From the NCBI GenBank assembly GCA_024654025.1, contig JANLIR010000002.1, positions 101,639 through 165,638 of the forward strand: a DNA stretch of 64,000 bases, written 5' to 3'. Under the pieces are notes generated by a model. It had not been told where the DNA came from. It made no database searches and saw nothing but the letters and a program-made list of their open reading frames with translations. This DNA is from Candidatus Wolfebacteria bacterium (GTDB taxonomy: Bacteria; Patescibacteriota; Minisyncoccia; UBA6257; UBA9933). Shown here piece by piece: positions 1-64,000 of this stretch. How positions within the stretch are numbered: the stretch's first letter is position 1; every line of letters begins with the position of its first letter. The translations under genes and the position numbers were made by a program.

Positions 1-65
1 CACCGACAGCGGCTATTATAATAACTAATCCTATTATGATTAACGTTTTTTTCATATCATTCTTT

Positions 66-950
66 CTATGGGCCGACTATGCTTCCAGCGGATGTTACTT
101 TAACATCCCAATGATCACCTCCCTTAGCGTCTTTTTCTCTGGCATAAATTGCTCCAGACGGCGCTCTATACTGGACCGCCCCATCGCTTCTTGTTCCTGC
201 TGGAGTGAAATTACTTTTTATATAGCTGTCAAGAATCGGATTGGGCCGAGCATCGAATTTATAACCGCTGCCGTGATCGTATCCCCCGACAGTATGCCCC
301 CCTTCCGTACCCCCTGTAACAAACACATTGTCGCCTCCAACCGCTTTTCCCAAAGATAAAATTTCCGACATTGTATCAACCTGTATTCCATTTAAACTAA
401 CGCAACCAGTTGTCTGTCCTTGCGCGCACGCTGTTTTGGTGCTTATTCCGTATGTTGAAAGTTGCCTTCTGCCCGCGTCCTCGCTATATGTTTCGCCGAC
501 TAAATCCGCGAAAGAAGAATAGGTAGTTGAGGTCGGGCTTTTTAAAACAGGCAAATCACCCAACTCTTTCCCTATGGCGCCGACGTCGTTTAATCGCGGG
601 TTAATTGTGTTAAAAATCACAGCCGCGCCAGCCAAAAGAACAATGCCCCAAAGCGTGTCTTTTATCCTTTCGTCAGCTTCTTTTATTAAATTAGGGTTTC
701 CTACCGCCCCCCAAGTTCTTAAAATTCCGGCGTAAACCAAAGATCCAAACGCCACAAGCCCCACCACAGCCATAGCAACGTTATACAAAAATCCAACCGA
801 CAATCCTAAATTGTTTCCGGAAGCGACATCGTTATACCCAGGAACGGTTTTGAAATACAATAAGACGCTTGACGAAGCGCCGAGGGCGGATTTGGCAAAG
901 ATAAAAATAATTAAAAATAAAAAAAATATACACGCGGTTTTTTTAATCAT
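66..950 (-). CDS. Secreted T4SS-associated protein with a pilin-like N-terminal region: signal peptide, then two hydrophobic helices (TrbC/VirB2-like topology), then a Gly/Thr-rich C-terminal domain
   Basis: N-terminus MIKKTACIFFLFLIIFIFAKSALGA followed by two ~20-aa hydrophobic segments; last gene of the VirB4 operon. Homology not verifiable here. Confidence 0.4.
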   Translation of the reverse strand: MIKKTACIFFLFLIIFIFAKSALGASSSVLLYFKTVPGYNDVASGNNLGLSVGFLYNVAMAVVGLVAFGSLVYAGILRTWGAVGNPNLIKEADERIKDTLWGIVLLAGAAVIFNTINPRLNDVGAIGKELGDLPVLKSPTSTTYSSFADLVGETYSEDAGRRQLSTYGISTKTACAQGQTTGCVSLNGIQVDTMSEILSLGKAVGGDNVFVTGGTEGGHTVGGYDHGSGYKFDARPNPILDSYIKSNFTPAGTRSDGAVQYRAPSGAIYAREKDAKGGDHWDVKVTSAGSIVGP

Positions 951-964
951 ATTTTTACGAAAAA

Positions 965-1660
965 TTATTTCAATTTAAATTGAATTTCTTTATTTGCAAA
1001 TTCCATTTCATTTAATAAATTTTTAGCGATGACTTTTAAATTAATTTGAGAATTCAAACCCACTTTTGGATCAACGTTAAAATCTAAAATATTCGAACCC
1101 TTGTAAATTCCGGTCGCTTGTCCGTTCGCCGTCCACTGAAAAGAAAGGTTGTTTATAATTTTTACATTAAAGAAAAACGGATTTGCCTTAAATATCGCTG
1201 TTTTTGAAATATTATTTAACGAAAACGCCGGCGACTCGATAACAACTTCCGGATTAACCACCGGTATTTGAATAATTTTATTAAGAGATTGGCCTTTGTA
1301 ATCGGGCAAAGCGATTCTTACCTCCGTATTATTGCCCGGATAATCAGTAACTGTAAATAAATATTTTTTTATTCCTAAACCGTCATTTTCATTTTTTACC
1401 AAATTGTCATTTATATACCAGCGCACAACGGTATTTGATAAATCGGAAATTTTACCGTTATTTATGAGCTCAAAACTTATGGACACGCGACTGCCTCGGC
1501 TCGGCAAAATTTTACCCTCATACCAAGCAGGTACAAAACCGTCAGCCTTCCAGCTGGTCAAAAAATCATAACCGCTCTGCGCGGAAACAAAATTAAACGT
1601 AAAAAATTGTCCAGCCAATAAAATTATAAAAAATGACGTTTTTGTATATTTTTTTATCAT
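965..1660 (-). CDS. Secreted hypothetical protein (signal peptide), T4SS-operon member
   Basis: N-terminal hydrophobic signal sequence; Asn-rich; operon context. Confidence 0.4.
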   Translation of the reverse strand: MIKKYTKTSFFIILLAGQFFTFNFVSAQSGYDFLTSWKADGFVPAWYEGKILPSRGSRVSISFELINNGKISDLSNTVVRWYINDNLVKNENDGLGIKKYLFTVTDYPGNNTEVRIALPDYKGQSLNKIIQIPVVNPEVVIESPAFSLNNISKTAIFKANPFFFNVKIINNLSFQWTANGQATGIYKGSNILDFNVDPKVGLNSQINLKVIAKNLLNEMEFANKEIQFKLK

Positions 1661-1728
1661 TTCATTATATGCGTTTGCAATTCCTAATTTCTAATAAAAT
1701 TTGTGATGTCCAATTCTTAAATTTAAAA

Positions 1729-2034
1729 TTATTCTTCTAATTCATCCGCCGCTTCTCTATTAATCTTTATAATAGAAGCTATAACTCCTCCGGTTTTCCC
1801 CGGTAAAAAACTGCCTGATAAAAAATCTATTCCTGCTCCTATCCCAAAGCCCCTCAAGCTTCCAATTCCGCCTTTCATAAATAGCCAAAAACCAAGCACC
1901 AACGCAACCGCGATATTTATCATCTCTCCAATAATTATACCAAAACCGGTCAAACTAACCAAAGCTTCTGCTCCATCGCTAAAAGCTGCTATCAACACCA
2001 TCATTATTCCTTCTGGAAGTGAAATTTTACTCAT
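1729..2034 (-). CDS. Small integral membrane protein (2-3 TM), possible pilin/VirB2-like component
   Basis: 101 aa, Gly-rich hydrophobic helices; immediately upstream of VirB4. Confidence 0.35.
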   Translation of the reverse strand: MSKISLPEGIMMVLIAAFSDGAEALVSLTGFGIIIGEMINIAVALVLGFWLFMKGGIGSLRGFGIGAGIDFLSGSFLPGKTGGVIASIIKINREAADELEE

Positions 2035-2071
2035 GATTTATCCTATAACAACGCAAATTCTTTGTTATTAG

Positions 2072-3820
2072 TTATTTCTCTTTTTCCATTTCCAACAACT
2101 CCTCCGGATTGGTTGTGATTAATTTGTCCTCGAAATACGACGGGATAATTCTTATCGCTACGTGCTTTAATCCGACGAAAAATATTCCTTCTCCTACTCC
2201 GGCCTGCAAAACCAAATTTTTTTCCGCTTCGGTTAAATAAAATGTCTTTGCCACCGCCTCAACGGCCGAAGGCGACTGCTTCAACAAAAGTTGGAGTGAA
2301 GAATTAGTGATAACGGGCTTACCTAAAGGCGAATCCAAAAATTCCTCCACGTTTTGAGTGATTGTCGTAAGACCCAAATAATATTTTCTACACCTTTTAG
2401 CCAAAGAATACAGAAACGCCGCGCTATCGGGATATTTCATCATCCACCACGCTTCGTCAATTATTAAAATTCTTTTTTTCATTTCCGAACGAATTACATT
2501 CCAAATAAAATTCAAAACGATATACATCGCTATAGGCCTTAATTCTTCTTCTAAATCACGAATAGAAAATATCACTAATCTATTTTTCACATCAACGCTT
2601 GTCGGTTTATTAATAAATCCGGCGTAAGTTCCTTTAGTAAAAGTATATAGCCGCATTGACAAATTTTTTCCGCCATCCATATTTTCTAAAACAGTCTGCA
2701 AATCTTCCAAAAGCGGGGCTTTGAATTTTGAAAAATCTTTAACTTCGGCGGTAATGCCTCTGGAAGCGTATGTTTCCGTTATGGCCTTATCCAAAACCGC
2801 TTCCTCTTCCGGCGTAACGTTTTTAAGCATTAATTTCAAAAGTCCGGTTAAGTTAAGGATATGCGACTTGAAAACATCGCCAGGGTCCTCATCTTTGGGA
2901 ATAATCGGAATGTCCAGTGGATTTATCGAATCGTTTGAATTTAAAGAAATTTTTAAAACCGTTCCGCCAACCGCGTCGGACAATCTTCGGTATTCGTCTT
3001 CCGGATCAATAACCAAAACATCTATACCGAGCATAAGCGACCTGATAATTTCCAATTTTGTCGAATACGATTTTCCCGCCCCGGCTTTGGCAAAAACAAC
3101 CTGGTTGGCATTTTCCAAAGAAAATCTGTCAAAAATAACCAGCGAATTATTATGCTGATTAACGCCATAAAGAACTCCCTTATCAGAAGTTAAATCCAAA
3201 GAAACAAACGGAAAGAAAGAAGACGCAGGCCCTGTATTTAACGGCGTATTAGCGAGTAATTTATCCTGGCAAAGTGGCAAGGTTGAAATAAGGCCGTCAA
3301 CATGCTGAAAAGTCGCCGGCTTTACGTAAACGAGCTGGCTTTCAAAAAGAGAGTTTATTTTATCCTCAATTCTCGCTAATTCTTCGATAGTCGGCGCATA
3401 TATTGTTATATAGACACCAACGCTTAAAAGTTTTTCTTGCGCCTGCTGTAAGTTGTTTCTTAGATTTTCAATGTCTTGATACGCTGTTTCAAGCATCGGA
3501 TCTCTTATTAATCCTTTTTCTTCCCGCTCCGAAAGCTCCGCCTCCAAAGAAGTGACTTTTTTTCTTAATTTCCGAAGAGCCGAAGCCGTATCAATTGGGT
3601 GAACAAATATAGAGATGTCGAGCAAATTGGGCATATTAATAATGGAATTAAACCACCCCGCTGACAAATACCTCGGATAATTCAGAATAAAAAGGGTTTT
3701 CACGAAAAAATCGCCGATTCTTAAATAGCCGGGATTAACCTCTAGCGCAGCCGGCGCGATAACATTCTTAACGTCTTTTTCCGAAGGCTCGTAAGGTTTT
3801 ATTATTTTTATTTGTTCCAT
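2072..3820 (-). CDS. virB4: VirB4/TrbE/CagE-family type IV secretion ATPase
   Basis: Walker A AGAGKSYSTK and Walker B RILIIDEAWWMM; length and domain order typical of VirB4. Confidence 0.8.
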   Translation of the reverse strand: MEQIKIIKPYEPSEKDVKNVIAPAALEVNPGYLRIGDFFVKTLFILNYPRYLSAGWFNSIINMPNLLDISIFVHPIDTASALRKLRKKVTSLEAELSEREEKGLIRDPMLETAYQDIENLRNNLQQAQEKLLSVGVYITIYAPTIEELARIEDKINSLFESQLVYVKPATFQHVDGLISTLPLCQDKLLANTPLNTGPASSFFPFVSLDLTSDKGVLYGVNQHNNSLVIFDRFSLENANQVVFAKAGAGKSYSTKLEIIRSLMLGIDVLVIDPEDEYRRLSDAVGGTVLKISLNSNDSINPLDIPIIPKDEDPGDVFKSHILNLTGLLKLMLKNVTPEEEAVLDKAITETYASRGITAEVKDFSKFKAPLLEDLQTVLENMDGGKNLSMRLYTFTKGTYAGFINKPTSVDVKNRLVIFSIRDLEEELRPIAMYIVLNFIWNVIRSEMKKRILIIDEAWWMMKYPDSAAFLYSLAKRCRKYYLGLTTITQNVEEFLDSPLGKPVITNSSLQLLLKQSPSAVEAVAKTFYLTEAEKNLVLQAGVGEGIFFVGLKHVAIRIIPSYFEDKLITTNPEELLEMEKEK

Positions 3821-3829
3821 TTTATTTTC

Positions 3830-4498
3830 TTATGACGCGCTTGCGATTTTTAAATCTTTTTTCTCAATTGCTTGAGGGTTATATAAATTATAAAAAAGCT
3901 CAATTAGTTCTTCGTCATTTAACGGCACCGCTCTCAATCCTATTTGTTCAAGCCCAACTACAACCTGATCGGTTCTTTGATTCAATTGCATAATACGCTC
4001 TCCTAAATCCTCTTCTTGTTTTGCTTCGTCTTTTTCTTTTCTGCCGAAAAACGCGAAAAACGGAAGCTTTGAAAGAAAACTTTTTTGGGCTGTTTGGGAA
4101 ATATCCATTCCGTCATAGGGCACAACCGCAAAAAAGGTTTTTGCCATTATATCGTTTTGTTTCACAAACGAGCGGATAAATTCTATATATTCGGCGATTT
4201 GATTTTTCAAAAGCTCGTTCTGCTCTTCAGCCTGCCTTTGAGAAAGCATTTCTAAATAACCTTCTATATTCAACCGGCGGGAATGGATTATTATTTGCAC
4301 TGAAAAATCCAATGTGTTTAAAAAATTCTGGTAACCGCCGATTATGATATTTTGCTCTTCCTCTGACTTTAATTCAAAATTCGTTCCGCTAACCATCACA
4401 ACTCGCCGAAGACCTCCGCTTCTTAAAATAATTACTCCGTCCTTTATGTCTTCAATATCTACGAATTGTTGAGTTGAAATTGTTTCTTTTGCTGGCAT
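3830..4498 (-). CDS. Hypothetical cytoplasmic protein, T4SS-operon member
   Basis: ORF tightly packed between the PrgI-like gene and VirB4; no recognisable motif. Confidence 0.35.
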   Translation of the reverse strand: MPAKETISTQQFVDIEDIKDGVIILRSGGLRRVVMVSGTNFELKSEEEQNIIIGGYQNFLNTLDFSVQIIIHSRRLNIEGYLEMLSQRQAEEQNELLKNQIAEYIEFIRSFVKQNDIMAKTFFAVVPYDGMDISQTAQKSFLSKLPFFAFFGRKEKDEAKQEEDLGERIMQLNQRTDQVVVGLEQIGLRAVPLNDEELIELFYNLYNPQAIEKKDLKIASAS

Positions 4499-4543
4499 TT
4501 TTTTATTATAACCTTAATACTTAATACTTTCTACCGATTTTAA

Positions 4544-5101
4544 TTATCTGAAATCAACTCTTCTGGCCGCTTCCTTTTCACCGCTTGTTTTTCTAAAAAA
4601 ACTTACGCGTTCTGCCATTCTGGGTTTTGGAATAAATTTCTCGCGCTTAGGTAGAGGATTTTTTGTCGTCATTAAATCATCCCATAATTTTTTAATCGCT
4701 GGGGCAGGGTTGAATAAGCTTCCCAAACTCTCTCGCTGGGCTAAAACTTTTTCAGTTGGAATTATTTTAACTAGCGCTTTTTGCAGCTGGGGAAGTTTCG
4801 GAATTTTTATTATTACCTCTTCCGATTCCCGCTTCCATAAATAAAATCTCGGCTTCCATAGAAATCCGACGCTCGCTAAAAAAATCTTAGAAATCGACTG
4901 TCCGTTATACTTCGCAAATCCGAAAACCAAAGCTATTGCCACCAAAAGAGCGGTCGCTAAAATCCAGAAAAAAAAATTAAAGACAAAATAGCTAAGCAGG
5001 CTTATTCCTCCGGCAAAAACCAGATAAAGAACTTGTTTTAAAGTCAAAGGCCCGGCTATTTTATCCTCTATTTCTATAAATTGGGGAACCTGAAATTGCA
5101 T
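4544..5101 (-). CDS. PrgI/VirB3-like membrane protein
   Basis: Two N-terminal TM helices (LYLVFAGGISLLSYFVFNFFFWILATALLVAIALVF) and a charged C-terminal tail, lying 5' of the VirB4 gene as in Gram-positive-type T4SS. Confidence 0.5.
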   Translation of the reverse strand: MQFQVPQFIEIEDKIAGPLTLKQVLYLVFAGGISLLSYFVFNFFFWILATALLVAIALVFGFAKYNGQSISKIFLASVGFLWKPRFYLWKRESEEVIIKIPKLPQLQKALVKIIPTEKVLAQRESLGSLFNPAPAIKKLWDDLMTTKNPLPKREKFIPKPRMAERVSFFRKTSGEKEAARRVDFR

Positions 5102-5114
5102 AATAATGATACAA

Positions 5115-5144
5115 ATATACTAATTTTACTAATGATACGAATGG
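5115..5144. repeat. MITE-like repeat, left arm (atatactaattttactaatgatacgaatgg); further copies at 28414-28443 and 15317-15341
   Basis: Near-identical 25-30-mers at three loci. Confidence 0.7.
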
Positions 5145-5557
5145 GATACGAATTCATTCCTGTTAATCGTATCAATCTTAATAATTCTTTTGGGTTTTAA
5201 ATATTTGTCCCTAAAGTTTATAAGCACCCCCAACCTTAAATTTAAGGCTTGTAAATAACGTTGAGTTTGATAATAATCTTCTTTAGTTAAAATGCGCTTA
5301 GCCTTAAATTCAAGAATAAGTTTATCATCTATTAAAAAATCAACCACATTACCACTGTCACCTAAACGTAATTCTTTTTTGTAAGGAATTTTAATTTCTT
5401 TTAATTTACGCTCAAATTCATCAGAATATTGTTTTTCCTTTGCAAACCTCCCCAAATCGTTATGAACAGCAAAACAAATACCAGTAATAACATAAGAAAT
5501 TTCGGGATAAATTATCTTATTTTTATTATTCGTATTATTAGTATCATTCGTTCTCAT
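5129..5557 (-). CDS. GxxExxY family protein (PD-(D/E)xK-like); both termini encoded by repeat arms
   Basis: Pattern E.sY..tG.cF.VHN.LG..F.E..Y...L..EL...GI......E...V.DFLID.KLILEFKAK matches the GxxExxY family; flanked by the MITE arms. Confidence 0.55.
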   Translation of the reverse strand: MRTNDTNNTNNKNKIIYPEISYVITGICFAVHNDLGRFAKEKQYSDEFERKLKEIKIPYKKELRLGDSGNVVDFLIDDKLILEFKAKRILTKEDYYQTQRYLQALNLRLGVLINFRDKYLKPKRIIKIDTINRNEFVSHSYH

Positions 5558-5573
5558 TCGTATATTGGTATCA
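5528..5573. repeat. MITE-like repeat, right arm (attcgtattattagtatcattcg...cgtatattggtatca); further copy at 28460-28488
   Basis: Imperfect inverted match to the left arm; shared with the 28.4 kb locus. Confidence 0.65.
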
Positions 5574-5578
5574 ATTTA

Positions 5579-6955
5579 TTATTCAACGATTTTTCTAAGG
5601 TCAATAACGTCTTCTTCAACCGGAATGTCTTTTAATTGTAATTCATCCGGCGATTTAGCTGCCGTTTTTTGTTCGGGCTTTTGTTCGATTTTAAACATTT
5701 GTTTTCGGGCATCTTCAAAAGCTTTTTTCTCCGCCGCTGCTTTTATGCTTAATCCAAACTCCGGTCTTGGAGCTGAAAAACCAATTTTTGCGCCGTTATC
5801 GATCTTTATCGAACTTTGCTCAACTAAAGGAACTTGTATTCTTTTCTCTTCTGTAATTCTTTCCGTTTGGAAAGTTTCCATTTTTTTGTCATTCGTTTCA
5901 TTAGCATGCATTCGTCCTTCGGTCTGCTCAGGACGACCTCCTCGAGTCTGAGTCTCGGAGTCGAAGACCTGAGCTTGCCGAATGGGTCGTATATTGGTAT
6001 CGCGTTGTTCTTTTTTCTCTTCCATTTTTACCACTTTAGGCTCGAAACCAATATTAATTTCTTTGCTTTGAGAAAAAACCTGAGACTGAAAAGGCTTTTC
6101 TTTTCCAAAAGGAGACATCGGCGTATTTAAATCGCTATAATGAACTACTCTGACATTTGGTTTCTCCATTTGTATCTTGTTTTCCTTTTTCTTTTCCACG
6201 TCAGCGCCAAAACTTATTTTTGCCGCCAAATCTGATGATTCTTTTCTTGCCGCCGGCTCTTGTCCGGAAGAAAAAGTAAACACTTCAGCCAAAGATTTTT
6301 TATCCGCCGCAAGCGGTGTTAATTCTGTTTCCTTATGTAAAATCATCGGCGCTTCTTCTTCGCCAAGTGATTTTTCCAAAGTTATTCCGCTGACCTTCGG
6401 CTCGATTTTTCCGAAAACCGTCGGTTCTTCTTTTTTAATTTCCTGTCTAAATTCCGGTTTTTTCAACACTACCGCTTCTGGAAATATTTCTTTCGACTTT
6501 ATCTCAATTGTTTCGCTTGAAATTCCAAGAGCTGATTTTGTTTTTAAATCAACAACGTCTTCTTTTGTTGCGGGCTTTAATTCAATTTTAGGCGCTCCCC
6601 AAGACAATGCCGATTTTGAAACAACCAACGGACTGTAAATTTTTTTAATTTCGTCTTTTAACGATATGAAAATCTTTTTATCAATCTCTTGATAAATCGA
6701 ATCAGCTAATTGTTTATTGACCTCCAGATTTTCGGCGATTTCTTTGCTCATATCTTCAATCGCCACAAATCCGGACAAAACCAAAGCGGTTAACTGCTCA
6801 ATAGTTAAAGTTTTTTCATCATCAAAATAATGAGATTGGCAAATATGCCGGACAGTTCCCATTACGCTCTCTGAATTAAGAGCGTTTTTTAAAATACTCG
6901 GCAAGTCATAAACGCGTTTTTGAAATTGTTGTTCGGTGATTAAAAAGTAGTCCAT
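5579..6955 (-). CDS. Hypothetical protein: ~100-aa structured N-terminus, then a long Lys/Glu-rich disordered region containing an in-frame 95-bp repeat module
   Basis: Low-complexity K/E/P-rich sequence; segment IRPIRQAQVFDSETQTRGGRPEQTEGRM is encoded by the repeat at 5909-6002. Confidence 0.4.
   Translation of the reverse strand: MDYFLITEQQFQKRVYDLPSILKNALNSESVMGTVRHICQSHYFDDEKTLTIEQLTALVLSGFVAIEDMSKEIAENLEVNKQLADSIYQEIDKKIFISLKDEIKKIYSPLVVSKSALSWGAPKIELKPATKEDVVDLKTKSALGISSETIEIKSKEIFPEAVVLKKPEFRQEIKKEEPTVFGKIEPKVSGITLEKSLGEEEAPMILHKETELTPLAADKKSLAEVFTFSSGQEPAARKESSDLAAKISFGADVEKKKENKIQMEKPNVRVVHYSDLNTPMSPFGKEKPFQSQVFSQSKEINIGFEPKVVKMEEKKEQRDTNIRPIRQAQVFDSETQTRGGRPEQTEGRMHANETNDKKMETFQTERITEEKRIQVPLVEQSSIKIDNGAKIGFSAPRPEFGLSIKAAAEKKAFEDARKQMFKIEQKPEQKTAAKSPDELQLKDIPVEEDVIDLRKIVE
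5890..6002. repeat. 95-bp GC-rich repeat module (cattcgtccttcggtctgctcaggacgacc...gaatgggtcgtatattggtatcg) inside a CDS; inverted copy at 25498-25613; truncated copy at 28488-28553
   Basis: ~94/95 identity between the 5909-6002 copy and the reverse complement of 25498-25591. Confidence 0.8.
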
Positions 6956-6961
6956 AAAAAT

Positions 6962-8593
6962 TTATTTATTTTCATCTTTTTTTTCTTCTTTTTTAGGTGT
7001 CTCATCTTTTCCGACAGCTAACCATTTCATTTCTTTGTGCAATTTCCCATCAGTTAATTGAAGACCCATGTTCTTACAAGGCAAAACCGGCTCTTTAGTT
7101 GATTTTACAACCGCACCGCAAACACTACATGTCCATTCACTTGATTTCTTTTTACCAACAAATAATCCACTTCCTTTCTTCATTCCGTCAATAATTGACT
7201 TAGAAAGGTTATCGGGCTTGTATTCTTCGGCTCGTTTAAAAGTTTTTCCCGCCTTGCCAACTCTTCCCGCAAACCATTGGCTCACCTTCCCCCCTCCTTT
7301 CAAACGCTCTTCCAATCCGGCCGCCTTATCTGACAGACCAGCTCTTCTGAGCGCCCATCCTCCAGTTTTTAAAGGCAGCTTCTTACCCCAAGCCCCAACC
7401 CCTTTCATTAATCCTTCAGCTGCTCCAAACGCCGCTTTCGATCCGACTGTTCCCAATTTACTGGACAAAATCAACCCTCCCATCAAAATACCCAGTATCA
7501 TTACCAATTGAGAAATATAACCCACATCTATAGTAATAGGTTGATTGCTTAAGTTCTTCGGCGCGTATTGGGAAAATACATTTTGATTCGCGTCAGCGTT
7601 AATCACATAAATAGTCAGGTATAAAAAGAACAAAACCATCGGCGCGAAAATCAACCAATGAAGCAATTTTTTCCACCACCATTTCCACCATTGCGCGGTT
7701 GAGGGAAATATCCACGCCAGCCAAATAACCGGCGAAAGAATCAAAAGAAATGTTAAATAAATGTATCTTATTAAAAGCATTCCTGCCAAGCCCAAAAAAG
7801 TAAGCGCGGCTAAAATAGTAAAGAGCGCGATAAATAAAAGAGTGGCTATTCCTTTCAGGGCTGTGCCAAATGGGTTGGCGCTAGGAGTATCGGCAACAAA
7901 GGCCTTCGTTTCCTCGTCGCTTTTAAAAATTATTCCCATATCGCCGCTTACTCGGCTACTATCAATAACCTCCGAACTTGACGCAACCGCTGTAGAACTT
8001 GTTGTCTGCGGATTTTGTGACTGTACCTGAGCCTTAATCCGGCTAAGCTCCTGGCCCGAAAGCATAAACTGGGGGTTTATCACGGCGGCAAGTTTTGTTG
8101 AAAGGCCAACCTGTGAAGTTCCTTGAATTTTTCCTATAAAAAAATTAGTTAGCCCGTCGGAAGCTTCTATAAAAAATCCGGCAATAGCCAAACTGAAATT
8201 AACAAGTAACGCCGCCACTATTAATTTCCACAGAGTTTTTTTCATCCCGTAACTTTGTAATCCCACAATGGTGGCGAAAGCGATTACGATAATCGCCAGC
8301 ACAAATCCCAAATTGGTAAAATTCAAAACTATGCTCCAGCCGGTTTTAATAAACGGATTGTCCAAAAGATGCATATTCACCGCCAAAGCGAAATCCAAAA
8401 AAACTCCGCCGATATAAAAAACTACTTGAGCGATAAAACCCAAAACATAAGAAATAACCAGAACAATTCCGGATATTGCCGCGTTTGTAATGCCTCCTAT
8501 AAGATCTCCCACCAGTCCGGCGTTAGCCCAAAGAGGCATCGCTGACAAAATCGAAGACAACGCAAAAATTTTTTTAAATAACTTTTTTCTCAT
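6962..8593 (-). CDS. VirB6/TrbL-like polytopic membrane protein of the T4SS
   Basis: At least 8 predicted TM helices, Trp-rich loop WWKWWWKKLLHW, C-terminal Cys motif CSVCG...C; operon position. Confidence 0.5.
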   Translation of the reverse strand: MRKKLFKKIFALSSILSAMPLWANAGLVGDLIGGITNAAISGIVLVISYVLGFIAQVVFYIGGVFLDFALAVNMHLLDNPFIKTGWSIVLNFTNLGFVLAIIVIAFATIVGLQSYGMKKTLWKLIVAALLVNFSLAIAGFFIEASDGLTNFFIGKIQGTSQVGLSTKLAAVINPQFMLSGQELSRIKAQVQSQNPQTTSSTAVASSSEVIDSSRVSGDMGIIFKSDEETKAFVADTPSANPFGTALKGIATLLFIALFTILAALTFLGLAGMLLIRYIYLTFLLILSPVIWLAWIFPSTAQWWKWWWKKLLHWLIFAPMVLFFLYLTIYVINADANQNVFSQYAPKNLSNQPITIDVGYISQLVMILGILMGGLILSSKLGTVGSKAAFGAAEGLMKGVGAWGKKLPLKTGGWALRRAGLSDKAAGLEERLKGGGKVSQWFAGRVGKAGKTFKRAEEYKPDNLSKSIIDGMKKGSGLFVGKKKSSEWTCSVCGAVVKSTKEPVLPCKNMGLQLTDGKLHKEMKWLAVGKDETPKKEEKKDENK

Positions 8594-8598
8594 TTTAA

Positions 8599-10098
8599 TT
8601 ATCCGCTCGAACTAGCAATACAAACGCTTAGCCGATTTTGCGCGTCTTGCAAATCATTTCTGAATTTATCGGTTTCCGTGTCCGCCGCCGCTCTGTTATC
8701 ACCGTCATATATTCGCCTTTGCATCTCTTCCGTATTGTACTTTGCCATAAATTCATTTGCTTTTTGCAAAACGCGTGTCAACGCCGCGGTTGTCTTAGCC
8801 GCGTTAATCTCCGCAATTAAAGCCTTTGCTTCGTTAGTTTTCGCAGTCAAATCGCTGATTTGATTCTTTAACAATTCAATACTCGATTGAAGAGCGGCGA
8901 TTTGCGCATCCGATACGGGCGGTTGGCAATTTTTAGTCTTTAAATTATTGAGAATTGCCAATTCCTGATTAGCATAATCAAGCGCCTTACTCTTGGCATT
9001 TAAAATATATTGCCACTCGTCATTTATTTTTTTAACAGAACCTAATATCTCTTGTTGCTGTTGTTTCAATTCGGCATCAACCAATCCCGACATTTCCGGC
9101 GGGTAATAACTTCCACCTCCACCACCACTTGACGAACCTTTCAAAGCCGAGAGTCCTTCCGTGAAAAGCCGGTTAATAACAGCGTTAACAAGAGCCGACA
9201 TCCAAGACTGAATATTCGCCGCCCATTCTATATCCGAAGTCATTCCTTTTGCCACAACCGCGCCAACAGTATCACCCGGAGTAACGATTTCTTCTTTTAA
9301 ACACTTTGCATTAGCCGTCTTCCTATTAACACATCCCTCATAAAGAAGAGTACTAAAACCACCGCTTTCATCATACGATTCATTTTCGCAAGCAACGAGT
9401 TCTGACTCGCTAACGTCTTCGTATTTAACGCATTTTTTCTGTCCCAAAAATCCTTTACCCGAAACCGCTTCGTTTGTTGCCGCCGTCACTTTCTTACTGG
9501 TTTCGATTTGAATTTGATCTTGAATCATTATCTGCTGTCCATAATAATTGTTTTGCGGCTGCCAAGCTTCGTTATAAGCAATCCATCCGCCTTTTTCAAA
9601 ATTAGTGTAAAAATCGTTGATATTTTTTACCACATCGTCTAATGTGCAGGAAATCTGGTCTCCAAACCTTTTCACTGGCAACAAACCAACTTTCACTTGC
9701 AAACTAAACGGAGAACAAAGCCGAGACGCCCCTACGTCTTTTATAACCTGATCAAAGGCGATATTACCGGCATCTTTTAAAAATCCGTTCCAATCAGTGA
9801 CGAATTTTGGCTTACCTCCGCCTTGAACCCATTTAACGGTTTGATCCACAACATAATCGATTATTCTTTTCGCAAGAATATCTCTAGCCACTTTACTCAT
9901 TTTTTCGTATAAAAAGTTATACGCTTCCTTCAAATAACCCCAGGCCTGTATCGCGTATTGAACAACCTGCATAGGCAAAAGCGCGAGAACCGCGTTTGCT
10001 TTTTTTTCAGTTTTCAAAAAAAGGCCGGGCAAAGCAAAGATCATTAAAAAGATCAAGAAACCCAATATTGCTTTTGTAATAATTCTATTCATTATCAA
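8599..10098 (-). CDS. Secreted/membrane-anchored coiled-coil protein, T4SS-associated
   Basis: N-terminal TM, Gly-run SSSGGGGGSYYPP, long C-terminal coiled coil. Confidence 0.4.
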   Translation of the reverse strand: MIMNRIITKAILGFLIFLMIFALPGLFLKTEKKANAVLALLPMQVVQYAIQAWGYLKEAYNFLYEKMSKVARDILAKRIIDYVVDQTVKWVQGGGKPKFVTDWNGFLKDAGNIAFDQVIKDVGASRLCSPFSLQVKVGLLPVKRFGDQISCTLDDVVKNINDFYTNFEKGGWIAYNEAWQPQNNYYGQQIMIQDQIQIETSKKVTAATNEAVSGKGFLGQKKCVKYEDVSESELVACENESYDESGGFSTLLYEGCVNRKTANAKCLKEEIVTPGDTVGAVVAKGMTSDIEWAANIQSWMSALVNAVINRLFTEGLSALKGSSSGGGGGSYYPPEMSGLVDAELKQQQQEILGSVKKINDEWQYILNAKSKALDYANQELAILNNLKTKNCQPPVSDAQIAALQSSIELLKNQISDLTAKTNEAKALIAEINAAKTTAALTRVLQKANEFMAKYNTEEMQRRIYDGDNRAAADTETDKFRNDLQDAQNRLSVCIASSSG

Positions 10099-10114
10099 TG
10101 GCGTTAAACTTCTG

Positions 10115-10981
10115 TTATCCGTTTAAATCTTGCGTTTTTTGAGCGTATTCTTTTTTAATATCGAGCTCTTCTTTTGCTATATCCGGGATTGATTGAAAAA
10201 AAATCTGAGCTTTCACAGGGTCATTCTGTAAATTAGCAATGCCTCGATAAATAAGACTGGCTTTTTTTAAAAAAAACAAATACTTCTTGTGTAGATTTTC
10301 ATAATCGGACGGGGTGGCTATTTTAGAAATTTCGTTATAGATATTTTCGTAAGTACTTGCTATTTTCTCCACATCAGAAGCGTCGCCTTTGTCTACCATT
10401 TTCCCCAGAGCTAAATCTGGCCGGCCATACGGACCGCTTAAATTTTTAAAAATAATTTCACTGACTGACTGCACATATTCTGATTTTTTTTCGTTAGAAT
10501 TATCCCCGCTTACAATAACATCGCCCGCGGGAATAGAAACCGTAAAAATTTTGGAATAATCCAATTTCGACAGAACATCATTAATCATTGTTTGAGTTTG
10601 AGGATTTTTAGGATCCAAGGCTCCATTAAAAGGACTTTTACCCGACTGATCTAAAGTTTTCATTTTTTCAAAAATTAACTGCCCCACCATTTCAGTCAAA
10701 TTTACGTTGCTATGTTGGGAGCTAGCCATCGTTTTATTACTCACTTCCGAATTATCTTTATTATTCCCAGAAGGAATTTCACTTCCATTTGAGGCTACTT
10801 TTTCAACCCATTTTATAGGCAATGACTCTGAAGTTTCGGCTCTTTGAAAAAACCCGCTATTATTAGCGCTCTTTCCCGCATCGCCCGAAAACAAAGAAAT
10901 AGGATTTTTTATAATAAAATAGGACAGCGCCAAGCCAGCGCCTAAAACCAAAACTATTACTGCAAGTTTAAGTCGGCTCAT
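10115..10981 (-). CDS. Membrane-anchored hypothetical protein; first gene of the T4SS-like operon
   Basis: N-terminal TM helix, Ser/Asn-rich. Confidence 0.4.
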   Translation of the reverse strand: MSRLKLAVIVLVLGAGLALSYFIIKNPISLFSGDAGKSANNSGFFQRAETSESLPIKWVEKVASNGSEIPSGNNKDNSEVSNKTMASSQHSNVNLTEMVGQLIFEKMKTLDQSGKSPFNGALDPKNPQTQTMINDVLSKLDYSKIFTVSIPAGDVIVSGDNSNEKKSEYVQSVSEIIFKNLSGPYGRPDLALGKMVDKGDASDVEKIASTYENIYNEISKIATPSDYENLHKKYLFFLKKASLIYRGIANLQNDPVKAQIFFQSIPDIAKEELDIKKEYAQKTQDLNG

Positions 10982-11019
10982 TTAGATATAATTTATTTAA
11001 TTATAGAGCTTTCACAATC

Positions 11020-11874
11020 TTAAAACAACGTGGATAAGTGCTTTATTTGCTCAAGAGACAAATTTTGCGGCCTATCCTGTGGGTTTATGCCAAACATCTG
11101 AAATTTTCCAATGATTTCTTCTTTTTTTAATTGAATTTTCTTATTCGTATAATTAGTATGCATTAGTATATTAGCATCGCGAAGATTATTTATTATCGTC
11201 TTTCTCGGCTGTTTAAATAAAACTTTTACAAATTTGTAGTATTTTTCCGCTTCTTCTGTTGTAAATTGTTGGCCTGCCCCGTAGGAAGCTTGCTTTCCTT
11301 CGGGGTTGTAAGTTGTTAGTCGGATTATCGCGCTGTCAACTTTTGGTATCGGCCTAAAATCATTTTTTGAAATATATTCTATTATTTTTGGTTCAGTCCA
11401 AAATTGCGTGATTGCCGCCAACAAATTCATTTGAGGTGGTTTTGCGCAAATTCTTTGCGCCACTTCTTTTTGAATTGTTAAAACTATCAGTAACGGTTTA
11501 TTTTCCAGTTCTGATAAAATCCTTAGCAAACTACCGGTTATATAATAAGGAATATTGCCTGTCAGCTTATAGTTATTAGTTGTTAGTTTAGAGTTATAAG
11601 TTAAATCCGTAAGGATTTTCAGCGCATCGCCCTCAATAATTTCAATATTATTGTTGTCTTTGAATTTTTCCCTCAAGCCATTCGCTAGTATTTTATCTTT
11701 CTCAATAGCAATTATTCTATTTTCTAATTTATTATTTCTAATTTCTGTTGTTAGCTCTCCGTGTCCCGGCCCAATTTCAACAACAACATCTCCTTTTTTT
11801 AATTCCAAGGCCTCAACAATTTTCTGTATTTTGTTTTTATTAACTAAAAAATGCTGACCTAATTTTCTTGACAT
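11020..11874 (-). CDS. rsmA: 16S rRNA (adenine1518/1519-N6)-dimethyltransferase
   Basis: N-terminal LGQHFL motif and SAM motif VVEIGPGHGELT. Confidence 0.85.
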   Translation of the reverse strand: MSRKLGQHFLVNKNKIQKIVEALELKKGDVVVEIGPGHGELTTEIRNNKLENRIIAIEKDKILANGLREKFKDNNNIEIIEGDALKILTDLTYNSKLTTNNYKLTGNIPYYITGSLLRILSELENKPLLIVLTIQKEVAQRICAKPPQMNLLAAITQFWTEPKIIEYISKNDFRPIPKVDSAIIRLTTYNPEGKQASYGAGQQFTTEEAEKYYKFVKVLFKQPRKTIINNLRDANILMHTNYTNKKIQLKKEEIIGKFQMFGINPQDRPQNLSLEQIKHLSTLF

Positions 11875-11902
11875 ATTTTTATATAAAAGACAGACGCTGG
11901 GA

Positions 11903-13450
11903 TTAACTGTTTAATTTTAAAAAGGAGTGGTAAAAATCCGAGTACAATTTAAAATAACGGTTCATCACGGGCATCATCAATCTCTCTACTGGAGAAAAAT
12001 TATCGGACAACACAACCCCGCCGTCATCTGAATAATTTCTCTCATCCGCAATATGGGATGCCAGCCACTGGCCGTTTTTGAGATTAATTAAATTGCTCTT
12101 TATTTTAGAAATATCTTGATGAAAATTTGAATTAATTCCGATTAAAACTACATTTTGAGGATAATAAGAAAGCTCTCCGGTAGTAAAAATATACATATTA
12201 GGAAAAGCCTCCCTAAAGGTTTTCAACATACTCCGGAAAAAAAGAGATTCTTTTCCTTTGGTGGGCGAAACAAAATTAACCGCGTATATTCCGTCTTCTG
12301 TTAATCTTGTTTTTGCCAAAAAAGCGAAATCCTTTGTTGTAAGATGCCAAGGAAGCGAAATAAAAGAATTAAACGCGTCTTCAAAAATTAAATCATACTT
12401 TTTGTCTTTCCCTTTAAGCGCAACGCGGCCGTCATTTCTTTCGGTGGTTATGCGATAATCTTTTAAATTAAAAAACTTTTCCGCTGCTTCTTTTACTTTT
12501 GAATCAATTTCAACAACCGTTACTTTCGAATCTTTGTAATAATCGGCAAAATATTTTGGCATTGAATATGACCCTCCCCCAATAACAAAAATCTCCTTTA
12601 AAGGATTTTTAAATGCGGAAAAAAGCGGATACATATCGGGATAACCGCCTAAAAATTTTCCCGATCGGCTTTCAATGCTATGAGCGTCAAAATCTAAAAA
12701 AAGAACTCTCACGTCGTCCATCCCTAAAACTCCATCAGCTACTTTGATAGAATAATAATTGCTTTCTTTTGAATAAAGCGTGTTTTGGGCCAAGCTCACC
12801 GAACTGACGGACAAAAACAAAACAATTAAAATCACTATTGCGAATAATATGGAAATTATTAACTGTATTTTAGATTTATAAAAAAATAAGGTAACGCACA
12901 TTAACAACAAAGCAACTCCCATAAGAGTCGCCCTACTGCCCAGATAGCCGATAAAGATAAAGCCGGTTATAAATGTTCCGGCGATACTGCCAAGCGACCA
13001 AAACGCCGACAACGTTCCGGCGCTAATCCCGAGACACTCAAATGAATTTGTATAATTTTTTAAAATAACGGGAGAAAGCGCTCCTAAAAAAATTGACGGT
13101 AAGAAAAAAAATAAAAAAGACATTAATAAAATAGTGACTGGAAGCGTCAAGGACCACGTTGTAAGTATTTCGCCAAAAGGAATAATGAACGGGATTATAA
13201 AAACACTGACAGACGCCAGCGCAAACACCAACCAGTTTAAATTCTTATAAACATACTTATCCGCCAAAAATCCGCCTAAATAATACCCCGCCGATAATCC
13301 CAAAAGTACAACCCCTATAACCGATGTCCATGTATACAAAGACGATCCCACATAAGGCGCGATAACGCGGCTGGCAGTAAGCTCAACCGTCATTAAAGAA
13401 AATCCCGCGACAAAAGAAGAGATTAAAAACAACGTTCTGTTTTTAGCCAT
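11903..13450 (-). CDS. Fused polytopic membrane domain / spermidine synthase-like (aminopropyltransferase fold) protein
   Basis: ~7 TM helices N-terminally; C-terminal VLVIGGGSYSMPKYF...VVEID Rossmann/SpeE-like motif. Confidence 0.6.
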   Translation of the reverse strand: MAKNRTLFLISSFVAGFSLMTVELTASRVIAPYVGSSLYTWTSVIGVVLLGLSAGYYLGGFLADKYVYKNLNWLVFALASVSVFIIPFIIPFGEILTTWSLTLPVTILLMSFLFFFLPSIFLGALSPVILKNYTNSFECLGISAGTLSAFWSLGSIAGTFITGFIFIGYLGSRATLMGVALLLMCVTLFFYKSKIQLIISILFAIVILIVLFLSVSSVSLAQNTLYSKESNYYSIKVADGVLGMDDVRVLFLDFDAHSIESRSGKFLGGYPDMYPLFSAFKNPLKEIFVIGGGSYSMPKYFADYYKDSKVTVVEIDSKVKEAAEKFFNLKDYRITTERNDGRVALKGKDKKYDLIFEDAFNSFISLPWHLTTKDFAFLAKTRLTEDGIYAVNFVSPTKGKESLFFRSMLKTFREAFPNMYIFTTGELSYYPQNVVLIGINSNFHQDISKIKSNLINLKNGQWLASHIADERNYSDDGGVVLSDNFSPVERLMMPVMNRYFKLYSDFYHSFLKLNS

Positions 13451-13483
13451 TAATTTTATAATACATTTTTTAAAAAATCGGCG

Positions 13484-15304
13484 CTAGTTAATTTCTATGT
13501 ATCTTTCTTCGTCGTCCAGCGGCTGGCCGCCGACAAATTCCACAAACTGCGGCGGGATTTCATAAAGAAACCTCGAGGGTAAATTATAAAAATTCAAATA
13601 AAGATCATTTCTCGCCCGAGTCATCGCCACATACATCAATCGCCTTTCTTCTTCTATCTCGTCGCCGCTTGAATAAGACATTTGATGAGGCAACAACCCT
13701 TCGTTACAGCCAATCACAAAAACTTCGTCAAACTCCAAACCTTTTGCCAAATGAACAGTCATTAAATTAACGTGGACATCCGCGGTTTGCGCCGAATCTT
13801 TATTATCCAAAGGCCCCAAAAGCGAAACTCTTTCTAAAAAATCTCCCAAACTTTTAAAATTGGCGGCGAAATTCATTAACTCTTCTATGTTCTCCCGCCG
13901 TTCTTTGAAATTCAGATAACTTCTTTCTAAATATCCGAAGTAATCGGATGTTTTGATAATATAGCCAATCACTTCAAGCGGAGAAACATTTTCTGATTTT
14001 TGAGGAAGGTTTTTTTTAAACTCCAAATATATCTTTTTGTTAAAGTTCTTTTCCAAGCGCTCCAAGCTGACGCTATCCTTGGGATTTAATCCGTATCTTA
14101 ATCCCGCGACAATGTCTTTAATTTCTTTTCTTTCATAAAACCTTAATCCGCCGAAAATCCGGTATTTAATTTCGTTTTCAATAAGCGCTTGCTCAATCGC
14201 CCGCGACTGGCTGTTTGTCCGGTAAAGTATTCCTACACTTTTAGGTTTATTATTGGAAAAATTCAATTTGGAATTTATAAGCGTCGCGACATAACTTGCT
14301 TCAAAATCGGAATTCTCATGTTCGATTATTTTTATTAACTCCCCGTCGCTGTTTTCAGTCCATAACGTTTTTGGCCGTTGATATTTATTATTCGCCACCA
14401 CCGCAGAAGCGGCTTTGATGATATTTCCGGTCGAGCGATAATTTTGTTCGAGTAAAACCACTTTCGCACCCGGCCAATCGCGGTCAAAATTCAAAAAATT
14501 CCTGAAATCGGAAAAACGGAATTTATATATTGACTGCTGATCATCGCCCACCACGCTGATATTATTATGGCTTTGCGCCAACAGCCGGACAAAATGATAC
14601 TGCGCCGTATTAATGTCTTGATATTCATCCACCAAAACATGTTTTATTTCTTTTTGGTATTTTTTAAAAACTTCTTCCTGCTCTCTAAATAACCGCACAA
14701 CTTTTTCTATCAAATCGTCAAAATCAAACGCGTTATTATTTTTAAGAGCCAATTCGTATTCATTAAAAAGAGCTTTTATAGTCATATCGTAGCTGTCTGC
14801 CGATTCTTCGGTTAAATCAACTAATTCGCTCTTTATCGCCGAAAATTTCCTCTGCATTTGAGGCGCGCTGTATTTTTTACTGTCAAGATTAAAATTTTTT
14901 ATAATTCCTTTAATAACCCGAAGCGAATCGTCACTGTCGTAAATGGTAAACCCGATTGTCCGGCCAAAAAATTTCCCGTCTTTTCTCAAAATTTTAGCTC
15001 CCAAAGAATGAAAGGTCCCGATGAACAAGTTTGTAAATTTATAAGTTTGTAAGTTTTCAGATTTAACCTTATCAACTTGTGAACTTATCAACTTATAAAT
15101 TCTATCCCGCATCTCGTCGGCCGCTTTATTGGTAAAAGTAATAGCAATTATACTCTGCGGTTCTGCTCCGTTTTTAAGCAAATTTAATAACCGGCTTGTT
15201 AGCGTTTTGGTTTTGCCTGATCCTGCTCCGGCAACTATCAAAAGCGGCCCATCTCCATATTCCACCGCCTCTTTTTGAAAAGGATTAAGATCTTTAAAGT
15301 TCAT
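13484..15304 (-). CDS. pcrA: UvrD/PcrA/Rep-family ATP-dependent DNA helicase
   Basis: Walker A AGAGSGKT; motif II VLVDEYQD. Confidence 0.8.
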   Translation of the reverse strand: MNFKDLNPFQKEAVEYGDGPLLIVAGAGSGKTKTLTSRLLNLLKNGAEPQSIIAITFTNKAADEMRDRIYKLISSQVDKVKSENLQTYKFTNLFIGTFHSLGAKILRKDGKFFGRTIGFTIYDSDDSLRVIKGIIKNFNLDSKKYSAPQMQRKFSAIKSELVDLTEESADSYDMTIKALFNEYELALKNNNAFDFDDLIEKVVRLFREQEEVFKKYQKEIKHVLVDEYQDINTAQYHFVRLLAQSHNNISVVGDDQQSIYKFRFSDFRNFLNFDRDWPGAKVVLLEQNYRSTGNIIKAASAVVANNKYQRPKTLWTENSDGELIKIIEHENSDFEASYVATLINSKLNFSNNKPKSVGILYRTNSQSRAIEQALIENEIKYRIFGGLRFYERKEIKDIVAGLRYGLNPKDSVSLERLEKNFNKKIYLEFKKNLPQKSENVSPLEVIGYIIKTSDYFGYLERSYLNFKERRENIEELMNFAANFKSLGDFLERVSLLGPLDNKDSAQTADVHVNLMTVHLAKGLEFDEVFVIGCNEGLLPHQMSYSSGDEIEEERRLMYVAMTRARNDLYLNFYNLPSRFLYEIPPQFVEFVGGQPLDDEERYIEIN

Positions 15305-15352
15305 AATTTAGCTATAAATACTAATTTTACTAATATACGAATTTAACACAAA

Positions 15353-15380
15353 ACAACCCTGCTTTACAGGGTTGTTTTTA
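15353..15380. terminator. Perfect hairpin aacaaccctg-cttta-cagggttgtt flanked by T/A runs (bidirectional terminator)
   Basis: seen in sequence. Confidence 0.5.
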
Positions 15381-15566
15381 AAAAAATTTCTTTTTTAATT
15401 ATTTTATAAATTTAAAGTTAGAAAGAAATCTATTAAAATCACCGCAATCGCCGAAAAACCTTTTGATTTATTCATATATTTATTCTTACTATTTAAATAT
15501 TAATATGATACGCCTTTGCAACTTTGTCTATGCTTTTTTCCTAAGTGTTATGCTAAATCATAACAC

Positions 15567-16022
15567 TTAGGAACGCACATAAACCGTTCCGTATTTGGTG
15601 CGAACTCGCCTTCCCTCTCGCCACTGTTTATACCGATCTTTATTTGAACCCGGCCCTTTGCTATACTTTTTCTTCTTTCGTTCTATTTTACTCCTCTCTT
15701 GATAGCTCCGGTAATGATTTTCCGTTATTGCTTTTTTAATACTGCTGATAGTTTGGAGTGAAAGAAAAAGATCATTGCTAATCTGCCTGTAACTTTTGCC
15801 GGAAATGAAACCTTTTAAAGCGGCGACTCGCATTACAAAATTATGACGCTCATAAGAAGTAGTAAGCAAATCCAGTATCTCTTCGGCTTTTGATATCTTT
15901 TTCCAGCACGCATCTTCCCATTCTTTACGTGACGAATAATTCTCGATTGGCGGTATAACCGCCAATATTTTATCGCTGATACTTTTATCAGCAAAATTAA
16001 CTTCTTTTTCTTTCTTGCCCAT
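15567..16022 (-). CDS. TrpR/YerC-like helix-turn-helix DNA-binding protein
   Basis: Segment ERHNFVMRVAALKGFISGKSYRQISNDLFLSLQTISSIKKAI resembles the TrpR/YerC HTH; basic C-terminal tail. Confidence 0.45.
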   Translation of the reverse strand: MGKKEKEVNFADKSISDKILAVIPPIENYSSRKEWEDACWKKISKAEEILDLLTTSYERHNFVMRVAALKGFISGKSYRQISNDLFLSLQTISSIKKAITENHYRSYQERSKIERKKKKYSKGPGSNKDRYKQWREGRRVRTKYGTVYVRS

Positions 16023-16208
16023 ATTTTACCTATAAATAATAATCATAATAACCGGCTTTATAAACAATAAACTTATTATACCACCGTCGGGCTGTTATGC
16101 TAAATCATAACACTAAAATTTTAATCATTAAATATAAAATAAATTCGGCCTAAGCTAACTGTTATGATATAGCATAACAGTTAATAAACTCGCCGTTATC
16201 TCAACTTT

Positions 16209-16240
16209 CTTAGTTAACTTAGTTAACTAAGTTAACTAAG
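16209..16240. promoter_or_regulatory. trp-operator-like palindromic array cttagttaacttagttaactaagttaactaag upstream of the TrpR/YerC-like gene
   Basis: Repeated AGTTAACT cores resemble the E. coli trp operator ACTAGTTAACTAGT. Confidence 0.4.
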
Positions 16241-16283
16241 AAATTATCGTTTTCAATACCAACATCCACGCTCCTCAACTCAC

Positions 16284-17816
16284 TCACTGCTCCCTGATCC
16301 TATACTGAAACGCTTCGGCCAAATGTCCGGAATTTACTTGTTCCGATTCTTCCAAATCAGCAATGGTTTGAGCGGTTTTTAAAACCCGGTAATACCCGCG
16401 CGCGGAAATAAAAGATTTTTCCAAAATATTTTTCAAAAAATTTTCGGCTTCGTCGTCAAATTCGATATTCTCATCAACTAATTTCGAGGACATTTCCGAA
16501 TTCAACGAAATTTTCAACCCCAGTTTTTCGAATCTCTTTTTTTGAATCGCCCTTATTTTTGTAATTTTCTCCCTTATTTTACGGCTGGAATTTTCTTCCT
16601 TCGGTTTTCGCAAATCTTCCACTTTCACCCTCGGAACTTCTATTTGAATATCGATTCTGTCCAAAAGCGGGCCGGAAATTTTTTTCTGGTAGCGAAAAAC
16701 TTCGTGCGCGCTGCAACGGCACGCCTTTTCATTGTCGCCAAAATATCCGCAGGGGCACGGATTCATCGCCGCTACCAGCGAAAATCTGGCTGGAAATTTC
16801 AAAACATTTTTTGCCCTTGAAATAAAAACATGGCCGTCTTCAAGCGGCTGGCGCAAAGACTCAAGAAGATCGCGGCGAAATTCCGGAATTTCATCCAAAA
16901 ATAAAACGCCCCTGTGCGCCAAGCTTATTTCTCCGGGTTTGGGATTCGAGCCTCCACCGATTATAGAAACCGGCGAAGCGCTATGATGCGGAGTGCGAAA
17001 CGGCCTGTTAACGATAATAAAACTATCTTTTAAAAATCCGGCGGCGCTGTAAATCCTGGTCACTTCTATAACTTCATCGATTGTTAAGGGTGGCAGAATT
17101 GAATTTAACGCTTGCGCCAGCATTGACTTGCCCGCGCCCGGAGAACCAACCATCAGCATATTGTGTCCGCCCGCGGCCGCAATCATTAACGCTCTCTTGG
17201 CGTTTTCCTGGCCCTTAATTTCCGAGATATCAACGCTTCCTTCAAACAAATCAAAATCCAGGTTTGTTTTTTCTTGAAACTTCATCGGTTTTCGCTCTTC
17301 CAAAAAATCTATCAGCTCAATGATATTTGAAACCGCAACTATTTTTATGCCGGCTATCAAAGCTGCTTCACGCGCGTTCGCTTTTGGCAAAAAAACGAAT
17401 TTGAATCCCAAATCTTTCGCCATTTGCGCGACAGAAAGCGCTCCACTTATCGGCCGGAGTCCTCCTTCAAGAGAAAGCTCACCGACAAAAATTTTATCGC
17501 TCGCGTCAAAATTTTTAATTTGATTAGTTGATAAAAGATAACCGAGCGCTATTGCCAAATCATATTGCGATCCGGTTTTTTTTATATCTGCCGGAGCCAG
17601 ATTTATCGTGATTCTTCTATTTTCTTGGTTAGGCGGTTTGATATTAGAATTTTTTAAAGCCGCGTTTACTCTTTCTTTTGCTTCGTTTAACGCTTTATCA
17701 GCCAAGCCCACAATATTAAAAGAGTGGAGACCGACATTTATGTCGGTCTCCACTTCGATTAACTTCGCTTCAATGCCTTCAAGTTCCGCCGAATAAATCC
17801 TTGAGAATGTAGTCAT
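16284..17816 (-). CDS. comM: YifB/ComM-family Mg-chelatase-like AAA+ ATPase
   Basis: N-terminal Lon-like domain; Walker A MLMVGSPGAGKSML; C-terminal ChlI-like region. Confidence 0.8.
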   Translation of the reverse strand: MTTFSRIYSAELEGIEAKLIEVETDINVGLHSFNIVGLADKALNEAKERVNAALKNSNIKPPNQENRRITINLAPADIKKTGSQYDLAIALGYLLSTNQIKNFDASDKIFVGELSLEGGLRPISGALSVAQMAKDLGFKFVFLPKANAREAALIAGIKIVAVSNIIELIDFLEERKPMKFQEKTNLDFDLFEGSVDISEIKGQENAKRALMIAAAGGHNMLMVGSPGAGKSMLAQALNSILPPLTIDEVIEVTRIYSAAGFLKDSFIIVNRPFRTPHHSASPVSIIGGGSNPKPGEISLAHRGVLFLDEIPEFRRDLLESLRQPLEDGHVFISRAKNVLKFPARFSLVAAMNPCPCGYFGDNEKACRCSAHEVFRYQKKISGPLLDRIDIQIEVPRVKVEDLRKPKEENSSRKIREKITKIRAIQKKRFEKLGLKISLNSEMSSKLVDENIEFDDEAENFLKNILEKSFISARGYYRVLKTAQTIADLEESEQVNSGHLAEAFQYRIREQ

Positions 17817-17884
17817 AAATCAACCCACGACCTACCACCAACAACTTACAACTATAAAAATAAATTTTCGTTGTCGGTTGTTTG

Positions 17885-18241
17885 TTATCGGTTGTTAGTT
17901 TTTTCCCGCGCTTTTTTCTTGCAATCCTGACAAAGTTTTGATTCTGGCGCTATTTTTAAAATCTTAGCGGAAATTTGCTTGCCGCATTTAGAACAAATTC
18001 CGTATTTGCCTTTTTTTATATTAACGAGAGACGAATCAATATCGGCCAGCCTCTCTTTTAGAGTATGGGCAGCGCTTTGTTGATTAACAAATTCTTCTTC
18101 TTGATCCGCTTCTTCTTCCATTGCCGCCCTGTCTATTCCTCTATCGGGCATAATATTGAGCCGTTTTATCTGCTCCTTAAGAAGGCTTCTTGTTTTCTCC
18201 AAAATCAGTTTAAAATAATTTAAAATATTTACAGGAAACAT
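17885..18241 (-). CDS. DksA/TraR-family C4 zinc-finger protein
   Basis: CSKCGKQIS...CQDCKK C4 motif after a coiled-coil-like N-terminus. Confidence 0.55.
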   Translation of the reverse strand: MFPVNILNYFKLILEKTRSLLKEQIKRLNIMPDRGIDRAAMEEEADQEEEFVNQQSAAHTLKERLADIDSSLVNIKKGKYGICSKCGKQISAKILKIAPESKLCQDCKKKAREKTNNR

Positions 18242-18272
18242 AATATTTTATGAAGTCTTATTTTATAGCGGA

Positions 18273-18680
18273 TTATTTAAAAATCAAAGGGCTTAAATAA
18301 TAGCCCAACACTCCAAAACCGGCCGCTAAAACAAAAATCCCCAAAATAATCAACAAAGTTTTCCAAACCGGTCTTTTTCCTGAATCCATTGCAACCTTCA
18401 CGCTCTCTATGTTCGACGAAGCCGGCTCAAAAGGTTTCACGTCCGGCTGGTTAGATTTTTGGCTCTGGGGAAAAATAAAATTATCAGACGGAGCGGCGAA
18501 TTTTGATATTTCAGTTTTTTCCCCGTTCTGTCTTGAAATATTTTCTTTCTCTCCTTTTATCCCTGTTGTTTCACCGCCGGTTTCTTTTAGCGCCCGAATG
18601 TCTCCTTCCATTGTTCTAATGTCGACTTCAAGCGACGGACTAGAAACGCTATCGCTTTGATTTTTATTTGTTTGCTCCAT
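18273..18680 (-). CDS. Hypothetical protein with C-terminal TM anchor
   Basis: Disordered N-terminus; C-terminal LLIILGIFVLAAGFGVLGYYL helix. Confidence 0.3.
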   Translation of the reverse strand: MEQTNKNQSDSVSSPSLEVDIRTMEGDIRALKETGGETTGIKGEKENISRQNGEKTEISKFAAPSDNFIFPQSQKSNQPDVKPFEPASSNIESVKVAMDSGKRPVWKTLLIILGIFVLAAGFGVLGYYLSPLIFK

Positions 18681-18774
18681 AATGGGTAATTATAACATCT
18701 TTCCCAAAACCACACAACGAAATAACCCAAAATAACCCCAAAAATAACTCTTGAAATCGTGTTATAATTAGCCA

Positions 18775-20946
18775 ATGACACTTCTTCTTATTGATGCCAA
18801 TGCCCTCATACACCGATGTTTTCACGCCCTGCCGCCTTTAACCAGTTCCCAAAATAAACCGGCCGGAGCTCTATATGGTTTGTCCGCGCTTCTTATAAAA
18901 ATTTTAGACGAACAAGCGCCTGATTTTGTGGCTGCTTTTTTTGACCGGCCAGAACCGACTTTTAGGAAAAAAATGTACGACGACTACAAAATCCACAGGC
19001 CAAAAGCTCCCGACGAACTTGTTTCTCAGATTATCGACGCTCATGAACTTTTTGAAAATTTTGATATTTCGACTTTTGAAATTCCGGGATTTGAGGCTGA
19101 CGACTTAATCGCCACAACCGCCAGAAAATTTCAAGACGCTCCTGATTTAAAAATAATAATTTTAACAGGAGACCTTGATTCCCTTCAAGTCGTCAAAGAC
19201 GACAAAGTAGTGGTGGAAACCTTAAAAAAAGGCATCAGCGAAACAATCATTTATGACGAAACCGCCGTAAAAGAACGTTTCGGCGTATTACCCCAACAAC
19301 TTCCCGACTATAAAGGCCTTGTTGGCGACCCGTCAGACAACATTCCGGGCGTGCCGGGCATAGGCCCAAAAACAGCCGCTCCAATTATCCAAAAATTTTC
19401 CACCCTTGATGATTTTTTTAAAAACGCAAACATAAATGAAGAAAAATCATACCAAAAAATTTTTAGCTTTAAAGACCAGGCTCTTTTATCAAGAGATCTC
19501 GCAGTTTTTCATTTTGACGCTCCTCTTGAAATAAAAGATTTATCTCAATTAAAATATGAATTTTCTGATAAAAAAACCGGAAAAGCAACCGAAAAAACAA
19601 CAAAAAAAACGATCTCTTATTTTGAAAAAATGGGTTTTAAAAGTTTAATAAAAAGAATCGCTTCAAAGCCGGGAAAAGATCAATTTGGAATAATTAAAAC
19701 AACAAACAAAAAAACGCCTTCTTCCAGACAAGGACATCTTTTAGAAGCCGACGCTTCAGCGGAAGCTATTCAAAAAATAGAAAAACCTTTAACTCCGATT
19801 TTACGGCAAATGGAAATGTGGGGCATTAAAGTTGACCGTGAAAAACTTAAAGAAATGAAGCTTGGCGTAAACGAAGAAATAAATGAGTTAGTTAAAAAAA
19901 TTTACAGGGAAACCAGCGGTGAAATTTTCAATATCAATTCTCCAAAACAGCTCGCCAAAATCCTTTTAAAAAAATTCTCCATCAAACTCAAATCAACCAA
20001 CGCTCAAAAACTTGAGGCCTTAAAAGAAAAACCAGAAATTATAAATTTGGTTTTAAAATACCGCGAACTTTTTAAACTCAAATCAACCTACATAGAACCT
20101 CTTGCAAAATTTATTAAAAGCGACGGACGAATACACACTACTTTTATCCAGCTGGGCGCGGCAACCGGCCGACTCGCTTCAGAAAACCCAAATTTACAAA
20201 ATGTTCCCGACATTATAAGACCGGCGTTTATTGCTGAGAAAAACTATAAGTTCGCGGCGTTTGATTATTCTCAAATAGAACTTCGCATACTGGCAACTTT
20301 AACCAGTGACCCTAAAATGTTGGAATTTTTTATGAAGGGAGAGGATATTCACACAATGACCGCCAGCCAGATTTTTAACGTTTCACCCGACAACGTTGTT
20401 CCTCAAATGCGTCGAGTCGCTAAAACATTAAACTTCGGAGTTATTTACGGAATGGGCGTTCGAAAATTCAGCCATGAAAGCGGCCTCTCTCAAAATGAAG
20501 CAAAAAAATTCATAACCGAATACTTTAAAGATTTCTCCACCATAAAAAAATGGCATCAAGATATTATCATGCAAGCCAGAATTGACGGTTTTGTGGAAAA
20601 TTTAAACGGCCGCAAAAGAAATCTCCCGGGAATAAATTCCCTAAACCCCAAAGAGCGAACCGATTCCGAACGAATGGTCATAAATTTTCCCATTCAAAGT
20701 TTAGCCGCTGACATCATCAAGCTCGCAATGGCGAAAACCAAAGAAAAATTGGAGAAGATGGGAGTTTGGGGAACAGACATTAAGATGCTTTTATCAATCC
20801 ACGACGAGTTAATTTTTGAAATAAAAAACTCGCCCGAGCTCAAAAAAACCGCCGAAGCGATTGAAAAAATTATGGAATCGGTTTACAAATTAAAAGTTCC
20901 GCTGAAAGTGAACGTAAAAATCGGAAACAATTGGGGAGAATTATAA
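18775..20946 (+). CDS. polA: DNA polymerase I (5'-3' exonuclease + polymerase domains)
   Basis: N-terminal LIDANALIHRCFHA exonuclease motif; pol motifs DYSQIELR, RRVAKTLNFGVIYG, IHDELIFE. Confidence 0.85.
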   Translation: MTLLLIDANALIHRCFHALPPLTSSQNKPAGALYGLSALLIKILDEQAPDFVAAFFDRPEPTFRKKMYDDYKIHRPKAPDELVSQIIDAHELFENFDISTFEIPGFEADDLIATTARKFQDAPDLKIIILTGDLDSLQVVKDDKVVVETLKKGISETIIYDETAVKERFGVLPQQLPDYKGLVGDPSDNIPGVPGIGPKTAAPIIQKFSTLDDFFKNANINEEKSYQKIFSFKDQALLSRDLAVFHFDAPLEIKDLSQLKYEFSDKKTGKATEKTTKKTISYFEKMGFKSLIKRIASKPGKDQFGIIKTTNKKTPSSRQGHLLEADASAEAIQKIEKPLTPILRQMEMWGIKVDREKLKEMKLGVNEEINELVKKIYRETSGEIFNINSPKQLAKILLKKFSIKLKSTNAQKLEALKEKPEIINLVLKYRELFKLKSTYIEPLAKFIKSDGRIHTTFIQLGAATGRLASENPNLQNVPDIIRPAFIAEKNYKFAAFDYSQIELRILATLTSDPKMLEFFMKGEDIHTMTASQIFNVSPDNVVPQMRRVAKTLNFGVIYGMGVRKFSHESGLSQNEAKKFITEYFKDFSTIKKWHQDIIMQARIDGFVENLNGRKRNLPGINSLNPKERTDSERMVINFPIQSLAADIIKLAMAKTKEKLEKMGVWGTDIKMLLSIHDELIFEIKNSPELKKTAEAIEKIMESVYKLKVPLKVNVKIGNNWGEL

Positions 20947-21384
20947 CGGCTTTATTACAACATACCGGTCCTTTCCTTCTCCGGCGCTTTCGGTTTTTAA
21001 ATCCGGCCGGTCAGCGAGTTCAGTGTGCACCAGTCGCCTTTCGTAGCTATTCATGGGCGGAAGCGAGATCTCTTCTTTTGTAGCAACGGATTTTCGAGCA
21101 GCTGCCCGCGCTAATTCCAAAATTAGTCCTTCCCTTTCTTTTAAATAATTGTTTACGTCAATTATGATATCTTCCCAGCCCTGTTTTTTTGTTATAAGCC
21201 GTACCAGATAATTTATATCCGAAACAAAATACGGCAGCATATCTTTGAAAAATTTCGAGTCGCTTATTAAAACACTCACCCTTCGGCTTTCCTCGTTTGC
21301 TTCCACGCTAAAATCATCGAAACCTATTTTTTCGATTATTTGGCTAATTGTTTCCTTTATTTGGCTCGTTTGGCTGGTATTCAT
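20941..21384 (-). CDS. jag: Jag/KhpB-like R3H RNA-binding protein
   Basis: C-terminal R3H-like segment SYERRLVHTELADRPDLKTESAGEG; overlaps and lies downstream of yidC as in the conserved yidC-jag pair. Confidence 0.6.
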   Translation of the reverse strand: MNTSQTSQIKETISQIIEKIGFDDFSVEANEESRRVSVLISDSKFFKDMLPYFVSDINYLVRLITKKQGWEDIIIDVNNYLKEREGLILELARAAARKSVATKEEISLPPMNSYERRLVHTELADRPDLKTESAGEGKDRYVVIKPL

Positions 21385-22057
21385 TTTTCTTTAATGATTT
21401 ATTGATTATAACTTGTTGAATAACCGAAAAAACCGTCGTTGTCAACCAGTAAAGCGCGATAGCCGACGGTAATTTATATAAAATTACGACCGTTAAAATC
21501 GGCATAAAATACAGCGTCATCGAAGACATTTGTTTTGCCAGTTTTTCTTCTTTAGATAAATTTTGATTCGTTTGCGGAAGAATAGTTAACTTCGCTTGAA
21601 GATATTGCGACAAAGCGGCGAGCAAAACCAAAATAATGCTTGGATTGGCCAAATTTACCAAATTCAAAAATTGAGGATTTAAATTCGGAATCGTTTTTAT
21701 GCTTTGGCTGAAAATTTGAAACAGCGCGATCAAAATCGGAAGCTGGACTAAAATCAAAAGCGCGAATTGAGAAAAAGGATTAACTTTGTGCTCTTTATAA
21801 AGCCGCATCGTCTCAGCCGCCAATTTTTCTTTGTCGTTTTTATGTTTCTTTTTTATTTCGTTAAGTTTTGGCGCAAGCCGCTGCATTATCGCCTGATCCT
21901 TGGCGCCCTTATGAAATACCGGATATAAAATAACCCTGACGATAACGGTTAAAATAATTACCGCTAAACCAAAATCATGAAACGCAACACTATTATAAAT
22001 ATAGACAAGAAGGCTAAAAAGCGGCTGGTAAAAAATTTTATTAAATAATGAAATCAT
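21344..22057 (-). CDS. yidC: Membrane protein insertase YidC/Oxa1 (short form)
   Basis: 5 TM helices; conserved QLPILIALFQ-type helix; position next to jag. Confidence 0.7.
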   Translation of the reverse strand: MISLFNKIFYQPLFSLLVYIYNSVAFHDFGLAVIILTVIVRVILYPVFHKGAKDQAIMQRLAPKLNEIKKKHKNDKEKLAAETMRLYKEHKVNPFSQFALLILVQLPILIALFQIFSQSIKTIPNLNPQFLNLVNLANPSIILVLLAALSQYLQAKLTILPQTNQNLSKEEKLAKQMSSMTLYFMPILTVVILYKLPSAIALYWLTTTVFSVIQQVIINKSLKKNEYQPNEPNKGNN

Positions 22058-22112
22058 AAAACTAATTTACAACCTACCACCTGCGACTCACAACTGCAAG
22101 ATTTTAAAAATT

Positions 22113-23153
22113 TTAATATTTATTGTCAGATGTCGGTTGTCGATTATCGATAATTTTTAAATGCTTATAAGCATCCTTGCTGGCAACTCTGCCACCCGCG
22201 GTTTTATGAAGCAATCCTATTTTTATTAAAAAAGGCTCGTAAACGTCTTCAATAACTCCTTTTTCTTCGCCCAAAACCGCCGCTAAAGTAGCCAGTCCGG
22301 CTGGACCGCCTCTAAATTTTTTTATTATTATTTCTAAAAGCCGTCGGTCATAACTTTCCAAACCCAAATCATCGATTTCCAAAAATTTTAACGTCTCTTG
22401 AGCTAAGTCCTCGTCGATAATTTCCCTTTCGCTTACTTCCGCCAAGTCTCGTGCCCTTTTTAAAAGACGGTTGGCTATTCTTGGCGTAAAACGGGAGGCT
22501 CTGGAAAGTATTTCCCCTGCTCCTTTCGTAATTTTTACTCCTAAAATTTCCGCTGAACGAAAAATTATGTCTTCAATATCTTTATTTTCATAATAATCAA
22601 TTCTAAAGGTCGCGCCAAAACGCGAGCGTAGAGGAGACGACAAAAGATTGGGACGAGTTGTGGCCGCCACCAATGTAAAAGGCGGTAAATCCAAAGTCAA
22701 CGGCCGGGCAGCCGGGCCTTTCCCTATCATTACGTAAATCTGGCGGCTTTCGAGCGCCGGATACAAAACCTCTTCTATTGCCCGATTTAACCGATGAATT
22801 TCATCTATAAAAAGCACTTCGTTTTCCTCTATTGAAGAAAGAAGAGCTATCAAGTCGCCTACTCTTTCTAAAACAGCGCCGGAAGTAATTCTGATATCAG
22901 CTCCCATTTCTTTAGCGACCAAACACGCAAGCGTTGTTTTCCCCAATCCAGCCGGGCCGCAGAACAAAAGATGATCTACCGCTTCTTTTCTTTTTTTGGC
23001 GGCGGTTAAAATAATTTTCAAATTATTTTTTAGTTTTTCTTGGCCGATAAAATCTTTCCAATTACCCGGCCTTAAAACAAAATCAATTTGTTTTTCGTCG
23101 TTAGACTTTTTATTCACTAAAAACGTTTTTTCCTTGTTTTTTAAACTTTTCAT
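22113..23153 (-). CDS. ruvB: Holliday junction branch-migration helicase RuvB
   Basis: LRPGNWKDFIGQE..., Walker A GPAGLGKTTLA, sensor motifs. Confidence 0.85.
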   Translation of the reverse strand: MKSLKNKEKTFLVNKKSNDEKQIDFVLRPGNWKDFIGQEKLKNNLKIILTAAKKRKEAVDHLLFCGPAGLGKTTLACLVAKEMGADIRITSGAVLERVGDLIALLSSIEENEVLFIDEIHRLNRAIEEVLYPALESRQIYVMIGKGPAARPLTLDLPPFTLVAATTRPNLLSSPLRSRFGATFRIDYYENKDIEDIIFRSAEILGVKITKGAGEILSRASRFTPRIANRLLKRARDLAEVSEREIIDEDLAQETLKFLEIDDLGLESYDRRLLEIIIKKFRGGPAGLATLAAVLGEEKGVIEDVYEPFLIKIGLLHKTAGGRVASKDAYKHLKIIDNRQPTSDNKY

Positions 23154-23212
23154 TGTTTTTAGTATAGGCTTGACCCTGTAGTAATCCCGTTTTTAGCAAA
23201 ACTACTATGGGG

Positions 23213-23240
23213 TTGACATTTATTTCAAAATACGTATACT
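23213..23240 (+). promoter_or_regulatory. Sigma70-type promoter TTGACA-N16-TATACT driving the candidate sRNA
   Basis: ttgaca at 23213-23218, tatact at 23235-23240. Confidence 0.45.
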
Positions 23241-23246
23241 TATAGA

Positions 23247-23398
23247 AACTCTCTGGTATTGCGGGTAATGGGAGTATTTTTAGCTCGGAAGGATTGGTTC
23301 CGGCTGGTCCTCTCCTCGAAAATACTCTTAAACTTGCGCGGCGCGCAATTAAATCTCTCTCGCAGGGAGATACCCGCAATACCAGGGAGTTTTGTTAT
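23247..23398 (+). ncRNA. Candidate structured small RNA (~150 nt) of unknown class
   Basis: 15-bp perfect closing stem (23254-23268 ctggtattgcgggta pairs with 23371-23385 tacccgcaataccag), inner stems including the palindrome ttgcgcggcgcgcaa, then a U-tract; no coding potential; its own promoter. Confidence 0.3.
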
Positions 23399-25072
23399 TT
23401 ATTCCCATTCTATCGGTCCGGTAACCCCTTTTATTTCATCAAAAGTGGTTATGCCGCTTATCACTTTTAATATTCCGTCCTGCTGCATTGTTGTCATTCC
23501 TTTATCCACGGCAAATTTATTAATCGCTGTTTCTCCTGCTTGCTTAGATATTAATTCTTCAACTTCTGAACCGACTTCCAAAAGCTCGTAAATCGCCACT
23601 CTTCCTTTATAACCCATACCCAAACAATTATCACAGCCTTTTGGCTCAAAAATTTTAATATCTTTATACTCGCCTTTATCCACTCTTTTGGGCAGTTTAT
23701 CTAAAAACTTTTTAATATTATTTTCCAAGTCTTTTTCTCCACCGGCTGGCGAATTAGCCTCAACTTTACAATTCTGACAAAGCCTCCGCACCAAACGCTG
23801 GGCTATTATTAATTTCAAAGCCGGCCCGATACTTACATTTTTTACTCCCAAATCCAAAAGCCGGGGAATGGCTCCGGCTGACCGATTAGCATGAATGGTT
23901 GAAAAAACTAGGTGGCCGGTTAGCGACGCTTGAATGCCGATTTCCGCGGTTTCTTTATCTCTAATTTCTCCGACTAATATAACGTCCGGATCTTGCCGCA
24001 TTAACGACTTTAATCCGCTGGCAAAAGTGTATCCCGCTTCTTCGTCGACTTGCGTTTGTTCAATCCCGTCAAGATGATACTCAATCGGATCTTCAATTGT
24101 TATTATTTTTATTTCCGGAGATTTTTTTGTTTTTAAAAAGGTATATAGAGTAGTTGTTTTCCCTGATCCGGTCGGACCGGTATTTAATATAAGTCCGTCC
24201 GGCCTTTCCAAATTCTTTTGGATTATTTCCAGATCATCGTCTCTAAGGCCCAAATCTTTAAGAGAGAGGTTTATCGAATCCGGATCTAGTAGTCGCATCA
24301 CAATAACTTCTCCGAATTCCGACGGCGCCAAAGCGACTCTCACTTCAACGTCTTTGCCGGCTAATTGAATGGTAAACCGGCCGTCCTGCGGTTTATTAGA
24401 AATATTTAACTTTAGCCCGGAAAGAAGTTTTACTCTGGAAACCAAAAATTGGTAAAAATTAGATTTTAAAACAAAAACATCTCGGAGCAATCCATCAATT
24501 CTAAGCCGTAGTTTAATATTTTTCCCTGTTGGTTCAAAATGAACATCAGACGCTCTATTTAACAAAGCGCCGGCTAAAATAATTTCGAAAACCTGTGCGG
24601 CGTTAAAAGATTCAAATTCCTGTTTTTCTAAAAATTCTTTAAACCCTCCTAAAGTTGAAAGTTCTTTTTTTAACTTTGAAACATCTTCTACTTCAACCTT
24701 GCCGGTTATTTTTTCAGTTTCAACCGGCGCGTATTTATAAAAATTAAAAGCGTGCTCCAAACCGCTTAATGAAACAACAAACACCGAATATTCGTAGCCC
24801 TTCTTAGAAAAATCGTCAAGAACTTTTTTTACAGCCGGACTGGCCGGATCAACACAGACCACGGCAAGTTTGTTTCTCTTTTTTTCAATAACCGCCATCT
24901 TAGCTTCTCTAGATATTTTTTCATCCACTAAAGCCAAGGCCTCAACAACTACCGGCGTTTTAGATAAATCGACGTATTTTAAATTTAAATTTACAGCCTT
25001 TCTTTGAGCGTCTCTTTCTTCAGCCTCTCGCTTCATTTTCGCCAATTTATCGGTTAAGTTGCCAAAAATCAT
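23399..25072 (-). CDS. pilB: Type II/IV secretion / type IV pilus assembly ATPase (GspE/PilB family)
   Basis: N-terminal T2SE_N-like domain; Walker A GPTGSGKTTTL; Cys tetrad CQNC...CDNC. Confidence 0.8.
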   Translation of the reverse strand: MIFGNLTDKLAKMKREAEERDAQRKAVNLNLKYVDLSKTPVVVEALALVDEKISREAKMAVIEKKRNKLAVVCVDPASPAVKKVLDDFSKKGYEYSVFVVSLSGLEHAFNFYKYAPVETEKITGKVEVEDVSKLKKELSTLGGFKEFLEKQEFESFNAAQVFEIILAGALLNRASDVHFEPTGKNIKLRLRIDGLLRDVFVLKSNFYQFLVSRVKLLSGLKLNISNKPQDGRFTIQLAGKDVEVRVALAPSEFGEVIVMRLLDPDSINLSLKDLGLRDDDLEIIQKNLERPDGLILNTGPTGSGKTTTLYTFLKTKKSPEIKIITIEDPIEYHLDGIEQTQVDEEAGYTFASGLKSLMRQDPDVILVGEIRDKETAEIGIQASLTGHLVFSTIHANRSAGAIPRLLDLGVKNVSIGPALKLIIAQRLVRRLCQNCKVEANSPAGGEKDLENNIKKFLDKLPKRVDKGEYKDIKIFEPKGCDNCLGMGYKGRVAIYELLEVGSEVEELISKQAGETAINKFAVDKGMTTMQQDGILKVISGITTFDEIKGVTGPIEWE

Positions 25073-25109
25073 TTAATAATCTTACCAAACAAGAGCCAAT
25101 AAGCAACTA

Positions 25110-25150
25110 AAAACCCCTCTACAGCCTAAGTTGGAGAGGGGTTTTGTTTA
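25110..25150. terminator. Bidirectional intrinsic terminator hairpin (cccctct...agagggg with U-tracts on both strands)
   Basis: seen in sequence. Confidence 0.5.
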
Positions 25151-25155
25151 TATAT

Positions 25156-25452
25156 TTAAGCGTTTTCTTCCTGTCCCATTCCTCGAGTCGAACCCTCCGG
25201 CTCAACTATCTTAAGATTAACGCGAGCGTTATTTTTAATACCAACGATTCTAAGCAAAGATCGAATAGCTTTTGCCGTCGCGCCTTGTCTCCCCACAACT
25301 GTTCCCATATCAGTCGAGTCAACTTTCAATGTAAGAAGAACTCCCATCTCATCGATCTTTCTTTCAACTTGCACTACTTCAGGTTTGCCCACAATTGCTT
25401 TTACAACGAATTCCAGAAAATCTTTATCTCTAAATTCCATATCAGTTTTCAA
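25156..25452 (-). CDS. khpA: KH-domain RNA-binding protein (KhpA/YlqC-like)
   Basis: VVGRQGATAKAIRSLL is a GXXG-containing KH motif; lies downstream of rpsP as in many bacteria. Confidence 0.6.
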   Translation of the reverse strand: MKTDMEFRDKDFLEFVVKAIVGKPEVVQVERKIDEMGVLLTLKVDSTDMGTVVGRQGATAKAIRSLLRIVGIKNNARVNLKIVEPEGSTRGMGQEENA

Positions 25453-25497
25453 TACCCTTTGCTTTATTCAATTCGACCTTTCTTCGCTTACGCTACA

Positions 25498-25613
25498 CGA
25501 TGCCAATATACGACCCATTCGGCAAGCTCAGGTCTTCGACTCCGAGACTCAGACTCGAGGAGGTCGTCCTGAGCAGACCGAAGGACGAATGACATGCGAA
25601 TGATACGAATAAT
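25498..25613. repeat. Inverted copy of the 95-bp module plus arm fragment, in the KH-gene upstream region
   Basis: see 5890-6002. Confidence 0.8.
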
Positions 25614-25647
25614 GTATTTAACTCTCCTGCTTCGTCTCTTCAATATT

Positions 25648-26046
25648 TTATTCGACAACCGGCTCTGAAATAATTTCTTCTACGCTGGGTTTTTCTTCCA
25701 CGCCATTAGCCGTGGCCTCTTCAATAACTTGTTCAGTAGCTGAAACCACTGCGGCTGTTTTCCCTGTTTCTTGCGGTTTTTTGGATTTCTTATGAACTGC
25801 GATTTTATGGCCTTTTATAATTCCGGCTTTAACCAAAAGATTATGCGCTGTGTCAGTAGGCCTAACTCCTTCTTTAAGCCATTTCTTTGTTTTTTCTTCA
25901 TTTAATGAAAATTTGTTTGAGTGGGGGTTCCAAAAACCAAGGTCGTCAACATAACGGCCTTGTAATTTAGACTTCTTCTCGGCAACCACCACTCGAAACA
26001 TCCTCTGGTGCTTTTTACCCGCTAATTTAAGTTTTATTGCTAACAT
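25648..26046 (-). CDS. rpsP: 30S ribosomal protein S16 with C-terminal extension
   Basis: MLAIKLKLAGKKHQRMFRVVV...GFWNP. Confidence 0.85.
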   Translation of the reverse strand: MLAIKLKLAGKKHQRMFRVVVAEKKSKLQGRYVDDLGFWNPHSNKFSLNEEKTKKWLKEGVRPTDTAHNLLVKAGIIKGHKIAVHKKSKKPQETGKTAAVVSATEQVIEEATANGVEEKPSVEEIISEPVVE

Positions 26047-26047
26047 A

Positions 26048-26186
26048 CCCAGTACTACAACTTCGATATTATTTATTTCGAAGTTATATTATAAAATTTA
26101 ATAACTATTAAGCTCCAATACTATACACCGCTTAGAAATCCTGTAAATAAGCCTTCTTAGGACTTCGTCGAAGTTGTAGTACTGGG
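26048..26186. repeat. 19-bp perfect inverted repeat (cccagtactacaacttcga / tcgaagttgtagtactggg) enclosing ~100 bp, abutting the rpsP start codon
   Basis: seen in sequence. Confidence 0.6.
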
Positions 26187-26242
26187 CATAAATTTAGTGA
26201 ACTAAAGATAAATAATTTAGGGGAAAAAAGCAATATCCCCGC

Positions 26243-28390
26243 TTAATTCTCCAGTTTTAACGACAGAAGCTTTGAAGTCCCGTCTTCGTTCATTGTCACG
26301 CCATACAAAACATCGCTTACCTCCATCACCGCTCTGTTATGGGTTACTATAATAAACTGCACTTTATTGGCAAATTCTTTTACCAAATTAGCGAATCGTT
26401 TTGAGTTGTGTTCGTCCAAAGGCGCGTCTATTTCGTCTAAAACCAAAAACGGCGGCGGGCTCACCGATATTAAAGCAAACAAGGCCGCAATAGAAACCAA
26501 ACTTTTTTCTCCGCCTGACAAAACGTCCAAACTTTTTATTTTTTTCTTCGGCACGTTTAGTTCGATTTCAATTCCTGCTGTTTCTTCTTCGCCTTGTTCA
26601 ACCTCCTCGCCTTCCTCGTTTATTAAAGCCGGTTTTTTTTCTATTTTTTCCAATTTCAATTTCGCCGAACCTCCGTCAAACATCAAACGGAAAAATTTAT
26701 TAAATTCTTCATTTATGGATTTTAACGAGCCATTAAATCTCGAACTTATCTCGCCGGTTAATTCTTTAATTAAATTATTTAAGTCAATAGTCGCTTTTGA
26801 AAGATCTTCTGATTGCGTAATTAAAAAATTATAGTGGTCCTCGACTTCTCTGGCTTCTTTCACAAGCGCTTCGTCCACTTCTCCGATGCTTGCCAATTCT
26901 CCGCGTAATCTAAACATTTGCCTTTCTATATCAACTTCTTGGCGAATTTCTTCTTGAAGTTTTTCCAATTCTTCAAATTCCTTCAAGTGCCGTCCTATTC
27001 TTTGCCAATCATCTTTTAAGTCCGCCAATCTCAAATCGGTTTTTTTTTTTTCAAAAATATAGCGGTTTTTTCTCCCTTCCAATTCCCTCGTTTCTTCTTT
27101 TTTTTCTTCAACCAATCCATAGGCGTTTCTAAATTTCAAATTAAAGTTTTCTCGTGCCTTTTCTAAATTTTCTTCCTCCCCTCGTATGGATTTTAACTCC
27201 TCTTCTATTTCGTCTACTTGTTTTAACAACGCTTCTTTTTGTTTTTTTATATCTTCAGGAACCGCGCTTGGTCTTTTTTCAGATTTTTCAAAAAAATCGT
27301 TGATTCGGGAAATTATTTTTTTTATTTCTGATAAAACGGCTTCTAATTCTTTCACGGCCAGACTTTCATCCAGCTTCGTTTTTATTTCGGAAATTAATGA
27401 TGTTAATTCTTCTTTTTTCACCACCTCGCCGCTGTCTTCCTTAGAAAGGCTTGAAAATTCTATCTGCGCCTCAAGCCGGCCGATATCTTTTTGCAGTTGA
27501 AATCTTTTTGTTAAAAGTTCTCGCTCTTTTCTTTTAAGTTCCTGAAGCGGCTCGTTATTGAAAGAATAATCTTCAACTTTTTTTAAATCATCTATTAACA
27601 CCGCAAGTTCCTCTTTTTTTTGTTTAATTTGATTGTCTAACGCAAAAATTTCCTGGTTGGTTTTAATTTTGTTTTCCTGCAAGTCCTTGGACTTGGCGAA
27701 GAAAAAAATATTTTCTAATTTTTTTAATTCTTTTTCTTTTTCTTCCCGTTTTTCCCATTTTGAAACCTGTCTTTTTAAAGTTCTCAGCCGCGGCAGAACC
27801 TCGTCAACCATCGCTTTGACTTTATCCAAATTCTGAGAGGTATTTTTTAATTTTCTGGAGGCTTCTGATTTTTTAAGCTGGTACTCTTTAAGACCTAAAA
27901 TTTCTTCTATCATGGCTCGGCGCTCCTCTGACGTAACCCGCACAAACAAATCGCTTGACCCCTGATTTATAATCGTTAAGCCTCTTGTCCCCAACCGGAC
28001 TCTCGCAAAAAAATCAATAATATCTTTTACTCTAACTTCCGATTTATTAAGCGTATATTTAGAATTGCCGTCGCGGTCTATTTGCCGAACTATGATAACC
28101 TCGTCAAATTCTACCGGGAAAAACCCGGAATTATTGTCAAAATAAACGCTTACACTAGCCATTCCCATTCTAGGTTTTTGGTTAGTGCCGGCAAAAATAA
28201 GGTCTTCCGCTTTGCCGCCCCTTAAATTTTTAGCCTCCCTTTCTCCTAAAAGCCAGCGTATCGCGTCAATAATATTTGACTTGCCAGAACCATTCGGCCC
28301 AACAATAGCCGTAATACCTTTTGGAAATTCTAATACCGTTTTTTGGGCAAAAGATTTAAATCCGTTTAGTTCTAAAGATTTTAAATGCAT
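26243..28390 (-). CDS. smc: SMC-family ATPase (unusually short, 715 aa)
   Basis: Walker A GPNGSGKSN; signature LSGGEKSL; Walker B LVLDEIDAPLD; central coiled coil. Confidence 0.65.
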   Translation of the reverse strand: MHLKSLELNGFKSFAQKTVLEFPKGITAIVGPNGSGKSNIIDAIRWLLGEREAKNLRGGKAEDLIFAGTNQKPRMGMASVSVYFDNNSGFFPVEFDEVIIVRQIDRDGNSKYTLNKSEVRVKDIIDFFARVRLGTRGLTIINQGSSDLFVRVTSEERRAMIEEILGLKEYQLKKSEASRKLKNTSQNLDKVKAMVDEVLPRLRTLKRQVSKWEKREEKEKELKKLENIFFFAKSKDLQENKIKTNQEIFALDNQIKQKKEELAVLIDDLKKVEDYSFNNEPLQELKRKERELLTKRFQLQKDIGRLEAQIEFSSLSKEDSGEVVKKEELTSLISEIKTKLDESLAVKELEAVLSEIKKIISRINDFFEKSEKRPSAVPEDIKKQKEALLKQVDEIEEELKSIRGEEENLEKARENFNLKFRNAYGLVEEKKEETRELEGRKNRYIFEKKKTDLRLADLKDDWQRIGRHLKEFEELEKLQEEIRQEVDIERQMFRLRGELASIGEVDEALVKEAREVEDHYNFLITQSEDLSKATIDLNNLIKELTGEISSRFNGSLKSINEEFNKFFRLMFDGGSAKLKLEKIEKKPALINEEGEEVEQGEEETAGIEIELNVPKKKIKSLDVLSGGEKSLVSIAALFALISVSPPPFLVLDEIDAPLDEHNSKRFANLVKEFANKVQFIIVTHNRAVMEVSDVLYGVTMNEDGTSKLLSLKLEN

Positions 28391-28413
28391 ATCACTTCGC
28401 TAATATGATACCA

Positions 28414-28553
28414 ATATACTAATTTTACTAATGATACGAATGGATACTAATTTTATTATATTCGTATTTATTAGTATCATTCGAATGCATTCGTCCTTCG
28501 ACTTACTCAGGACGACCCTGAGTCGGTCGAATGGGTCGTAGATTTGTATCACG
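28414..28553. repeat. Compact complete element (left arm + right arm + truncated module) filling the smc-rnc spacer
   Basis: seen in sequence. Confidence 0.7.
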
Positions 28554-28554
28554 T

Positions 28555-29241
28555 TTATTGGCTAATTTCTTCCAGCGCTTTTTTCGCGGCTTCCACTTCC
28601 GCTTCTTGTTTGGAAAAACCCTTGCCCACGGCGATTAATTTTTTACCGAAATAAACTCCGGATTCAAAAACTTTCGCGTGATCGGGCCCTTCTTCCGATA
28701 AAATTTCATACGCCGGGGTAAGTTTCATTTTTTCCTGAGTTATTTCCTGTAAATAACTTTTAGGATCTTTGTAAAGTTCCTCGCTCATTACTTTGGAAAG
28801 TCTGGACAAAACAGTTTCACTGACGAAATTTTTGGTTATTTCATATCCGGAGTCTAAATATAAAGCCCCCAAAAGAGCTTCCAAAGCATTTGCTAAAATA
28901 ACCTCCCTTGCTCGTCCGGTATCTTTAGTCTCGCCTTTGGAAAGCAAAACTACTTCTTCCAAACCGATTATTTTAGCAACCTCCGCGAGCATTTGATAAT
29001 TAACCAAAGCTGCCCGAATACTTGTAAGTTCGCCTTCGGGCATATCTGAATATTTTAAAAATAAAATTTCGGTTACCGTTAATTCTAAAACCGCGTCTCC
29101 TAAAAATTCCAACCGCTCATTATGCGAAACGCCCCAATCGGGATTTTCATTTATGTAAGAACGGTGAGTCAAAGCCTCTTTTAAAAGGTTTTGATTTTTA
29201 AAGTTATACTTTATTTTTTTTTCAAACGAAGAAAGGTCCAC
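28555..29241 (-). CDS. rnc: Ribonuclease III
   Basis: ERLEFLGDAVLEL signature; C-terminal dsRBD. Confidence 0.85.
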   Translation of the reverse strand: MDLSSFEKKIKYNFKNQNLLKEALTHRSYINENPDWGVSHNERLEFLGDAVLELTVTEILFLKYSDMPEGELTSIRAALVNYQMLAEVAKIIGLEEVVLLSKGETKDTGRAREVILANALEALLGALYLDSGYEITKNFVSETVLSRLSKVMSEELYKDPKSYLQEITQEKMKLTPAYEILSEEGPDHAKVFESGVYFGKKLIAVGKGFSKQEAEVEAAKKALEEISQ

Positions 29242-29305
29242 TTTAAATTGTAAGGCTTAGAATTCAAAGCTTAAATTTTTCTTTATAAACTCTAAATTCT
29301 AAACC

Positions 29306-29758
29306 CTAATTGTTTTCTTTTTTTTCTTTGTCGCCGCTTAATTCCTGCATCTGGCTGTAAACCGTTCCCAAAACTCCGTTAACGAATTTTCCGGAATTCG
29401 GCCCGCCGAAATTTTTTGCCAGCTCAATCGCTTCATTTATCGCCACCTTCTCCGGTACTTCATTATGATCCGCGTATAAAAGTTCGTAAAGCCCGATTCT
29501 TAAAATATTTCTGTCAATTATAAAAACCTGGTTTATGGGCCATTGCGGCGCCACCTTGCCGATTATCTCGTCGATTTTAGCGATGTTGGAAATTACTCCC
29601 TTTACTATCCGCCAGGCGAACTCCGGCTCGTCCACTCCGGATCCAAACTCATTTAAATTATGCTCGACGATCTTTATTAAATCAGCCTTTCTTCCGGAAA
29701 AGTCCCATTCGTAAAGCGATTGAAGAACTATTGAACGTATTAAATGACGAGTAGCCAT
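29306..29758 (-). CDS. nusB: Transcription antitermination factor NusB
   Basis: All-helical ~150 aa; RxxAxQxLY-type N-terminus ([19 protein letters not shown]). Confidence 0.65.
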
Positions 29759-29832
29759 GCTTCAAATATAATTTTTTAAATGTTCTTAGACCAATTAATC
29801 GATTCCCTATCCCTAATTAACGAATCAACTCG

Positions 29833-30030
29833 TTAACTCTTCCTTACTTTCACTTTCTGTTCTTTCATAAGCCTCCCTTTGTAATAGCCGCAATTGGAGC
29901 AAACTTTGTGAGGCAAAATCGGATATTTGCAATTTGGACAAACAAAAATAGAGGAGGGTTTTAACGCGAGATGCGATCTTCGCCTCCCTACCTTTGACTT
30001 TGTATGATGCTTCATTGGTACGCCACCCAT
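29833..30030 (-). CDS. rpmF: 50S ribosomal protein L32 (zinc-ribbon form)
   Basis: KHHTKSKVGRRRSH...CPNC...CSNCGYYKGR. Confidence 0.7.
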   Translation of the reverse strand: MGGVPMKHHTKSKVGRRRSHLALKPSSIFVCPNCKYPILPHKVCSNCGYYKGRLMKEQKVKVRKS

Positions 30031-30115
30031 AGTTTAGTAATTATTAGTAATTAGTTGATTAGTGATTAGTAAGATATTAAATATAGACCCAAAAGTCAAT
30101 AAAATCAGGATAAAA

Positions 30116-30421
30116 TCAGGACTCGTCAAGAATTATCTTTTTTTTGAATTTCCCCCTCTCTTCCGCCTTCTTTTTTTTAATCTCGTCTATTTCTTTCTTA
30201 TCGAATTTCCGGTATTCGCAAATTGCGTCAATAACATCCAAAATATCAGCTATTTCACTAACGTTTGTATCGTCATTTAAAAATTCCGTTATTTCTTCCT
30301 GTAATTTTTCTTTTAATTTTTGCCAATATTCGTCGTTATTGGCAATATGAAAAATCGGAACGCCTCCTTTTGCTTTGATATATTCCGGTATCTTATCTCT
30401 AACCAGTTTGTCATACTTCAT
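30116..30421 (-). CDS. MazG-like all-alpha nucleotide pyrophosphohydrolase
   Basis: KLVRDKIPE N-terminal motif and an acidic helix typical of small MazG/YpjD-type NTP-PPases. Confidence 0.5.
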   Translation of the reverse strand: MKYDKLVRDKIPEYIKAKGGVPIFHIANNDEYWQKLKEKLQEEITEFLNDDTNVSEIADILDVIDAICEYRKFDKKEIDEIKKKKAEERGKFKKKIILDES

Positions 30422-32202
30422 GCTTTATTTTCAATTTCTTCATTTATTTTTTTAATAACTGCGTCTAAATCCACTTCCCCTTCCTGGCCGCGTTTGTAGT
30501 GCCGGACATTCACGCTTTTGTTTTGGATCTCCTTGTCGCCGACTACTAATATATAAGGTATTTTTTGAAGTTCGGCCTCGCGAATTTTTTTTGAAACCGT
30601 TGAATCTTCGTCGCTTAATTCCGCCCTAATTTTATTTTTTTTAAGTTCGCTTAAAATATCTTCGGCATATTTTCTGTGCCCCTCGCCGATATTTATAATC
30701 CTTACCTGAGCCGGAGCCAGCCATAAAGGCAAAACCCCTGCTGTTTTTTCCAAAAGAAAAGCAAAAAATCTTTCAAAAGAGCCGAGTATCGCCCGATGGA
30801 TTATTACAACCGATTTTTCTTTGCCGTCTTTATCAATGTAATTTAAATTAAATCTTCCGGCGGAATAATAATCCACTTGAATCGTAGCAATCGTGTCTTC
30901 TTTGCCGTAAATATTTTTTATTTGCACGTCAATTTTCGGTCCGTAAAAAGTCGCCTCGCCAACGCCTTCTACGAATTTTATTTTTTGTTTGTTTAAAACT
31001 TTTTTCAAAGCCTCGGCCCCTTGCTCCCACATTTTTTTATTTTTTATGTCGCCGTATTTTTCTTTATTTTTGAAATTCGGAAGCGACAGCCTGAACCAAT
31101 AATCGAGAATTTTAAAATCATCGAAAACTTTTTTGTGAATCTCCGATATTTTAATAATCTCCGCCTCCAATTTTTCGGGTGTTATATAAATATGCGCGTC
31201 GTTTTGCGTAAATCCCCGCACTCTTATAAGCCCGCTTAATACTCCCGATCTTTCGTATCTGTAAACCGTGCCGAATTCCGCTATTCTTAAAGGCAAGTCC
31301 TTATAACTTCTTAATTTGTGCTTATATATGGAGTGGTGATGCGGGCAATTCATCGGTCTTAAATAATATTTTTCATTTTCAATCTCTATCGGGCAGTACA
31401 TATCTTCTTTGTAATGCGCTAGGTGCCCTGAAGTTTTATAAAGAACTTCTTTAGCTAATTCCGGAGTCAAAACATGAAGATAACCATTTTCCTGTTCCAC
31501 TTTATAAATATAATCTTCAATTAAATGGCGTATTAGATAACCTTTCGGCAGCCACAAAGGCAAACCCTTTCCGATATTCTCATCAAACATAAACAAATCC
31601 ATTTTCTCGCCCAAAACTCTGTGATCGCGCTTTTCCGCTTCTTCTAAAAGTTTTAAATAATCTTTAAGTTCATCAGGGGTATTGAAAGCCACGCCGTAAA
31701 CTCGGGTCAACATTTGATTTTTCTCGCTGCCCCGCCAATACGCGCCCGCTAACTTTGTTAATTTAAAAGCGTCTTTATTTATTTCTTTGGTTGACTTCAC
31801 ATGCGGTCCGGCGCATAAATCAACAAAAGTTTCTTTTGGATCTTTCCCGAAAGTGCCGTAAATACTAATCGCTTTTTTTTGATCGTTTAATTCCTTAATA
31901 AGCTCGATTTTGTATTTTTGGTTTTTAAAAAGTTTCTTTGCCTGTTCAAATGTTATGGCTTCCTTTTTAAACTTCAGATCGTGCGAGATTAATTCTTTTA
32001 TGCGTTCTTCAATTTTCGGCAAATCCTCCGGAACTATTCCTTTTTTAGCGCCGGAAAAATCAAAATCATAATAAAATCCGTTTTCAATTGTCGGCCCGAT
32101 TCCGATCTTAGCTTCGGGAAATCTTTCCAAAACCGCCATTGCTAAAACATGGGCCAGAGAATGCCTTTTTTTATCAAGATCTTTGTTTTTATTTTGAACC
32201 AT
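30418..32202 (-). CDS. thrS: Threonine--tRNA ligase (lacking N-terminal TGS domain)
   Basis: SLAHVLAMAV, GPTIENGFYYDF, class II core motifs, C-terminal anticodon-binding domain. Confidence 0.85.
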   Translation of the reverse strand: MVQNKNKDLDKKRHSLAHVLAMAVLERFPEAKIGIGPTIENGFYYDFDFSGAKKGIVPEDLPKIEERIKELISHDLKFKKEAITFEQAKKLFKNQKYKIELIKELNDQKKAISIYGTFGKDPKETFVDLCAGPHVKSTKEINKDAFKLTKLAGAYWRGSEKNQMLTRVYGVAFNTPDELKDYLKLLEEAEKRDHRVLGEKMDLFMFDENIGKGLPLWLPKGYLIRHLIEDYIYKVEQENGYLHVLTPELAKEVLYKTSGHLAHYKEDMYCPIEIENEKYYLRPMNCPHHHSIYKHKLRSYKDLPLRIAEFGTVYRYERSGVLSGLIRVRGFTQNDAHIYITPEKLEAEIIKISEIHKKVFDDFKILDYWFRLSLPNFKNKEKYGDIKNKKMWEQGAEALKKVLNKQKIKFVEGVGEATFYGPKIDVQIKNIYGKEDTIATIQVDYYSAGRFNLNYIDKDGKEKSVVIIHRAILGSFERFFAFLLEKTAGVLPLWLAPAQVRIINIGEGHRKYAEDILSELKKNKIRAELSDEDSTVSKKIREAELQKIPYILVVGDKEIQNKSVNVRHYKRGQEGEVDLDAVIKKINEEIENKA

Positions 32203-32295
32203 TAAAAACCACTTTATACCAGAAAAGCGATAATTTCAATGAATTAACTTTGTATTCTGCTCTAAAGTTGCTAATTAATTATTAGCTGTTAACGG

Positions 32296-35200
32296 TTACG
32301 TTAGGATGGCCGCGTCTTCACAAATAAATTTCGGCTGGTCGTCTTTCCATGAAACTCTGCCCTCGCCGATTATAATGTTATTTTCTTTCCAAATATCGCT
32401 TGTTTTTGTGAGCGCGCTGTTAAAAACCAGAACCTCTATTTCCGAATCAAAATCCTCAACTTTGGCAAAAATCATTGGTTGTCCGGTTTTGGTCAAAATT
32501 TTCTGTATTTTTGTTATTACTCCCGCTATTCGATGCCTCTTATTATACCCTCCTTTCCCGTTGCCGTTCGCCACCAACTCCCTGATAAATTGAACGTTTT
32601 TTTCTTCAAGTTTCGCGGCGTATTCATTCATTGGATGGCCTGATACGAATAAGCCTAGAAGCTCTTTCTCCCAAAGCAACCTGTCTTTGCTGGAAATTGG
32701 CATATCGGCCTTAAGACTTAAGGCGCCTCCGAAATACGTGTCTCCAAAAAGATTATTCTGCGTCGTATCTGCGCTTTTTTTATTTTGCTGGCTGAATCTT
32801 AAAATTTCGTCTAGATTGGCTAAAAGTTTTCCCCGGCTTATTTTAAGCGAATCAAATACTCCGGCTTTTATTAAACTCTCCAAAGATTTTTTGTTTAAAT
32901 CTTTATGCGTAACTCTTTTTAGAAAATCAATTAACTCTAAAAATGGTCCGCCCCTTTGCCTTTCTTCGATAATCGCTTCAACAATATTTGTTCCGACATT
33001 TTTTATCGCTAACAACCCAAAGCGGATATTTTTTCCTTCCGGCGTGAATTTTGTGAAACTGGAATTAATATCCGGCGGTAAAACCGCTATGCCCATTTTT
33101 TTCGCTTCGGTTATTAAAAACGCGGCTCTTTCCACATCGCCGCTGTCGGCGTTAAACAGCGCAGTCATAAACTCCAACGGATAATGCGCCTTGAGATATG
33201 CTGTTTGGTAACCAATTAAGGCGTAGCAAACGCTATGCGACTTATTGAAACCGTAACGGGCAAACGAAGGAAACAATTCCCAAATCTCATTCGCGCTTTT
33301 TTCTTCTATGCCATTATTTATCATTCCCTGAATAAGTTTTTCCTTCTGCGCGTCAAGAAGCTCTTTAATTTTTTTACCAATTGCTTTTCTTAAAGTATCT
33401 GCTTCGGACAAAGTAAAGCCGGCCAAGTCCCGCGCGATTTTCATCATCTGTTCCTGATAAATTCCGATTCCGTAAGTTCCTTTCAAAATCGGCTCAAGCC
33501 GCGGATGCAAATATTCGACTAATTCTTCCCCGTGTTTTCTCGCGATATAACGCGGCACCATGCCGGCCTCCAAAGGACCTGGTCTGTATAATGCGACCAT
33601 AGCCACCACATCGTCAAACTCTGTTGGTTTTAGATCTTTTAAATAACGGCGCATGCCCGATGACTCAAATTGAAACACGCCAACGCAATCGCCTTTTTGA
33701 AAAAGTTTAAATGTTTCCGGATTGTCCAATGGAATTTCGGAAATCTTTATTTCTTCCCCTTTTATTTCTCTGACTAACCTGACAACGTCTTCTATGATGG
33801 TTAAATTTTTAAGGCCAAGAATATCAATCTTTAACAACCCCAGGTCTTCAACATTGTGCATTTCAAACTGAGTAATAGTTATATTTTCCTGTTGGGGAGA
33901 ACGCTGAAGCGGTAGATAATTTATCAGTTCTTCATTTGAAATAACCACTCCGCAAGCGTGAACCGAAGCATGCCGAGCTACTCCTTCTAATTTTTTTGCC
34001 GCGTCTATTATTTTTTTAGCGTCAGGGCTGGTTTCATATAATTGCCTTAGCTCTGAAACAGCCTCCAAAGACTGAGCTAAATCCATATTAAACGGAATAA
34101 GCTTGGCTATCTGGTCGCAAAAACTGTAAGGCATGCCCAGGGCCCTTCCAGCGTCGCGAATAGACGCTCTGGCAGCCATTGTCCCGAAAGTGATTATTTG
34201 AGCAACCTTGTCTTCTCCATATTTATTCCTTACATAATCCAAAACCTCGTCCCTGCGAGTATCGGCAAAATCCAAATCAATATCCGGAAGCTGTATACGG
34301 TCGGGATTTAAAAATCTTTCAAAAAGCAAATCGTATTTTAAAGGATCCACATCGGTAATTCCCAAAATATAAGAAATAATGCTTCCGGCAGCCGAGCCTC
34401 TTCCAGGGCCGACCATAATTCCGTGCGCCTTAGCCCAATTCACAAAATCGGAAACGATTAAAAAATAGTCGGCGAAACCCATATTCTCAATAACGCCGAG
34501 TTCGTATTCAAAACGATTTTTTATTTCTTCGCTTATTTCCGGAAATCTTCGCGAAATTTGTTCATCGATTAATTTTCTTAAAAATTTATTGCTGTTAGTT
34601 TCTCCTTCGGGCAAAGAAAATTTCGGAAGATGGATTTTCCCTATGCTTAATTTGACGTCGCAGCGGCTGGAAATTTTATTTGTGTTTTCTAACGCTTCCG
34701 GCAAATCTTTAAAAAGTTCCGCCATAATTTCCGGAGGCCGCATTGAAAAATCATCGGCGCGCAAACTCAAGCGGTCGTCATCTTCAACTTTATTTCCGGT
34801 TTGCACCGCTAAAAGAATATCGTGATATTTTCCGTCGTCAGAATTTAAGTAATGAATATCTTGAGTGGCAACAAGAGGAATGTTTAATTTTTTTCCGAGA
34901 TCGATTATTCCGTTTTTAACTTTTTCCATTCCTTCGATATTCGGGTGGTGCCAAACTTCCAGAAAAAAATTATTTTCTCCGAAAATGTTTTGATATTCGC
35001 GCGCAACTTTTTCCGCGTCGGTAAATTTATTTTCTAAAATTAATTGGGGAATTTCTCCGCCCAAACATCCCGACATCGCGATAAGGCCTTCGCTGTACTG
35101 TTTTAAAAGTTCTTTGTCCGCGCGCGGTTTATAATAAAATCCCTCAAGATGGGCTTTGGTGGAAATTTTTATTAAATTCTGCCAACCGGTTTGGTTTTCG

Positions 35201-35472
35201 GCTAATAAAGTAAGGTGGCGATATTTATTTTCTTTTCCATTTTTCTCAAATCGGGAACTTGGAGCGATATAGGCCTCCATTCCCAAAATCGGTTTGATTC
35301 CGGCTTTGATTGCTTTCTTATAAAATTCAACCGCGCCGTAAAGATTGCCGTGGTCCGTCAAAGCCAGCGCCTCCATTCCTAATTCTTTGGCGCGGGAAAC
35401 AAGTTCGTCTATTTTAATAAGTCCATCAAGGAGAGAAAAATGCGAGTGAGTATGTAGATGGACAAACTTCAT
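32296..35472 (-). CDS. dnaE: DNA polymerase III alpha subunit
   Basis: PHP domain HLHTHSHFSLLDG at N-terminus; 1058 aa. Confidence 0.9.
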   Translation of the reverse strand: MKFVHLHTHSHFSLLDGLIKIDELVSRAKELGMEALALTDHGNLYGAVEFYKKAIKAGIKPILGMEAYIAPSSRFEKNGKENKYRHLTLLAENQTGWQNLIKISTKAHLEGFYYKPRADKELLKQYSEGLIAMSGCLGGEIPQLILENKFTDAEKVAREYQNIFGENNFFLEVWHHPNIEGMEKVKNGIIDLGKKLNIPLVATQDIHYLNSDDGKYHDILLAVQTGNKVEDDDRLSLRADDFSMRPPEIMAELFKDLPEALENTNKISSRCDVKLSIGKIHLPKFSLPEGETNSNKFLRKLIDEQISRRFPEISEEIKNRFEYELGVIENMGFADYFLIVSDFVNWAKAHGIMVGPGRGSAAGSIISYILGITDVDPLKYDLLFERFLNPDRIQLPDIDLDFADTRRDEVLDYVRNKYGEDKVAQIITFGTMAARASIRDAGRALGMPYSFCDQIAKLIPFNMDLAQSLEAVSELRQLYETSPDAKKIIDAAKKLEGVARHASVHACGVVISNEELINYLPLQRSPQQENITITQFEMHNVEDLGLLKIDILGLKNLTIIEDVVRLVREIKGEEIKISEIPLDNPETFKLFQKGDCVGVFQFESSGMRRYLKDLKPTEFDDVVAMVALYRPGPLEAGMVPRYIARKHGEELVEYLHPRLEPILKGTYGIGIYQEQMMKIARDLAGFTLSEADTLRKAIGKKIKELLDAQKEKLIQGMINNGIEEKSANEIWELFPSFARYGFNKSHSVCYALIGYQTAYLKAHYPLEFMTALFNADSGDVERAAFLITEAKKMGIAVLPPDINSSFTKFTPEGKNIRFGLLAIKNVGTNIVEAIIEERQRGGPFLELIDFLKRVTHKDLNKKSLESLIKAGVFDSLKISRGKLLANLDEILRFSQQNKKSADTTQNNLFGDTYFGGALSLKADMPISSKDRLLWEKELLGLFVSGHPMNEYAAKLEEKNVQFIRELVANGNGKGGYNKRHRIAGVITKIQKILTKTGQPMIFAKVEDFDSEIEVLVFNSALTKTSDIWKENNIIIGEGRVSWKDDQPKFICEDAAILT

Positions 35473-35580
35473 ATCGATTTCATTATAGGTGTTAAAAAAA
35501 TTAAAATCAAAATTGACTAAATCTCAAAAAATTTTTTAATTTTTCCTTCCTGTTGCTTTCTTAAACTAAAAAACCTAAAG

Positions 35581-35609
35581 TTGACAAATTATTGTGTTTT
35601 TGATATTAT
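35581..35609 (+). promoter_or_regulatory. Consensus sigma70-type promoter TTGACA-N17-TATTAT
   Basis: ttgaca 35581-35586, tattat 35604-35609; SD aaagggg lies 7 nt before the ATG at 35685. Confidence 0.5.
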
Positions 35610-35684
35610 ATGATAATAAATTTGGTCTTTCCCAATTTTACATATCCCGAAAACGCTGAAAAATCACAAAGAAAGGGGTGCGAA

Positions 35685-36269
35685 ATGAAAACCAGGACGA
35701 AAAAAGCGCTGTTTTTAGGATTTTTGTCTGTTTTCGCGGTTTTCGCCGCAGCATGCTCAACCATGCCCATCAACAGAAGCGAGATGGTTCCGCTAAACCG
35801 GTGGAACCAAGACTCGCGAATCGGCCTCATCATCGTAGAAGGCCAGCCCTCAATCAATATGTGGTTCAAAGACGAAACCGGACGGACAATTGAATTCTGG
35901 ACTGAAAAAGGCTCGTCTCCTTCGATGACTTTCAACAACAGATCGCCAATCAGAATTTACGTCCACCAAGTGCCGGCGATTGGGAATTATCAAATTATTG
36001 TAGAGAGTTTCTACTACAAAACCTTGCTCTTCCCGCCGGGAGTCCGATACCCTGTGCGGCTTCAACCGCAGAATTACTACATAACTGTCGGCCACAACCC
36101 GGTCGCCTACCAGGATTACGAATTCACCAAAACTTGGTGGGGCTGGGTTCTCCGCATCAACACAGGATTTATCCCGCCGGAAGACACCGGAATGCCCACC
36201 GTTGATATCCAAGGAACCGGATTTATCAAAGACATCGTGGACGGTCTTGGAAGGAGGGGCTATCGATGA
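35685..36269 (+). CDS. Putative lipoprotein (higher-GC cassette gene 1)
   Basis: MKTRTKKALFLGFLSVFAVFAAAC is a signal peptide with a lipobox-like AAAC; local GC clearly above neighbours; start chosen at Met26 of the tracked ORF because of the SD. Confidence 0.5.
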   Translation: MKTRTKKALFLGFLSVFAVFAAACSTMPINRSEMVPLNRWNQDSRIGLIIVEGQPSINMWFKDETGRTIEFWTEKGSSPSMTFNNRSPIRIYVHQVPAIGNYQIIVESFYYKTLLFPPGVRYPVRLQPQNYYITVGHNPVAYQDYEFTKTWWGWVLRINTGFIPPEDTGMPTVDIQGTGFIKDIVDGLGRRGYR

Positions 36270-36676
36270 AATACAAAATCCTTCTTCTACTGTTTGCGGT
36301 CTTTCCGGCCTGCGCCACAACCGCCACTCTGCCGCAAGTAACGATGATGAGATACGCGATTCCGGAAATCAATATGATCCGGGGCGGTGCTCCACCAGAA
36401 CTTCCGCCGACGTATGACAAATTCAAAGACCCATCGCTTATGGTTTTCCAAAACCAGAGCGAGGGCGTCGCAACGATCGTTATTGACAGCAAGAACAGCG
36501 AAAAGATTATCTTGTTACCGAGAAAAATATCGCCGGATATTTATTTAGAACCCGGCAAACACAAAATCGCTATCACCGTTGTTATTGCCCGGCAACACTA
36601 CACCACCGACCTCAAACAGAATCGAGAAATAACTATCGAACTAACAGGATACTCCCAAATCATTCCGATCCACTAA
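36266..36676 (+). CDS. Secreted protein/lipoprotein (higher-GC cassette gene 2), translationally coupled by an ATGA overlap
   Basis: MKYKILLLLFAVFPAC signal peptide; 4-nt overlap with the upstream gene. Confidence 0.5.
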   Translation: MKYKILLLLFAVFPACATTATLPQVTMMRYAIPEINMIRGGAPPELPPTYDKFKDPSLMVFQNQSEGVATIVIDSKNSEKIILLPRKISPDIYLEPGKHKIAITVVIARQHYTTDLKQNREITIELTGYSQIIPIH

Positions 36677-36740
36677 GCCTTCTATCCCGCCTCGGAATTT
36701 CCCGAACCCGCCTAAATTTCCGTTTTCCGCTCTTTTCACC

Positions 36741-36777
36741 CAGCCCCGAGACCTTTCGTCGACGGGCTGTTTTTTTA
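36741..36777 (+). terminator. Intrinsic terminator (cagccc...gggctg + T7)
   Basis: seen in sequence after the stop of the cassette. Confidence 0.5.
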
Positions 36778-36870
36778 ATATTTATCTTTGACTTTCACTT
36801 CCTTAATTCCTAATATTAGCTTGTCGTTCATTAACTAATTCCTAACTACTAACTCCTAGTTGCTATTCTC

Positions 36871-37401
36871 ATGTCTGGTCACTCCCATTGGTTGGGAATA
36901 AAACACAAAAAAGAAACAACCGATAAAAAACGCGGCGCTTTATTTTCTAAACTTCTAAACGTTGTTACCGTTACCGCCAAAAAAGAACCCAACCCTCAAT
37001 TCAATCCGACTTTGCGCTCCGCAATCGATAAAGCAAAACAATATAATGTCCCCCAAGATAATATTGAAAAAGCAATTAAACGCGCTTCGGAAAAATCCGA
37101 TAATTTAGAGGAGCTGATTATGGAAGCTTATGGTCCGGAAGGCGTTGGAATTTTAATAGAAGCCGTTACCGACAATAAAAATCGCACGGTAGCTGAAACT
37201 AAAAAAATTTTATCCGACCACGAAGCTAAGTGGGCTGATCCGGGAAGTGTTTTATGGACTTTTGAAAAAACCGTTGAAGGCTGGCAAGCAAAATTTAAAA
37301 ACGAAATGACTTCTGTCGGAAAAGAAAAATTAAAAACGCTTATAGAAGATTTAGAAAACCACGATGATATCCAGCGAATAACAACTAATACTAATTTATA
37401 A
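36871..37401 (+). CDS. yebC: YebC/PmpR-family transcriptional regulator (short)
   Basis: MSGHSHWLGIKHKKETTDKKRGALFSKL is the canonical YebC N-terminus. Confidence 0.75.
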   Translation: MSGHSHWLGIKHKKETTDKKRGALFSKLLNVVTVTAKKEPNPQFNPTLRSAIDKAKQYNVPQDNIEKAIKRASEKSDNLEELIMEAYGPEGVGILIEAVTDNKNRTVAETKKILSDHEAKWADPGSVLWTFEKTVEGWQAKFKNEMTSVGKEKLKTLIEDLENHDDIQRITTNTNL

Positions 37402-37402
37402 T

Positions 37403-37900
37403 ATGAAAATCTTAGGTATTGACCCTGGCAGTACGCGCGCTGGCTATGGATTAATAGAAAAACATGGCCGCGATTTAAAACTTATAAAAAGCGGCTTGTT
37501 AAAAATATCCTCTCAAGACAAAAACGTTCGCCTCTTGGAACTTTCAAAATCATTCGCCTCTCTTTTAAAAAAACAAAAGCCTGATTTTGTGGCTATAGAA
37601 AAACTTTTTTTTATGAAAAATCTTAAAACCGCTCTGGAGGTCGCCCAATCGCGCGGCGTTTTATTGCTAATAGCGACTTCTTTAAAAATTCCAATAATTG
37701 AATTGTCCCCTTCGGAAGTTAAACTAAACATCGCCGGCTACGGCAGCGCCAACAAAAAACTGGTGGCGGATATGGTTTTTAAAATATTAAAGATAAAAAA
37801 ATTGCATGTTTTAGACGATGTCTCAGACGCAATTGCGATTGCTATTGTTGCCGCTAATCAGATACGCTGGTTATCAACAATTGACAAAAAGAATAAATAA
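37403..37900 (+). CDS. ruvC: Holliday junction resolvase RuvC
   Basis: ILGIDPGSTRAGYGL; catalytic Asp/Glu pattern; yebC-ruvC synteny. Confidence 0.85.
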   Translation: MKILGIDPGSTRAGYGLIEKHGRDLKLIKSGLLKISSQDKNVRLLELSKSFASLLKKQKPDFVAIEKLFFMKNLKTALEVAQSRGVLLLIATSLKIPIIELSPSEVKLNIAGYGSANKKLVADMVFKILKIKKLHVLDDVSDAIAIAIVAANQIRWLSTIDKKNK

Positions 37901-37986
37901 TCTATTCTTTTGCTAATCACGTAACCCGCGTCATAATTTAATACTTTTTTGGCGCGAAGAAAGGTCGTTTTTTGTAAAAATTTGCA

Positions 37987-38208
37987 ATGTCTTCATTTTC
38001 AACTGATGAATTGGAAGCGGACTTAGAACCGCAAGGCAAAGAAGATAATATTCTTGATTCCGCCGGAGAAGGAGAACAAGACCCGGAAAAGATTAAAAAA
38101 TCACCCAAAAAAACCGAGGATGATCTTTTGGGCGATTCTGAAGATAATTACCAACCCCCAGTCGACGATTCTTATTTAAAAGACTACAGCGACGGCAATT
38201 CAGAATAA
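37987..38208 (+). CDS. Small acidic hypothetical protein
   Basis: 73 aa, D/E-rich; followed by a terminator. Confidence 0.3.
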   Translation: MSSFSTDELEADLEPQGKEDNILDSAGEGEQDPEKIKKSPKKTEDDLLGDSEDNYQPPVDDSYLKDYSDGNSE

Positions 38209-38231
38209 TTGGGATAATTCGACTGACAGCC

Positions 38232-38272
38232 ACCCGCCCCGATTTAGATTTAGATTGGGGCGGGGTTTTTTA
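38232..38272 (+). terminator. Intrinsic terminator (ccgcccc...ggggcgg + T6)
   Basis: seen in sequence. Confidence 0.55.
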
Positions 38273-38412
38273 ATTTATCCCGCATCTTTCCAACAAAACA
38301 TTAACCCCATGGAAAGAACTTATTTAACTCCTTCGTCCCCGTAGCAAAACCACAAGGCAATTGAGAAAGGTGCGGGATTTATTTAAAATGGTATTATTTA
38401 ACCAATAAAATT

Positions 38413-51299: not shown

Positions 51300-52510
51300 T
51301 ACTTGCGTGAACGTTTTCTTGATTGATAGCTGGAGGGGCATATTATTCCCGGAATCAGCGGGGAGTGGTAGGGAACGCGGGGGCCGGAACGAACCAGGAT
51401 GCCCCAGGTGTAATAGGGGGCAGCCGGTATAGACCAGGAGCACCACTTTTCAACAGGGCAGTGGCTACACGGGTCCTTATAGCCGGCGGACCACAGGGCG
51501 TGGTTCTGGCGCAGGTCTTCCGCCTCGGTGAAGCGCATAGCCTCTTTTGCTTTACGGAAGGGGCGCATATGGGAAACAGTCTTTGGTTTGGCTTCTTCGC
51601 TGACGGGCACCAGTGAGCTTTCCGGTTTCTGGGCGAAGGTGATGTTCTGAAATTGCTCCGCGCAAAGATCTCGTGAAAGTAGCCATAGAGCCGGGTTGAT
51701 TACTAAGTGGCTCATACCGTGCTTCAGGAGAAAATTCTGTGACCATTTGGCGATGGTGTCCATAAATTTCTCGCTTACCCGCATGGTCATTTTTCCTTTG
51801 AGGACCGGGCTGTGCAGGCCTTCCCTGGGCTCGAATGGTTTAGCGAAACCAATAAGCTGAAGGATTTCGGTTTCCCAGAGGACCCTCATTGCGTGAAAGT
51901 CCACAGGGATGGGGCCGGGGAAAATCGGGATGAAGTTTTTTTCCTGCAACCAGATTACCAACAAGGAAAAAATCTTGCGCCGCATGCCTTTGAAGCCGGC
52001 CGGGTTGTTATGATAGTCCACCCGGCGGAAGGACTCTTCAAATTCCGTGACGCCCCAGAAGACATTGCGGATGTCGTCGCCCCAATGTTCGTGGAGCGTG
52101 ACCGCGTTGCGGTGCCAGGAGGCGGTGTGTTCTTTGAGCTTGTAGCTTAGAGAGCCAGCGCCGACCTCGCCGGTACCGTTACCGTTGAGGATTTTAGGCG
52201 CGACTGCCATGAATGCGTTCTCTATCTTGCTTGGAGTCCAGTAGTTAGCAACGATTTTCGGGTTGTAGAGCTCGGGCAGATCCTGGTGGAGTTGCCAAAG
52301 GAATTTCATGGTGTCGCCGCTTACAATTCCGCCTCTTTCGAACAGCGATAGGAAGAAGAGCCAGTTCGCGTACTCGCGCTTGCCTACCTCAGGGACGAAT
52401 CTGTCCTGAGGCAGGATGAAGTCAGAGTAAATTCCCGTCCTTTCCTTGTACGGTTTTTCGAGCGCTTTAAATACCGCGAGCGCTCGCTCTTCGTCAAACT
52501 TGAGCTTCAT
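51299..52510 (-). CDS. Hypothetical protein of the higher-GC island (403 aa) with C-terminal Cys-x2-Cys-x5-Cys cluster
   Basis: Perfect SD aaggagg 8 nt before the ATG; GC ~52%; DPCSHCPVEKWCSW; no family recognised. Confidence 0.4.
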   Translation of the reverse strand: MKLKFDEERALAVFKALEKPYKERTGIYSDFILPQDRFVPEVGKREYANWLFFLSLFERGGIVSGDTMKFLWQLHQDLPELYNPKIVANYWTPSKIENAFMAVAPKILNGNGTGEVGAGSLSYKLKEHTASWHRNAVTLHEHWGDDIRNVFWGVTEFEESFRRVDYHNNPAGFKGMRRKIFSLLVIWLQEKNFIPIFPGPIPVDFHAMRVLWETEILQLIGFAKPFEPREGLHSPVLKGKMTMRVSEKFMDTIAKWSQNFLLKHGMSHLVINPALWLLSRDLCAEQFQNITFAQKPESSLVPVSEEAKPKTVSHMRPFRKAKEAMRFTEAEDLRQNHALWSAGYKDPCSHCPVEKWCSWSIPAAPYYTWGILVRSGPRVPYHSPLIPGIICPSSYQSRKRSRK

Positions 52511-52644
52511 CGCGGTACTCCTCCTTATGAAAGTATAAAAGAATATGAAGTTTTGTTATTTTCTGCTTAGTTTTAGCACGGAAAACAAGATGAAGTCAAT
52601 TATTCTAACTTTTAACTCCTCTTTCTGTTATAATTTTCTATTAT

Positions 52645-53199
52645 ATGACCGAATATTTTACCGAAGCCTTGGTGTTGGCGAAAAAAGAAAACGGAGAAGC
52701 TGACGCGACAGTGCATCTTTATTCTGAAAAACTGGGTAGAGTTATTGCTAAAGCTAAGGGATTAAAAAGAATCAAATCAAAATTAAGCGCGTATTTGGAG
52801 CCGCTTAATTTTATAAATATCCGCTTGGTTGGAAATGGGCGCATGCAAGTGGTGGACGCTTTGCCTTCAGAAAGAAATAATTTTCAAGAAATTAAAATTT
52901 CAGCCGAAAAACTGGCGAAGTTTTTAACTATCACAAACTTTATTAACGAAACGGTTTTTGAATTTCAGCCAGACCAGCAGCTTTGGCATACGATTGTATA
53001 TATTTTCAAAAACAACCTTGGATTAGAAGACGCGTATAAAATAATTTTGCGCGACTTAGGGTTTGACCCTCAGTTCGCAGTTTGCGAAATCTGCCAAAAA
53101 GAAAATCCGGAATTTTTTAATAAAGAAAACCAAACCTTTTTGTGCAAAGCGCATTCTTCAAAAGAAGGCAAAAAAGAGCTAATATTAATAAAAGTATGA
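52645..53199 (+). CDS. recO: DNA repair protein RecO (short form)
   Basis: N-terminal OB-fold pattern EALVL...GEADATVHLYSEKLGRVIAKAKG; C-terminal Cys motif CEICQK...FLCKAH. Confidence 0.6.
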   Translation: MTEYFTEALVLAKKENGEADATVHLYSEKLGRVIAKAKGLKRIKSKLSAYLEPLNFINIRLVGNGRMQVVDALPSERNNFQEIKISAEKLAKFLTITNFINETVFEFQPDQQLWHTIVYIFKNNLGLEDAYKIILRDLGFDPQFAVCEICQKENPEFFNKENQTFLCKAHSSKEGKKELILIKV

Positions 53200-55085
53200 G
53201 CCTAGAAGATCTCGAAAAAAATTTATACGGCCTCGGAAGAAAAAAAGAAAGCAAAAAAGAATCGGAAAAAGAAACTCCAAAAATTCCCGCGCAAAAAGAA
53301 AGTCAAGAAGAAGAAAAAAGTTCAGCGCCGGAAGAAAATCAATCAACCCTGAAATGGAGCGGAGTTTCCGATAAAATAAACCAAATGACAAGCTCTCCAA
53401 TTTTTTTAAAAGTCAGCCAGTTTTCAAAAGTTATTTTTTGGCTGGTTGTTGCCGCGCTTATTATTGCCGGGTCATTCGCCGGCTATTATTTATCGCAGTA
53501 TTTAAAAACTAAAGATTTTGTTTTTGAAGCCAACGCGCCTAGTAAGGTTTTGGCCGGCCAGCCGTTTGAAATAAAAATAAACATAGAAAACAAATCGAAA
53601 AACACCATGCGGGATTCGCTTGTCGATATTCAAATTCCCGAAGGAGTTGTCGGACTGGGAAAATACAGCGACAGGCAGGTTATCGAAGAAAACATAGGAA
53701 CTTTGGAAAGCGGCGATTCTTATCAAAAATCTTTTTCGCTGGCGATTTTAGACACAAACGATCCGGCAAAGAAAATAGATGTTTATTTTTCGTATTTGCC
53801 CCCGAATTTAAATACCAAGTTTGAAAAAAAACAAACCATTGAAATTTTTGCAGACCAGCCGGCAGTAGGACTTAATTTGAGCGCTCCGCAAAAAGTTTTT
53901 TCCGGCGAACAATTTGAAATAACCGCAAGCTACAAAAATCTTTCCGATCATAACTTTTCAAAAGTACGTTTGGAAATGGCTTATCCGGCCGCGTTTAAAT
54001 TCAAAGAATCGTCGCCGGCCCCCACAAGCAGTAACAATATCTGGATAACTTCAATGCCCGGCGGAATAGAAAATAATGTTTCCATAAAAGGAAGCATCGT
54101 CGGCCCGGACAGTATATTTTTTGATGTGAAGGCTAAAATTTTTATCGAATTAGAAGGCAAAGAATACCCGCTTGGTGAAAAAACCGCCAATCTTGGCATT
54201 GCTTCCTCGCCCCTTTCTTTAAGCATTATCCCCAACAATGATCCTAATTTTGTGGCTTTTCCGGGAGACACGATAAATTACAGCGTCAGTTATGGCAATA
54301 ACACCGAAGATAATTTACAGGACGCGGTTATTAAAGTAAAAGTTTCCGGAGTGATGTTTGATTTAGCGAGTTATCGAGGCAATGGTTTTTTTGATTCAAA
54401 CAGCAATACGGTTATTTGGAACGCTTCGCAGGAACCGGGGCTTAAAAATCTTTCCCAAGGCGCTAAAGGGACAGTTTCCTTTTCCTTTAAAACAAAAACA
54501 ATTTATCCGATAAAAAAATTGTCTGACAAAAATTTTTCTTTAAAAGCCGAAGGAGAAATTTCCTCGCCTACCGTTCCTTATTATATTTCCAGCGACAAAA
54601 CAGTAGGCGTCAACAGCGCTGAAACAAAAATCGGAGGCAGAACCGAAATAAGCGCTTATGCCGGGTACAATAAAAAAGGCCCTTATCCGCCCCAAGTTAA
54701 TAAACCCACCCGATATCTTGTCCATTGGATTATAAAAAACTATGTAACCGATAAAAAAGACGTGAAAATTAAGGCGGTTTTGCAGTCCGGCGCTTCGTGG
54801 ACTGGAACAGTTACCGCTAACATTGACACTGACGGACTCCCTACCTATAATGAACGAACTCAAGAAGTTTCCTGGGATATCGCAAGGGTAATTGCCAATA
54901 AAGGCGTAATAGGAAAGCCAATAGAAACAACGTTTGAAATTGAAATAGCGCCCAGTATTTCGCAAGCCAACGCGCTTTTGCCGCTTTTGTCGGCTGTTCA
55001 GCTCACGGCAAGCGACGAGTTTACTGGTCTTCCGGTGAACACAGGAGCGGATCCCCTTCAAACCGTTGATATTGTAAGACAATAA
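53196..55085 (+). CDS. Large secreted/surface protein with repeated beta-rich (DUF11-like) modules
   Basis: TM anchor after a Lys/Glu-rich N-terminus; repetitive Ig-like segments; start overlaps the recO stop (ATGA). Confidence 0.45.
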   Translation: MSLEDLEKNLYGLGRKKESKKESEKETPKIPAQKESQEEEKSSAPEENQSTLKWSGVSDKINQMTSSPIFLKVSQFSKVIFWLVVAALIIAGSFAGYYLSQYLKTKDFVFEANAPSKVLAGQPFEIKINIENKSKNTMRDSLVDIQIPEGVVGLGKYSDRQVIEENIGTLESGDSYQKSFSLAILDTNDPAKKIDVYFSYLPPNLNTKFEKKQTIEIFADQPAVGLNLSAPQKVFSGEQFEITASYKNLSDHNFSKVRLEMAYPAAFKFKESSPAPTSSNNIWITSMPGGIENNVSIKGSIVGPDSIFFDVKAKIFIELEGKEYPLGEKTANLGIASSPLSLSIIPNNDPNFVAFPGDTINYSVSYGNNTEDNLQDAVIKVKVSGVMFDLASYRGNGFFDSNSNTVIWNASQEPGLKNLSQGAKGTVSFSFKTKTIYPIKKLSDKNFSLKAEGEISSPTVPYYISSDKTVGVNSAETKIGGRTEISAYAGYNKKGPYPPQVNKPTRYLVHWIIKNYVTDKKDVKIKAVLQSGASWTGTVTANIDTDGLPTYNERTQEVSWDIARVIANKGVIGKPIETTFEIEIAPSISQANALLPLLSAVQLTASDEFTGLPVNTGADPLQTVDIVRQ

Positions 55086-56428
55086 TGAATACCGAACTAA
55101 CAATGGATAAATTGGTTTCCCTCTGCAAAAGAAGGGGTATTATTTTCCCCGGATCGGAAATTTACGGAGGTCTAGCCGGCACTTGGGATTATGGCCCGGT
55201 CGGTGTGGAAATGAAAAATAATATTAAAGCCGCTTGGTGGAAAATGTTCGTCCACGATAGAAGCGATATGCATGGCATCGACAGCGCGATTTTGATGAAT
55301 TCTAAGGTTTGGGAAGCGTCCGGCCATGTCAGCGGATTTACCGACCCGATGGTTGATTGCAAAAACTGCAAAAACCGTTTTCGGGCCGACCATTTGGACG
55401 AAGGAAAATACGGTGAAGTGAAAATCATTGACGGCAAAAAATCCTGCCCGGTTTGCGGCTCGACTGAACTGACCGAGCCCCGTCTTTTTAATATGATGTT
55501 TCGCACTTATATCGGTCCGGTTCAAGACACAGAGAGCTTGGTTTATCTTCGGCCTGAAAACGCTCAAGGGATGTTTGTTGATTTTAAAAATGTTTTGGAC
55601 ACTATGCACCCGAAACTTCCTTTCGGCATCGCCCAGATAGGCCGGGTTTTTAGAAACGAAGTTACCCCAGGTGATTTTGTTTTCAGAGTCCGCGAGTTTG
55701 ATTTAATGGAATTTGAATATTTCATCGATCCGAAAAACTGGGAAGAATTATTTGAAATGTGGATGAAAGAAATTTATAAATGGCTCGCTTTTTTGGGTTT
55801 GGATAAAGAAAAAATTTACAACCACGAAATTCCTGACGGCGAACGCGCCCATTATTCCAAAAGAACCATTGATATTGAATATCAGTTTCCGTTTGGAATG
55901 AAAGAATTGTGCGCTATTGCTTATCGTACCGACTACGATCTCAAATGCCATATTGAAAAAAGCGGTAAAGACCTGACTTATTTTGACGAGAAAGCCAGTG
56001 AGCGGCTTGTTCCCCATGTTTTAGAGCCGACTTTTGGTTTAGACCGAGCGCTTTTAGCATCATTAGTTGAATCGTATAAAGAAGAACAGTTAGAAAACGG
56101 CGAAACCCGAATTGTTTTGAAGCTTCCGCCGAAAATTTCCGCTTACAAAACCGCGGTATTTCCGTTGGTTTCAAACAAAGAAGATATTGTAAATAAAGCC
56201 ACTGAAGTTTATAAAATGTTAAAACCGCACTTCAATACTATTTTTGACGACAATGGTAATATAGGGAAAAGATATAGAAGACAAGACGAAATAGGAACTC
56301 CGTTTTGTATAACTATCGATTATGACACCTTAGAAAAAGGAGACGTGACTGTGCGCGACCGAGATACAATGAAGCAAGAGAGAATAAAAATAGAAGAACT
56401 TGCGGATTATATAAAAACGAAAATTTAA
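55085..56428 (+). CDS. glyQS: Glycine--tRNA ligase (alpha2 homodimeric type)
   Basis: N-terminus GSEIYGGLAGTWDYGPVG; class II motifs; C-terminal anticodon-binding domain. Confidence 0.85.
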   Translation: MNTELTMDKLVSLCKRRGIIFPGSEIYGGLAGTWDYGPVGVEMKNNIKAAWWKMFVHDRSDMHGIDSAILMNSKVWEASGHVSGFTDPMVDCKNCKNRFRADHLDEGKYGEVKIIDGKKSCPVCGSTELTEPRLFNMMFRTYIGPVQDTESLVYLRPENAQGMFVDFKNVLDTMHPKLPFGIAQIGRVFRNEVTPGDFVFRVREFDLMEFEYFIDPKNWEELFEMWMKEIYKWLAFLGLDKEKIYNHEIPDGERAHYSKRTIDIEYQFPFGMKELCAIAYRTDYDLKCHIEKSGKDLTYFDEKASERLVPHVLEPTFGLDRALLASLVESYKEEQLENGETRIVLKLPPKISAYKTAVFPLVSNKEDIVNKATEVYKMLKPHFNTIFDDNGNIGKRYRRQDEIGTPFCITIDYDTLEKGDVTVRDRDTMKQERIKIEELADYIKTKI

Positions 56429-56433
56429 TACTT

Positions 56434-56859
56434 ATGTCCCCTTTGGCCCAAAATATCTTCAGGGCTTACGATATCAGAGGTAAATACCCTTCCGAGGTTA
56501 ATTCAAAAACTTTTTTTGAAATTGGTATTGCGCTCGGGAAATTCTTTAACTTAAAGACTAAAAAACTTAAAAACTTAAAAACTATTATAATCGGCCGGGA
56601 CGTGCGTTTAACCTCCCTGCAACTTAAAAAATCATTTGTTGAAGGGTTGAAAAAAGGCAGTAAAGAAGAATTAAATATTGTAGATATCGGACTCTCCACT
56701 ACGCCGATGCTTAATTTTTGCGTCAATAAATTTAAAGCTTTAGGAGGGGCAATAATCACAGCCTCTCACGATCCCAAAGAATATAACGGGCTTAAAGTTC
56801 TTGGCCCTAACGCGACTATTTTAAGCGGGAAAGATGTTTTGAAAATAATAAAGAAGTAA
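56434..56859 (+). CDS. Truncated phosphohexomutase (GlmM/PMM family, domain I only; 141 aa instead of ~450)
   Basis: IFRAYDIRG and active-site loop TASHDP (canonical TASHNP), then stop; the next gene starts 3 nt later. Confidence 0.5.
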   Translation: MSPLAQNIFRAYDIRGKYPSEVNSKTFFEIGIALGKFFNLKTKKLKNLKTIIIGRDVRLTSLQLKKSFVEGLKKGSKEELNIVDIGLSTTPMLNFCVNKFKALGGAIITASHDPKEYNGLKVLGPNATILSGKDVLKIIKK

Positions 56860-56861
56860 TT

Positions 56862-57527
56862 ATGGATTTTTTTAAAGAAGCTGAACAAAATTTTAAATCT
56901 TTCGTGGAAAACGATCGTCTTTCCCACTCTTATATTTTTTTCGGAGAAAGCCAAAAAGAAATTTTTGATTTTGCCAAAAGGTTGGCGAATTTTTTGGAAA
57001 TCGGAAAATTTAAAGATTCAAAAAAACTGTTACAGGATTTGTCCGTTATTGGGCCTAATGAAAAGGGCAATATCGGCATAGATGAAATCCGCGATCTGCA
57101 AAAATTCCTTTATACCCGGCCTGCCGTTGCCAAAAGAAAAACTGCGATTATAGACGGCTTCGAGAATTTAACCGACTACGCCCAAAGCGCGATATTAAAA
57201 ATCGTTGAAGAACCTCCTAAACAATCGCTGATAATTTTAATAGGGCAAAGTCCGGAAAATCTTTTGCCGACAGTTTCTTCCCGCTTTCAAAAAATCTTTT
57301 TCCCGTCAAACGGATTTAAAGCAGAGAAAAAAAAGAAAGCATCAGATAACGACGATCAAATAGAAAAACTAAACGATTTAATCGGAAAACTAAGCAAAGA
57401 TGTTAAAAAAAATCACCTTGTTTTAAAAGAAGCCCTTAACTGCCTTTCTTTAATGAAGCGTTTTAATTTAAACAAAAAACTCCAAATAAGGGTGGTTGAC
57501 GGATATTTAAAAGGAAAAGACAAATGA
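56862..57527 (+). CDS. holB: DNA polymerase III delta' subunit (short)
   Basis: SHSYIFFGESQ degenerate P-loop and ILKIVEEPP...LPTVSSRFQKIFF clamp-loader motifs. Confidence 0.6.
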   Translation: MDFFKEAEQNFKSFVENDRLSHSYIFFGESQKEIFDFAKRLANFLEIGKFKDSKKLLQDLSVIGPNEKGNIGIDEIRDLQKFLYTRPAVAKRKTAIIDGFENLTDYAQSAILKIVEEPPKQSLIILIGQSPENLLPTVSSRFQKIFFPSNGFKAEKKKKASDNDDQIEKLNDLIGKLSKDVKKNHLVLKEALNCLSLMKRFNLNKKLQIRVVDGYLKGKDK

Positions 57528-57545
57528 TTTCTTTGTAATTTTTTT

Positions 57546-58124
57546 GTGGTAAAATTTACACAAATAGATAATATGGACAATATATTAAAAAAATTGGAAA
57601 TAGGCGTAAAAGAATCCGTTGATCATTTTAAATCACAGCTCTCTACTATCCGCGGAAACAGACCTTCGCCGAAATTGGTCGAAGATATTACGATTGAATA
57701 TTACGGCCAGAAATTAACCGTTAAACAAGTCGGCGCCATTAGCGTTGCCCCGCCCAGGGAAATTCAAATATCAATTTGGGACAAAAACGCGGTTAATATA
57801 GTTGCCAAAGCCATTGAATCGTCTAATTTAAACGTTTCCAGCTCGGTTGATGGAAATGTTATCCACATAAACTTGCCTCCCTTATCGCAAGAGCGCCGCG
57901 AAGAGCTTGTTAAAATCGTTAAAAAAGAAAGCGAATTAGCGCGTATCGGAATAAGAAGCCACAGAGACGAAGCCATAAAAGAAAGCAAAAATGAATTTGA
58001 GGCGGGTAAAATCACTGAAGACGACAAATTCAAATCAAAAGACAAAATTCAGGAAATAACTGACCGCGTTAACGAAGAAATCGAAAAGATCCTGGAGCAG
58101 AAAATCCGCGAAATTGAGGAATAG
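57546..58124 (+). CDS. frr: Ribosome recycling factor
   Basis: ...RGNRPSPKLVEDI...LPPLSQERREELVK; possible true start at Met10 (57573). Confidence 0.85.
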   Translation: MVKFTQIDNMDNILKKLEIGVKESVDHFKSQLSTIRGNRPSPKLVEDITIEYYGQKLTVKQVGAISVAPPREIQISIWDKNAVNIVAKAIESSNLNVSSSVDGNVIHINLPPLSQERREELVKIVKKESELARIGIRSHRDEAIKESKNEFEAGKITEDDKFKSKDKIQEITDRVNEEIEKILEQKIREIEE

Positions 58125-58157
58125 TCGCTAACTCCTAAATTCTAACTACTAACTATT

Positions 58158-59192
58158 ATGTTAATCGGTATTATTGTTGTCATAATTTTTATCTCTGTTT
58201 TTATCATAGTCCATGAATTGGGGCATTTTTTGACCGCAAAAAAATTCGGGCTTTGGGTCCAGGAATTCGGATTTGGCTTGCCGCCTAAAATTTGGGGAAA
58301 GAAAAAAGGAGAAACCGTTTATAGCATCAACGCGCTTCCCTTCGGCGGGTTTGTGAAAATTTACGGCGAAGACCAGGAAGATAAAGATGAAATTCTTTCA
58401 AAAGAAAATAAATCGAGGAACTTTTCATTTTTGCCGATTTGGAAAAGAATCGTTATTATCGCCGCCGGCGTGGTGATGAATTTTATTCTCGGCTGGATTC
58501 TTATTTCAATTGTTTTTTCAATAGGCATTCCGCAAGCGGTTTTTATTACCGATGTTAAAGCGAACAGCCCGGCTGCTGAAAGCGGTATTTTATCCAATGA
58601 CAAATTAATTGATTTTAAAACAACCAAAGATTTTATAAGTTTTATAGACCAGCACCGCGGTCAAAAAGTGAATTTAAAAATAGAACGCTCAGGTAAGGAA
58701 ATTGAAATTTCCGCGATGCCCAGAAAAAATCCGCCCGTAGGAGAGGGTGCCTTGGGAGTTGCGTTAATAGACGCGGGCCAGCCAAAAATGAATGTGTTTA
58801 AGGCTGTTTGGGAGGGTTTAAAAAGCGCGTTTGAAATATTTTCAATGATTTACGTGGCGATATTTAATCTTGTTAAGGCGGTGTTTTTGGGCCAAGGCAG
58901 TTTGGCCGGCTTGACCGGTCCGGTCGGGATTGTAAAAATTACCGGCGAGGTCAGTAAGTTAGGGATAATTTATTTATTCCAACTTCTGGCTTTAATATCT
59001 TTAAATTTGGCGGCAATAAATATATTTCCTTTTCCGGCTTTGGACGGCGGAAGAATTTTATTTTTGTTAATTGAAAAAATAAAGGGCTCTCCTTTACCTC
59101 GAAAATTCGAACGTTACGCCAACGCTGTTGGCTTGGCGCTGCTCCTCGTTTTAATGCTTGTAATAACCATTAAAGACATCGCGAGGTTTTAA
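58158..59192 (+). CDS. rseP: RIP site-2 zinc metalloprotease RseP (with PDZ domain)
   Basis: HELGHFLTA HExxH; 4 TM; PDZ; LDGG motif. Confidence 0.8.
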   Translation: MLIGIIVVIIFISVFIIVHELGHFLTAKKFGLWVQEFGFGLPPKIWGKKKGETVYSINALPFGGFVKIYGEDQEDKDEILSKENKSRNFSFLPIWKRIVIIAAGVVMNFILGWILISIVFSIGIPQAVFITDVKANSPAAESGILSNDKLIDFKTTKDFISFIDQHRGQKVNLKIERSGKEIEISAMPRKNPPVGEGALGVALIDAGQPKMNVFKAVWEGLKSAFEIFSMIYVAIFNLVKAVFLGQGSLAGLTGPVGIVKITGEVSKLGIIYLFQLLALISLNLAAINIFPFPALDGGRILFLLIEKIKGSPLPRKFERYANAVGLALLLVLMLVITIKDIARF

Positions 59193-59225
59193 AATAGTAG
59201 TCAGGAGTTAGTAGCGAGGAGTTTA

Positions 59226-59516
59226 TTATACTACGTTGAATTTAATACTGTTGGATTTTTCAAGTATCTCCACGGTAGCCTTTACCGAGGGATTATGTGT
59301 GTGCATTAATTTAAATCGTCCATCATAACGTTGGATTAGTGGCGTTAGAAACTCATCCCCCCAAGAAGGAGAGAAAGTAATTACCCCGTCAAAATCAGCT
59401 ATTATTTCCTCCTGCTCGGGGATATCTTTTAAAGATGATTGAAAGGCGGCAAAAGCTTCTCTCCCTGCTTGTCTAGAAATTAGAGCTGTTCCAAATTTTT
59501 TAAGTTCGATATTCAT
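59226..59516 (-). CDS. STAS-like (DUF4325-type) small protein
   Basis: Weak similarity to STAS/DUF4325 pattern (IADFDGVITFSPSWGDEFL); 96 aa. Confidence 0.35.
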   Translation of the reverse strand: MNIELKKFGTALISRQAGREAFAAFQSSLKDIPEQEEIIADFDGVITFSPSWGDEFLTPLIQRYDGRFKLMHTHNPSVKATVEILEKSNSIKFNVV

Positions 59517-59595
59517 ATGTTTATTATTTATAATTATAAGTTTAAAATTTTATTAATGCTATGCAACCTCCCCCAAAAATCGGGGAAGTATCATC

Positions 59596-59672
59596 TGGTG
59601 CGCTCGACAGGATTTGAACCTGTAATCTCCGGCTTCGGAGGCCGACGTTCTATCCAGTTGAACTACGAGCGC
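59596..59672 (-). tRNA. tRNA-Arg (anticodon CCG) with encoded CCA
   Basis: Reverse complement folds as acceptor gcgctcg/cgagcgc, D gttc/gaac, anticodon stem tcggc/gccgg with loop ctCCGaa, T arm acagg-ttcaaat-cctgt, then A-CCA. Confidence 0.8.
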
Positions 59673-59714
59673 AGTTTTTCTAGTGGCCATGCCCTATTGG
59701 CTAGTGTGGTTAAT

Positions 59715-60848
59715 TTACGCCAACGCGTAAATAATCTCATAAACAATTCCCGCGGTAAAGACGGTTAAAAGAAAATAAATAACCGTGTCAGGAATTTTGG
59801 AGACAATTTGATTCGGTGAACTATTCGCCGAAGCCTTTTTCCATACAAGAATTGTCATTATCCCCCACAAACTGAATAAAATTCCGCCGACAACGCCGAT
59901 TGAAGCGAGAAAATTTTGAAATCCCAGAAAATAAAGCGCGGGCGGAAGAAAAACCACAAAACTTTTAGAAAGCCATTTCGGCAGCCTCCATTCGTAGTGC
60001 ATTGTTTTTTCTACGTCAAAAGCCACTGACATATAAGAATCCAAAAGCGAAACAACTCCGAAAATTCCGAGGAAAAATAAAATTGCCGGAGAAATATTTC
60101 CGATAAGTCCCGAAACCGCGTCTTCGGAAACTGTTCCCGAAAGCCGGCTAATCCCTAAAATAAACAAAAGATAAGCGATAATAACAACCAGCGTAGATAC
60201 TAAAAGCACGCGTTTAATTTTATTAAAAGGCAATTTTTTTTCCCGAAAATAAACCAGAAGCGCGGGAATCGCCCCAAGGCCCAATAAAGAAAATAAAGTC
60301 GGGCTGAAGGGCAGAGCCAAATCGTTTAAAGCTATAGAAGGCGAATTTACTGCCGGCAGTCCGTAAAAATATCCGGCTAAAAACACCGCGAAAATAACCG
60401 CGAGTGTCAGCGAGGTTGTCAGTATTTCGAAAAACGCCGCCTTTTCTATTTTTAAAAAAATAGTCAGCGATCCCAAAAGCCAAAAAATTAAAAATTTGTA
60501 ATATAGCGGAAACTGCGGGCTGATTAAATTAAAAAAACTTATCGAAAGGATTAAATAAACCGTCAGCGTTAAAAAGTTTGCCAGAAATACTATTATTCCA
60601 GCCAGCTGTCCGGATTTTTCTCCCAAATAAATTTTGGCGTATCCCGGAAAACGGTGGTGTGTTTCGCTGGTTCTTACAATAATGTCAGCGTACATTAAAT
60701 GGATTAAAAAAGTGCAAACTCCTAAAACCGAAAGATAAATAATTCCGGCTAAAAATCCGGATTTTAAAAAAACATATGGCAGAGAAAATATTCCTGCCCC
60801 GACAATTGACCCGACCAGGAGTCCGGTGGACAACAAAAAGGACCTCAT
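59715..60848 (-). CDS. Amino-acid permease-like polytopic membrane transporter
   Basis: ~11 TM helices; N-terminus GSIVGAGIFSLPYVF typical of amino-acid/aromatic permeases. Confidence 0.55.
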   Translation of the reverse strand: MRSFLLSTGLLVGSIVGAGIFSLPYVFLKSGFLAGIIYLSVLGVCTFLIHLMYADIIVRTSETHHRFPGYAKIYLGEKSGQLAGIIVFLANFLTLTVYLILSISFFNLISPQFPLYYKFLIFWLLGSLTIFLKIEKAAFFEILTTSLTLAVIFAVFLAGYFYGLPAVNSPSIALNDLALPFSPTLFSLLGLGAIPALLVYFREKKLPFNKIKRVLLVSTLVVIIAYLLFILGISRLSGTVSEDAVSGLIGNISPAILFFLGIFGVVSLLDSYMSVAFDVEKTMHYEWRLPKWLSKSFVVFLPPALYFLGFQNFLASIGVVGGILFSLWGIMTILVWKKASANSSPNQIVSKIPDTVIYFLLTVFTAGIVYEIIYALA

Positions 60849-60874
60849 AACTTTAATATTACGAAATTTAAAGA

Positions 60875-61135
60875 CTATACTTCAAAAATTTCGTCGTTTT
60901 CGTGAACCTTTTCGTTCACTTTTATGCCCACGCCCTGTCCTTTTTTAGCGGAAGAAATATCTTTGTGGTCAAACTGCATAGAGCTAATTTCTTGTTCGAA
61001 ATCGGTGTGGGCGCCCTTAAAATGGACTTTTGCGCCGACATCCACGCCTTTGTTGAATTCAACTATCGCCACGTTAATATTGCCGTAATAGTGGGTTATT
61101 TTGCCGATCGGTTTTTCTTTTTTTGAATTGGCCAT
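60875..61135 (-). CDS. Small hypothetical beta-barrel-like protein
   Basis: 86 aa; no motif. Confidence 0.25.
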   Translation of the reverse strand: MANSKKEKPIGKITHYYGNINVAIVEFNKGVDVGAKVHFKGAHTDFEQEISSMQFDHKDISSAKKGQGVGIKVNEKVHENDEIFEV

Positions 61136-61199
61136 TTTTTATTTGTCCCGATGAGTTTATTCTCGACCTTTTGAGCTTAGCCGAACCGCTCAGGGTCAT

Positions 61200-61781
61200 T
61201 TATTCGTATTTTAGAGTTTCTTTATTGATGGCCTCAATTATTTTTTCAACCAATGATTTAGGGTCAGAATCAAAAAATATTTTACCTTTCCTTTCCTGAG
61301 CGCGATGAGATTTTTCAATAAGCATTTTAAAAGTTTCGTCTGTGTCCCAATCGCCTTCCAAAATACCCAAAGGCTTATTATCTTCAAAGGCTATGGTGAA
61401 TTCGTTGATGGTGCCTATTCTTCCCGGACCGACAATAACCGCGTCGGATGATCGAGTAAGAATTAAATTCCGCCCCGAATAATGGAAGCCGGTATAAACT
61501 ATCATATCGTGGTAATCGGTTGGCAACCCGAATAATTCAACGTGGTTTTTTTCCGTATCCGCCGGTGAAAATCCGATTACAAAACCGCCAACATTTTTTG
61601 CGCCTTTTGCCGCCCATTGCGGAAAACCGGTTGTGGCTCCGTCAACTAAAATTGCGCCTTGTTTGGCTATTTCCTCGCCCAATTTCTCGGCGATTAAATT
61701 AGTATTTTCGCTGAAGTCGCTTAATTCTGCTGTTCCGGAAACGCAGATTTTAGGTTTCCGATGATTTTCTGTGTTGCTCAT
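61200..61781 (-). CDS. LOG/TIGR00725-family Rossmann-fold nucleotide-binding protein
   Basis: KICVSGTAE...ILVDGATTGFPQWAAKGA...GPGRIGTINE pattern. Confidence 0.5.
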   Translation of the reverse strand: MSNTENHRKPKICVSGTAELSDFSENTNLIAEKLGEEIAKQGAILVDGATTGFPQWAAKGAKNVGGFVIGFSPADTEKNHVELFGLPTDYHDMIVYTGFHYSGRNLILTRSSDAVIVGPGRIGTINEFTIAFEDNKPLGILEGDWDTDETFKMLIEKSHRAQERKGKIFFDSDPKSLVEKIIEAINKETLKYE

Positions 61782-61877
61782 TGTTTATCTATTTAACACT
61801 AAAAAAAGTTAAATTCCAAATTGCAAACGAGATTCCTCGCCCGCCATAGGCGGGCTCGCAGTGGCTAGGCGCGAAAT

Positions 61878-62978
61878 TTAAATATTATTAATTTCTATTT
61901 TTAATGTTTTCCATCTCGGGTTTTTTTCAAAATTGCTTTTTGTCAGCAACCCTTCTGTGGCTCCGATTTTTTCAAGATTTGAAGTTGCGTTTGCCGCGCC
62001 GAGCTGTATAGCGTACGCGATATTAGCCGGAGCGCATTTATTTTTATCGCATTTTTCTTTTCTGCTAATTAGCCCGCAAACAAATCCGCTTCCAAAAGAA
62101 TCGCCCGCTCCTGTTCGGTCAACAACCTTTTTGTTTTTGAAAGTTTTGGCTTGATAAATTTTTCTTCCGTCCGAAACAATAACTCCCTTGGGTCCGTCGG
62201 TCATTACCGCTATGCCCAAAACAGCTTTGTCCAGCCGCTCAAAAATTCCTTTTTCGTTCTGGTATTTTGTTTTCGTAAGATAAGACGCTTCTTCGCGGTT
62301 TAAAATCACAACCTTGCTTTTAGATAAAATCGGCTCGAGTTTTTTGATTCCCATTTCTATAAGATACTTTGAGGGATTTATGGCGATAAGCGTATTTTGT
62401 TTTTCCAAATGCGAATAAATTTTAAGAAGAGTTGGAAACGGAATATTTCCCGGAGAAATATAAGCCCAACGAGATTTTCCGCCAGAGGCGTGCTCCATAG
62501 GCGCATCCGCCTTGGGCGGAGATCCGCCTCTGGCGGATATTTTATCAAAAGGAATTTCGGTAGCTTTTAAATTATGAGACGCGCCGCGATAAGCCAGTAT
62601 TGTTCTTTCTCCATTTGGCGAAAGAAGAATCGCCGAGTAGCCAGTACTTAGATTTTTATCAAAAACAGGAAACACAAAAACTTTCTCCTTTTTCAGTTCT
62701 TTTAAAATCGATTCGGCTTCCGGATCTTTTCCCAGCTTCATCAAAGAGGCAGTTTTTAGTCCTTGTCTGGCAAAGGTTACGGCCGCGTTTGCCGCTCCCC
62801 CTCCGGTTGTAAAAATCGGTTTTTCTATTTCTATTTTCGAGCCCAAAGCAAAACACTCGGCTTCTCCCGTCGGAATGCCTATTTTTTTAAAGTGTTTTGG
62901 ATCTTTTATGACTTTAAAAAGTTTGCCGGTTAAAAAAACGTCTCTAGTCGCTGTTCCGATTGTGATTATGTCGAACAT
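61878..62978 (-). CDS. PfkB-family carbohydrate kinase (ribokinase-like) with internal insertion
   Basis: GGGAANAAV N-terminal motif and DRTGAGDSFGSGF C-terminal motif. Confidence 0.7.
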   Translation of the reverse strand: MFDIITIGTATRDVFLTGKLFKVIKDPKHFKKIGIPTGEAECFALGSKIEIEKPIFTTGGGAANAAVTFARQGLKTASLMKLGKDPEAESILKELKKEKVFVFPVFDKNLSTGYSAILLSPNGERTILAYRGASHNLKATEIPFDKISARGGSPPKADAPMEHASGGKSRWAYISPGNIPFPTLLKIYSHLEKQNTLIAINPSKYLIEMGIKKLEPILSKSKVVILNREEASYLTKTKYQNEKGIFERLDKAVLGIAVMTDGPKGVIVSDGRKIYQAKTFKNKKVVDRTGAGDSFGSGFVCGLISRKEKCDKNKCAPANIAYAIQLGAANATSNLEKIGATEGLLTKSNFEKNPRWKTLKIEINNI

Positions 62979-62979
62979 A

Positions 62980-63966
62980 TTATTTTCTTCTGATTGCCCT
63001 TTTCGTTGCTTTTATTATATCATCAACCCCTAATTCGTATTTTTCAATCAATTCTTTTGGTTCTCCGCTTTGACCAAAAACATCTTGTATGCCCACAAAC
63101 TCCATCGCTGTCGGCGCGTGTTTCGCTAAAGTTTCCGCCACAGCCGATCCTAGCCCTCCTATTATAGTATGTTCTTCAACTGTTACGACTGCCCGATATT
63201 TTTTTGCCAATTCAACGATTTTATTTTCATCAAGAGGTTTTATGGTGTGGGAGTTTAATACCACTACTCCTATTTTTTCTTTTTCCAGTTTTTTAGCGGC
63301 CAGAAGCGCGTTATAAAGCAATGGTCCGGCGCCGATAATCACTGCTTGTGGCTTTTTCGACTCCCATAAAACATAGGATTTTCCTGGAACAAAACGGGTT
63401 TTCTCGGTTGTTATTTCCGGAGTTTTTTCTCGCGCCAGCCTTATATAAACAGGTCCCCAGATTTTGGCGGCCGCTACAGTAGCTTTTTTTGCCTCCTCGT
63501 AATCAAGCGGAACGATTACTTTCATATTTGACATTGCCCGCATTGTGGCGATGTCTTCGGTTGCCTGGTGAGTCGCGCCGTCGGCGCCGGTTGAAATTCC
63601 GGCGTGGTGGCCGGCGATTTTTACGTTCGAATCGTTGTAGGCGATAGTAGTTCTTATTTGTTCCCAATTTCTGCCCGGAGAAAAAACCGCGTAAGAAGAA
63701 ATAAAAGGAATTTTTCCGGCCACTCCCAGTCCGGCGGCGATTGTTGCCATGTTTTGTTCGGCAACGCCAACCTCAAAAAATCTTTCAGGAAATTTATCGG
63801 CAAACCAATGGCAGCGGGTTGATTCTTTTAAATCCGCGCATAAGACAACTACGTCTTTATTTTCTTCTCCGAGTTCCACTAAACCTTCGCCGAATCCGTC
63901 GCGAAGCGCCTTTTCACGGTGGTTTTCAAAAATTTTAGAAGAGAGATGAATTTCCTTGTTAAGCAT
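62980..63966 (-). CDS. Transketolase, C-terminal (pyrimidine-binding + C-terminal domain) subunit
   Basis: EVGVAEQNMATIAAGLG...ISTGADGATHQATEDIA. Confidence 0.8.
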   Translation of the reverse strand: MLNKEIHLSSKIFENHREKALRDGFGEGLVELGEENKDVVVLCADLKESTRCHWFADKFPERFFEVGVAEQNMATIAAGLGVAGKIPFISSYAVFSPGRNWEQIRTTIAYNDSNVKIAGHHAGISTGADGATHQATEDIATMRAMSNMKVIVPLDYEEAKKATVAAAKIWGPVYIRLAREKTPEITTEKTRFVPGKSYVLWESKKPQAVIIGAGPLLYNALLAAKKLEKEKIGVVVLNSHTIKPLDENKIVELAKKYRAVVTVEEHTIIGGLGSAVAETLAKHAPTAMEFVGIQDVFGQSGEPKELIEKYELGVDDIIKATKRAIRRK

Positions 63967-64000
63967 TATTTAATTATAACACAACAGTTTCTCCTTCTTT

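What the first reader, a model, noticed from the sequence alone, without database searches (positions are those of the whole stretch)
66..10981. Eleven-gene minus-strand T4SS-like operon lacking relaxase and coupling protein
A VirB4 ATPase (Walker A/B present), a PrgI/VirB3-like two-TM protein, a VirB6/TrbL-like polytopic protein, a pilin-like secreted protein and four or five secreted or anchored hypotheticals are packed head-to-tail. No VirD4, VirB11 or relaxase is present anywhere in the window. A stand-alone PilB/GspE ATPase (23399-25072) and comM lie nearby. This organisation fits a non-conjugative Gram-positive-type secretion or uptake apparatus, as proposed for epibiotic reduced-genome bacteria. 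The accessory secreted components (965-1660, 3830-4498, 8599-10098, 10115-10981) are unrecognisable and may be lineage-specific adhesins or effectors.
Basis: partly seen in the sequence, partly recalled or inferred. Interest (0 to 1): 0.55.

Follow-up and report, generated by a model that had tools for sequence, protein, structure and literature searches.

The report
Chromosomal type IV secretion gene cluster
This is the conserved, non-conjugative type IV secretion gene cluster that almost all Patescibacteria (here a Candidatus Wolfebacteria genome) carry near their replication origin; it is real and probably vital to their host-attached life, but it was described in 2023-2025 and is not new.

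Summary
[quoted passage not shown] The VirB4 ATPase passes curated thresholds, PrgI/VirB3 passes Pfam's cut-off, and no relaxase, VirD4 or VirB11 was found in the window or within 10 kb beyond its left edge in close relatives.

Corrections:
- 3830-4498 is not a secreted unknown. It is the cytoplasmic N-terminal part of VirB4 (TrsD-like), split from the ATPase.
- 5129-5557 is an unrelated PD-(D/E)XK nuclease cassette.
- A twelfth conserved gene (TolB-like propeller) starts at base 55 and runs off the window.
- The "accessory" genes are not lineage-specific. The order 11-10-VirB6-like-08-PrgI-TrsD-VirB4-03-02-pilin-00, downstream of uvrD-ksgA, recurs across Paceibacteria (38 of 40 full-length loci collinear).

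The window is chromosomal, about 31 kb from dnaA, from a Ca. Wolfebacteria MAG. This system is already published: monophyletic Patescibacteria VirB4 clade, no relaxase, next to dnaA/ksgA, and essential for epibiotic growth in Southlakia.

One possibly new detail is that the VirB2-like pilin carries an unnamed extracellular domain with a VanX/VanY-like zinc-peptidase signature. Orthologues at the same position carry other cell-wall enzymes.

The parts
1..55 (-). First 18 codons (MKKTLIIIGLVIIIAAVG...) of a twelfth cluster gene, cut by the window edge. It encodes a membrane-anchored TolB-like beta-propeller protein, about 387 aa in relatives.
   Evidence: The translation of the window edge matches the N-terminus of the 387-aa gene that follows the pilin gene in L001/L004. 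The family profile hits TolB in PDB at 8.8e-6, and PD40 repeats are found in 6 of 30 members. The gene is present in 37 of 40 full-flank loci.
66..950 (-). VirB2/TrbC-like T4SS pilin module (Sec signal peptide and two TM helices ending in NTINP, residues 1-118) fused to an extracellular C-terminal domain (about residues 155-290). That domain belongs to an unnamed family with a VanX/VanY-like H-x2-G-x3-D and E...H-x-D signature. It is a candidate cell-wall peptidase, i.e. a functional VirB1 analogue.
   Evidence: T4SS_pilin 0.0028 in the window protein, below cut-off. 60 of 68 syntenic orthologues match T4SS_pilin (best 2.3e-11) and 9 match TrbC. The protein is 100% identical to NCBI MCR4275231.1, annotated 'pilin'. 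The C-domain has 1567 representative relatives; H219, H226, G229, D233, E272, H280 and D282 are invariant. No Pfam, PDB or fold match was found.
965..1660 (-). Secreted protein (signal peptide) made of tandem Ig-like domains. Two domains here; about 330 aa in most relatives.
   Evidence: One N-terminal hydrophobic segment. The family profile hits the Ig-like Hoc protein at 1.3e-4, plus other Ig folds. Present in 37 of 40 full-flank loci at this position.
1729..2034 (-). Small integral membrane protein (2-3 TM segments, conserved Asp in TM1, conserved I-P...L-P motif) directly downstream of VirB4.
   Evidence: TM prediction and family alignment. No Pfam or NCBIfam family. Detected in 23 of 40 full-flank loci, an underestimate because the protein is small.
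2072..3820 (-). VirB4 ATPase, middle and C-terminal parts (582 aa), with Walker A and Walker B motifs.
   Evidence: 8000 or more homologues were found; the best 120 are 568-596 aa, 69-98% identical, and named Wolfebacteria/Patescibacteria VirB4/TraC.
3830..4498 (-). TrsD-like protein, i.e. the detached N-terminal domain of VirB4. It is cytoplasmic. A 9-nt gap separates it from the ATPase ORF.
   Evidence: NCBIfam hits: CD1110 VirB4 profile positions 2-115, TIGR00929 positions 8-186, TrsD 6e-9. Pfam TraC_F_IV 4.7e-4. Precomputed PF26593 TraC-like in orthologues. It is fused with the ATPase into a 769-790 aa ORF in L011, L021 and L025. Junction sequence.
4544..5101 (-). PrgI/VirB3-like membrane protein.
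   Evidence: Pfam PrgI 8.2e-10, 39.5 bits against a cut-off of 27. Present in 40 of 40 full-flank loci.
5129..5557 (-). Not part of the T4SS. This is a PD-(D/E)XK (PDDEXK_3) nuclease ORF flanked by imperfect inverted repeats, an interloper in a variable intergenic slot.
   Evidence: Pfam 7.6e-19. In L001/L002 the slot holds a 23S_rRNA_IVP gene; in L004 it holds no gene. Inverted repeats. A related hairpin element lies at 28394-28500.
5579..6955 (-). Soluble protein with no TM segment. It has a conserved N-terminal domain of about 100 aa and a long Pro/Lys/Glu-rich low-complexity tail. Its role is unknown.
   Evidence: No PDB, Pfam or NCBIfam match. Present in 36 of 40 full-flank loci.
6962..8593 (-). 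Polytopic membrane protein (six or more TM segments) with a Cys-rich C-terminal tail; the VirB6/TrbL-like candidate.
   Evidence: TM prediction. Weak TrbL_3 hit in the 84%-identical L001 orthologue. No Pfam hit for the window protein and no PDB VirB6 hit. Present in 37 of 40 loci.
8599..10098 (-). N-terminally anchored extracytoplasmic protein. It has a conserved Cys-containing N-domain and a C-terminal helical bundle.
   Evidence: TM prediction. 189 homologues, all unnamed and without Pfam domains. In the AF2 model the C-terminal 170 residues have pLDDT above 90 and the N-domain has low confidence. Foldseek found only generic coiled coils. Present in 31 of 40 loci.
10115..10981 (-). N-terminally anchored extracytoplasmic protein; the first gene of the module, directly downstream of ksgA.
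   Evidence: TM prediction. No Pfam, PDB or NCBIfam match. Present in 30 of 40 loci.

Best explanation
This is the chromosomal, vertically inherited type IV secretion system (T4SS) of Patescibacteria, in its Paceibacteria/Wolfebacteria form. It derives from monoderm (MPF-FATA) conjugation machinery and has lost, or never had, the DNA-processing parts.

Shown here:
- A split VirB4 motor (TrsD-like N-domain plus ATPase).
- A PrgI/VirB3-like protein.
- A VirB2-like pilin.
- Six further conserved envelope or soluble proteins in a fixed order near oriC.
- No relaxase, VirD4 or VirB11 within reach.

Inferred working model:
1. VirB4 docks through PrgI and the polytopic VirB6-like protein to form the membrane translocon.
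2. The bitopic proteins (10115-10981, 8599-10098), the Ig-like protein and the TolB-like propeller form the wall-spanning scaffold.
3. The Sec-inserted VirB2-like protein is pulled from the membrane by VirB4 into a pilus or stalk.
4. That protein carries an extracellular zinc-peptidase-like domain that cuts peptidoglycan cross-links, either in its own wall during assembly or in the host wall at the contact site.
5. The resulting conduit moves macromolecules between host and epibiont and is needed for host-dependent growth.

The direction of transfer and the cargo are not determined. I put about 0.9 on the identity and about 0.4 on the pilin-displayed wall-cutting step.
For: - Identity of parts.
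- Chromosomal core context: uvrD, ksgA, comM, polA, yidC, ruvB, dnaE, dnaN and dnaA (41756-43114) lie in the window. GC content is the same as the rest of the window and the GC skew turns near 48 kb.
- Synteny: among 84 related loci from Wolfe-, Jorgensen-, Harrison-, Azam-, Kaiser-, Giovannoni-, Nomura- and Taylorbacteria, 38 of 40 with full flanks are collinear and 29 of 40 hold all ten core families.
- Selection: VirB4 is 55-98% identical across these loci but at most 36% identical to any plasmid VirB4.
- No VirD4 (CD1115) or FtsK-like match in the window or any locus flank.
- A Firmicute plasmid has the same PrgI-VirB4-wall hydrolase order, together with VirD4.
- Literature: PMC12102498 describes a monophyletic Patescibacteria VirB4 clade within MPF-FATA. 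It also reports TrsD, PrgI, VirB6 and VirB2 near virB4, proximity to dnaA/dnaN/ksgA/rnpA, and relaxases in only 103 of 3035 genomes. PMC10633639 shows by Tn-seq that the T4SS and its pilins are essential in Ca. Southlakia epibionticum. PMC12857230 reviews the system.
- Wall-cutting step: orthologues of the pilin protein carry M23, M15_3, YkuD, NlpC/P60, CHAP or SLT domains. The window's domain co-occurs elsewhere with PG_binding_1, PG_binding_3, PASTA and SLT. It carries invariant H-x2-G-x3-D, E and H-x-D residues.
Against: - No experiment exists for any Paceibacteria system; the essentiality data come from Saccharimonadia.
- The VirB6 assignment is weak.
- No VirB8-like fold was found; the only model of a candidate is mostly helical.
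- The rest of the genome could not be searched, and PMC12102498 reports VirD4-like genes far from virB4 in most Patescibacteria.
- A globular domain on a VirB2 subunit may be incompatible with pilus polymerisation. In that case the pilin module is only a membrane anchor.
Confidence: 0.82

Rival explanations
1. Import machine. The cluster works like the Helicobacter ComB or archaeal Ced systems, which are T4SS-derived and lack coupling protein and relaxase. It would take up host nucleic acids (DNA or RNA) for nucleotide salvage by a genome without de novo nucleotide synthesis.
For: The part list (VirB2-, VirB3-, VirB4- and VirB6-like; no VirD4, VirB11 or relaxase) equals the inner-membrane set of ComB (own knowledge of ComB2/3/4/6). 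There are weak VirB4 similarities to CedB and CedD. comM and a PilB ATPase lie 5-14 kb away. A 2026 preprint reports T4SS-like tubes at the host interface of a cultivated relative that acquires host RNA, and links VirB4 to macromolecule transfer (10.64898/2026.06.21.733656).
Against: In Ca. Southlakia, comEC deletion abolishes competence but not growth, while the T4SS is essential. ComEC-dependent DNA uptake is therefore not the essential role (PMC10633639, as summarised in PMC12857230). No nuclease or nucleic-acid-binding component was recognised in the module; the PDDEXK gene is an interloper. The CedB/CedD hits are far below cut-off.
Confidence: 0.3
2. Export machine for proteins. Like Bordetella Ptl or Brucella VirB, which lack a coupling protein, the system would push Sec-exported proteins outward onto or into the host. 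Candidates are the pilin-enzyme fusion and the Ig-like protein.
For: Wang et al. favour protein export or an alternative role because coupling protein and relaxase are missing (PMC10633639). Two cluster proteins have Sec signal peptides. The C-terminal domain of the pilin protein is swapped between lineages in the way effector domains are.
Against: No secreted substrate has been shown in any Patescibacteria. The Ig-like protein and the other envelope proteins are positionally conserved, as structural parts would be. No toxin-immunity pair is visible in the cluster.
Confidence: 0.3
3. Ordinary conjugative element (ICE or plasmid remnant) whose relaxase and coupling protein lie outside the window.
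For: VirB4, PrgI and TrsD are homologous to conjugation proteins of Firmicute and Actinobacterial plasmids. The rest of the genome was not searched.
Against: The cluster has the same housekeeping neighbours (uvrD-ksgA upstream; histidine kinase, fpg and PBP downstream) across a whole class. There is no integrase, relaxase, T4CP or compositional shift. Relaxases occur in only 103 of 3035 Patescibacteria genomes (PMC12102498).
Confidence: 0.04
4. Decaying, non-functional remnant of a T4SS.
For: VirB4 is split into two ORFs, and an unrelated nuclease gene is inserted in the cluster.
Against: The split is the conserved state: 79 of 82 loci have two intact ORFs, and the N-terminal part is 38-52% identical to that of the three fused versions. 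All ORFs are intact. VirB4 is 55-98% identical across the class. The nuclease sits in an intergenic slot and disrupts nothing.
Confidence: 0.02

Closest known systems
Patescibacteria (CPR) T4SS: Quinonero-Coronel et al. 2025, PMC12102498; Ca. Southlakia epibionticum SEML1_0006-0019, Wang et al. 2023, PMC10633639
   Same: A VirB4 whose best relatives are all Patescibacteria. TrsD directly upstream of VirB4, with PrgI/VirB3, a VirB6-like protein and a VirB2-like pilin nearby. No relaxase and no adjacent coupling protein. Chromosomal location next to ksgA and near dnaA/dnaN.
   Different: Nothing in kind. Compared with the Saccharimonadia prototype there is one pilin-like gene with a C-terminal enzyme-like domain instead of an array of six short pilins. 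The peptidase/lysozyme genes downstream of virB4 are replaced by that fusion. Five conserved Paceibacteria components (10115-10981, 8599-10098, 5579-6955, 1729-2034 and the TolB-like gene) are not matched by any T4SS or other family model I could run.
MPF-FATA conjugative T4SS of monoderms (CD1110/CTn2 type, pGO1 Trs, pCF10 Prg)
   Same: VirB4 of the CD1110 family, above NCBIfam's cut-off. PrgI lies upstream and a wall-hydrolase-type gene downstream of VirB4, as in Paenibacillus plasmid NZ_CP045297.1. A separate TrsD protein, as in pGO1 (PMC12102498).
   Different: No VirD4/TcpA coupling protein, no relaxase, no adhesin of the PrgB type, and not on a mobile element. It has a VirB2-like pilin, which monoderm conjugation systems lack. 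Identity to plasmid VirB4 is at most 36%.
Helicobacter pylori ComB and archaeal Ced DNA-import systems
   Same: T4SS-derived, with a VirB4-like motor, and without coupling protein, VirB11 or relaxase (own knowledge). There is weak CedB/CedD similarity in the P-loop region.
   Different: No ComB7-10 outer-membrane parts (monoderm envelope) and no CedA-like protein was recognised. Import has not been shown, and the essential role in Southlakia is independent of ComEC.
Bordetella Ptl and Brucella VirB (T4SSs without coupling protein)
   Same: Lack of a T4CP. A possible reliance on Sec-exported substrates.
   Different: Those are diderm MPF-T systems with VirB7/9/10 and VirB11. They have known toxin or effector substrates and target eukaryotic cells.
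VanX/VanY-type D,D-peptidases (MEROPS M15, LAS fold), for the C-terminal domain of 66-950 only
   Same: Invariant H-x2-G-x3-D motif (144 of 144 representatives) and E-x2-H (105 of 144), in the same order as the SxHxxGxAxD and ExxH motifs recalled for VanX/VanY. Extracytoplasmic location. Co-occurrence with peptidoglycan-binding modules.
   Different: No significant match to any M15 Pfam model, PDB sequence or structure. There is an extra invariant TGGTE-x-GH motif and a Cys pair. In the window protein, E and H are 7 residues apart.

Membership tests
Type IV secretion system (defined by VirB4) | VirB4-family ATPase passing curated model thresholds | tested here: met
   NCBIfam NF045971 (CD1110 VirB4) 370.7 bits against a cut-off of 325. 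Pfam P-loop_TraG 82.7 bits against 25.8, and AAA_10 40.3 against 27.5. PDB 4ag5 VirB4, 6.7e-47.
Type IV secretion system (defined by VirB4) | Intact Walker A and Walker B motifs | tested here: met
   AKAGAGKS (G247, G249, K250, S251) and IIDEAW (D455, E456), invariant in 11 aligned homologues.
Monoderm MPF-FATA-type T4SS | PrgI/VirB3-like membrane protein next to VirB4 | tested here: met
   Pfam PrgI 39.5 bits against a cut-off of 27. It lies two genes upstream of the ATPase ORF and is present in 40 of 40 full-flank loci.
Monoderm MPF-FATA-type T4SS | No outer-membrane core (VirB7/VirB9/VirB10) | tested here: met
   No such family among the Pfam or NCBIfam hits of any cluster protein. This is absence at HMM sensitivity only.
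Monoderm MPF-FATA-type T4SS | VirB6-like polytopic channel protein | tested here: inconclusive
   Six or more TM segments. Weak TrbL_3 in the L001 orthologue. No Pfam hit for the window protein and no PDB VirB6 hit.
Monoderm MPF-FATA-type T4SS | VirB8-like (NTF2-fold) bitopic protein | tested here: inconclusive
   There are two bitopic candidates. The model of 8599-10098 is mostly helical and not NTF2-like. 10115-10981 was not modelled, and neither gave a sequence hit. PMC12102498 also rarely finds VirB8 outside class ABY1.
Monoderm MPF-FATA-type T4SS | Cell-wall hydrolase (VirB1 role) in the cluster | tested here: inconclusive
   The C-domain of 66-950 has a zinc-peptidase-like signature and peptidoglycan-related domain neighbours but no model or fold match. 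Orthologues carry M23, M15_3, YkuD, NlpC/P60, CHAP or SLT domains.
Conjugative T4SS (plasmid/ICE) | Relaxase | tested here: not met
   No relaxase family in any ORF of 90 aa or more in the 64-kb window, nor among called genes within 10 kb either side in L001-L004. The rest of the genome was not searchable.
Conjugative T4SS (plasmid/ICE) | Type IV coupling protein (VirD4/TcpA) | tested here: not met
   No T4CP family in the window (same calls). phmmer with a CD1115 VirD4 and an FtsK-like protein found nothing in the window or in 84 locus flanks. Elsewhere in the genome was not testable.
Conjugative T4SS (plasmid/ICE) | Location on a mobile element (integrase, att sites, compositional shift) | tested here: not met
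   Housekeeping genes lie on both sides, synteny holds class-wide, and GC is 0.35-0.41 like the rest of the window.
Patescibacteria-clade T4SS | VirB4 belongs to the Patescibacteria VirB4 clade | tested here: met
   Tested by similarity only; no tree was built. All of the best 120 hits that carry names, and 80 genome loci, are Patescibacteria at 55-98% identity. The best plasmid VirB4 is 36% identical.
Patescibacteria-clade T4SS | TrsD-like protein encoded next to virB4 | tested here: met
   3830-4498, with a 9-nt gap to virB4. TrsD 6e-9 and VirB4 N-terminal profile positions. Present in 38 of 40 loci and fused in the others.
Patescibacteria-clade T4SS | VirB2-like pilin gene near virB4 | tested here: met
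   66-950: family-level T4SS_pilin and TrbC matches. NCBI names the identical protein 'pilin'. The window protein alone is below Pfam's cut-off.
Patescibacteria-clade T4SS | Chromosomal position near dnaA/dnaN/ksgA | tested here: met
   ksgA is 38 nt upstream of the first cluster gene. dnaN is at 40523-41638 and dnaA at 41756-43114.
Patescibacteria-clade T4SS | Required for epibiotic growth | not testable with these tools
   Shown only for Ca. Southlakia epibionticum by Tn-seq (PMC10633639).
MEROPS M15 / LAS zinc peptidases (C-domain of 66-950) | Zinc-ligand motifs H-x(6)-D and a C-terminal His, with the catalytic Glu in E-x-x-H (recalled from VanX/VanY) | tested here: met
   H..G...D in 144 of 144 and E..H.[DH] in 105 of 144 representatives, in order, with a median of 38 residues between them. 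In the window protein: H226-D233 and E272...H280-W-D282.
MEROPS M15 / LAS zinc peptidases (C-domain of 66-950) | Significant match to a family model or to the LAS fold | tested here: not met

The most novel reading that the evidence does not exclude
The VirB2-like pilin of the Paceibacteria T4SS is a carrier for interchangeable extracellular cell-wall enzymes. In this genome it bears a previously unnamed domain family with the signature TGGTE-x-GH ... H-x2-G-x3-D ... E-x2-H-W-D. The family has about 1,500 representative sequences at 50% clustering. Half of the 144 top-scoring representatives examined sit on T4SS pilin modules, and a few of the others sit next to peptidoglycan-binding domains. 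The motifs point to a new branch of VanX/VanY-like zinc peptidases. If the fusion is built into a pilus or stalk, these bacteria would present wall-cutting enzymes at the tip or surface of a T4SS filament to open the host's wall. That would give a concrete mechanism for how an epibiont gains access to its host. I found no mention of such pilin-enzyme fusions in the papers I could search.
Probability: 0.35. Interest if true: 0.6.

Novelty: already known. Interest (0 to 1): 0.25.

Why it matters
Patescibacteria make up a large share of bacterial diversity and live attached to host cells, and this T4SS is one of the few machines shown to be essential for that life style (in Saccharimonadia). What it transports, and in which direction, is an open question.

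This window adds no new kind of system. It does give a clean, complete Paceibacteria example in which:
- every gene of the module can be placed;
- the supposed unknown at 3830-4498 is resolved as the VirB4 N-domain;
- the pilin gene turns out to carry a candidate wall-cutting domain. That domain could be expressed and assayed, and the fusion could be looked for in cryo-ET maps of host contact sites.

Tried and rejected
- **AF2 model of 8599-10098 (45 sequences).** The C-terminal helical bundle is confident and the N-domain is poor. Foldseek found only coiled coils. It is not NTF2/VirB8-like, and VirB5-likeness could not be judged.
- **Profile searches against PDB sequences.** Nothing meaningful for 8599-10098, 10115-10981, 5579-6955, the VirB6-like family and the pilin C-domain.
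- **Pfam at E up to 10 on the C-domain family.** Nothing.
- **Local hhalign of the C-domain profile against M15-like C-domains of orthologous pilins.** The motifs align but probabilities are below 5%.
- **NCBIfam on ten cluster proteins.** Only VirB4 and TrsD are recognised.
- **Promoter and terminator scan.** Promoter-like sites are not above the shuffled expectation, and every terminator-like site on the minus strand lies inside an ORF. Transcription-unit limits therefore stay open, and uvrD, the SpeE-like gene and ksgA may be co-transcribed with the cluster.
- **Exact-sequence look-up of the window's pilin protein in the contig index.** It failed. The source was identified instead through a cluster member.
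- **Readings rejected.** An ICE or plasmid origin, and pseudogenisation of VirB4 (see the rival explanations).

Full report
**Observation.** The region 66-10981 holds eleven minus-strand ORFs at exactly the coordinates given, separated by 5-68 nt. The window is a piece of a small, AT-rich chromosome.
- Flanking genes are housekeeping: ksgA, a SpeE-like membrane protein, uvrD, comM, a dksA-type zinc-finger protein gene, polA, yidC, ruvB, a lone pilB, rpsP, smc, rnc, nusB, thrS, dnaE, ruvC, a PBP, dnaN, dnaA, rnpA, relA and ligA.
- The GC skew turns near 48 kb.
- GC in the cluster (0.35-0.41) does not differ from the rest of the window.
- The pilin-like protein is 100% identical to NCBI MCR4275231.1, 'pilin [Candidatus Wolfebacteria bacterium]', on a 248,723-bp contig. 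The organism is a Wolfebacteria member of the Parcubacteria/Patescibacteria group.

**What the genes are.**
- *2072-3820* is a VirB4 ATPase.
  - Pfam P-loop_TraG scores 82.7 bits (cut-off 25.8), with AAA_10 and DUF87 also matching.
  - NCBIfam 'VirB4-like conjugal transfer ATPase, CD1110 family' scores 370.7 bits (cut-off 325), covering profile positions 181-732.
  - PDB 4ag5 VirB4 matches at E=6.7e-47.
  - Walker A (AKAGAGKS) and Walker B (IIDE) are intact.
  - It matches the first 115-186 positions of VirB4 models and the TrsD family.
  - Its orthologues carry PF26593 TraC-like.
  - In three related loci (L011, L021, L025) the two ORFs are one 769-790 aa protein. Residues 1-214 of that protein align to 3830-4498 (38-52% identity) and the remainder to 2072-3820 (59-66%).
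  - VirB4 is therefore split, and the split is the conserved state. The best 120 homologues of the ATPase part are all 568-596 aa, and 79 of 82 loci have two ORFs. The junction is TAA, nine bases, then ATG.
- *4544-5101* is PrgI/VirB3-like (39.5 bits, cut-off 27).
- *6962-8593* has six or more TM segments. Its 84%-identical orthologue has a weak TrbL_3 hit. Neither Pfam nor a PDB profile search confirms VirB6.
- *5129-5557* is a PDDEXK_3 nuclease (7.6e-19) and does not belong to the system.
  - The same intergenic slot holds a 23S_rRNA_IVP gene in L001/L002 and no gene in L004.
  - Similar genes occur in only three other loci, in other slots.
  - The gene lies between inverted repeats that recur as an empty hairpin between smc and rnc.

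**The remaining genes are conserved, not lineage-specific.** I fetched 84 related loci: four by exact protein look-up and 80 from a scan of one genome per species. They span Wolfe-, Jorgensen-, Harrison-, Azam-, Kaiser-, Giovannoni-, Nomura- and Taylorbacteria. Iterated profiles built from each window protein recover the same order almost everywhere: uvrD - ksgA - [10115-10981] - [8599-10098] - VirB6-like - [5579-6955] - PrgI - TrsD - VirB4 - [1729-2034] - [965-1660] - pilin-like - a 387-aa gene. Of 40 distinct loci with full flanks, 38 are collinear and 29 hold all ten core families.

The last gene of this order starts at base 55 of the window and is cut by its edge. Its family is a membrane-anchored TolB-like beta-propeller (TolB 8.8e-6; PD40 in 6 of 30 members).

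The others resolve only partly:
- 965-1660 is a secreted protein of tandem Ig-like domains.
- 8599-10098 and 10115-10981 are N-terminally anchored extracytoplasmic proteins without any recognisable family. The AF2 model of the former has a confident C-terminal helical bundle and a poorly defined N-domain, and Foldseek gave only generic coiled coils.
- 5579-6955 is soluble, with a conserved domain of about 100 aa and a long low-complexity tail.
- 1729-2034 is a small 2-3-TM protein.

**Absence of conjugation functions.**
- No relaxase, VirD4/TcpA, VirB11 or integrase family appears among the ORFs of 90 aa or more in the window.
- In relatives with 96-98% identical VirB4, the 10 kb beyond the window's left edge encode the TolB-like gene, a histidine kinase, fpg, a PBP, galT, a VTT-domain protein and gyrB.
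- A phmmer search with a Firmicute VirD4 (CD1115) and an FtsK-like protein found nothing in the window or in any of the 84 flanks.
- The rest of the genome could not be searched.

The closest plasmid VirB4 proteins are 30-36% identical. They come from Actinobacteria and Firmicutes and are often annotated as CD1110 family. A Paenibacillus plasmid shows VirD4 - two hypothetical genes - PrgI - VirB4 - NlpC/P60. This is the same PrgI-VirB4-wall hydrolase core, but with the coupling protein and an unsplit VirB4.

**Comparison with the literature.** This is the system described by Quinonero-Coronel et al. 2025 (PMC12102498).
- 2,425 VirB4 proteins from 2,407 of 3,035 Patescibacteria genomes form one clade nested in MPF-FATA.
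- TrsD is the most frequent neighbour of virB4.
- PrgI/VirB3, VirB6 and VirB2-like pilins lie nearby.
- VirB8 is rarely detectable.
- Relaxases are found in only 103 genomes.
- T4CP homologues are mostly far from virB4.
- dnaA, dnaN, rnpA and ksgA are the typical neighbours in Paceibacteria.

Wang et al. 2023 (PMC10633639) showed by Tn-seq that the T4SS and its pilin genes are essential for epibiotic growth of Ca. Southlakia epibionticum, and noted the missing coupling protein and relaxase. A 2025 review treats the system as a new T4SS type that may build a pilus and serve exchange or uptake (PMC12857230). A 2026 preprint reports possible T4SS pili at the host interface of a cultivated relative that acquires host RNA.

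**A detail that may be new.** The pilin-like protein (66-950) has a Sec signal peptide and two TM helices ending in NTINP. This is the VirB2/TrbC architecture: 60 of 68 syntenic orthologues match T4SS_pilin and 9 match TrbC. A linker and a domain of about 135 aa then follow on the outer side of the membrane.
- Extensions are the rule. In 51 of 68 orthologues the part after the pilin module is 100 aa or longer.
- The extension differs between lineages. Single members carry Peptidase_M23, Peptidase_M15_3, YkuD, NlpC/P60, CHAP or SLT.
- The window's own domain matches no Pfam or NCBIfam model, yet it has 1,567 representative relatives at E of 0.001 or better.
- In 144 of these relatives, H219, H226, G229, D233, E272, H280 and D282 are invariant. 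TGGTE, a Cys pair and an Arg are nearly so.
- All 144 carry H-x2-G-x3-D. 105 carry E-x2-H-x-[DH] about 38 residues later. From memory, this is the spacing of the SxHxxGxAxD and ExxH motifs of VanX/VanY-type zinc D,D-peptidases (MEROPS M15, LAS fold).
- Half of the 144 have a T4SS pilin N-terminus. A few others carry PG_binding_1, PG_binding_3, PASTA or SLT.

**Mechanism.**
- *Shown:* the part list, its conservation, its chromosomal core context and the lack of DNA-processing genes nearby.
- *Inferred:* the split VirB4 docks via PrgI and the polytopic protein. The anchored and secreted proteins build the wall-spanning part. The VirB2-like protein is extracted into a filament, or stays as an anchor, and brings a wall-cutting domain to the envelope or to the host. 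The conduit supports host-dependent growth.
- *Open:* without a coupling protein, recruitment of cytoplasmic substrates is hard to see. That leaves Ptl-like export of Sec-delivered proteins or ComB/Ced-like import as the two live refinements, and I cannot separate them with sequence data.
- *Against:* an ICE remnant and a decaying system are both contradicted by the synteny and conservation.

**Verdict.** The finding is real and its interpretation is correct. It is a member of a system that has been described in detail, including its Paceibacteria gene neighbourhood, so novelty is low. The corrections and the pilin-enzyme fusion are the useful additions.

Noticed in passing
window 5096-5585 and 28394-28500 (also 25596-25606): The PDDEXK_3 gene is bracketed by imperfect inverted repeats: arms of 24 nt at 83% and 18 nt at 89% complementarity. 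About 45 nt of its 3' flank recur almost unchanged in a hairpin-like element, without an ORF, between smc and rnc. The core motif ACGAATGATAC occurs 5 times against 0.73 expected. This looks like a small inverted-repeat element that sometimes carries a PD-(D/E)XK or four-helix-bundle (23S_rRNA_IVP) gene. The same slot holds the latter in L001/L002.
   Followed up: partly
window 1-55 (minus strand); L001:13751-14914; L004:13888-15051: A twelfth conserved cluster gene encodes a membrane-anchored TolB-like beta-propeller (PD40 repeats; two family members also carry PG_binding_1). Only its first 18 codons are in the window.
   Followed up: yes
L011:788-3160, L021:9332-11704, L025:9431-11740: In three of 82 related loci the TrsD-like ORF and the VirB4 ATPase ORF are one 769-790 aa protein. 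The split seen in the window therefore coexists, within the same group, with a minority fused state; which state is ancestral was not determined.
   Followed up: yes
window 11903-13450: A 515-aa protein with seven predicted TM segments fused to a spermidine-synthase-like domain lies between uvrD and ksgA. It was found in only two other loci (L001/L002) and is absent from L004 and from the more distant loci, so it is a recent insertion into an otherwise fixed uvrD-ksgA junction.
   Followed up: partly
window 23399-25072 and 16284-17816: The PilB/GspE ATPase (T2SSE, 3.8e-119) stands alone between ruvB and a KH-domain gene. No Pfam-recognised pilC, pilM or prepilin family appears in the window. 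comM lies 5 kb from the T4SS cluster.
   Followed up: partly
window 50001-52510: This is the segment with the highest GC in the window (0.483 against about 0.39). It holds two ORFs (50131-51153 and 51299-52510, minus strand) without any Pfam match, just past the point where the GC skew changes sign.
   Followed up: no
window 53142-55085: A 647-aa protein with several weak, repeated Ig-like/CARDB-type hits (DUF11, A2M, Alpha_adaptinC2). It is probably a surface protein of stacked beta-sandwich domains, located between recO and a class II tRNA synthetase gene.
   Followed up: no
window 40523-43114, 43439-43798, 48000: dnaN, dnaA and rnpA lie together and the cumulative GC skew has its minimum at about 46-48 kb. 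The replication origin is therefore inside the window, and the T4SS genes are co-oriented with replication, about 31-43 kb from dnaA.
   Followed up: partly

What the first reader, a model, noticed from the sequence alone, without database searches (positions are those of the whole stretch)
5110..5580. GxxExxY gene is carried between the two arms of a MITE-like repeat whose solo version fills the smc-rnc spacer
The left arm (5115-5144) and right arm (5528-5573) recur directly abutted at 28414-28488 with no gene between them, and a solo left arm sits at 15317-15341. At 5.1-5.6 kb the arms bracket the 142-aa GxxExxY ORF and supply its start (MRTNDTNNTNNKNK) and stop regions. This looks like a small non-autonomous element that exists in cargo-bearing and empty forms. 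GxxExxY proteins are PD-(D/E)xK-like and often multicopy; here one is physically coupled to a repeat and inserted into the middle of the T4SS operon.
Basis: seen in the sequence. Interest (0 to 1): 0.6.

Follow-up and report, generated by a model that had tools for sequence, protein, structure and literature searches.

The report
Nuclease gene inside a palindromic repeat
A small nuclease gene of unknown function sits inside a 465-bp palindromic repeat wedged between two operon genes; the same gene-plus-repeat unit, and about eight times as many gene-less copies, occur across this bacterial phylum, which points to an undescribed kind of selfish DNA element.

Summary
Window 5108-5572 (minus strand) is a 465-bp unit. 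It holds a GxxExxY/PDDEXK_3 gene between two inverted arms. Each arm is an array of ATACNAAT octamers ending in the 13-mer GATRCNAATATAC.

A gene-less copy lies at 28407-28550. Solo arms lie at 15311-15341, inside ksgA, inside the 458-aa ORF, and in the rpsP/KH spacer.

The "MITE carrying a cargo gene" reading is only partly right:
- In 80 other Patescibacteria loci, 70 of 85 GxxExxY genes have both termini, and no other gene was found between such termini.
- An arm-based metagenome sample gave 82 gene-less hairpins against 10 gene-sized units.
- Units sit about 3 nt after the upstream stop and 5-6 nt before the next start. No target duplication was found.
- At this same junction, close relatives carry an intact unit, a decayed pseudogene, or a 23S-rRNA-IVS-protein gene with different arms.
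- GxxExxY genes in Bacteroidota, Spirochaetota, Alphaproteobacteria and Gemmatimonadota have their own flanking arrays, inverted where both sides could be paired.

Best reading: an IVS-like, REP/RAYT-like palindromic element whose own gene is a Cas4/RecB-like nuclease. The mechanism is inferred, not shown.

The parts
5108..5572 (-). Full gene-bearing unit (465 bp), from 5' terminus (5560-5572) to 3' terminus (5108-5120). It lies 6 nt after the stop of the 458-aa ORF (5579-5581) and 6 nt before the prgI start (5099-5101).
   Evidence: the long-range closing stem appears in both the MFE and centroid folds
5529..5572 (-). 5' arm: GATACCAATATAC then ACGAAT/ACTAAT units. It contains the ORF's start codon (5555-5557) and encodes MRTNDTNNTNN.
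5129..5557 (-). GxxExxY / PDDEXK_3 ORF, 142 aa. Catalytic-type residues D73, E83, K85, Q97 and Y101 are invariant in 30 homologues.
5108..5152 (-). 3' arm (on the + strand: GATACAAATATACTAATTTTACTAATGATACGAATGGGATACGAAT). It contains the stop codon (5129-5131) and encodes the C-terminal tail NEFVSHSYH.
28407..28550 (-). Gene-less copy filling the rnc-smc spacer. The 3'-type arm (28407-28450) is 38/39 identical to that of the gene-bearing unit; the 5'-type arm has ATGCAT. Terminus at 28538-28550.
   Evidence: fold z = -5.56
28493..28537 (-). G+C-rich hairpin nested in the arm between ..CTAC and GAATG.
15311..15341 (-). Solo 3'-type arm, ending 6 nt before the start (15304) of a UvrD-type helicase gene.
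11140..11178 (-). Solo 5'-type arm inside the ksgA/rsmA ORF, read in frame as DANILMHTNYTNK. Alignment to solved KsgA structures stops exactly here.
5891..6001 (-). Solo 5'-type arm plus a 75-nt nested G+C-rich hairpin, inserted in frame in the 458-aa ORF. It is absent from orthologues that are 81% and 76% identical.
25499..25610 (+). Solo 5'-type arm plus the same nested hairpin (98% identical over 97 nt to 5909-6005), in the rpsP / KH-domain gene spacer, opposite in orientation to the flanking genes.

Best explanation
SHOWN.
- The feature is one copy of a phylum-wide family of small palindromic units.
- A full unit (436-519 bp) is a GxxExxY gene enclosed by two inverted arms. The gene encodes a minimal Cas4/RecB-like PD-(D/E)XK nuclease with an intact D...ExK...QxxxY set.
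- Each arm is an array of 4-5 ATACNAAT octamers at 8-10-nt spacing, ending in GATRCNAATATAC. The arms provide the gene's start codon and disordered N-tail, and its C-tail and stop.
- Gene-less hairpins (mostly 70-105 bp) and solo arms are several times more numerous than full units.
- Full units sit in operon junctions, co-oriented with the operon, about 3 nt after the upstream stop and 5-6 nt before the next start.
- Between close relatives they are gained, decayed and replaced.

INFERRED.
(1) The nuclease is the element's own enzyme. It recognises the octamer arrays as primary-sequence sites and is responsible for spreading or maintaining both full and gene-less copies. This is the same logic as a RAYT gene flanked by the REP sequences it acts on, but with an unrelated enzyme. 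Whether it works by cut-and-paste or by homing of the gene into gene-less hairpins is open.
(2) In the transcript the arms pair, as in a 23S-rRNA intervening sequence. This brings the upstream stop and the downstream start to the base of one stem, a likely RNase III substrate.
(3) In this nearly Shine-Dalgarno-free genome that geometry would let the insertion sit inside an operon at little cost.
For: Family and architecture:
- 70 of 85 GxxExxY genes in 80 loci have both termini.
- Terminus pairs 260-4000 nt apart with nothing between them always hold exactly one GxxExxY gene.
- Arm consensus.

Abundance of gene-less forms:
- 26 in the gene-centred loci.
- 82 hairpins against 10 gene-sized units in an arm-based metagenome sample. 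Sizes are bimodal, about 60-107 and 450-528 bp with few intermediates.

Geometry:
- Upstream stop 0-8 nt away in most of 63/70 units.
- Next start 0-12 nt away in most of 67/70 units.

Motif rather than stem constraint:
- The central N/K positions do not covary between arms.
- An arm is no closer to its own partner than to partners elsewhere (0.735 vs 0.776).

Gene and arm co-divergence:
- A 52%-identical paralogue in L089 has TACTGATNCGAAT termini.
- Bacteroides CAGAGGAC arms, with gene-bearing, gene-less and short forms in 24.8 kb.
- Bernardetia CACAGAGA and Sphingomonas CGCGAAG (fabD|GxxExxY|fabG).
- Treponema 18-nt inverted repeat.

Turnover at the same junction:
- Intact unit in the window and L089.
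- Pseudogene in L088.
- PF05635 gene with other arms in L085.

Other support:
- Lineage-specific in-frame insertion in the 458-aa ORF.
- Three different junctions of the T4SS-like operon are occupied in different genomes.
- Arms pair across 400 nt in the MFE and centroid folds. Gene-less copies fold with median z of -6.
- IVS precedent: a 428-nt element with a 28-bp terminal stem and an S23p ORF, excised by RNase III (PMC4990558).
- Only 3 of 46 window genes have a Shine-Dalgarno-like 4-mer.
Against: - No biochemical or transcript data exist. Nuclease action on the arms is pure inference.
- There is no target-site duplication.
- There are no near-identical copies. Paralogues within one genome are 52-71% identical. 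Arms within a genome are only slightly more alike than between genomes (75.7% vs 72.1%). Movement is therefore rare or ancient.
- Four-helix-bundle (PF05635) genes have the same inverted-periodic-arm architecture without encoding a nuclease. The architecture therefore does not need a nuclease in cis.
- Lack of arm-to-arm covariation also weakens the RNA-stem part.
- Gene-less copies show only about a 2:1 orientation bias.
- Loci L001-L080 were chosen through the gene, so the 70/85 figure comes from one GxxExxY clade (52-69% identity to the query).
Confidence: 0.5

Rival explanations
1. First reader's model. A non-autonomous MITE, moved by some unlinked transposase, happened to capture a GxxExxY gene as passenger cargo. 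The gene-less form is the basic element.
For: Gene-less forms outnumber gene-bearing ones about 8:1. The arms are terminal inverted repeats. Solo and gene-less copies lie in many contexts.
Against: - No cargo other than GxxExxY was found between these termini in about 1.8 Mb.
- Nearly every GxxExxY gene of this clade has the arms.
- Arms change when the protein lineage changes, within one genome and across phyla.
- There is no target duplication.
- No transposase gene was noticed next to the units that were inspected; this was not searched systematically.
Confidence: 0.08
2. Homing variant. Gene-less hairpins are the target. The nuclease cuts their centre, and repair from a gene-bearing copy, with the arms as homology, copies the gene in. 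The gene then interrupts its own recognition site, as in homing endonuclease genes.
For: - The gene always lies at the centre of the palindrome.
- The size distribution is bimodal with few intermediates.
- The arm of the gene-bearing unit and that of the gene-less copy in the window are 38/39 identical, against about 72-76% typical.
- Junctions that hold a gene-bearing unit in one genome hold a gene-less one in another (X|prgI: window vs L043 and L068).
Against: - Paralogues in one genome are old (52-71% identity), so there is no sign of recent copying.
- It does not explain how gene-less hairpins themselves spread.
- Four-helix-bundle units have no nuclease.
Confidence: 0.17
3. Host regulatory element, not mobile. 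The arms would be a conserved intercistronic signal (RNase III site, outward promoter TATATT about 11 nt before the next ATG, or a stem that couples termination to re-initiation). GxxExxY would be a host gene embedded in it.
For: - The arm sequence is conserved across many Patescibacteria lineages at about 72%.
- Placement is strict: about 3 nt after the stop and 5-6 nt before the start.
- The genome is nearly Shine-Dalgarno-free, and many genes have TATAAT 7-12 nt before ATG.
- A solo arm is the only sequence between a hairpin followed by a T-run and the helicase start at 15304.
Against: - There is presence/absence, decay and replacement between relatives with 86-94% identical PrgI.
- There are in-frame insertions in ORFs.
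- Downstream genes are unrelated housekeeping genes.
- The sigma-70 scan calls no promoter in the arms.
- There is no Rfam match.
Confidence: 0.13
4. Scar model. Only gene-bearing units ever insert. Gene-less hairpins and solo arms are deletion remnants left in place.
For: L088 shows an intermediate: a 351-nt decayed pseudogene with degenerate arms at the orthologous junction. Gene-less copies keep the 5'-type/3'-type arm asymmetry.
Against: Remnants of random decay should span all sizes, but sizes are bimodal. Gene-less copies occur in both orientations. Solo arms lie inside ORFs, where a 455-bp unit could not have been tolerated.
Confidence: 0.12

Closest known systems
REP sequences with RAYT genes (REPtrons)
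   Same: Short palindromic repeats are scattered through intergenic spacers. One or a few copies of a small nuclease-type gene are flanked by inverted copies of those same repeats. Repeat sequence changes with the protein lineage. Copies are old rather than recently amplified.
   Different: The enzyme is a Cas4/RecB-like PD-(D/E)XK nuclease, not an HUH/Y1 transposase. Arms are arrays of 8-nt motifs at about 9-nt period rather than single G+C-rich hairpins. The host is Patescibacteria.
23S rRNA intervening sequences (IVS) with an S23p / PF05635 ORF
   Same: The size is about 430-520 nt. Terminal inverted repeats are predicted to close a long stem around a small ORF. Insertion is in a transcribed region in the sense orientation. 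Gene-bearing and gene-less versions both exist. A PF05635 gene with its own inverted arms occupies the very same junction in the nearest relative (PMC4990558).
   Different: The unit lies between protein-coding genes, not in an rRNA helix. The ORF here is GxxExxY, not the four-helix-bundle protein. RNase III cutting was not tested.
MITEs such as Correia/NEMIS elements
   Same: They are small, have terminal inverted repeats, are numerous and intergenic, and fold as hairpins in transcripts.
   Different: There is no target-site duplication. There is no related IS with a DDE transposase. The long form carries a 125-aa nuclease domain instead. The sequence is conserved phylum-wide.
Rickettsia palindromic elements (RPE)
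   Same: Repeat copies are inserted in frame inside protein-coding genes and translated (ksgA and the 458-aa ORF). Four of the six reading frames of the arm are open (read directly from the arm sequence).
   Different: Most copies here are intercistronic, and RPEs have no associated gene-bearing form.

Membership tests
GxxExxY / PDDEXK_3 (TIGR04256, PF13366) | Profile match above the curated cut-off | tested here: met
   PF13366 68.6 bits (cut-off 22); TIGR04256 65.5 bits (cut-off 35)
GxxExxY / PDDEXK_3 (TIGR04256, PF13366) | PD-(D/E)XK catalytic core (D ... E-x-K) on an alpha-beta-beta-beta-alpha-beta fold | tested here: met
MITE | Terminal inverted repeats, small size, many copies | tested here: met
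MITE | Target-site duplication flanking the element | tested here: not met
   Direct identity of 2-5 nt flanks is at chance level (9, 2, 1 and 0 of 70). Instead, the inverted repeat extends outward in 10-20 of 70.
MITE | Derived from an autonomous IS that encodes a transposase | tested here: not met
   The only long form carries GxxExxY, and no transposase family matched.
REP/RAYT (REPtron) | Gene flanked by inverted copies of a dispersed palindromic repeat; few genes, many repeats | tested here: met
REP/RAYT (REPtron) | Gene encodes an HUH / Y1 (IS200/IS605-type) transposase | tested here: not met
   The only Pfam/NCBIfam matches were PDDEXK_3/GxxExxY plus a sub-threshold restriction-enzyme-type match, HSDR_N_2.
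23S rRNA intervening sequence | Inserted in a 23S rRNA helix | tested here: not met
   It lies between the 458-aa ORF and prgI. No rRNA is present in the window.
23S rRNA intervening sequence | Terminal complementary sequences closing a stem around the insert | tested here: met
   Termini are 18 nt at 89% complementary, plus 24 nt at 83%. The closing stem appears in the MFE and centroid folds. This is prediction only.
23S rRNA intervening sequence | Excision by RNase III | not testable with these tools
   An rnc gene is present (28555-29241), but there are no RNA data.
Homing endonuclease gene | One specific target site that the gene interrupts | tested here: inconclusive
   Dozens of unrelated junctions are occupied. 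If the target is the gene-less hairpin itself, the feature could still hold; that was not testable here.

The most novel reading that the evidence does not exclude
GxxExxY genes, and in parallel the PF05635 '23S rRNA IVS protein' genes, are the core genes of a pan-bacterial, undescribed class of selfish intercistronic units. Each unit is built from inverted arrays of a lineage-specific motif with a period of about 9 nt, which the encoded protein recognises. The classical 23S rRNA intervening sequences would then be a special case of this class. GxxExxY would be a new type of mobility or maintenance nuclease, functionally analogous to RAYT.
Probability: 0.3. Interest if true: 0.9.

Novelty: new variant of a known kind. 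Interest (0 to 1): 0.75.

Why it matters
GxxExxY (PF13366/TIGR04256) is an uncharacterised family. A clade-specific profile alone finds 3285 clusters at 50% identity. The one classification paper found lists its function as unknown.

The results tie this family to a defined DNA partner and an exact genomic placement. That gives a direct, testable hypothesis: the protein binds or cuts its own flanking arrays.

The results also link it to the PF05635 family and to rRNA intervening sequences. The origin and mobility of those sequences have been unexplained since 1990 (PMC4990558).

Because the same architecture occurs in Bacteroides, the idea can be tested in a culturable, genetically tractable organism.

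For annotation, it explains several recurring artefacts:
- odd N- and C-terminal tails such as MHTNDTNNTNK and ...KNKFV;
- start codons donated to neighbouring genes.
It may also account for the many long proteins that contain this domain; those were not examined.

Tried and rejected
- Rfam: no family matches the arms, at gathering threshold on the whole window or at E-value threshold on 28380-28570.
- Sigma-70 promoter and terminator scans at all three arm sites: no promoter called on the gene strand within the arms. The promoter idea stays a weak inference.
- Target-site duplication: none.
- Compensatory covariation between the two arms: absent at the variable positions of 70 gene-bearing units and in 93 gene-less copies. 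Only the R of GATRC agrees more than chance (45/70 vs 34, p = 0.003).
- Recent amplification: rejected.
- Vertical inheritance at the prgI|traC junction: GxxExxY proteins at that junction are not each other's closest relatives (61.3% vs 60.2% overall). The signal is too weak to decide.
- Other cargo between ATACNAAT termini: none found.
- Sequence search of the PDB: no solved relative.
- PADLOC: only a marginal Cas4b hit, E = 0.01. PHROGs: two families of unknown function.
- Viral contigs: no exact match to the 5'-arm pattern, so no sign of phage carriage.
- Literature: nothing on GxxExxY function, on these repeats, or on their sequences.
Full report
OBSERVATION.

- The left arm 5106-5144 recurs at 28405-28443 with 38/39 identity.
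- A 27-mer from it occurs exactly twice in the window, with none expected by chance.
- The right arm recurs at 28468-28494 at 85%.
- A shortened left arm lies at 15311-15341.
- The minus-strand ORF 5129-5557 (142 aa) matches PF13366 PDDEXK_3 over residues 19-121 and TIGR04256 GxxExxY over residues 20-126. Its first ~18 and last ~16 residues, with the start and stop codons, are therefore arm sequence. An AlphaFold model predicts these tails to be disordered.
- The neighbours are a PrgI-family gene, a TraC-like N-terminal piece and a VirB4-type ATPase. The unit does interrupt a T4SS-like operon.

The two arms are inverted repeats of each other. Each is a run of ATACNAAT octamers spaced 8-10 nt apart and ends in a 13-nt terminus, GATRCNAATATAC (5108-5120 and 5560-5572).

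The unit is 465 bp. It begins 6 nt after the stop codon of the upstream 458-aa ORF and ends 6 nt before the prgI start codon.

The gene-less copy spans 28407-28550.
- One arm is of the type found 3' of the gene.
- The other is of the 5' type (with ATGCAT) and is split by a nested 45-nt G+C-rich hairpin.

Further copies:
- A solo arm is read in frame inside ksgA (11140-11178). Alignment to solved KsgA structures stops exactly there.
- A solo arm with a 75-nt nested hairpin lies inside the 458-aa ORF (5891-6001).
- Its 98%-identical twin lies in the rpsP/KH spacer (25499-25610).

RELATED GENOMES.

The source is a Candidatus Wolfebacteria genome. Almost all of 120 homologues (56-75% identity) begin with M-H/N-T/A-N-D-T-N-N-T-N-K. 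Most end with ..IDT-x-x-K-N-K-F-V. These are the translated arms.

A gene-based scan of species-representative genomes returned 80 loci from many Patescibacteria lineages, 1.11 Mb in total.
- Of the 85 GxxExxY genes found in those loci plus the window, 70 have both termini within 150 nt in the right orientation. Most others have diverged versions.
- Units are 436-519 bp. Every uninterrupted terminus pair 260-4000 nt apart holds exactly one GxxExxY gene.
- Twenty-six gene-less hairpins of 69-159 bp lie in the same loci, six of them in 17 kb of L015.

An arm-based scan of metagenome contigs is not biased toward the gene. It hit its 120-contig limit and gave:
- 82 distinct gene-less hairpins, mostly 70-105 bp;
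- 10 gene-sized units (nine of 450-528 bp or of undetermined length, and one intermediate of 269 bp);
- 27 solo arms. Some of these donate a start codon and N-tail to unrelated genes.

No match was found in viral contigs.

PLACEMENT.

- In 63 of 70 units a co-directional ORF stops just before the 5' terminus, mostly 0-8 nt away (mode 3).
- In 67 of 70 a co-directional ORF starts just after the 3' terminus, mostly 0-12 nt away (mode 5-6).
- Downstream genes are varied housekeeping genes. PilC, the TraC-like gene and the C-terminal half of transketolase recur.
- There is no target-site duplication. In 10-20 of 70 units the inverted repeat simply extends outward.
- Gene-less copies are co-oriented with their operon only about 2:1.

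TURNOVER.

Three junctions of the T4SS-like operon are occupied in different genomes:
- upstream of prgI;
- prgI|traC-like;
- traC-like|virB4.

Relatives whose PrgI is 94%, 88% and 86% identical to the window's show three different states at the window's junction:
- a 123-aa PF05635 (23S rRNA IVS protein, four-helix-bundle) gene, flanked by its own A-rich inverted periodic arms, with no ATACNAAT sequence;
- a decayed GxxExxY pseudogene in a 351-nt spacer;
- an intact GxxExxY unit, 72% identical in protein.

The third relative also has a second GxxExxY gene, 52% identical, one junction downstream. It has a variant arm type (TACTGATNCGAAT terminus).

Orthologues of the 458-aa ORF (81% and 76% identical) lack the repeat at 5891-6006. 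That copy is therefore a lineage-specific in-frame insertion.

Against recent activity:
- paralogues in one genome are 52-71% identical;
- arms are only slightly more alike within than between genomes.

STRUCTURE VERSUS MOTIF.

- The 489-nt transcript folds with the two arms paired across 400 nt in both the MFE and centroid structures. The stem also takes in the upstream stop region and the bases just before the prgI AUG.
- Gene-less copies fold far better than shuffles (z = -5.6 for the window copy, median -6 for 60 others).
- Yet the variable centre of the octamer does not covary between arms.
- An arm is no more similar to its own partner than to partners elsewhere.

The constraint therefore looks like a repeated primary-sequence motif, as expected for protein-binding sites. 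Hairpin potential follows from the inverted arrangement.

THE PROTEIN.

- No solved relative is found by sequence.
- D73, E83, K85, Q97 and Y101 are invariant among 30 homologues.
- This fits an active PD-(D/E)XK nuclease with the RecB-type QxxxY motif (established knowledge of that superfamily). Activity was not tested.

OTHER PHYLA AND THE IVS LINK.

GxxExxY genes elsewhere are also flanked by short motif arrays or repeats, inverted where both sides could be compared, and with different units:
- Bacteroides finegoldii: CAGAGGAC units. The gene lies between radA and the next gene, 1 nt after the stop and 5 nt before the start. Two gene-less copies and one short copy lie in the same 24.8 kb.
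- Bernardetia: CACAGAGA units.
- Sphingomonas: CGCGAAG units, with the order fabD|GxxExxY|fabG.
- Treponema: an 18-nt inverted repeat.
- Gemmatirosa: a CGCAGAGGA hairpin just downstream of the gene.
- Prevotella and possibly Persicobacter show direct rather than inverted arrays.

Four-helix-bundle genes in the Patescibacteria loci are each flanked by inverted arrays with a period of about 9 nt. The unit differs every time. Two of them lie in T4SS-operon junctions.

The classical Coxiella IVS is a 428-nt element. It has a 28-bp terminal stem and an ORF of this same protein family, is cut out by RNase III, and has no known mobility mechanism (PMC4990558).

INTERPRETATION.

What is shown: this is a conserved gene-plus-arms unit with abundant gene-less derivatives, exact intercistronic placement, and turnover between relatives.

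What is inferred:
- The nuclease acts on its own arms, in REP/RAYT-like fashion. A homing-into-hairpin variant is possible.
- Arm pairing in the transcript makes the insertion harmless, in IVS-like fashion.
- This could be helped by the near absence of Shine-Dalgarno sequences in this genome (3 of 46 genes) and by the short leaders implied by TATAAT boxes 7-12 nt before many starts.

An outward promoter in the terminus (TATATT about 11 nt before the next ATG) is possible, but the simple scan does not call it.

The four-helix-bundle units show that the architecture can exist without a nuclease gene in cis. This is the main caution.

I found no description of these repeats or of a GxxExxY function in the searchable literature. 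That library is incomplete, so prior description elsewhere cannot be excluded.

Noticed in passing
window 5914-5988, 25512-25586, 28493-28537; also L056, L102, L169, L208: G+C-rich hairpins of 30-93 nt are nested at one exact spot in the arm, between ..AATATAC and GAAT. This occurs in 7 of about 441 arms, and 3 of the 7 are in this window. The inserts differ in sequence between genomes. It looks like a second small element that targets the first.
   Followed up: partly
window 36834-36866, 58125-58157, 59193-59228: A different periodic repeat family (CTAACTNNN units) is present. One array lies just before yebC, one fills the frr|rseP junction, and an inverted one follows the rseP stop. These may be arms of another unit family, such as the kind that flanks four-helix-bundle genes.
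   Followed up: partly
window 2072-4498; L070 10001-10390; L068 11138-11246; L033 4016-4360: VirB4 is split into a TraC-like N-terminal ORF (3830-4498) and an ATPase ORF (2072-3820), 9 nt apart. In other genomes this very junction holds a GxxExxY unit, a gene-less hairpin or a four-helix-bundle unit. This raises the question of whether such insertions caused the split.
   Followed up: no
whole window: Only 3 of 46 long ORFs have a Shine-Dalgarno-like 4-mer upstream. Many have TATAAT or TGTTATAAT 7-12 nt before the ATG, which suggests widespread leaderless or very short-leader mRNAs.
   Followed up: partly
L097 1009-1100, L123 2571-2640 (metagenome contigs): Solo 5'-type arms supply the start codon and an MSTN(E/D)TN.. 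tail to unrelated genes. In L097 the ORF that follows begins MSTNETNCIFCKIAKGEIPSYKVYEDE, which looks like a HIT-family N-terminus (my reading; no profile was run).
   Followed up: no
window 15546-15567, 16093-16114, 16160-16181: A 22-nt palindromic sequence, TGTTATGCTAAATCATAACACT, occurs three times (two copies identical) around a small ORF with a weak Trp-repressor-like match (15567-16022). These may be operator sites.
   Followed up: no
one search hit list (P0248-P0290 and others): Many representatives with a strong GxxExxY domain are 250-900 aa long. The domain lies at one end or in the middle. They may be read-through fusions with neighbouring operon genes, or gene-calling artefacts caused by the tight spacing.
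   Followed up: no
L211 (Gemmatirosa) 760-860 and L083/L084 (Bacteroides): The same arm unit (GCAGAGGAC) is used in two different phyla, Gemmatimonadota and Bacteroidota. This hints at horizontal spread of one unit family.
   Followed up: no
window 23229-23267 / 23371-23409: A 39-nt inverted repeat (77% complementary), with arms 103 nt apart, lies just downstream of the GspE/PilB-like ATPase gene. It is unexplained.
   Followed up: no

What the first reader, a model, noticed from the sequence alone, without database searches (positions are those of the whole stretch)
5890..6002. 95-bp structured repeat present as an inverted pair ~19.5 kb apart and translated in-frame within two ORFs
The copy at 5909-6002 and the reverse complement of 25498-25591 are near-identical. 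Each contains internal hairpins (tcgtcc...ggacga; gagtctgagtctcggagtc). In the 458-aa Lys/Glu-rich protein (5579-6955) the module is read in frame, giving ...IRPIRQAQVFDSETQTRGGRPEQTEGRM.... The same peptide appears in a 72-aa ORF at 25385-25603. This is either a REP/MITE that tolerates in-frame insertion into a disordered linker, or a sequence exchanged between loci. The inverted pair brackets the whole region from the T4SS operon to khpA and could mediate inversion. A truncated third copy is at 28488-28553.
Basis: seen in the sequence. Interest (0 to 1): 0.55.

Follow-up and report, generated by a model that had tools for sequence, protein, structure and literature searches.

The report
Nested mobile hairpin repeat in Wolfebacteria
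The repeat is a small GC-rich fold-back DNA module that has recently been copied into a fixed spot of an AT-rich carrier repeat at three places in a Candidatus Wolfebacteria genome, once in frame inside a disordered protein region; this kind of selfish palindromic repeat is known, though its hairpin unit is unusually widespread across bacterial phyla.

Summary
Copies at 5909-6005 (+) and 25495-25591 (-) match at 95 of 97 nt, and a shorter copy lies at 28488-28553.

The repeat is a nested mosaic. A 45-nt module (75 nt in copies A and B) made of two or three hairpin units sits at one fixed position, TACGA|AT, of a heptamer-rich carrier. The carrier resembles the terminal inverted repeat of a neighbouring PDDEXK_3 (GxxExxY) gene cassette.

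Evidence for recent gain or loss:
- A strain 99.2-99.7% identical over 11.1 kb differs by a single indel, exactly the 45-nt module.
- Orthologues of the 458-aa protein lack the insert.
- Other orthologues carry an empty carrier, or a module, in frame at other sites of the same gene.
- The host segment is predicted to be disordered.

The 72-aa ORF is most likely spurious. Gene order across 2-32 kb matches relatives, so no inversion is seen.

The hairpin unit has a conserved loop, TGAGCYTGTCGAA, and covarying stems. It occurs in many phyla and has no Rfam match.

The best reading is a REP/REPIN/MITE-like selfish repeat that tolerates in-frame insertion, as Rickettsia palindromic elements do. The enzyme that moves it is unknown.

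The parts
5912..5990 (+). Copy A hairpin module: a 75-nt insert bounded by TCGT on both sides, GC 0.59. It is read in frame by the 458-aa ORF on the minus strand.
   Evidence: absent from orthologous DNA in L119, L121 and L122
5891..5911 (+). Copy A carrier, heptamer side (ATTCGTTTCATTAGCATGCAT; translated as HANETND on the minus strand).
   Evidence: the same carrier without a module lies in frame at another site of the gene in L121/L122
5991..6007 (+). Copy A carrier, terminal side (reverse complement CAACGCGATACCAATAT; translated as QRDTNI).
5579..6955 (-). Host gene: 458-aa hypothetical protein NUV83_00570 of Candidatus Wolfebacteria. It has a folded N-terminal helical domain of about 110 aa followed by a long low-confidence tail; the insert is residues 317-356.
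25510..25588 (-). Copy B hairpin module, identical to the copy A module, in the rpsP-khpA spacer.
   Evidence: present in the 99% strain L124, absent from L125 and L126
25493..25614 (-). Copy B as a whole (carrier plus module). GATGCCAATATACGA lies at 25499-25513 on the plus strand.
28491..28539 (+). Copy C hairpin module: a 45-nt insert bounded by TCGT on both sides, the basic two-hairpin form.
   Evidence: it is exactly the single indel between the window and L124 over 11.1 kb
28407..28550 (+). Gene-less, MITE-like carrier (two inverted heptamer-rich ends) that fills most of the rnc-smc spacer and hosts copy C.
   Evidence: (family D5)
5107..5573 (-). PDDEXK_3 (GxxExxY-type) gene cassette, ORF 5129-5557. 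Its ends (5107-5124 and 5556-5573, 18 nt, 89% complementary) have the carrier sequence, with an unoccupied TACGA|ATG site at the 5' end. The cassette is absent between the same genes in L121 and L122.
25385..25603 (+). 72-aa ORF containing the same peptide; judged spurious.

Best explanation
The repeat is a nested, non-autonomous palindromic repeat, and I found no evidence that it serves the host.

Its core is a GC-rich fold-back module of 45 nt, or 75 nt in copies A and B. The module is made of two or three copies, in alternating orientation, of a hairpin unit with a conserved 13-nt loop (TGAGCYTGTCGAA or its complement) and covarying stems. The module sits at one fixed position (GATACCAATATACGA|AT) of an AT-rich, heptamer-based carrier. 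That carrier is also the terminal inverted repeat of a PDDEXK_3 gene cassette and of gene-less, MITE-like derivatives of it.

Shown:
- Modules and carriers are gained or lost on the time scale of strain divergence.
- They land in spacers inside core operons.
- They also land in frame in a disordered protein segment, where four open frames let them be read through.

Inferred: the module moves as a single-stranded DNA hairpin by site-specific cut-and-join next to the tetranucleotide ACGA. This would resemble REP/REPIN or IS200/IS605 'peel and paste' mobilisation by an enzyme supplied in trans, which has not been identified.
For: - Three copies against 0 expected by chance.
- 89 identical nt in copies A and B, while their carrier flanks have diverged.
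- The window and L124 are 99.2-99.7% identical over 11.1 kb, and the only indel is the 45-nt module, flanked by ACGA on both sides. The empty site reads ...AAATCTACGA|ATGCATTCG....
- L125, whose SMC is 93% identical, is filled at the same site with a module 44/45 identical although the flanks have diverged.
- Six orthologues of the 458-aa protein lack the insert. P0003 has a related module at another site, and L121/L122 have an empty carrier in frame at a third site.
- All 5 filled carriers have the module after TACGA, and 0 of 5 TACTA carriers are filled.
- Module GC is 0.57-0.59 against 0.389 for the window.
- The fold-back is more stable than shuffles as DNA or RNA for copy C, z -2.7 to -4.0.
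- Stem covariation of the unit across phyla: 66% of cells paired against 48% in shuffles and 37% when slid; 344 double changes against 172.
- Elements also lie between rpoB-rpoC and between rpoA-rplQ in other low-GC contigs that carry the same carrier repeat.
- The insert lies in a segment with pLDDT below 50.
Against: - No transposase or HUH enzyme was found among the window ORFs scanned, and no protein family is consistently next to the hairpins in about 240 loci.
- The polarity of the L124 difference (insertion or precise loss) is not resolved. Loss could be slippage between the 4-nt repeats at the base of a hairpin.
- Copy A is not a clean insertion. About 66 nt of the orthologous sequence is replaced by about 150 nt.
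- Only three copies are visible, because only 64 kb of the genome is available.
Confidence: 0.7

Rival explanations
1. The module spreads by homologous recombination or gene conversion between carriers, in a homing-like way, and not by transposition. A filled carrier would serve as template for an empty one, using the 20-25 nt of carrier sequence on each side. The PDDEXK_3 nuclease encoded between two carrier ends might stimulate this by cutting empty carriers.
For: - Modules are found only inside carriers in this lineage and always at the same position.
- Carrier homology flanks copies A and B.
- The PDDEXK_3 ORF starts exactly at the unoccupied TACGA|ATG site and is bounded by carrier ends.
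- The cassette is itself present or absent between the same genes in relatives.
- No transposase was found.
Against: - The homology arms are very short and diverged.
- The same module occurs in many other phyla without heptamer carriers and without PDDEXK_3 neighbours, so this cannot be the general mechanism.
- Nuclease activity and specificity of this protein family are untested.
Confidence: 0.2
2. The hairpin is a functional cis-acting RNA or DNA signal (terminator, mRNA stabiliser, RNase III processing site or protein-binding site) kept by selection in the host.
For: - The fold is stable, and stems covary around a conserved loop across phyla.
- G-T wobbles are commoner on the TGAG strand.
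- Copies B and C lie between co-transcribed genes.
- REPs are reported to have such side effects (PMC3733652).
Against: - A 99% identical strain lacks copy C and relatives lack copy B, with no other change.
- Copies occur in both orientations relative to transcription, and one lies inside a coding region.
- No T tract follows the hairpins and no terminator-like call falls on them.
- They sit between rpoB and rpoC, which argues against termination.
- There is no Rfam match, even at E up to 10.
Confidence: 0.08
3. The inverted pair A/B is a substrate for, or part of, a programmed inversion of the 19.5-kb segment between the copies.
For: 89 identical nt in inverted orientation, enough in principle for RecA-mediated recombination.
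Against: - Gene order and orientation on both sides of A and of B match relatives that lack one or both copies.
- L124 is colinear across copy B.
- An inversion would split the 458-aa gene and reverse genes that are co-oriented with replication from the nearby dnaA/dnaN region.
- No recombinase gene was found nearby.
Confidence: 0.02

Closest known systems
Rickettsia palindromic elements (RPE)
   Same: Short palindromic repeats that insert in frame into unrelated protein-coding genes and are translated as extra peptide segments in tolerant regions; intergenic copies also exist (PMC10969869; PMC3733652).
   Different: The sequence is unrelated and the host phylum differs (Patescibacteria). The module is much shorter (45-75 nt against about 100-150 nt), it is nested in a second repeat, and its hairpin unit is shared across many phyla and is not confined to one genus.
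REP / REPIN / BIME (repetitive extragenic palindromes, REP doublets, mosaic elements)
   Same: - A short imperfect hairpin unit, with pairs of units in inverted orientation that fold into a larger hairpin.
- Mosaic arrangement with other repeats, and occasional intragenic copies.
- REP dimers nested inside longer palindromic 'target' sequences have been described in Anabaena variabilis and Halothiobacillus neapolitanus.
- The CGTC-type REPs also lack a dedicated transposase (PMC3733652; PMC3116915).
   Different: - There is no conserved GTAG or CGTC tag outside the stem.
- The loop is 13 nt and is the conserved part, whereas in REPs the stem and tag are conserved and most loops are 2-5 nt.
- No RAYT was found.
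- The same loop, and even the same stems, occur in contigs of 38-70% GC, whereas REPIN-RAYT systems are described as lineage-specific and vertically inherited.
[quoted passage not shown]
   Same: The carrier in the rnc-smc spacer is a gene-less element of about 144 nt. Its two ends match the terminal inverted repeats of a larger gene-carrying cassette.
   Different: The parent cassette encodes a PD-(D/E)XK-family protein (PDDEXK_3), which is not a recognised transposase. Target-site duplications are not established. Solo ends also occur.
IS200/IS605 family and its miniature derivatives (PATEs)
   Same: - Hairpins at both ends in place of terminal inverted repeats.
- Insertion next to a specific tetranucleotide.
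- Seamless presence/absence, consistent with single-strand 'peel and paste' (PMC6006769 for the family's properties).
   Different: No TnpA/Y1 gene was found. The module is far smaller than known derivatives. ACGA lies on both sides and forms part of the stems.

Membership tests
REP (GTAG- or CGTC-tagged repetitive extragenic palindromes) | Short palindrome (stem 5-13 bp) with a conserved unpaired GTAG or CGTC tag at one end | tested here: not met
   The hairpin is present, but no conserved tag lies outside the stem. GTAG appears only next to copy C through carrier variation (TCGTAGATT) and is GTAT in copies A and B. The conserved part is the 13-nt loop.
REPIN-RAYT system | Two REPs in inverted orientation that form one long hairpin | tested here: met
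   The two units of copy C fold into one hairpin as DNA and as RNA, z -2.7 to -4.0.
REPIN-RAYT system | A single-copy RAYT (Y1 HUH transposase) gene in the genome, usually flanked by the REPs | tested here: inconclusive
   None was found among the 30 window ORFs scanned with Pfam, and none recurs next to the hairpins in about 240 loci. Only 64 kb of a 248.7-kb contig, itself only part of the genome, is available.
MITE | Terminal inverted repeats shared with a larger parent element | tested here: met
   Positions 5107-5124 and 5556-5573 are 89% complementary. The same ends bound the gene-less element 28407-28550.
MITE | Target-site duplication, and a parent element that encodes a transposase | tested here: not met
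   The parent cassette encodes only a PDDEXK_3 protein. No clear duplication is visible at the cassette borders when compared with L121 and L122.
Rickettsia palindromic elements | Membership of one of the RPE sequence families of Rickettsia | not tested
   No RPE sequence was held, so none was compared. The host is a Candidatus Wolfebacteria MAG. Only the behaviour is shared (in-frame insertion).
IS200/IS605-derived miniature elements | Subterminal hairpins, insertion 3' of a fixed tetranucleotide, no target duplication, seamless excision | tested here: inconclusive
   There are hairpins at both ends, a fixed site TACGA|AT (5 of 5 filled carriers) and one seamless filled/empty pair. ACGA on both sides could equally be a 4-nt duplication, and no TnpA was found.
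Any Rfam RNA family | Match to a curated covariance model | tested here: not met
   Only two tRNAs match in the window at gathering score. Nothing matches at E up to 10 around copy B. Nothing matches at the hairpins in 8 loci from other phyla at E up to 1.
Intrinsic terminator | GC-rich hairpin followed by a T run | tested here: not met
   No terminator-like site is called at copies B or C. Elements occur between rpoB-rpoC and between rpoA-rplQ.

The most novel reading that the evidence does not exclude
The hairpin unit (loop TGAGCYTGTCGAA, covarying stems) and its 45-nt two-hairpin module form a so far undescribed, cross-phylum family of miniature mobile DNA. It would move between very different genomes, from 38 to 70% GC and from Patescibacteria to Proteobacteria, Chloroflexi, Planctomycetes and Omnitrophota, and insert seamlessly without a linked transposase. 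The agent would be an unknown or universally available single-strand DNA mechanism. In Wolfebacteria it has specialised on the terminal repeat of a PDDEXK_3 nuclease cassette, which may itself be a new kind of mobile gene.
Probability: 0.2. Interest if true: 0.75.

Novelty: new variant of a known kind. Interest (0 to 1): 0.5.

Why it matters
- **Reduced genomes.** Even a very small, streamlined Patescibacteria genome carries repeat DNA that turned over recently. Such repeats can add peptide segments to proteins (the 458-aa protein, RNase III in a relative, probably KsgA) and sit inside core operons without obvious harm.
- **Strain marker.** The filled/empty pair between 99% identical groundwater strains marks strain-level dynamics.
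- **Annotation.** The repeat explains spurious ORFs such as the 72-aa one.
- **Open question.** The hairpin unit is shared across phyla, has no Rfam match, and was not found by sequence or peptide in the open literature searched. If it is mobile without a linked transposase, it bears on how REP-like elements that lack a dedicated enzyme (as reported for CGTC REPs) spread.

Tried and rejected
- **Rfam.** The whole window at gathering score, copy B at E up to 10, and eight loci from other phyla at E up to 1 gave nothing at the hairpins.
- **Literature.** Searches by loop sequence and by the typical translated peptides gave no relevant paper. 'GxxExxY' gave only incidental mentions.
- **Protein search with the 43-aa insert peptide.** The tool found no candidate sharing enough words with the query, so the search was wasted.
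- **Association with PDDEXK_3 outside this lineage.** phmmer against ORFs of all fetched loci found only L119 and one weak hit, so the hairpin is not generally linked to that gene.
- **Guilt by association.** Clustering ORFs within 1.5 kb of hairpins in about 240 loci found no recurrent transposase. Only small GIY-YIG ORFs recurred, in 4 loci.
- **Target consensus.** No clear target consensus appears around modules in other phyla.
- **Module in other collections.** The two-hairpin module is absent from the plasmid and phage collections at E below 1e-3 and gave only 2 chance-like hits in viral contigs.
- **Other RNA and repeat classes.** A hammerhead or other ribozyme and CRISPR-like arrays were considered and rejected. 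There is no core motif match, no Rfam hit, and no spacer structure in the tandem arrays.
- **DNA uptake sequence.** This was rejected on copy density: three copies in 64 kb.

Full report
**1. The observation**

The two arms 5909-6005 (+) and 25495-25591 (-) are 97 nt long and 98% complementary. They are identical over 89 consecutive nt, and weaker similarity extends to about 117 nt. A shorter relative lies at 28488-28553. The core motif CATTCGTCCTTCGN5CTCAGGACGACC occurs three times in the window against 0.00 expected from shuffles.

The 458-aa ORF 5579-6955 (-) reads copy A in frame at residues 317-356. The 72-aa ORF 25385-25603 also exists. Four of the six frames of the element are open.

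**2. Context**

- The 458-aa protein is hypothetical protein NUV83_00570 of a Candidatus Wolfebacteria MAG.
- Neighbouring genes are PrgI-like, TraC/VirB4-like, a PDDEXK_3 protein, KhpA, ribosomal protein S16, SMC and RNase III.
- dnaA and dnaN lie at 40.5-43.1 kb. Almost all genes from 1 to 48 kb are on the minus strand, and GC skew is consistently negative there.

**3. Anatomy: a repeat inside a repeat**

Aligning the three window copies with two copies from a relative shows a conserved core: (C/A/T)ATTCGTCC-TTCGnnnnnCTCA-GGACGACC-CTGAGnnnnnCGAA-yGGGTCGT. This core is two overlapping hairpins whose 13-nt loops are reverse complements of each other. Copies A and B carry an extra 30-nt central segment that looks like a third, degenerate unit.

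The core is GC-rich, 0.57-0.59 against 0.389 for the window. As single-stranded DNA or RNA, the two units of copy C fold into one long hairpin more stable than shuffles, with z between -2.7 and -4.0. Between copies A/B and copy C the stem changes UUCGGU/GCCGAA to UUCGAC/GUCGAA, which preserves pairing.

The core is always embedded in an AT-rich carrier built of TACGAAT/TACTAAT heptamers. It directly follows GATACCAATATACGA and is followed by ATGCAT...GAATGATACGAAT.

The same carrier sequence forms both ends of the PDDEXK_3 gene cassette at 5107-5573. The terminal 18 nt are 89% complementary, with weaker pairing further in. It also forms both ends of a gene-less element of about 144 nt that fills the rnc-smc spacer (family D5, 59, 60).

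The PDDEXK_3 ORF starts exactly at the unoccupied TACGA|ATG junction.

**4. Evidence for recent gain and loss**

*rnc-smc spacer.* L124 comes from a Hainich groundwater strain whose SMC is 99% identical. It aligns with the window over 11.1 kb at 99.2-99.7% identity. The only indel is the 45-nt module, ACGACCCATTCGACCGACTCAGGGTCGTCCTGAGTAAGTCGAAGG. The empty site reads ...AAATCTACGA|ATGCATTCG..., so ACGA flanks the insert on both sides.

L125 (SMC 93% identical) is filled at the same site. Its module is 44/45 identical although the flanks have diverged, and there the RNase III ORF reads through the module (262 aa against 228 aa). L126 and L127 lack the carrier altogether.

*rpsP-khpA spacer.* The window and L124 are filled. 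L125 and L126 have short spacers without carrier or module.

*The 458-aa gene.*
- Six of seven orthologues lack the insert at this site.
- At DNA level, about 66 nt of the orthologous sequence is replaced by about 150 nt of carrier plus module.
- P0003 carries a two-hairpin module (RPVRQDQGRPEQVEGR) at a different site.
- L121 and L122 carry an empty carrier (QRDANIRIHANDTN) in frame at a third site.

*The PDDEXK_3 cassette.* It is present in the window and L119 and absent between the same genes in L121 and L122.

*All held carriers.* All five filled carriers have TACGA at the junction. Three TACGA carriers are empty, and none of five TACTA carriers is filled.

In other low-GC contigs that carry the same carrier repeat, an element with a module lies between rpoB and rpoC (L144) and between rpoA and rplQ (L168).

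**5. Why the protein tolerates it**

AlphaFold on the eight-sequence alignment gives a confident helical domain for roughly residues 10-110. It gives pLDDT below 50 and no secondary structure for 112-265 and 279-404, which include the insert. The orthologue alignment is full of indels in this part. The alignment has only 8 sequences, so low confidence there is suggestive of disorder and not proof.

**6. The hairpin unit is not confined to this lineage**

*Distribution.*
The hosts span Alpha-, Beta-, Gamma- and Deltaproteobacteria, Planctomycetes, Chloroflexi, Omnitrophota, Acidobacteria, Fibrobacteres, Eremiobacterota, Peribacteria, Daviesbacteria and others.
- Uniform base composition predicts fewer than one hit (my estimate from 4^21 and the collection size).
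- The central junction CTCAGGGTCGTCCTGAG hit at least 120 metagenome contigs.
- 44 distinct complete two-hairpin modules with the same stems come from contigs of 38-70% GC.

*Structure.*
- In the genome loci, the loop TGAG-N5-CGAA is about 20 times commoner than in shuffles, 312 against 15, and most occurrences have stems of 6 bp or more.
- I took 150 loop-anchored sequences that exclude the searched stem. In these, 66% of stem cells pair, against 48% in shuffles and 32-41% when the partner is slid. There are 344 double-sided changes against 172.
- Stems fall into a few related types: TTCGTGG/CCAYGAA, CTCATGC/GCATGAG, TTCGCCC/GGGTGAA and TTCGTCC/GGACGAA.
- G-T wobbles are commoner on the TGAG strand. 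Subfamily founder effects could produce this.

*Cultured hosts and known families.*
- The single hairpin also occurs, unannotated, on megaplasmids of cultured Comamonas and on plasmids of Moraxella. It is therefore not an artefact of MAG assembly.
- No Rfam family matches.
- Searches of the open literature by sequence or peptide found nothing.
- No protein family is consistently adjacent. Only small GIY-YIG ORFs recur, in 4 loci.

**7. How it most likely works**

*Shown.* The module is a discrete unit. It is present or absent seamlessly at one defined position of a carrier. It is better conserved than its surroundings and differs from its host in composition.

*Inferred.* It is copied as a DNA hairpin by a site-specific single-strand mechanism next to ACGA, as in REP/REPIN-RAYT or IS200/IS605 systems. 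These systems are known for hairpin recognition, tetranucleotide targeting and seamless excision (PMC6006769, PMC3116915). The enzyme has not been found.

*Main rival.* Gene conversion between carriers, possibly triggered by the PDDEXK_3 nuclease. This fits the strict carrier dependence in this lineage. It does not fit the carrier-free copies in other phyla.

*A host function as terminator or processing site is unlikely.*
- Close relatives lack copies with no other change.
- Copies occur in both orientations relative to transcription.
- No T tract follows the hairpins.
- Some copies sit between rpoB and rpoC.

**8. Inversion**

Gene order and orientation from about 2 to 32 kb match relatives that lack copy A, copy B or both. 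L124 is colinear across copy B. An inversion would split the 458-aa gene and reverse about 19.5 kb of genes that are co-oriented with replication. It is possible in principle, but nothing supports it.

**9. Comparison with known systems**

The behaviour matches Rickettsia palindromic elements, which insert in frame (PMC10969869). It also matches REP/REPIN/BIME repeats, which show inverted dimers, mosaic nesting in palindromic targets, intragenic units, and families without a dedicated transposase (PMC3733652).

It is not a member of those families as they are defined:
- there is no GTAG or CGTC tag;
- the loop, not the stem or a tag, is the conserved part;
- the same unit is spread across phyla.

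I therefore class it as a new variant of a known kind.

**10. Limits**

- Only 64 kb of one MAG is available.
- The polarity of each gain or loss is not resolved.
- The mobilising enzyme is unknown.

Noticed in passing
window 5107-5573: A PDDEXK_3 (GxxExxY-type) gene is bounded by about 18-45 nt of imperfect inverted heptamer-rich ends. It is present in the window and L119 but absent between the same two genes in L121 and L122. This looks like a small mobile gene cassette whose only product is a PD-(D/E)XK-family protein.
   Followed up: partly
window 11143-11178 (inside ORF 11020-11874, minus strand): A solo carrier (GATGCTAATATACTAATGCATACTAATTATACGAAT) lies in frame in the C-terminal part of the KsgA/RrnaAD-like protein, translated as RDANILMHTNYTNK. 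Orthologues differ in length at exactly this place.
   Followed up: partly
L125 3653-4441: In a relative, the RNase III ORF is 262 aa (228 aa in the window) because it reads through the hairpin module as ...YDPFDRLRVVLSKSKDE.... This is a second case of the module being translated, in a different frame.
   Followed up: partly
L122 5243-6100: The KsgA orthologue of L122 has a different insertion of about 28 aa (GIKAGSLNSHGRVRIAEGRRPKARYSHA) in the middle of the enzyme. It may be another repeat family.
   Followed up: no
L006 2425-4140 (Omnitrophica): A long ORF (572 aa), which I read from its sequence as NAD synthetase-like (not scanned with Pfam), contains PSTSSFDRLRTTLSLSNGS. This is the two-hairpin module translated in frame in another phylum.
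   Followed up: no
L086 about 6700-7650; also L038, L016, L200: Long tandem arrays of the hairpin unit (period about 44 nt in L086) without unique spacers.
   Followed up: no
L086 1213-1620 and three other loci: Small ORFs that look like GIY-YIG nucleases by sequence (not scanned with Pfam) lie next to hairpin units. They were the only gene family that recurred near the hairpins (4 of about 240 loci).
   Followed up: no
window 50000-52000: GC content is 0.48 against about 0.38 elsewhere. Two ORFs here (50131-51153 and 51299-52510) have no Pfam match.
   Followed up: no
window 40523-43114 and about 46-48 kb: dnaN and dnaA are present, and cumulative GC skew reaches its minimum near 46-48 kb, so the window probably contains the replication origin.
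   Followed up: no
window 15319-15342 and 30043-30071: Further small clusters of TACTAAT/TACGAAT-type heptamers lie in or near intergenic spacers.
   Followed up: no

What the first reader, a model, noticed from the sequence alone, without database searches (positions are those of the whole stretch)
15539..16240. TrpR/YerC-like regulator flanked by three TGTTATG-N6-CATAACA palindromes and a trp-operator-like TTAGTTAACTAAG array
The 151-aa HTH protein (15567-16022) sits in a 1 kb repeat-rich spacer between uvrD and comM. Perfect palindromes with the same half-site occur three times (15547-15566, 16094-16113, 16159-16180 variant). Further upstream, at 16209-16240, is a triple AGTTAACT array strikingly like the classical trp operator core. 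This suggests an autoregulated repressor with multiple operators, or operators left behind by a small mobile cassette. There are no trp biosynthesis genes nearby, so its regulon is unknown.
Basis: partly seen in the sequence, partly recalled or inferred. Interest (0 to 1): 0.5.

Follow-up and report, generated by a model that had tools for sequence, protein, structure and literature searches.

The report
Self-regulating TrpR-like repressor with flanking operators
A small DNA-binding protein of a Candidatus Wolfebacteria (CPR) bacterium sits between 20-bp palindromes that are almost certainly its own binding sites, because across dozens of relatives three amino acids of the protein change in step with specific bases of the palindromes next to each gene.

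Summary
The 151-aa ORF (15567-16022, minus strand) has three perfect TGTTATG-N6-CATAACA palindromes around it: 15546-65, 16093-112 and 16160-79. Chance predicts 0.15 such sites in the window.

The protein belongs to a small family restricted to CPR/Paceibacteria, with a TrpR-like fold.

In 64 homologous loci the genes are flanked upstream and just downstream by (N)TATG-N6-CATA(N) palindromes. These are about 60-fold enriched next to the gene.

Three residues track operator bases:
- L89, equivalent to TrpR Ile79, tracks positions -8 and -6.
- S94 tracks position -3.
- Residue 108 tracks positions -3 and -2. Arg goes with AC in 68/68 half-centres, Leu with CT, Lys with CC.

Paralogs within one genome carry different residues and different sites.

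The proximal upstream palindrome overlaps the -35 element of the gene's promoter, so autorepression is the best reading.

The downstream operator is conserved, but its role is unresolved. Looping or roadblock are the candidates.

The "trp-operator-like" TTAGTTAAC x3 array is a window-specific 18-nt tandem expansion and is not part of the system.

I found no evidence for a mobile cassette, for terminators or for RNA structure.

Verdict: a new variant of a known kind, of moderate interest.

The parts
15567..16022 (-). Gene for a 151-aa TrpR-like helix-turn-helix protein. It has a helical domain at residues 15-101, a family-specific Y104-R-S-Y107-x108-E-R segment, a basic linker and a C-terminal beta-hairpin (138-149).
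   Evidence: ORF. 100% identical to an NCBI protein from Candidatus Wolfebacteria annotated 'trp operon repressor'. Pfam Trp_repressor 24.8 bits. AF2 model with pLDDT 81. Foldseek top hits are TrpR. hhalign to E. coli TrpR gives L89=I79, Q90=A80, T91=T81, S94=R84.
16093..16112 (.). Proximal upstream operator, a 20-bp palindrome TGTTATG-ATTTAG-CATAACA on the gene strand. It overlaps the -35 hexamer of the gene's promoter.
   Evidence: Conserved in L065. In relatives the equivalent site is phase-locked to a -10 hexamer.
16156..16183 (.). Distal upstream operator with 11-nt arms (core 16160-16179). Its centre lies 67 bp from that of the proximal operator.
   Evidence: Conserved in L065 and L068, with a compensatory change in the outer arms (AACTG..CAGTT versus GACTG..CAGTC).
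15538..15573 (.). Downstream operator with 15-nt arms and a 6-nt centre (core 15546-15565). It overlaps the last two codons and the stop codon of the gene.
   Evidence: A downstream site of the same class is present in 41 of the 59 related loci scored with the stricter ATG-N6-CAT criterion. No T-tail follows it. The centre is inverted relative to L065.
16075..16103 (-). Candidate sigma-70-type promoter of the gene: -35 TTAGCA (16103-16098), a 17-nt spacer, and TG-extended -10 TGGTATAAT (16083-16075). The predicted transcription start is near 16068, giving a leader of about 46 nt.
   Evidence: 10 of 12 matches, TG present. Sequence read.
15350..15378 (.). Terminator-like hairpin with a 12-bp stem. 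On the minus strand TTTTGTGTT follows it. It probably ends the transcript of the HTH gene, 45 nt before the uvrD ATG.
   Evidence: DNA fold -12.7 kcal/mol, z-score -4.0. The termination function is inferred.
16206..16243 (.). Perfect 38-nt palindrome made of three 9-nt units (TTAGTTAAC). I judge it NOT part of the conserved system. It is a recent tandem expansion.
   Evidence: One unit in L065 and none in L068. AGTTAACT is not associated with other family members.

Best explanation
The ORF encodes a dimeric transcription factor with a TrpR-like fold. The family is restricted to CPR/Paceibacteria. The protein recognises 20-bp palindromes as duplex DNA; in this genome the sequence is TGTTATG-N6-CATAACA.

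Each monomer reads one 10-bp half-site:
- The N-terminus of the recognition helix (S88-L89-Q90-T91) reads positions -8 to -4. L89 is equivalent to TrpR Ile79.
- S94 and residue 108 read the inner positions -3 and -2. Residue 108 lies in a family-specific Y-R-S-Y-x-E-R segment just after the helix-turn-helix.

The proximal upstream operator covers the -35 region of the gene's own promoter. Occupancy should therefore exclude RNA polymerase, which would give negative autoregulation.

A second upstream operator and a conserved operator at the 3' end of the gene probably add cooperativity. They could do this by looping, or by acting as a roadblock that insulates the gene from its neighbours.

Status of each step:
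- Shown by comparative data: the cognate protein-site relationship and the promoter overlap.
- Inferred: repression rather than activation, dimer binding, and the role of the downstream site.
- Unknown: the ligand and the wider regulon.
For: (1) Palindromes with an ATG-N6-CAT core and arms of 7 nt or more occur at 2.7 per kb within -400/+200 nt of 59 family genes. In the rest of the same loci the density is 0.045 per kb. 33 loci have sites on both sides. With the relaxed TG-N6-CA criterion the count is 37 including the window.

(2) Specificity covariation, taking the majority site per locus:
- Residue X of S-X-Q-T: P goes with CTATG in 28/28 loci, L with [T/A]TATG in 8/8, R with GTATG in 4/4, and S or T with (C/T)T[T/G]TG in 6/6. 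Fisher p = 3e-8.
- Residue 94: S (17/19 loci) or A (6/8) goes with A at -3, and G or V with C (16/16). Fisher p = 4e-8 for S versus G/V.
- Residue 108: R goes with AC in 68/68 half-centres, L with CT in 49/56, and K with CC in 10/12.
- An unbiased mutual-information scan of all alignment columns picks L89 for positions -8 and -6, Q108 for -3 and -2 (MI 1.00 bit at -2), and S94 as second-ranked for -3.

(3) The residue/site classes switch about 11 times on a tree built with the specificity residues masked.

(4) Paralogs in one MAG carry different classes, each flanked by its own site type. Non-self sites in a genome match the class of a paralog encoded elsewhere in that genome.

(5) The pairings are chemically sensible: Arg or Lys faces G on the opposite strand, and Leu, Phe or Trp faces T.

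(6) hhalign places L89 at TrpR Ile79, Q90 at Ala80, T91 at Thr81 and S94 at Arg84. These are the positions that enter the major groove in the TrpR-operator complex (the structural role is from established knowledge of PDB 1TRO).

(7) Fold: the top Foldseek PDB hits are all TrpR or TrpR-like (probability 0.99, TM 0.58 normalised to the target). The PDB profile's best hit is 3kor.

(8) Promoter geometry:
- In 20 of 55 upstream sites a -10-like hexamer starts 16-17 nt from the palindrome centre. The antisense and downstream controls show no such peak. In many loci about 6 nt then separate the -10 from the ATG, which suggests leaderless mRNA.
- In the window, -35 TTAGCA lies inside the proximal palindrome and TGGTATAAT follows after a 17-nt spacer.

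(9) The centre of the palindrome is itself usually palindromic and is read symmetrically. That fits duplex DNA, not a hairpin loop.

(10) A 20-bp palindromic operator is the family norm for TrpR and HisR (PMC9413887).
Against: - There is no experimental binding data.
- The window protein itself scores below the Pfam gathering threshold (24.8 versus 27 bits) and far below the NCBIfam TrpR threshold (13 versus 67 bits).
- A plain operator model does not explain why about half of the palindromes stay perfectly complementary well beyond the 10-bp half-site. Arms reach 18 nt in the near-gene set and 21 nt in the first scan. The mean extension is 2.05 nt against 0.34 by chance. Orthologous sites also show compensatory changes in the outer arms.
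- The downstream operator has no promoter attached.
- The spacing between upstream and downstream sites shows no helical phasing, so looping is unsupported.
- Several non-self sites lie between convergent genes or away from any start codon, which is atypical for a simple repressor regulon.
- The covariation statistics are not phylogenetically corrected beyond the parsimony count.
Confidence: 0.78

Rival explanations
1. REP/RAYT-like or IS-like system. The palindromes would be a dispersed, hairpin-forming DNA element family. The flanked gene would encode their cognate processing or mobilising protein, or a domesticated descendant of one. The invariant C-terminal R-T-K-Y-G tyrosine, or the Y-R-S-Y segment, would have a catalytic role.
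For: - The gene is flanked on both sides by its cognate palindromes. Class-specific protein/palindrome pairs occur, and several classes can coexist in one genome.
- Extra copies occur in pairs or triplets in intergenic regions, some between convergent genes.
- Arms are perfectly complementary far beyond the protein-sized footprint, with compensatory changes and no G.T pairs.
- The loop of the downstream palindrome is inverted between close relatives.
- Genomic context varies between lineages. L044 has uvrD and comM adjacent with no gene between them.
- Y104, Y107 and Y144 are invariant or nearly invariant.
Against: - No HUH, transposase or recombinase domain was detected, and the fold is a plain TrpR-like HTH.
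- Only the central roughly 20 bp is shared between copies. The outer arms are unique, so the copies are not transposed replicas.
- Density away from the gene is low, about 1 site per 22 kb, and there are none in the other 63 kb of this window.
- Paralogs within a genome are old (40-60% identity), and the locus is stable across relatives with 76-88% identity.
- The symmetric readout of the palindromic centre indicates duplex binding.
- The upstream site is tied to a promoter.
- No target-site duplications were seen.
Confidence: 0.08
2. The protein is a transcriptional activator or dual regulator rather than a repressor, acting from a site that overlaps the -35 region. This would resemble class-II or MerR-like activation of weak-(-35), extended-(-10) promoters.
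For: - The operator replaces or contains a poor -35 element. ATGCTA matches the consensus at 3 of 6 positions in sites with a CTATAG centre (my reading of the sequences listed).
- The promoters are of the TG-extended -10 type.
- The operator-to-(-10) distance is tightly fixed at 16-17 nt. Fixed spacing is typical of activators that contact RNA polymerase.
Against: - The centre lies at about -28/-29, or about -34 in the window. That is downstream of the canonical class-II position of -41.5 and covers the spacer.
- Characterised TrpR-family members (TrpR, HisR) are repressors (PMC9413887; general knowledge).
Confidence: 0.1
3. The palindromes are RNA-level elements, either intrinsic terminators or mRNA-stabilising hairpins that insulate the gene. 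On this view they are only coincidentally associated with the protein.
For: The sites sit at gene boundaries. The single strands are predicted to fold stably (-13.7 kcal/mol and z-score -7.4 for the downstream site).
Against: - No T-tails follow the sites: 6 of 55 downstream and 3 of 56 upstream sites have one.
- No G.U-compatible pairs occur among about 110 helices.
- There is no Rfam match.
- The three-position covariation with the protein sequence cannot be coincidental.
- The centre is palindromic, whereas a loop would not need to be.
Confidence: 0.02

Closest known systems
E. coli TrpR (Trp repressor; PDB 1TRO; Pfam PF01371)
   Same: - Same fold by the top Foldseek hits.
- Same HTH register: L89/Q90/T91 align with Ile79/Ala80/Thr81.
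- Palindromic operator of about 20 bp.
- trpR is itself autoregulated from an operator in its own promoter (established knowledge).
   Different: - Sequence similarity is marginal (Pfam 24.8 bits; NCBIfam TrpR 13 versus 67 bits).
- This family has extra conserved modules: the N-terminal YSSRKEWExACW motif, a Y-R-S-Y-x-E-R segment that appears to read the operator centre, a basic linker with an RGRP (AT-hook-like) motif in most members, and a C-terminal beta-hairpin.
- The operator sequence is different.
- Operators lie on both sides of the gene.
- There are 1-4 orthogonal paralogs per genome.
- No trp genes lie nearby, and the ligand is unknown.
HisR (YerC of Bacillus subtilis), a TrpR-family histidine repressor
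   Same: TrpR family, with 20-bp palindromic operators that have lineage-specific consensus sequences (PMC9413887). The best PDB sequence hit, 3kor, is a S. aureus TrpR-like protein of this type.
   Different: - HisR controls his biosynthesis and uptake genes, and none are present here.
- The family profile recovers only 279 clusters in 1.84 billion representatives. It is therefore a separate narrow clade, not the broad YerC/HisR family.
- The self-flanking operator architecture is not described for HisR.
REP elements with their RAYT (TnpA_REP) genes
   Same: A single-copy gene flanked on both sides by its cognate palindromes. Protein class and palindrome class are matched. Extra copies lie in intergenic regions, often as doublets.
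   Different: - RAYTs are HUH Y1 transposases that act on ssDNA hairpins. This protein is an HTH that reads a palindromic duplex.
- Only the roughly 20-bp core is shared between copies.
- Copy number is low.
IS1 InsA / IS-encoded HTH repressors
   Same: A small HTH protein that binds sites at both ends of the segment carrying its own gene, and represses a promoter embedded in one of those sites (established knowledge).
   Different: - There is no transposase partner.
- The sites are self-palindromes rather than a pair of terminal inverted repeats.
- There is no sign of recent mobility.
Multi-operator looping repressors (LacI O1/O2/O3, GalR, DeoR)
   Same: One operator at the promoter, plus auxiliary operators tens to hundreds of bp away, including beyond or inside the coding region.
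   Different: No oligomerisation domain has been identified. No helical phasing was detected between the upstream and downstream sites.

Membership tests
TrpR family (Pfam PF01371 Trp_repressor) | Sequence match to the family HMM above the gathering threshold | tested here: inconclusive
   The window protein scores 24.8 bits against a cut-off of 27, with E = 2.4e-5. 113 of 120 close relatives match at E <= 1e-3, best 1.7e-9. hhalign to E. coli TrpR gives probability 86% and E = 4.8e-6 over 49 columns.
TrpR family (Pfam PF01371 Trp_repressor) | TrpR-like all-helical fold with an HTH (helices D and E) | tested here: met
   The AF2 model has pLDDT 81, with 90 or more over residues 21-100. The top 13 Foldseek PDB hits are TrpR or TrpR-like, with probability up to 0.99, TM 0.55-0.58 normalised to the target, and rmsd 2.7-4.0 A over 74-78 residues. 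Foldseek E-values are weak at about 0.2.
TrpR family (Pfam PF01371 Trp_repressor) | Binds a palindromic operator of about 18-20 bp, with the N-terminus of the recognition helix as specificity determinant | tested here: met
   Tested by comparative inference only. The residue equivalent to TrpR Ile79 covaries with operator positions -8 and -6. There is no biochemical test.
TrpR family (Pfam PF01371 Trp_repressor) | Intertwined homodimer whose DNA binding depends on a small-molecule corepressor | not testable with these tools
   Only a monomer could be modelled. T55, E58, R59 and R65 align with TrpR T44, E47, R48 and R54, but R84 is replaced by S94. The ligand is unknown.
TrpR equivalog (NCBIfam TIGR01321) / regulator of trp genes | Equivalog-level sequence match, with trp or aro genes in the regulon | tested here: not met
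   13.2 bits against a cut-off of 67.25. No trp genes lie near the gene in the window. Neighbours across 64 loci are unrelated housekeeping genes.
HisR (YerC) subfamily | Orthology to B. subtilis YerC, with operators upstream of his genes | tested here: not met
   The family profile retrieves only a narrow set of 279 clusters. The best PDB relative, 3kor, has E = 0.003. No his genes were seen next to sites.
REP/RAYT or IS200/IS605 (HUH Y1 transposase with flanking hairpins) | HUH motif and Y1 transposase fold (Pfam Y1_Tnp) | tested here: not met
   No such Pfam hit was found in the window protein or in 120 relatives. The fold is an HTH.
REP/RAYT or IS200/IS605 (HUH Y1 transposase with flanking hairpins) | Gene flanked by cognate palindromes, with many dispersed near-identical copies | tested here: inconclusive
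   Flanking is met. Dispersed copies exist but are sparse, about 1 per 22 kb, and share only the 20-bp core.
Intrinsic (Rho-independent) terminators | G+C-rich hairpin followed by a T-run on the transcribed strand | tested here: not met
   Only 6 of 55 downstream and 3 of 56 upstream palindromes have 5 or more T in the next 8 nt. In the window an A-run follows the downstream palindrome on the gene strand.

The most novel reading that the evidence does not exclude
The protein-palindrome pairs are more than operators. They would form a CPR-specific system in which a TrpR-fold protein works on long, perfectly self-complementary DNA. The DNA would act as extruded cruciforms or hairpins, or the protein would maintain or propagate the palindromes, much as RAYTs do with REPINs. 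Either version would explain the arms of up to 21 nt, the compensatory changes in the outer arms, the loop inversion, the site-gene-site layout, the copies between convergent genes, and the invariant C-terminal RTKYG tyrosine.
Probability: 0.07. Interest if true: 0.8.

Novelty: new variant of a known kind. Interest (0 to 1): 0.5.

Why it matters
CPR/Patescibacteria have very few recognisable transcription factors, and almost nothing is known about their gene regulation.

This family offers three things:
- A defined factor and operator, which makes regulons in uncultivated Paceibacteria predictable from sequence.
- A natural three-position recognition code (residues 89, 94 and 108 against operator positions -8/-6, -3 and -2). 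It can be tested directly by residue swaps and could be used to build orthogonal repressors.
- Evidence that a segment outside the helix-turn-helix reads the operator centre, which has not been described for TrpR.

It also corrects the database label 'trp operon repressor'. No link to tryptophan was found.

Tried and rejected
- Intrinsic terminators: no T-tails.
- RNA structure or a known RNA family: no G.U-compatible pairs, and Rfam matches are all far below their thresholds.
- DNA looping tested by helical phasing of upstream-downstream distances: no periodicity at 10-11.5 bp. Inconclusive.
- Mobile, phage or defence origin: no relatives in IMG/VR and no PHROG or PADLOC hit.
- The AGTTAACT array as a conserved operator: absent or single in relatives.
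- Conserved synteny as a clue to function: comM-gene-uvrD is kept only in close relatives. The commonest neighbour elsewhere is an uncharacterised Zn-ribbon protein of about 590 aa, present in 9 of 64 loci, with no Pfam hit and no copy in the window.
- Metagenome-wide scan for TGTTATG-N6-CATAACA: dominated by chance or unrelated matches. Only about 8 of 120 loci look genuine, and one of them carries the gene. No regulon could be derived from it.
- Exact look-up of the window protein's contig: not on record.
- A -10 element next to the downstream sites, in either direction: none.
- Literature: no description of this CPR family was found.

Full report
**1. Observation**

The window is from a Candidatus Wolfebacteria (CPR/Paceibacteria) genome. 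The ORF product is 100% identical to an NCBI protein annotated 'trp operon repressor'.

The ORF 15567-16022 (minus strand, 151 aa) lies in a 979-nt gap between uvrD and comM, both on the minus strand.

TGTTATG-N6-CATAACA occurs exactly three times in 64 kb, at 15546-65, 16093-112 and 16160-79.

- 15538-15573 has 15-nt arms and overlaps the stop codon.
- 16156-16183 has 11-nt arms.

The TTAGTTAAC x3 array (16209-16240) is real and forms a perfect 38-nt palindrome at 16206-16243.

**2. The protein**

- Pfam Trp_repressor scores 24.8 bits against a cut-off of 27. 113 of 120 relatives match the same model.
- NCBIfam TrpR is far below its threshold.
- An AlphaFold2 model built from 120 sequences (pLDDT 81) shows helices over residues 15-101, a low-confidence basic linker and a C-terminal beta-hairpin at 138-149.
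- The best Foldseek PDB hits are all E. coli TrpR or TrpR-like proteins, with probability up to 0.99 and TM 0.58 normalised to the target.
- hhalign places L89, Q90, T91 and S94 on TrpR Ile79, Ala80, Thr81 and Arg84.
- The family is narrow. Only 279 clusters at 50% identity reach E <= 1e-3 among 1.84 billion representatives.
- All named hits are Paceibacteria-type CPR bacteria: Wolfe-, Lipton-, Brenner- and Jorgensenbacteria.
- Beyond the TrpR core, the family has conserved modules: YSSRKEWExACW at the N-terminus, Y104-R-S-Y107-x-E-R, a lysine-rich linker, RGRP in most members (AT-hook-like, which is my inference), and R-T-K-Y-G-T-I-Y at the C-terminus.

**3. The palindromes belong to the gene family**

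I examined 64 homologous loci from GTDB species representatives. Nearly every gene is flanked upstream by one to three palindromes of the form (N)TATG-N6-CATA(N), and within about 100 nt downstream by another.

- The density is 2.7 per kb near the gene and 0.045 per kb elsewhere in the same loci.
- 33 loci have sites on both sides. With a relaxed core the count is 37.
- In the close relatives L065 (88% identity) and L068 (76%), the comM-gene-uvrD arrangement and the palindromes are conserved. Outer-arm changes are compensated, for example AACTG...CAGTT versus GACTG...CAGTC.

**4. Protein-DNA covariation, the key result**

- The residue before the invariant Q-T of the recognition helix predicts the half-site:
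  - P goes with CTATG in 28/28 loci.
  - L goes with [T/A]TATG in 8/8 loci, including this window.
  - R goes with GTATG in 4/4 loci.
  - S or T goes with (C/T)T[T/G]TG.
- Residue 94 (S or A versus G or V) predicts A versus C at position -3. Fisher p = 4e-8.
- An unbiased mutual-information scan of all alignment columns against each operator position recovers L89 for positions -8 and -6. It also reveals residue 108 as the best predictor of positions -3 and -2.
- For residue 108, R goes with AC in 68/68 half-centres, L with CT in 49/56 and K with CC in 10/12. These pairings are chemically sensible, because Arg or Lys faces a guanine on the other strand and Leu, Phe or Trp faces a thymine.
- On a tree built with the specificity residues masked, residue and site classes each switch about 11 times.
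- Paralogs in one MAG have different classes, each next to its own site type. Examples are WY2.bin82, Jorgensenbacteria GWB1_50_10 and Liptonbacteria 1185.
- Stray sites in a genome match the class of another paralog of that genome.

This is strong comparative evidence that the protein reads these palindromes. The symmetric, usually palindromic centre indicates that it reads them as duplex DNA.

**5. Promoter context**

The upstream proximal palindrome is phase-locked to a -10-like hexamer. In 20 of 55 sites the hexamer starts 16-17 nt from the palindrome centre. Antisense and downstream controls show no such peak.

Often only about 6 nt separate the -10 from the ATG, which suggests leaderless mRNAs. 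The operator centre then lies near -28/-29.

In the window, the best promoter candidate has its -35 (TTAGCA, 16103-16098) inside the proximal palindrome. Its TG-extended -10 is at 16083-16075 and the leader is about 46 nt.

Occupancy should occlude RNA polymerase, so negative autoregulation is the most likely mechanism. E. coli trpR is autoregulated in the same way (established knowledge). Activation from this position is not excluded.

**6. What remains unexplained**

(a) The downstream operator is conserved, but its role is unclear.
- It has no associated -10 element in either direction.
- It has no T-tail.
- Its distance to the upstream site shows no helical phasing.
- Looping or a roadblock remain inferences.

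(b) About half of all sites stay perfectly complementary beyond the 10-bp half-site.
- Arms reach 18 nt in the near-gene set and 21 nt in the first scan. The mean extension is 2.05 nt against 0.34 by chance.
- The outer sequences are unique to each site.
- No G.T pairs were seen.
- The 6-nt centre of the downstream site is inverted between the window and L065.
- These points suggest hairpin or cruciform formation, at least as a mutational process such as quasi-palindrome correction. Selection for such structures cannot be excluded.

(c) Non-self sites exist in CPR contigs, but they are sparse.
- Pairs occur near tyrS, infB, ligA and perM.
- One site lies 25 nt upstream of a Zn-ribbon gene.
- Some lie between convergent genes.
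- The density is about 1 per 22 kb, and the rest of this window has none.
- The regulon is therefore small and undefined.

**7. The 'trp-operator-like' array**

TTAGTTAACTAA resembles the trp operator core CTAGTTAACTAG at 10 of 12 positions (operator sequence from memory of PDB 1TRO).

However, L065 has a single unit at this position, L068 has none, and no other family locus carries AGTTAACT near the gene.

It is a recent 18-nt tandem expansion and not part of the system.

**8. Rivals**

- A REP/RAYT- or IS-like system shares the gene-flanked-by-cognate-palindromes layout. It lacks support from any catalytic domain, from shared full-length repeats, from copy number or from recent mobility.
- Terminator or RNA explanations fail.

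**9. Verdict**

This is a TrpR-like autoregulator with multiple operators.

The trp-operator array and the mobile-cassette suggestion are not supported.

Relative to known systems, this is a new variant of the TrpR family. It is restricted to CPR bacteria, has extra DNA-reading modules, has a site-gene-site architecture, and has orthogonal paralog classes with a legible recognition code.

YerC is HisR, with 20-bp palindromic operators (PMC9413887). I found no description of this family in the searchable literature.

Noticed in passing
window 17723-17754: Perfect palindrome with 15-nt arms and a 2-nt loop (AGTGGAGACCGACATTTATGTCGGTCTCCACT), inside the 5' part of the comM coding sequence. It is unrelated in sequence to the TGTTATG sites.
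   Followed up: no
window 15302-15320 and 16020-16038 (minus strand): The 19 nt ending in the ATG of uvrD and of the HTH gene follow the same pattern, TATTTATAG[C/G]TAAA[T/A]TATG. These are the only two matches in the window. They form part of a 32-nt direct repeat at 81% identity, spaced 718 nt apart. This could be a shared translation-start or leader motif, or a trace of a local duplication.
   Followed up: partly
L020:4413-7982, L039:5523-7322, L052:2980-3621 (related loci): A Zn-ribbon protein of about 590 aa (MxxETKxCQNCKxxFxIExxDFxFYKKIxVPPPTxCPxCR...) has no Pfam hit. It is the commonest neighbour of family members (9 of 64 loci, often in tandem copies). In L020 a family-type palindrome lies 25 nt upstream of its ATG. 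The window has no copy.
   Followed up: partly
L001-L064, upstream regions of family genes: Many family genes appear to be leaderless. A TAnAAT-like hexamer ends about 6 nt before the ATG, with no Shine-Dalgarno sequence in between. The window gene instead has a leader of about 46 nt.
   Followed up: partly
window 15546-15565 versus L065 (downstream palindrome): The 6-nt centre is inverted between two close relatives (ATTTAG versus CTAAAT on the gene strand) while the arms are identical. This is the signature of an inversion mediated by the palindrome arms.
   Followed up: partly
window 15350-15378: Hairpin with a 12-bp stem flanked by A- and T-runs, resembling a bidirectional terminator, only 45 nt upstream of the uvrD start codon. 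uvrD may therefore depend on read-through or on a very short promoter region.
   Followed up: no
L044:300-470 and L044:3880-4500: In this more distant relative, uvrD and comM are adjacent with no HTH gene or palindrome between them. The family gene lies about 1.6 kb away beyond dksA, on the opposite strand. It appears to carry an in-frame stop, so it may be a pseudogene or an assembly error.
   Followed up: partly
L028 versus L029; L049 versus L050: Between related genomes the operator centre changed from ACATGT to ACGCGT in both the upstream and the downstream site of the same gene. Outer-arm substitutions are mirrored on both arms. The sites flanking one gene therefore evolve in concert.
   Followed up: no
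L037:257-278 and upstream: A second family paralog, cut by the contig end, lies divergently about 2 kb from the first. It has its own CTGTG-type palindrome and a -10 hexamer in the leaderless geometry.
   Followed up: no
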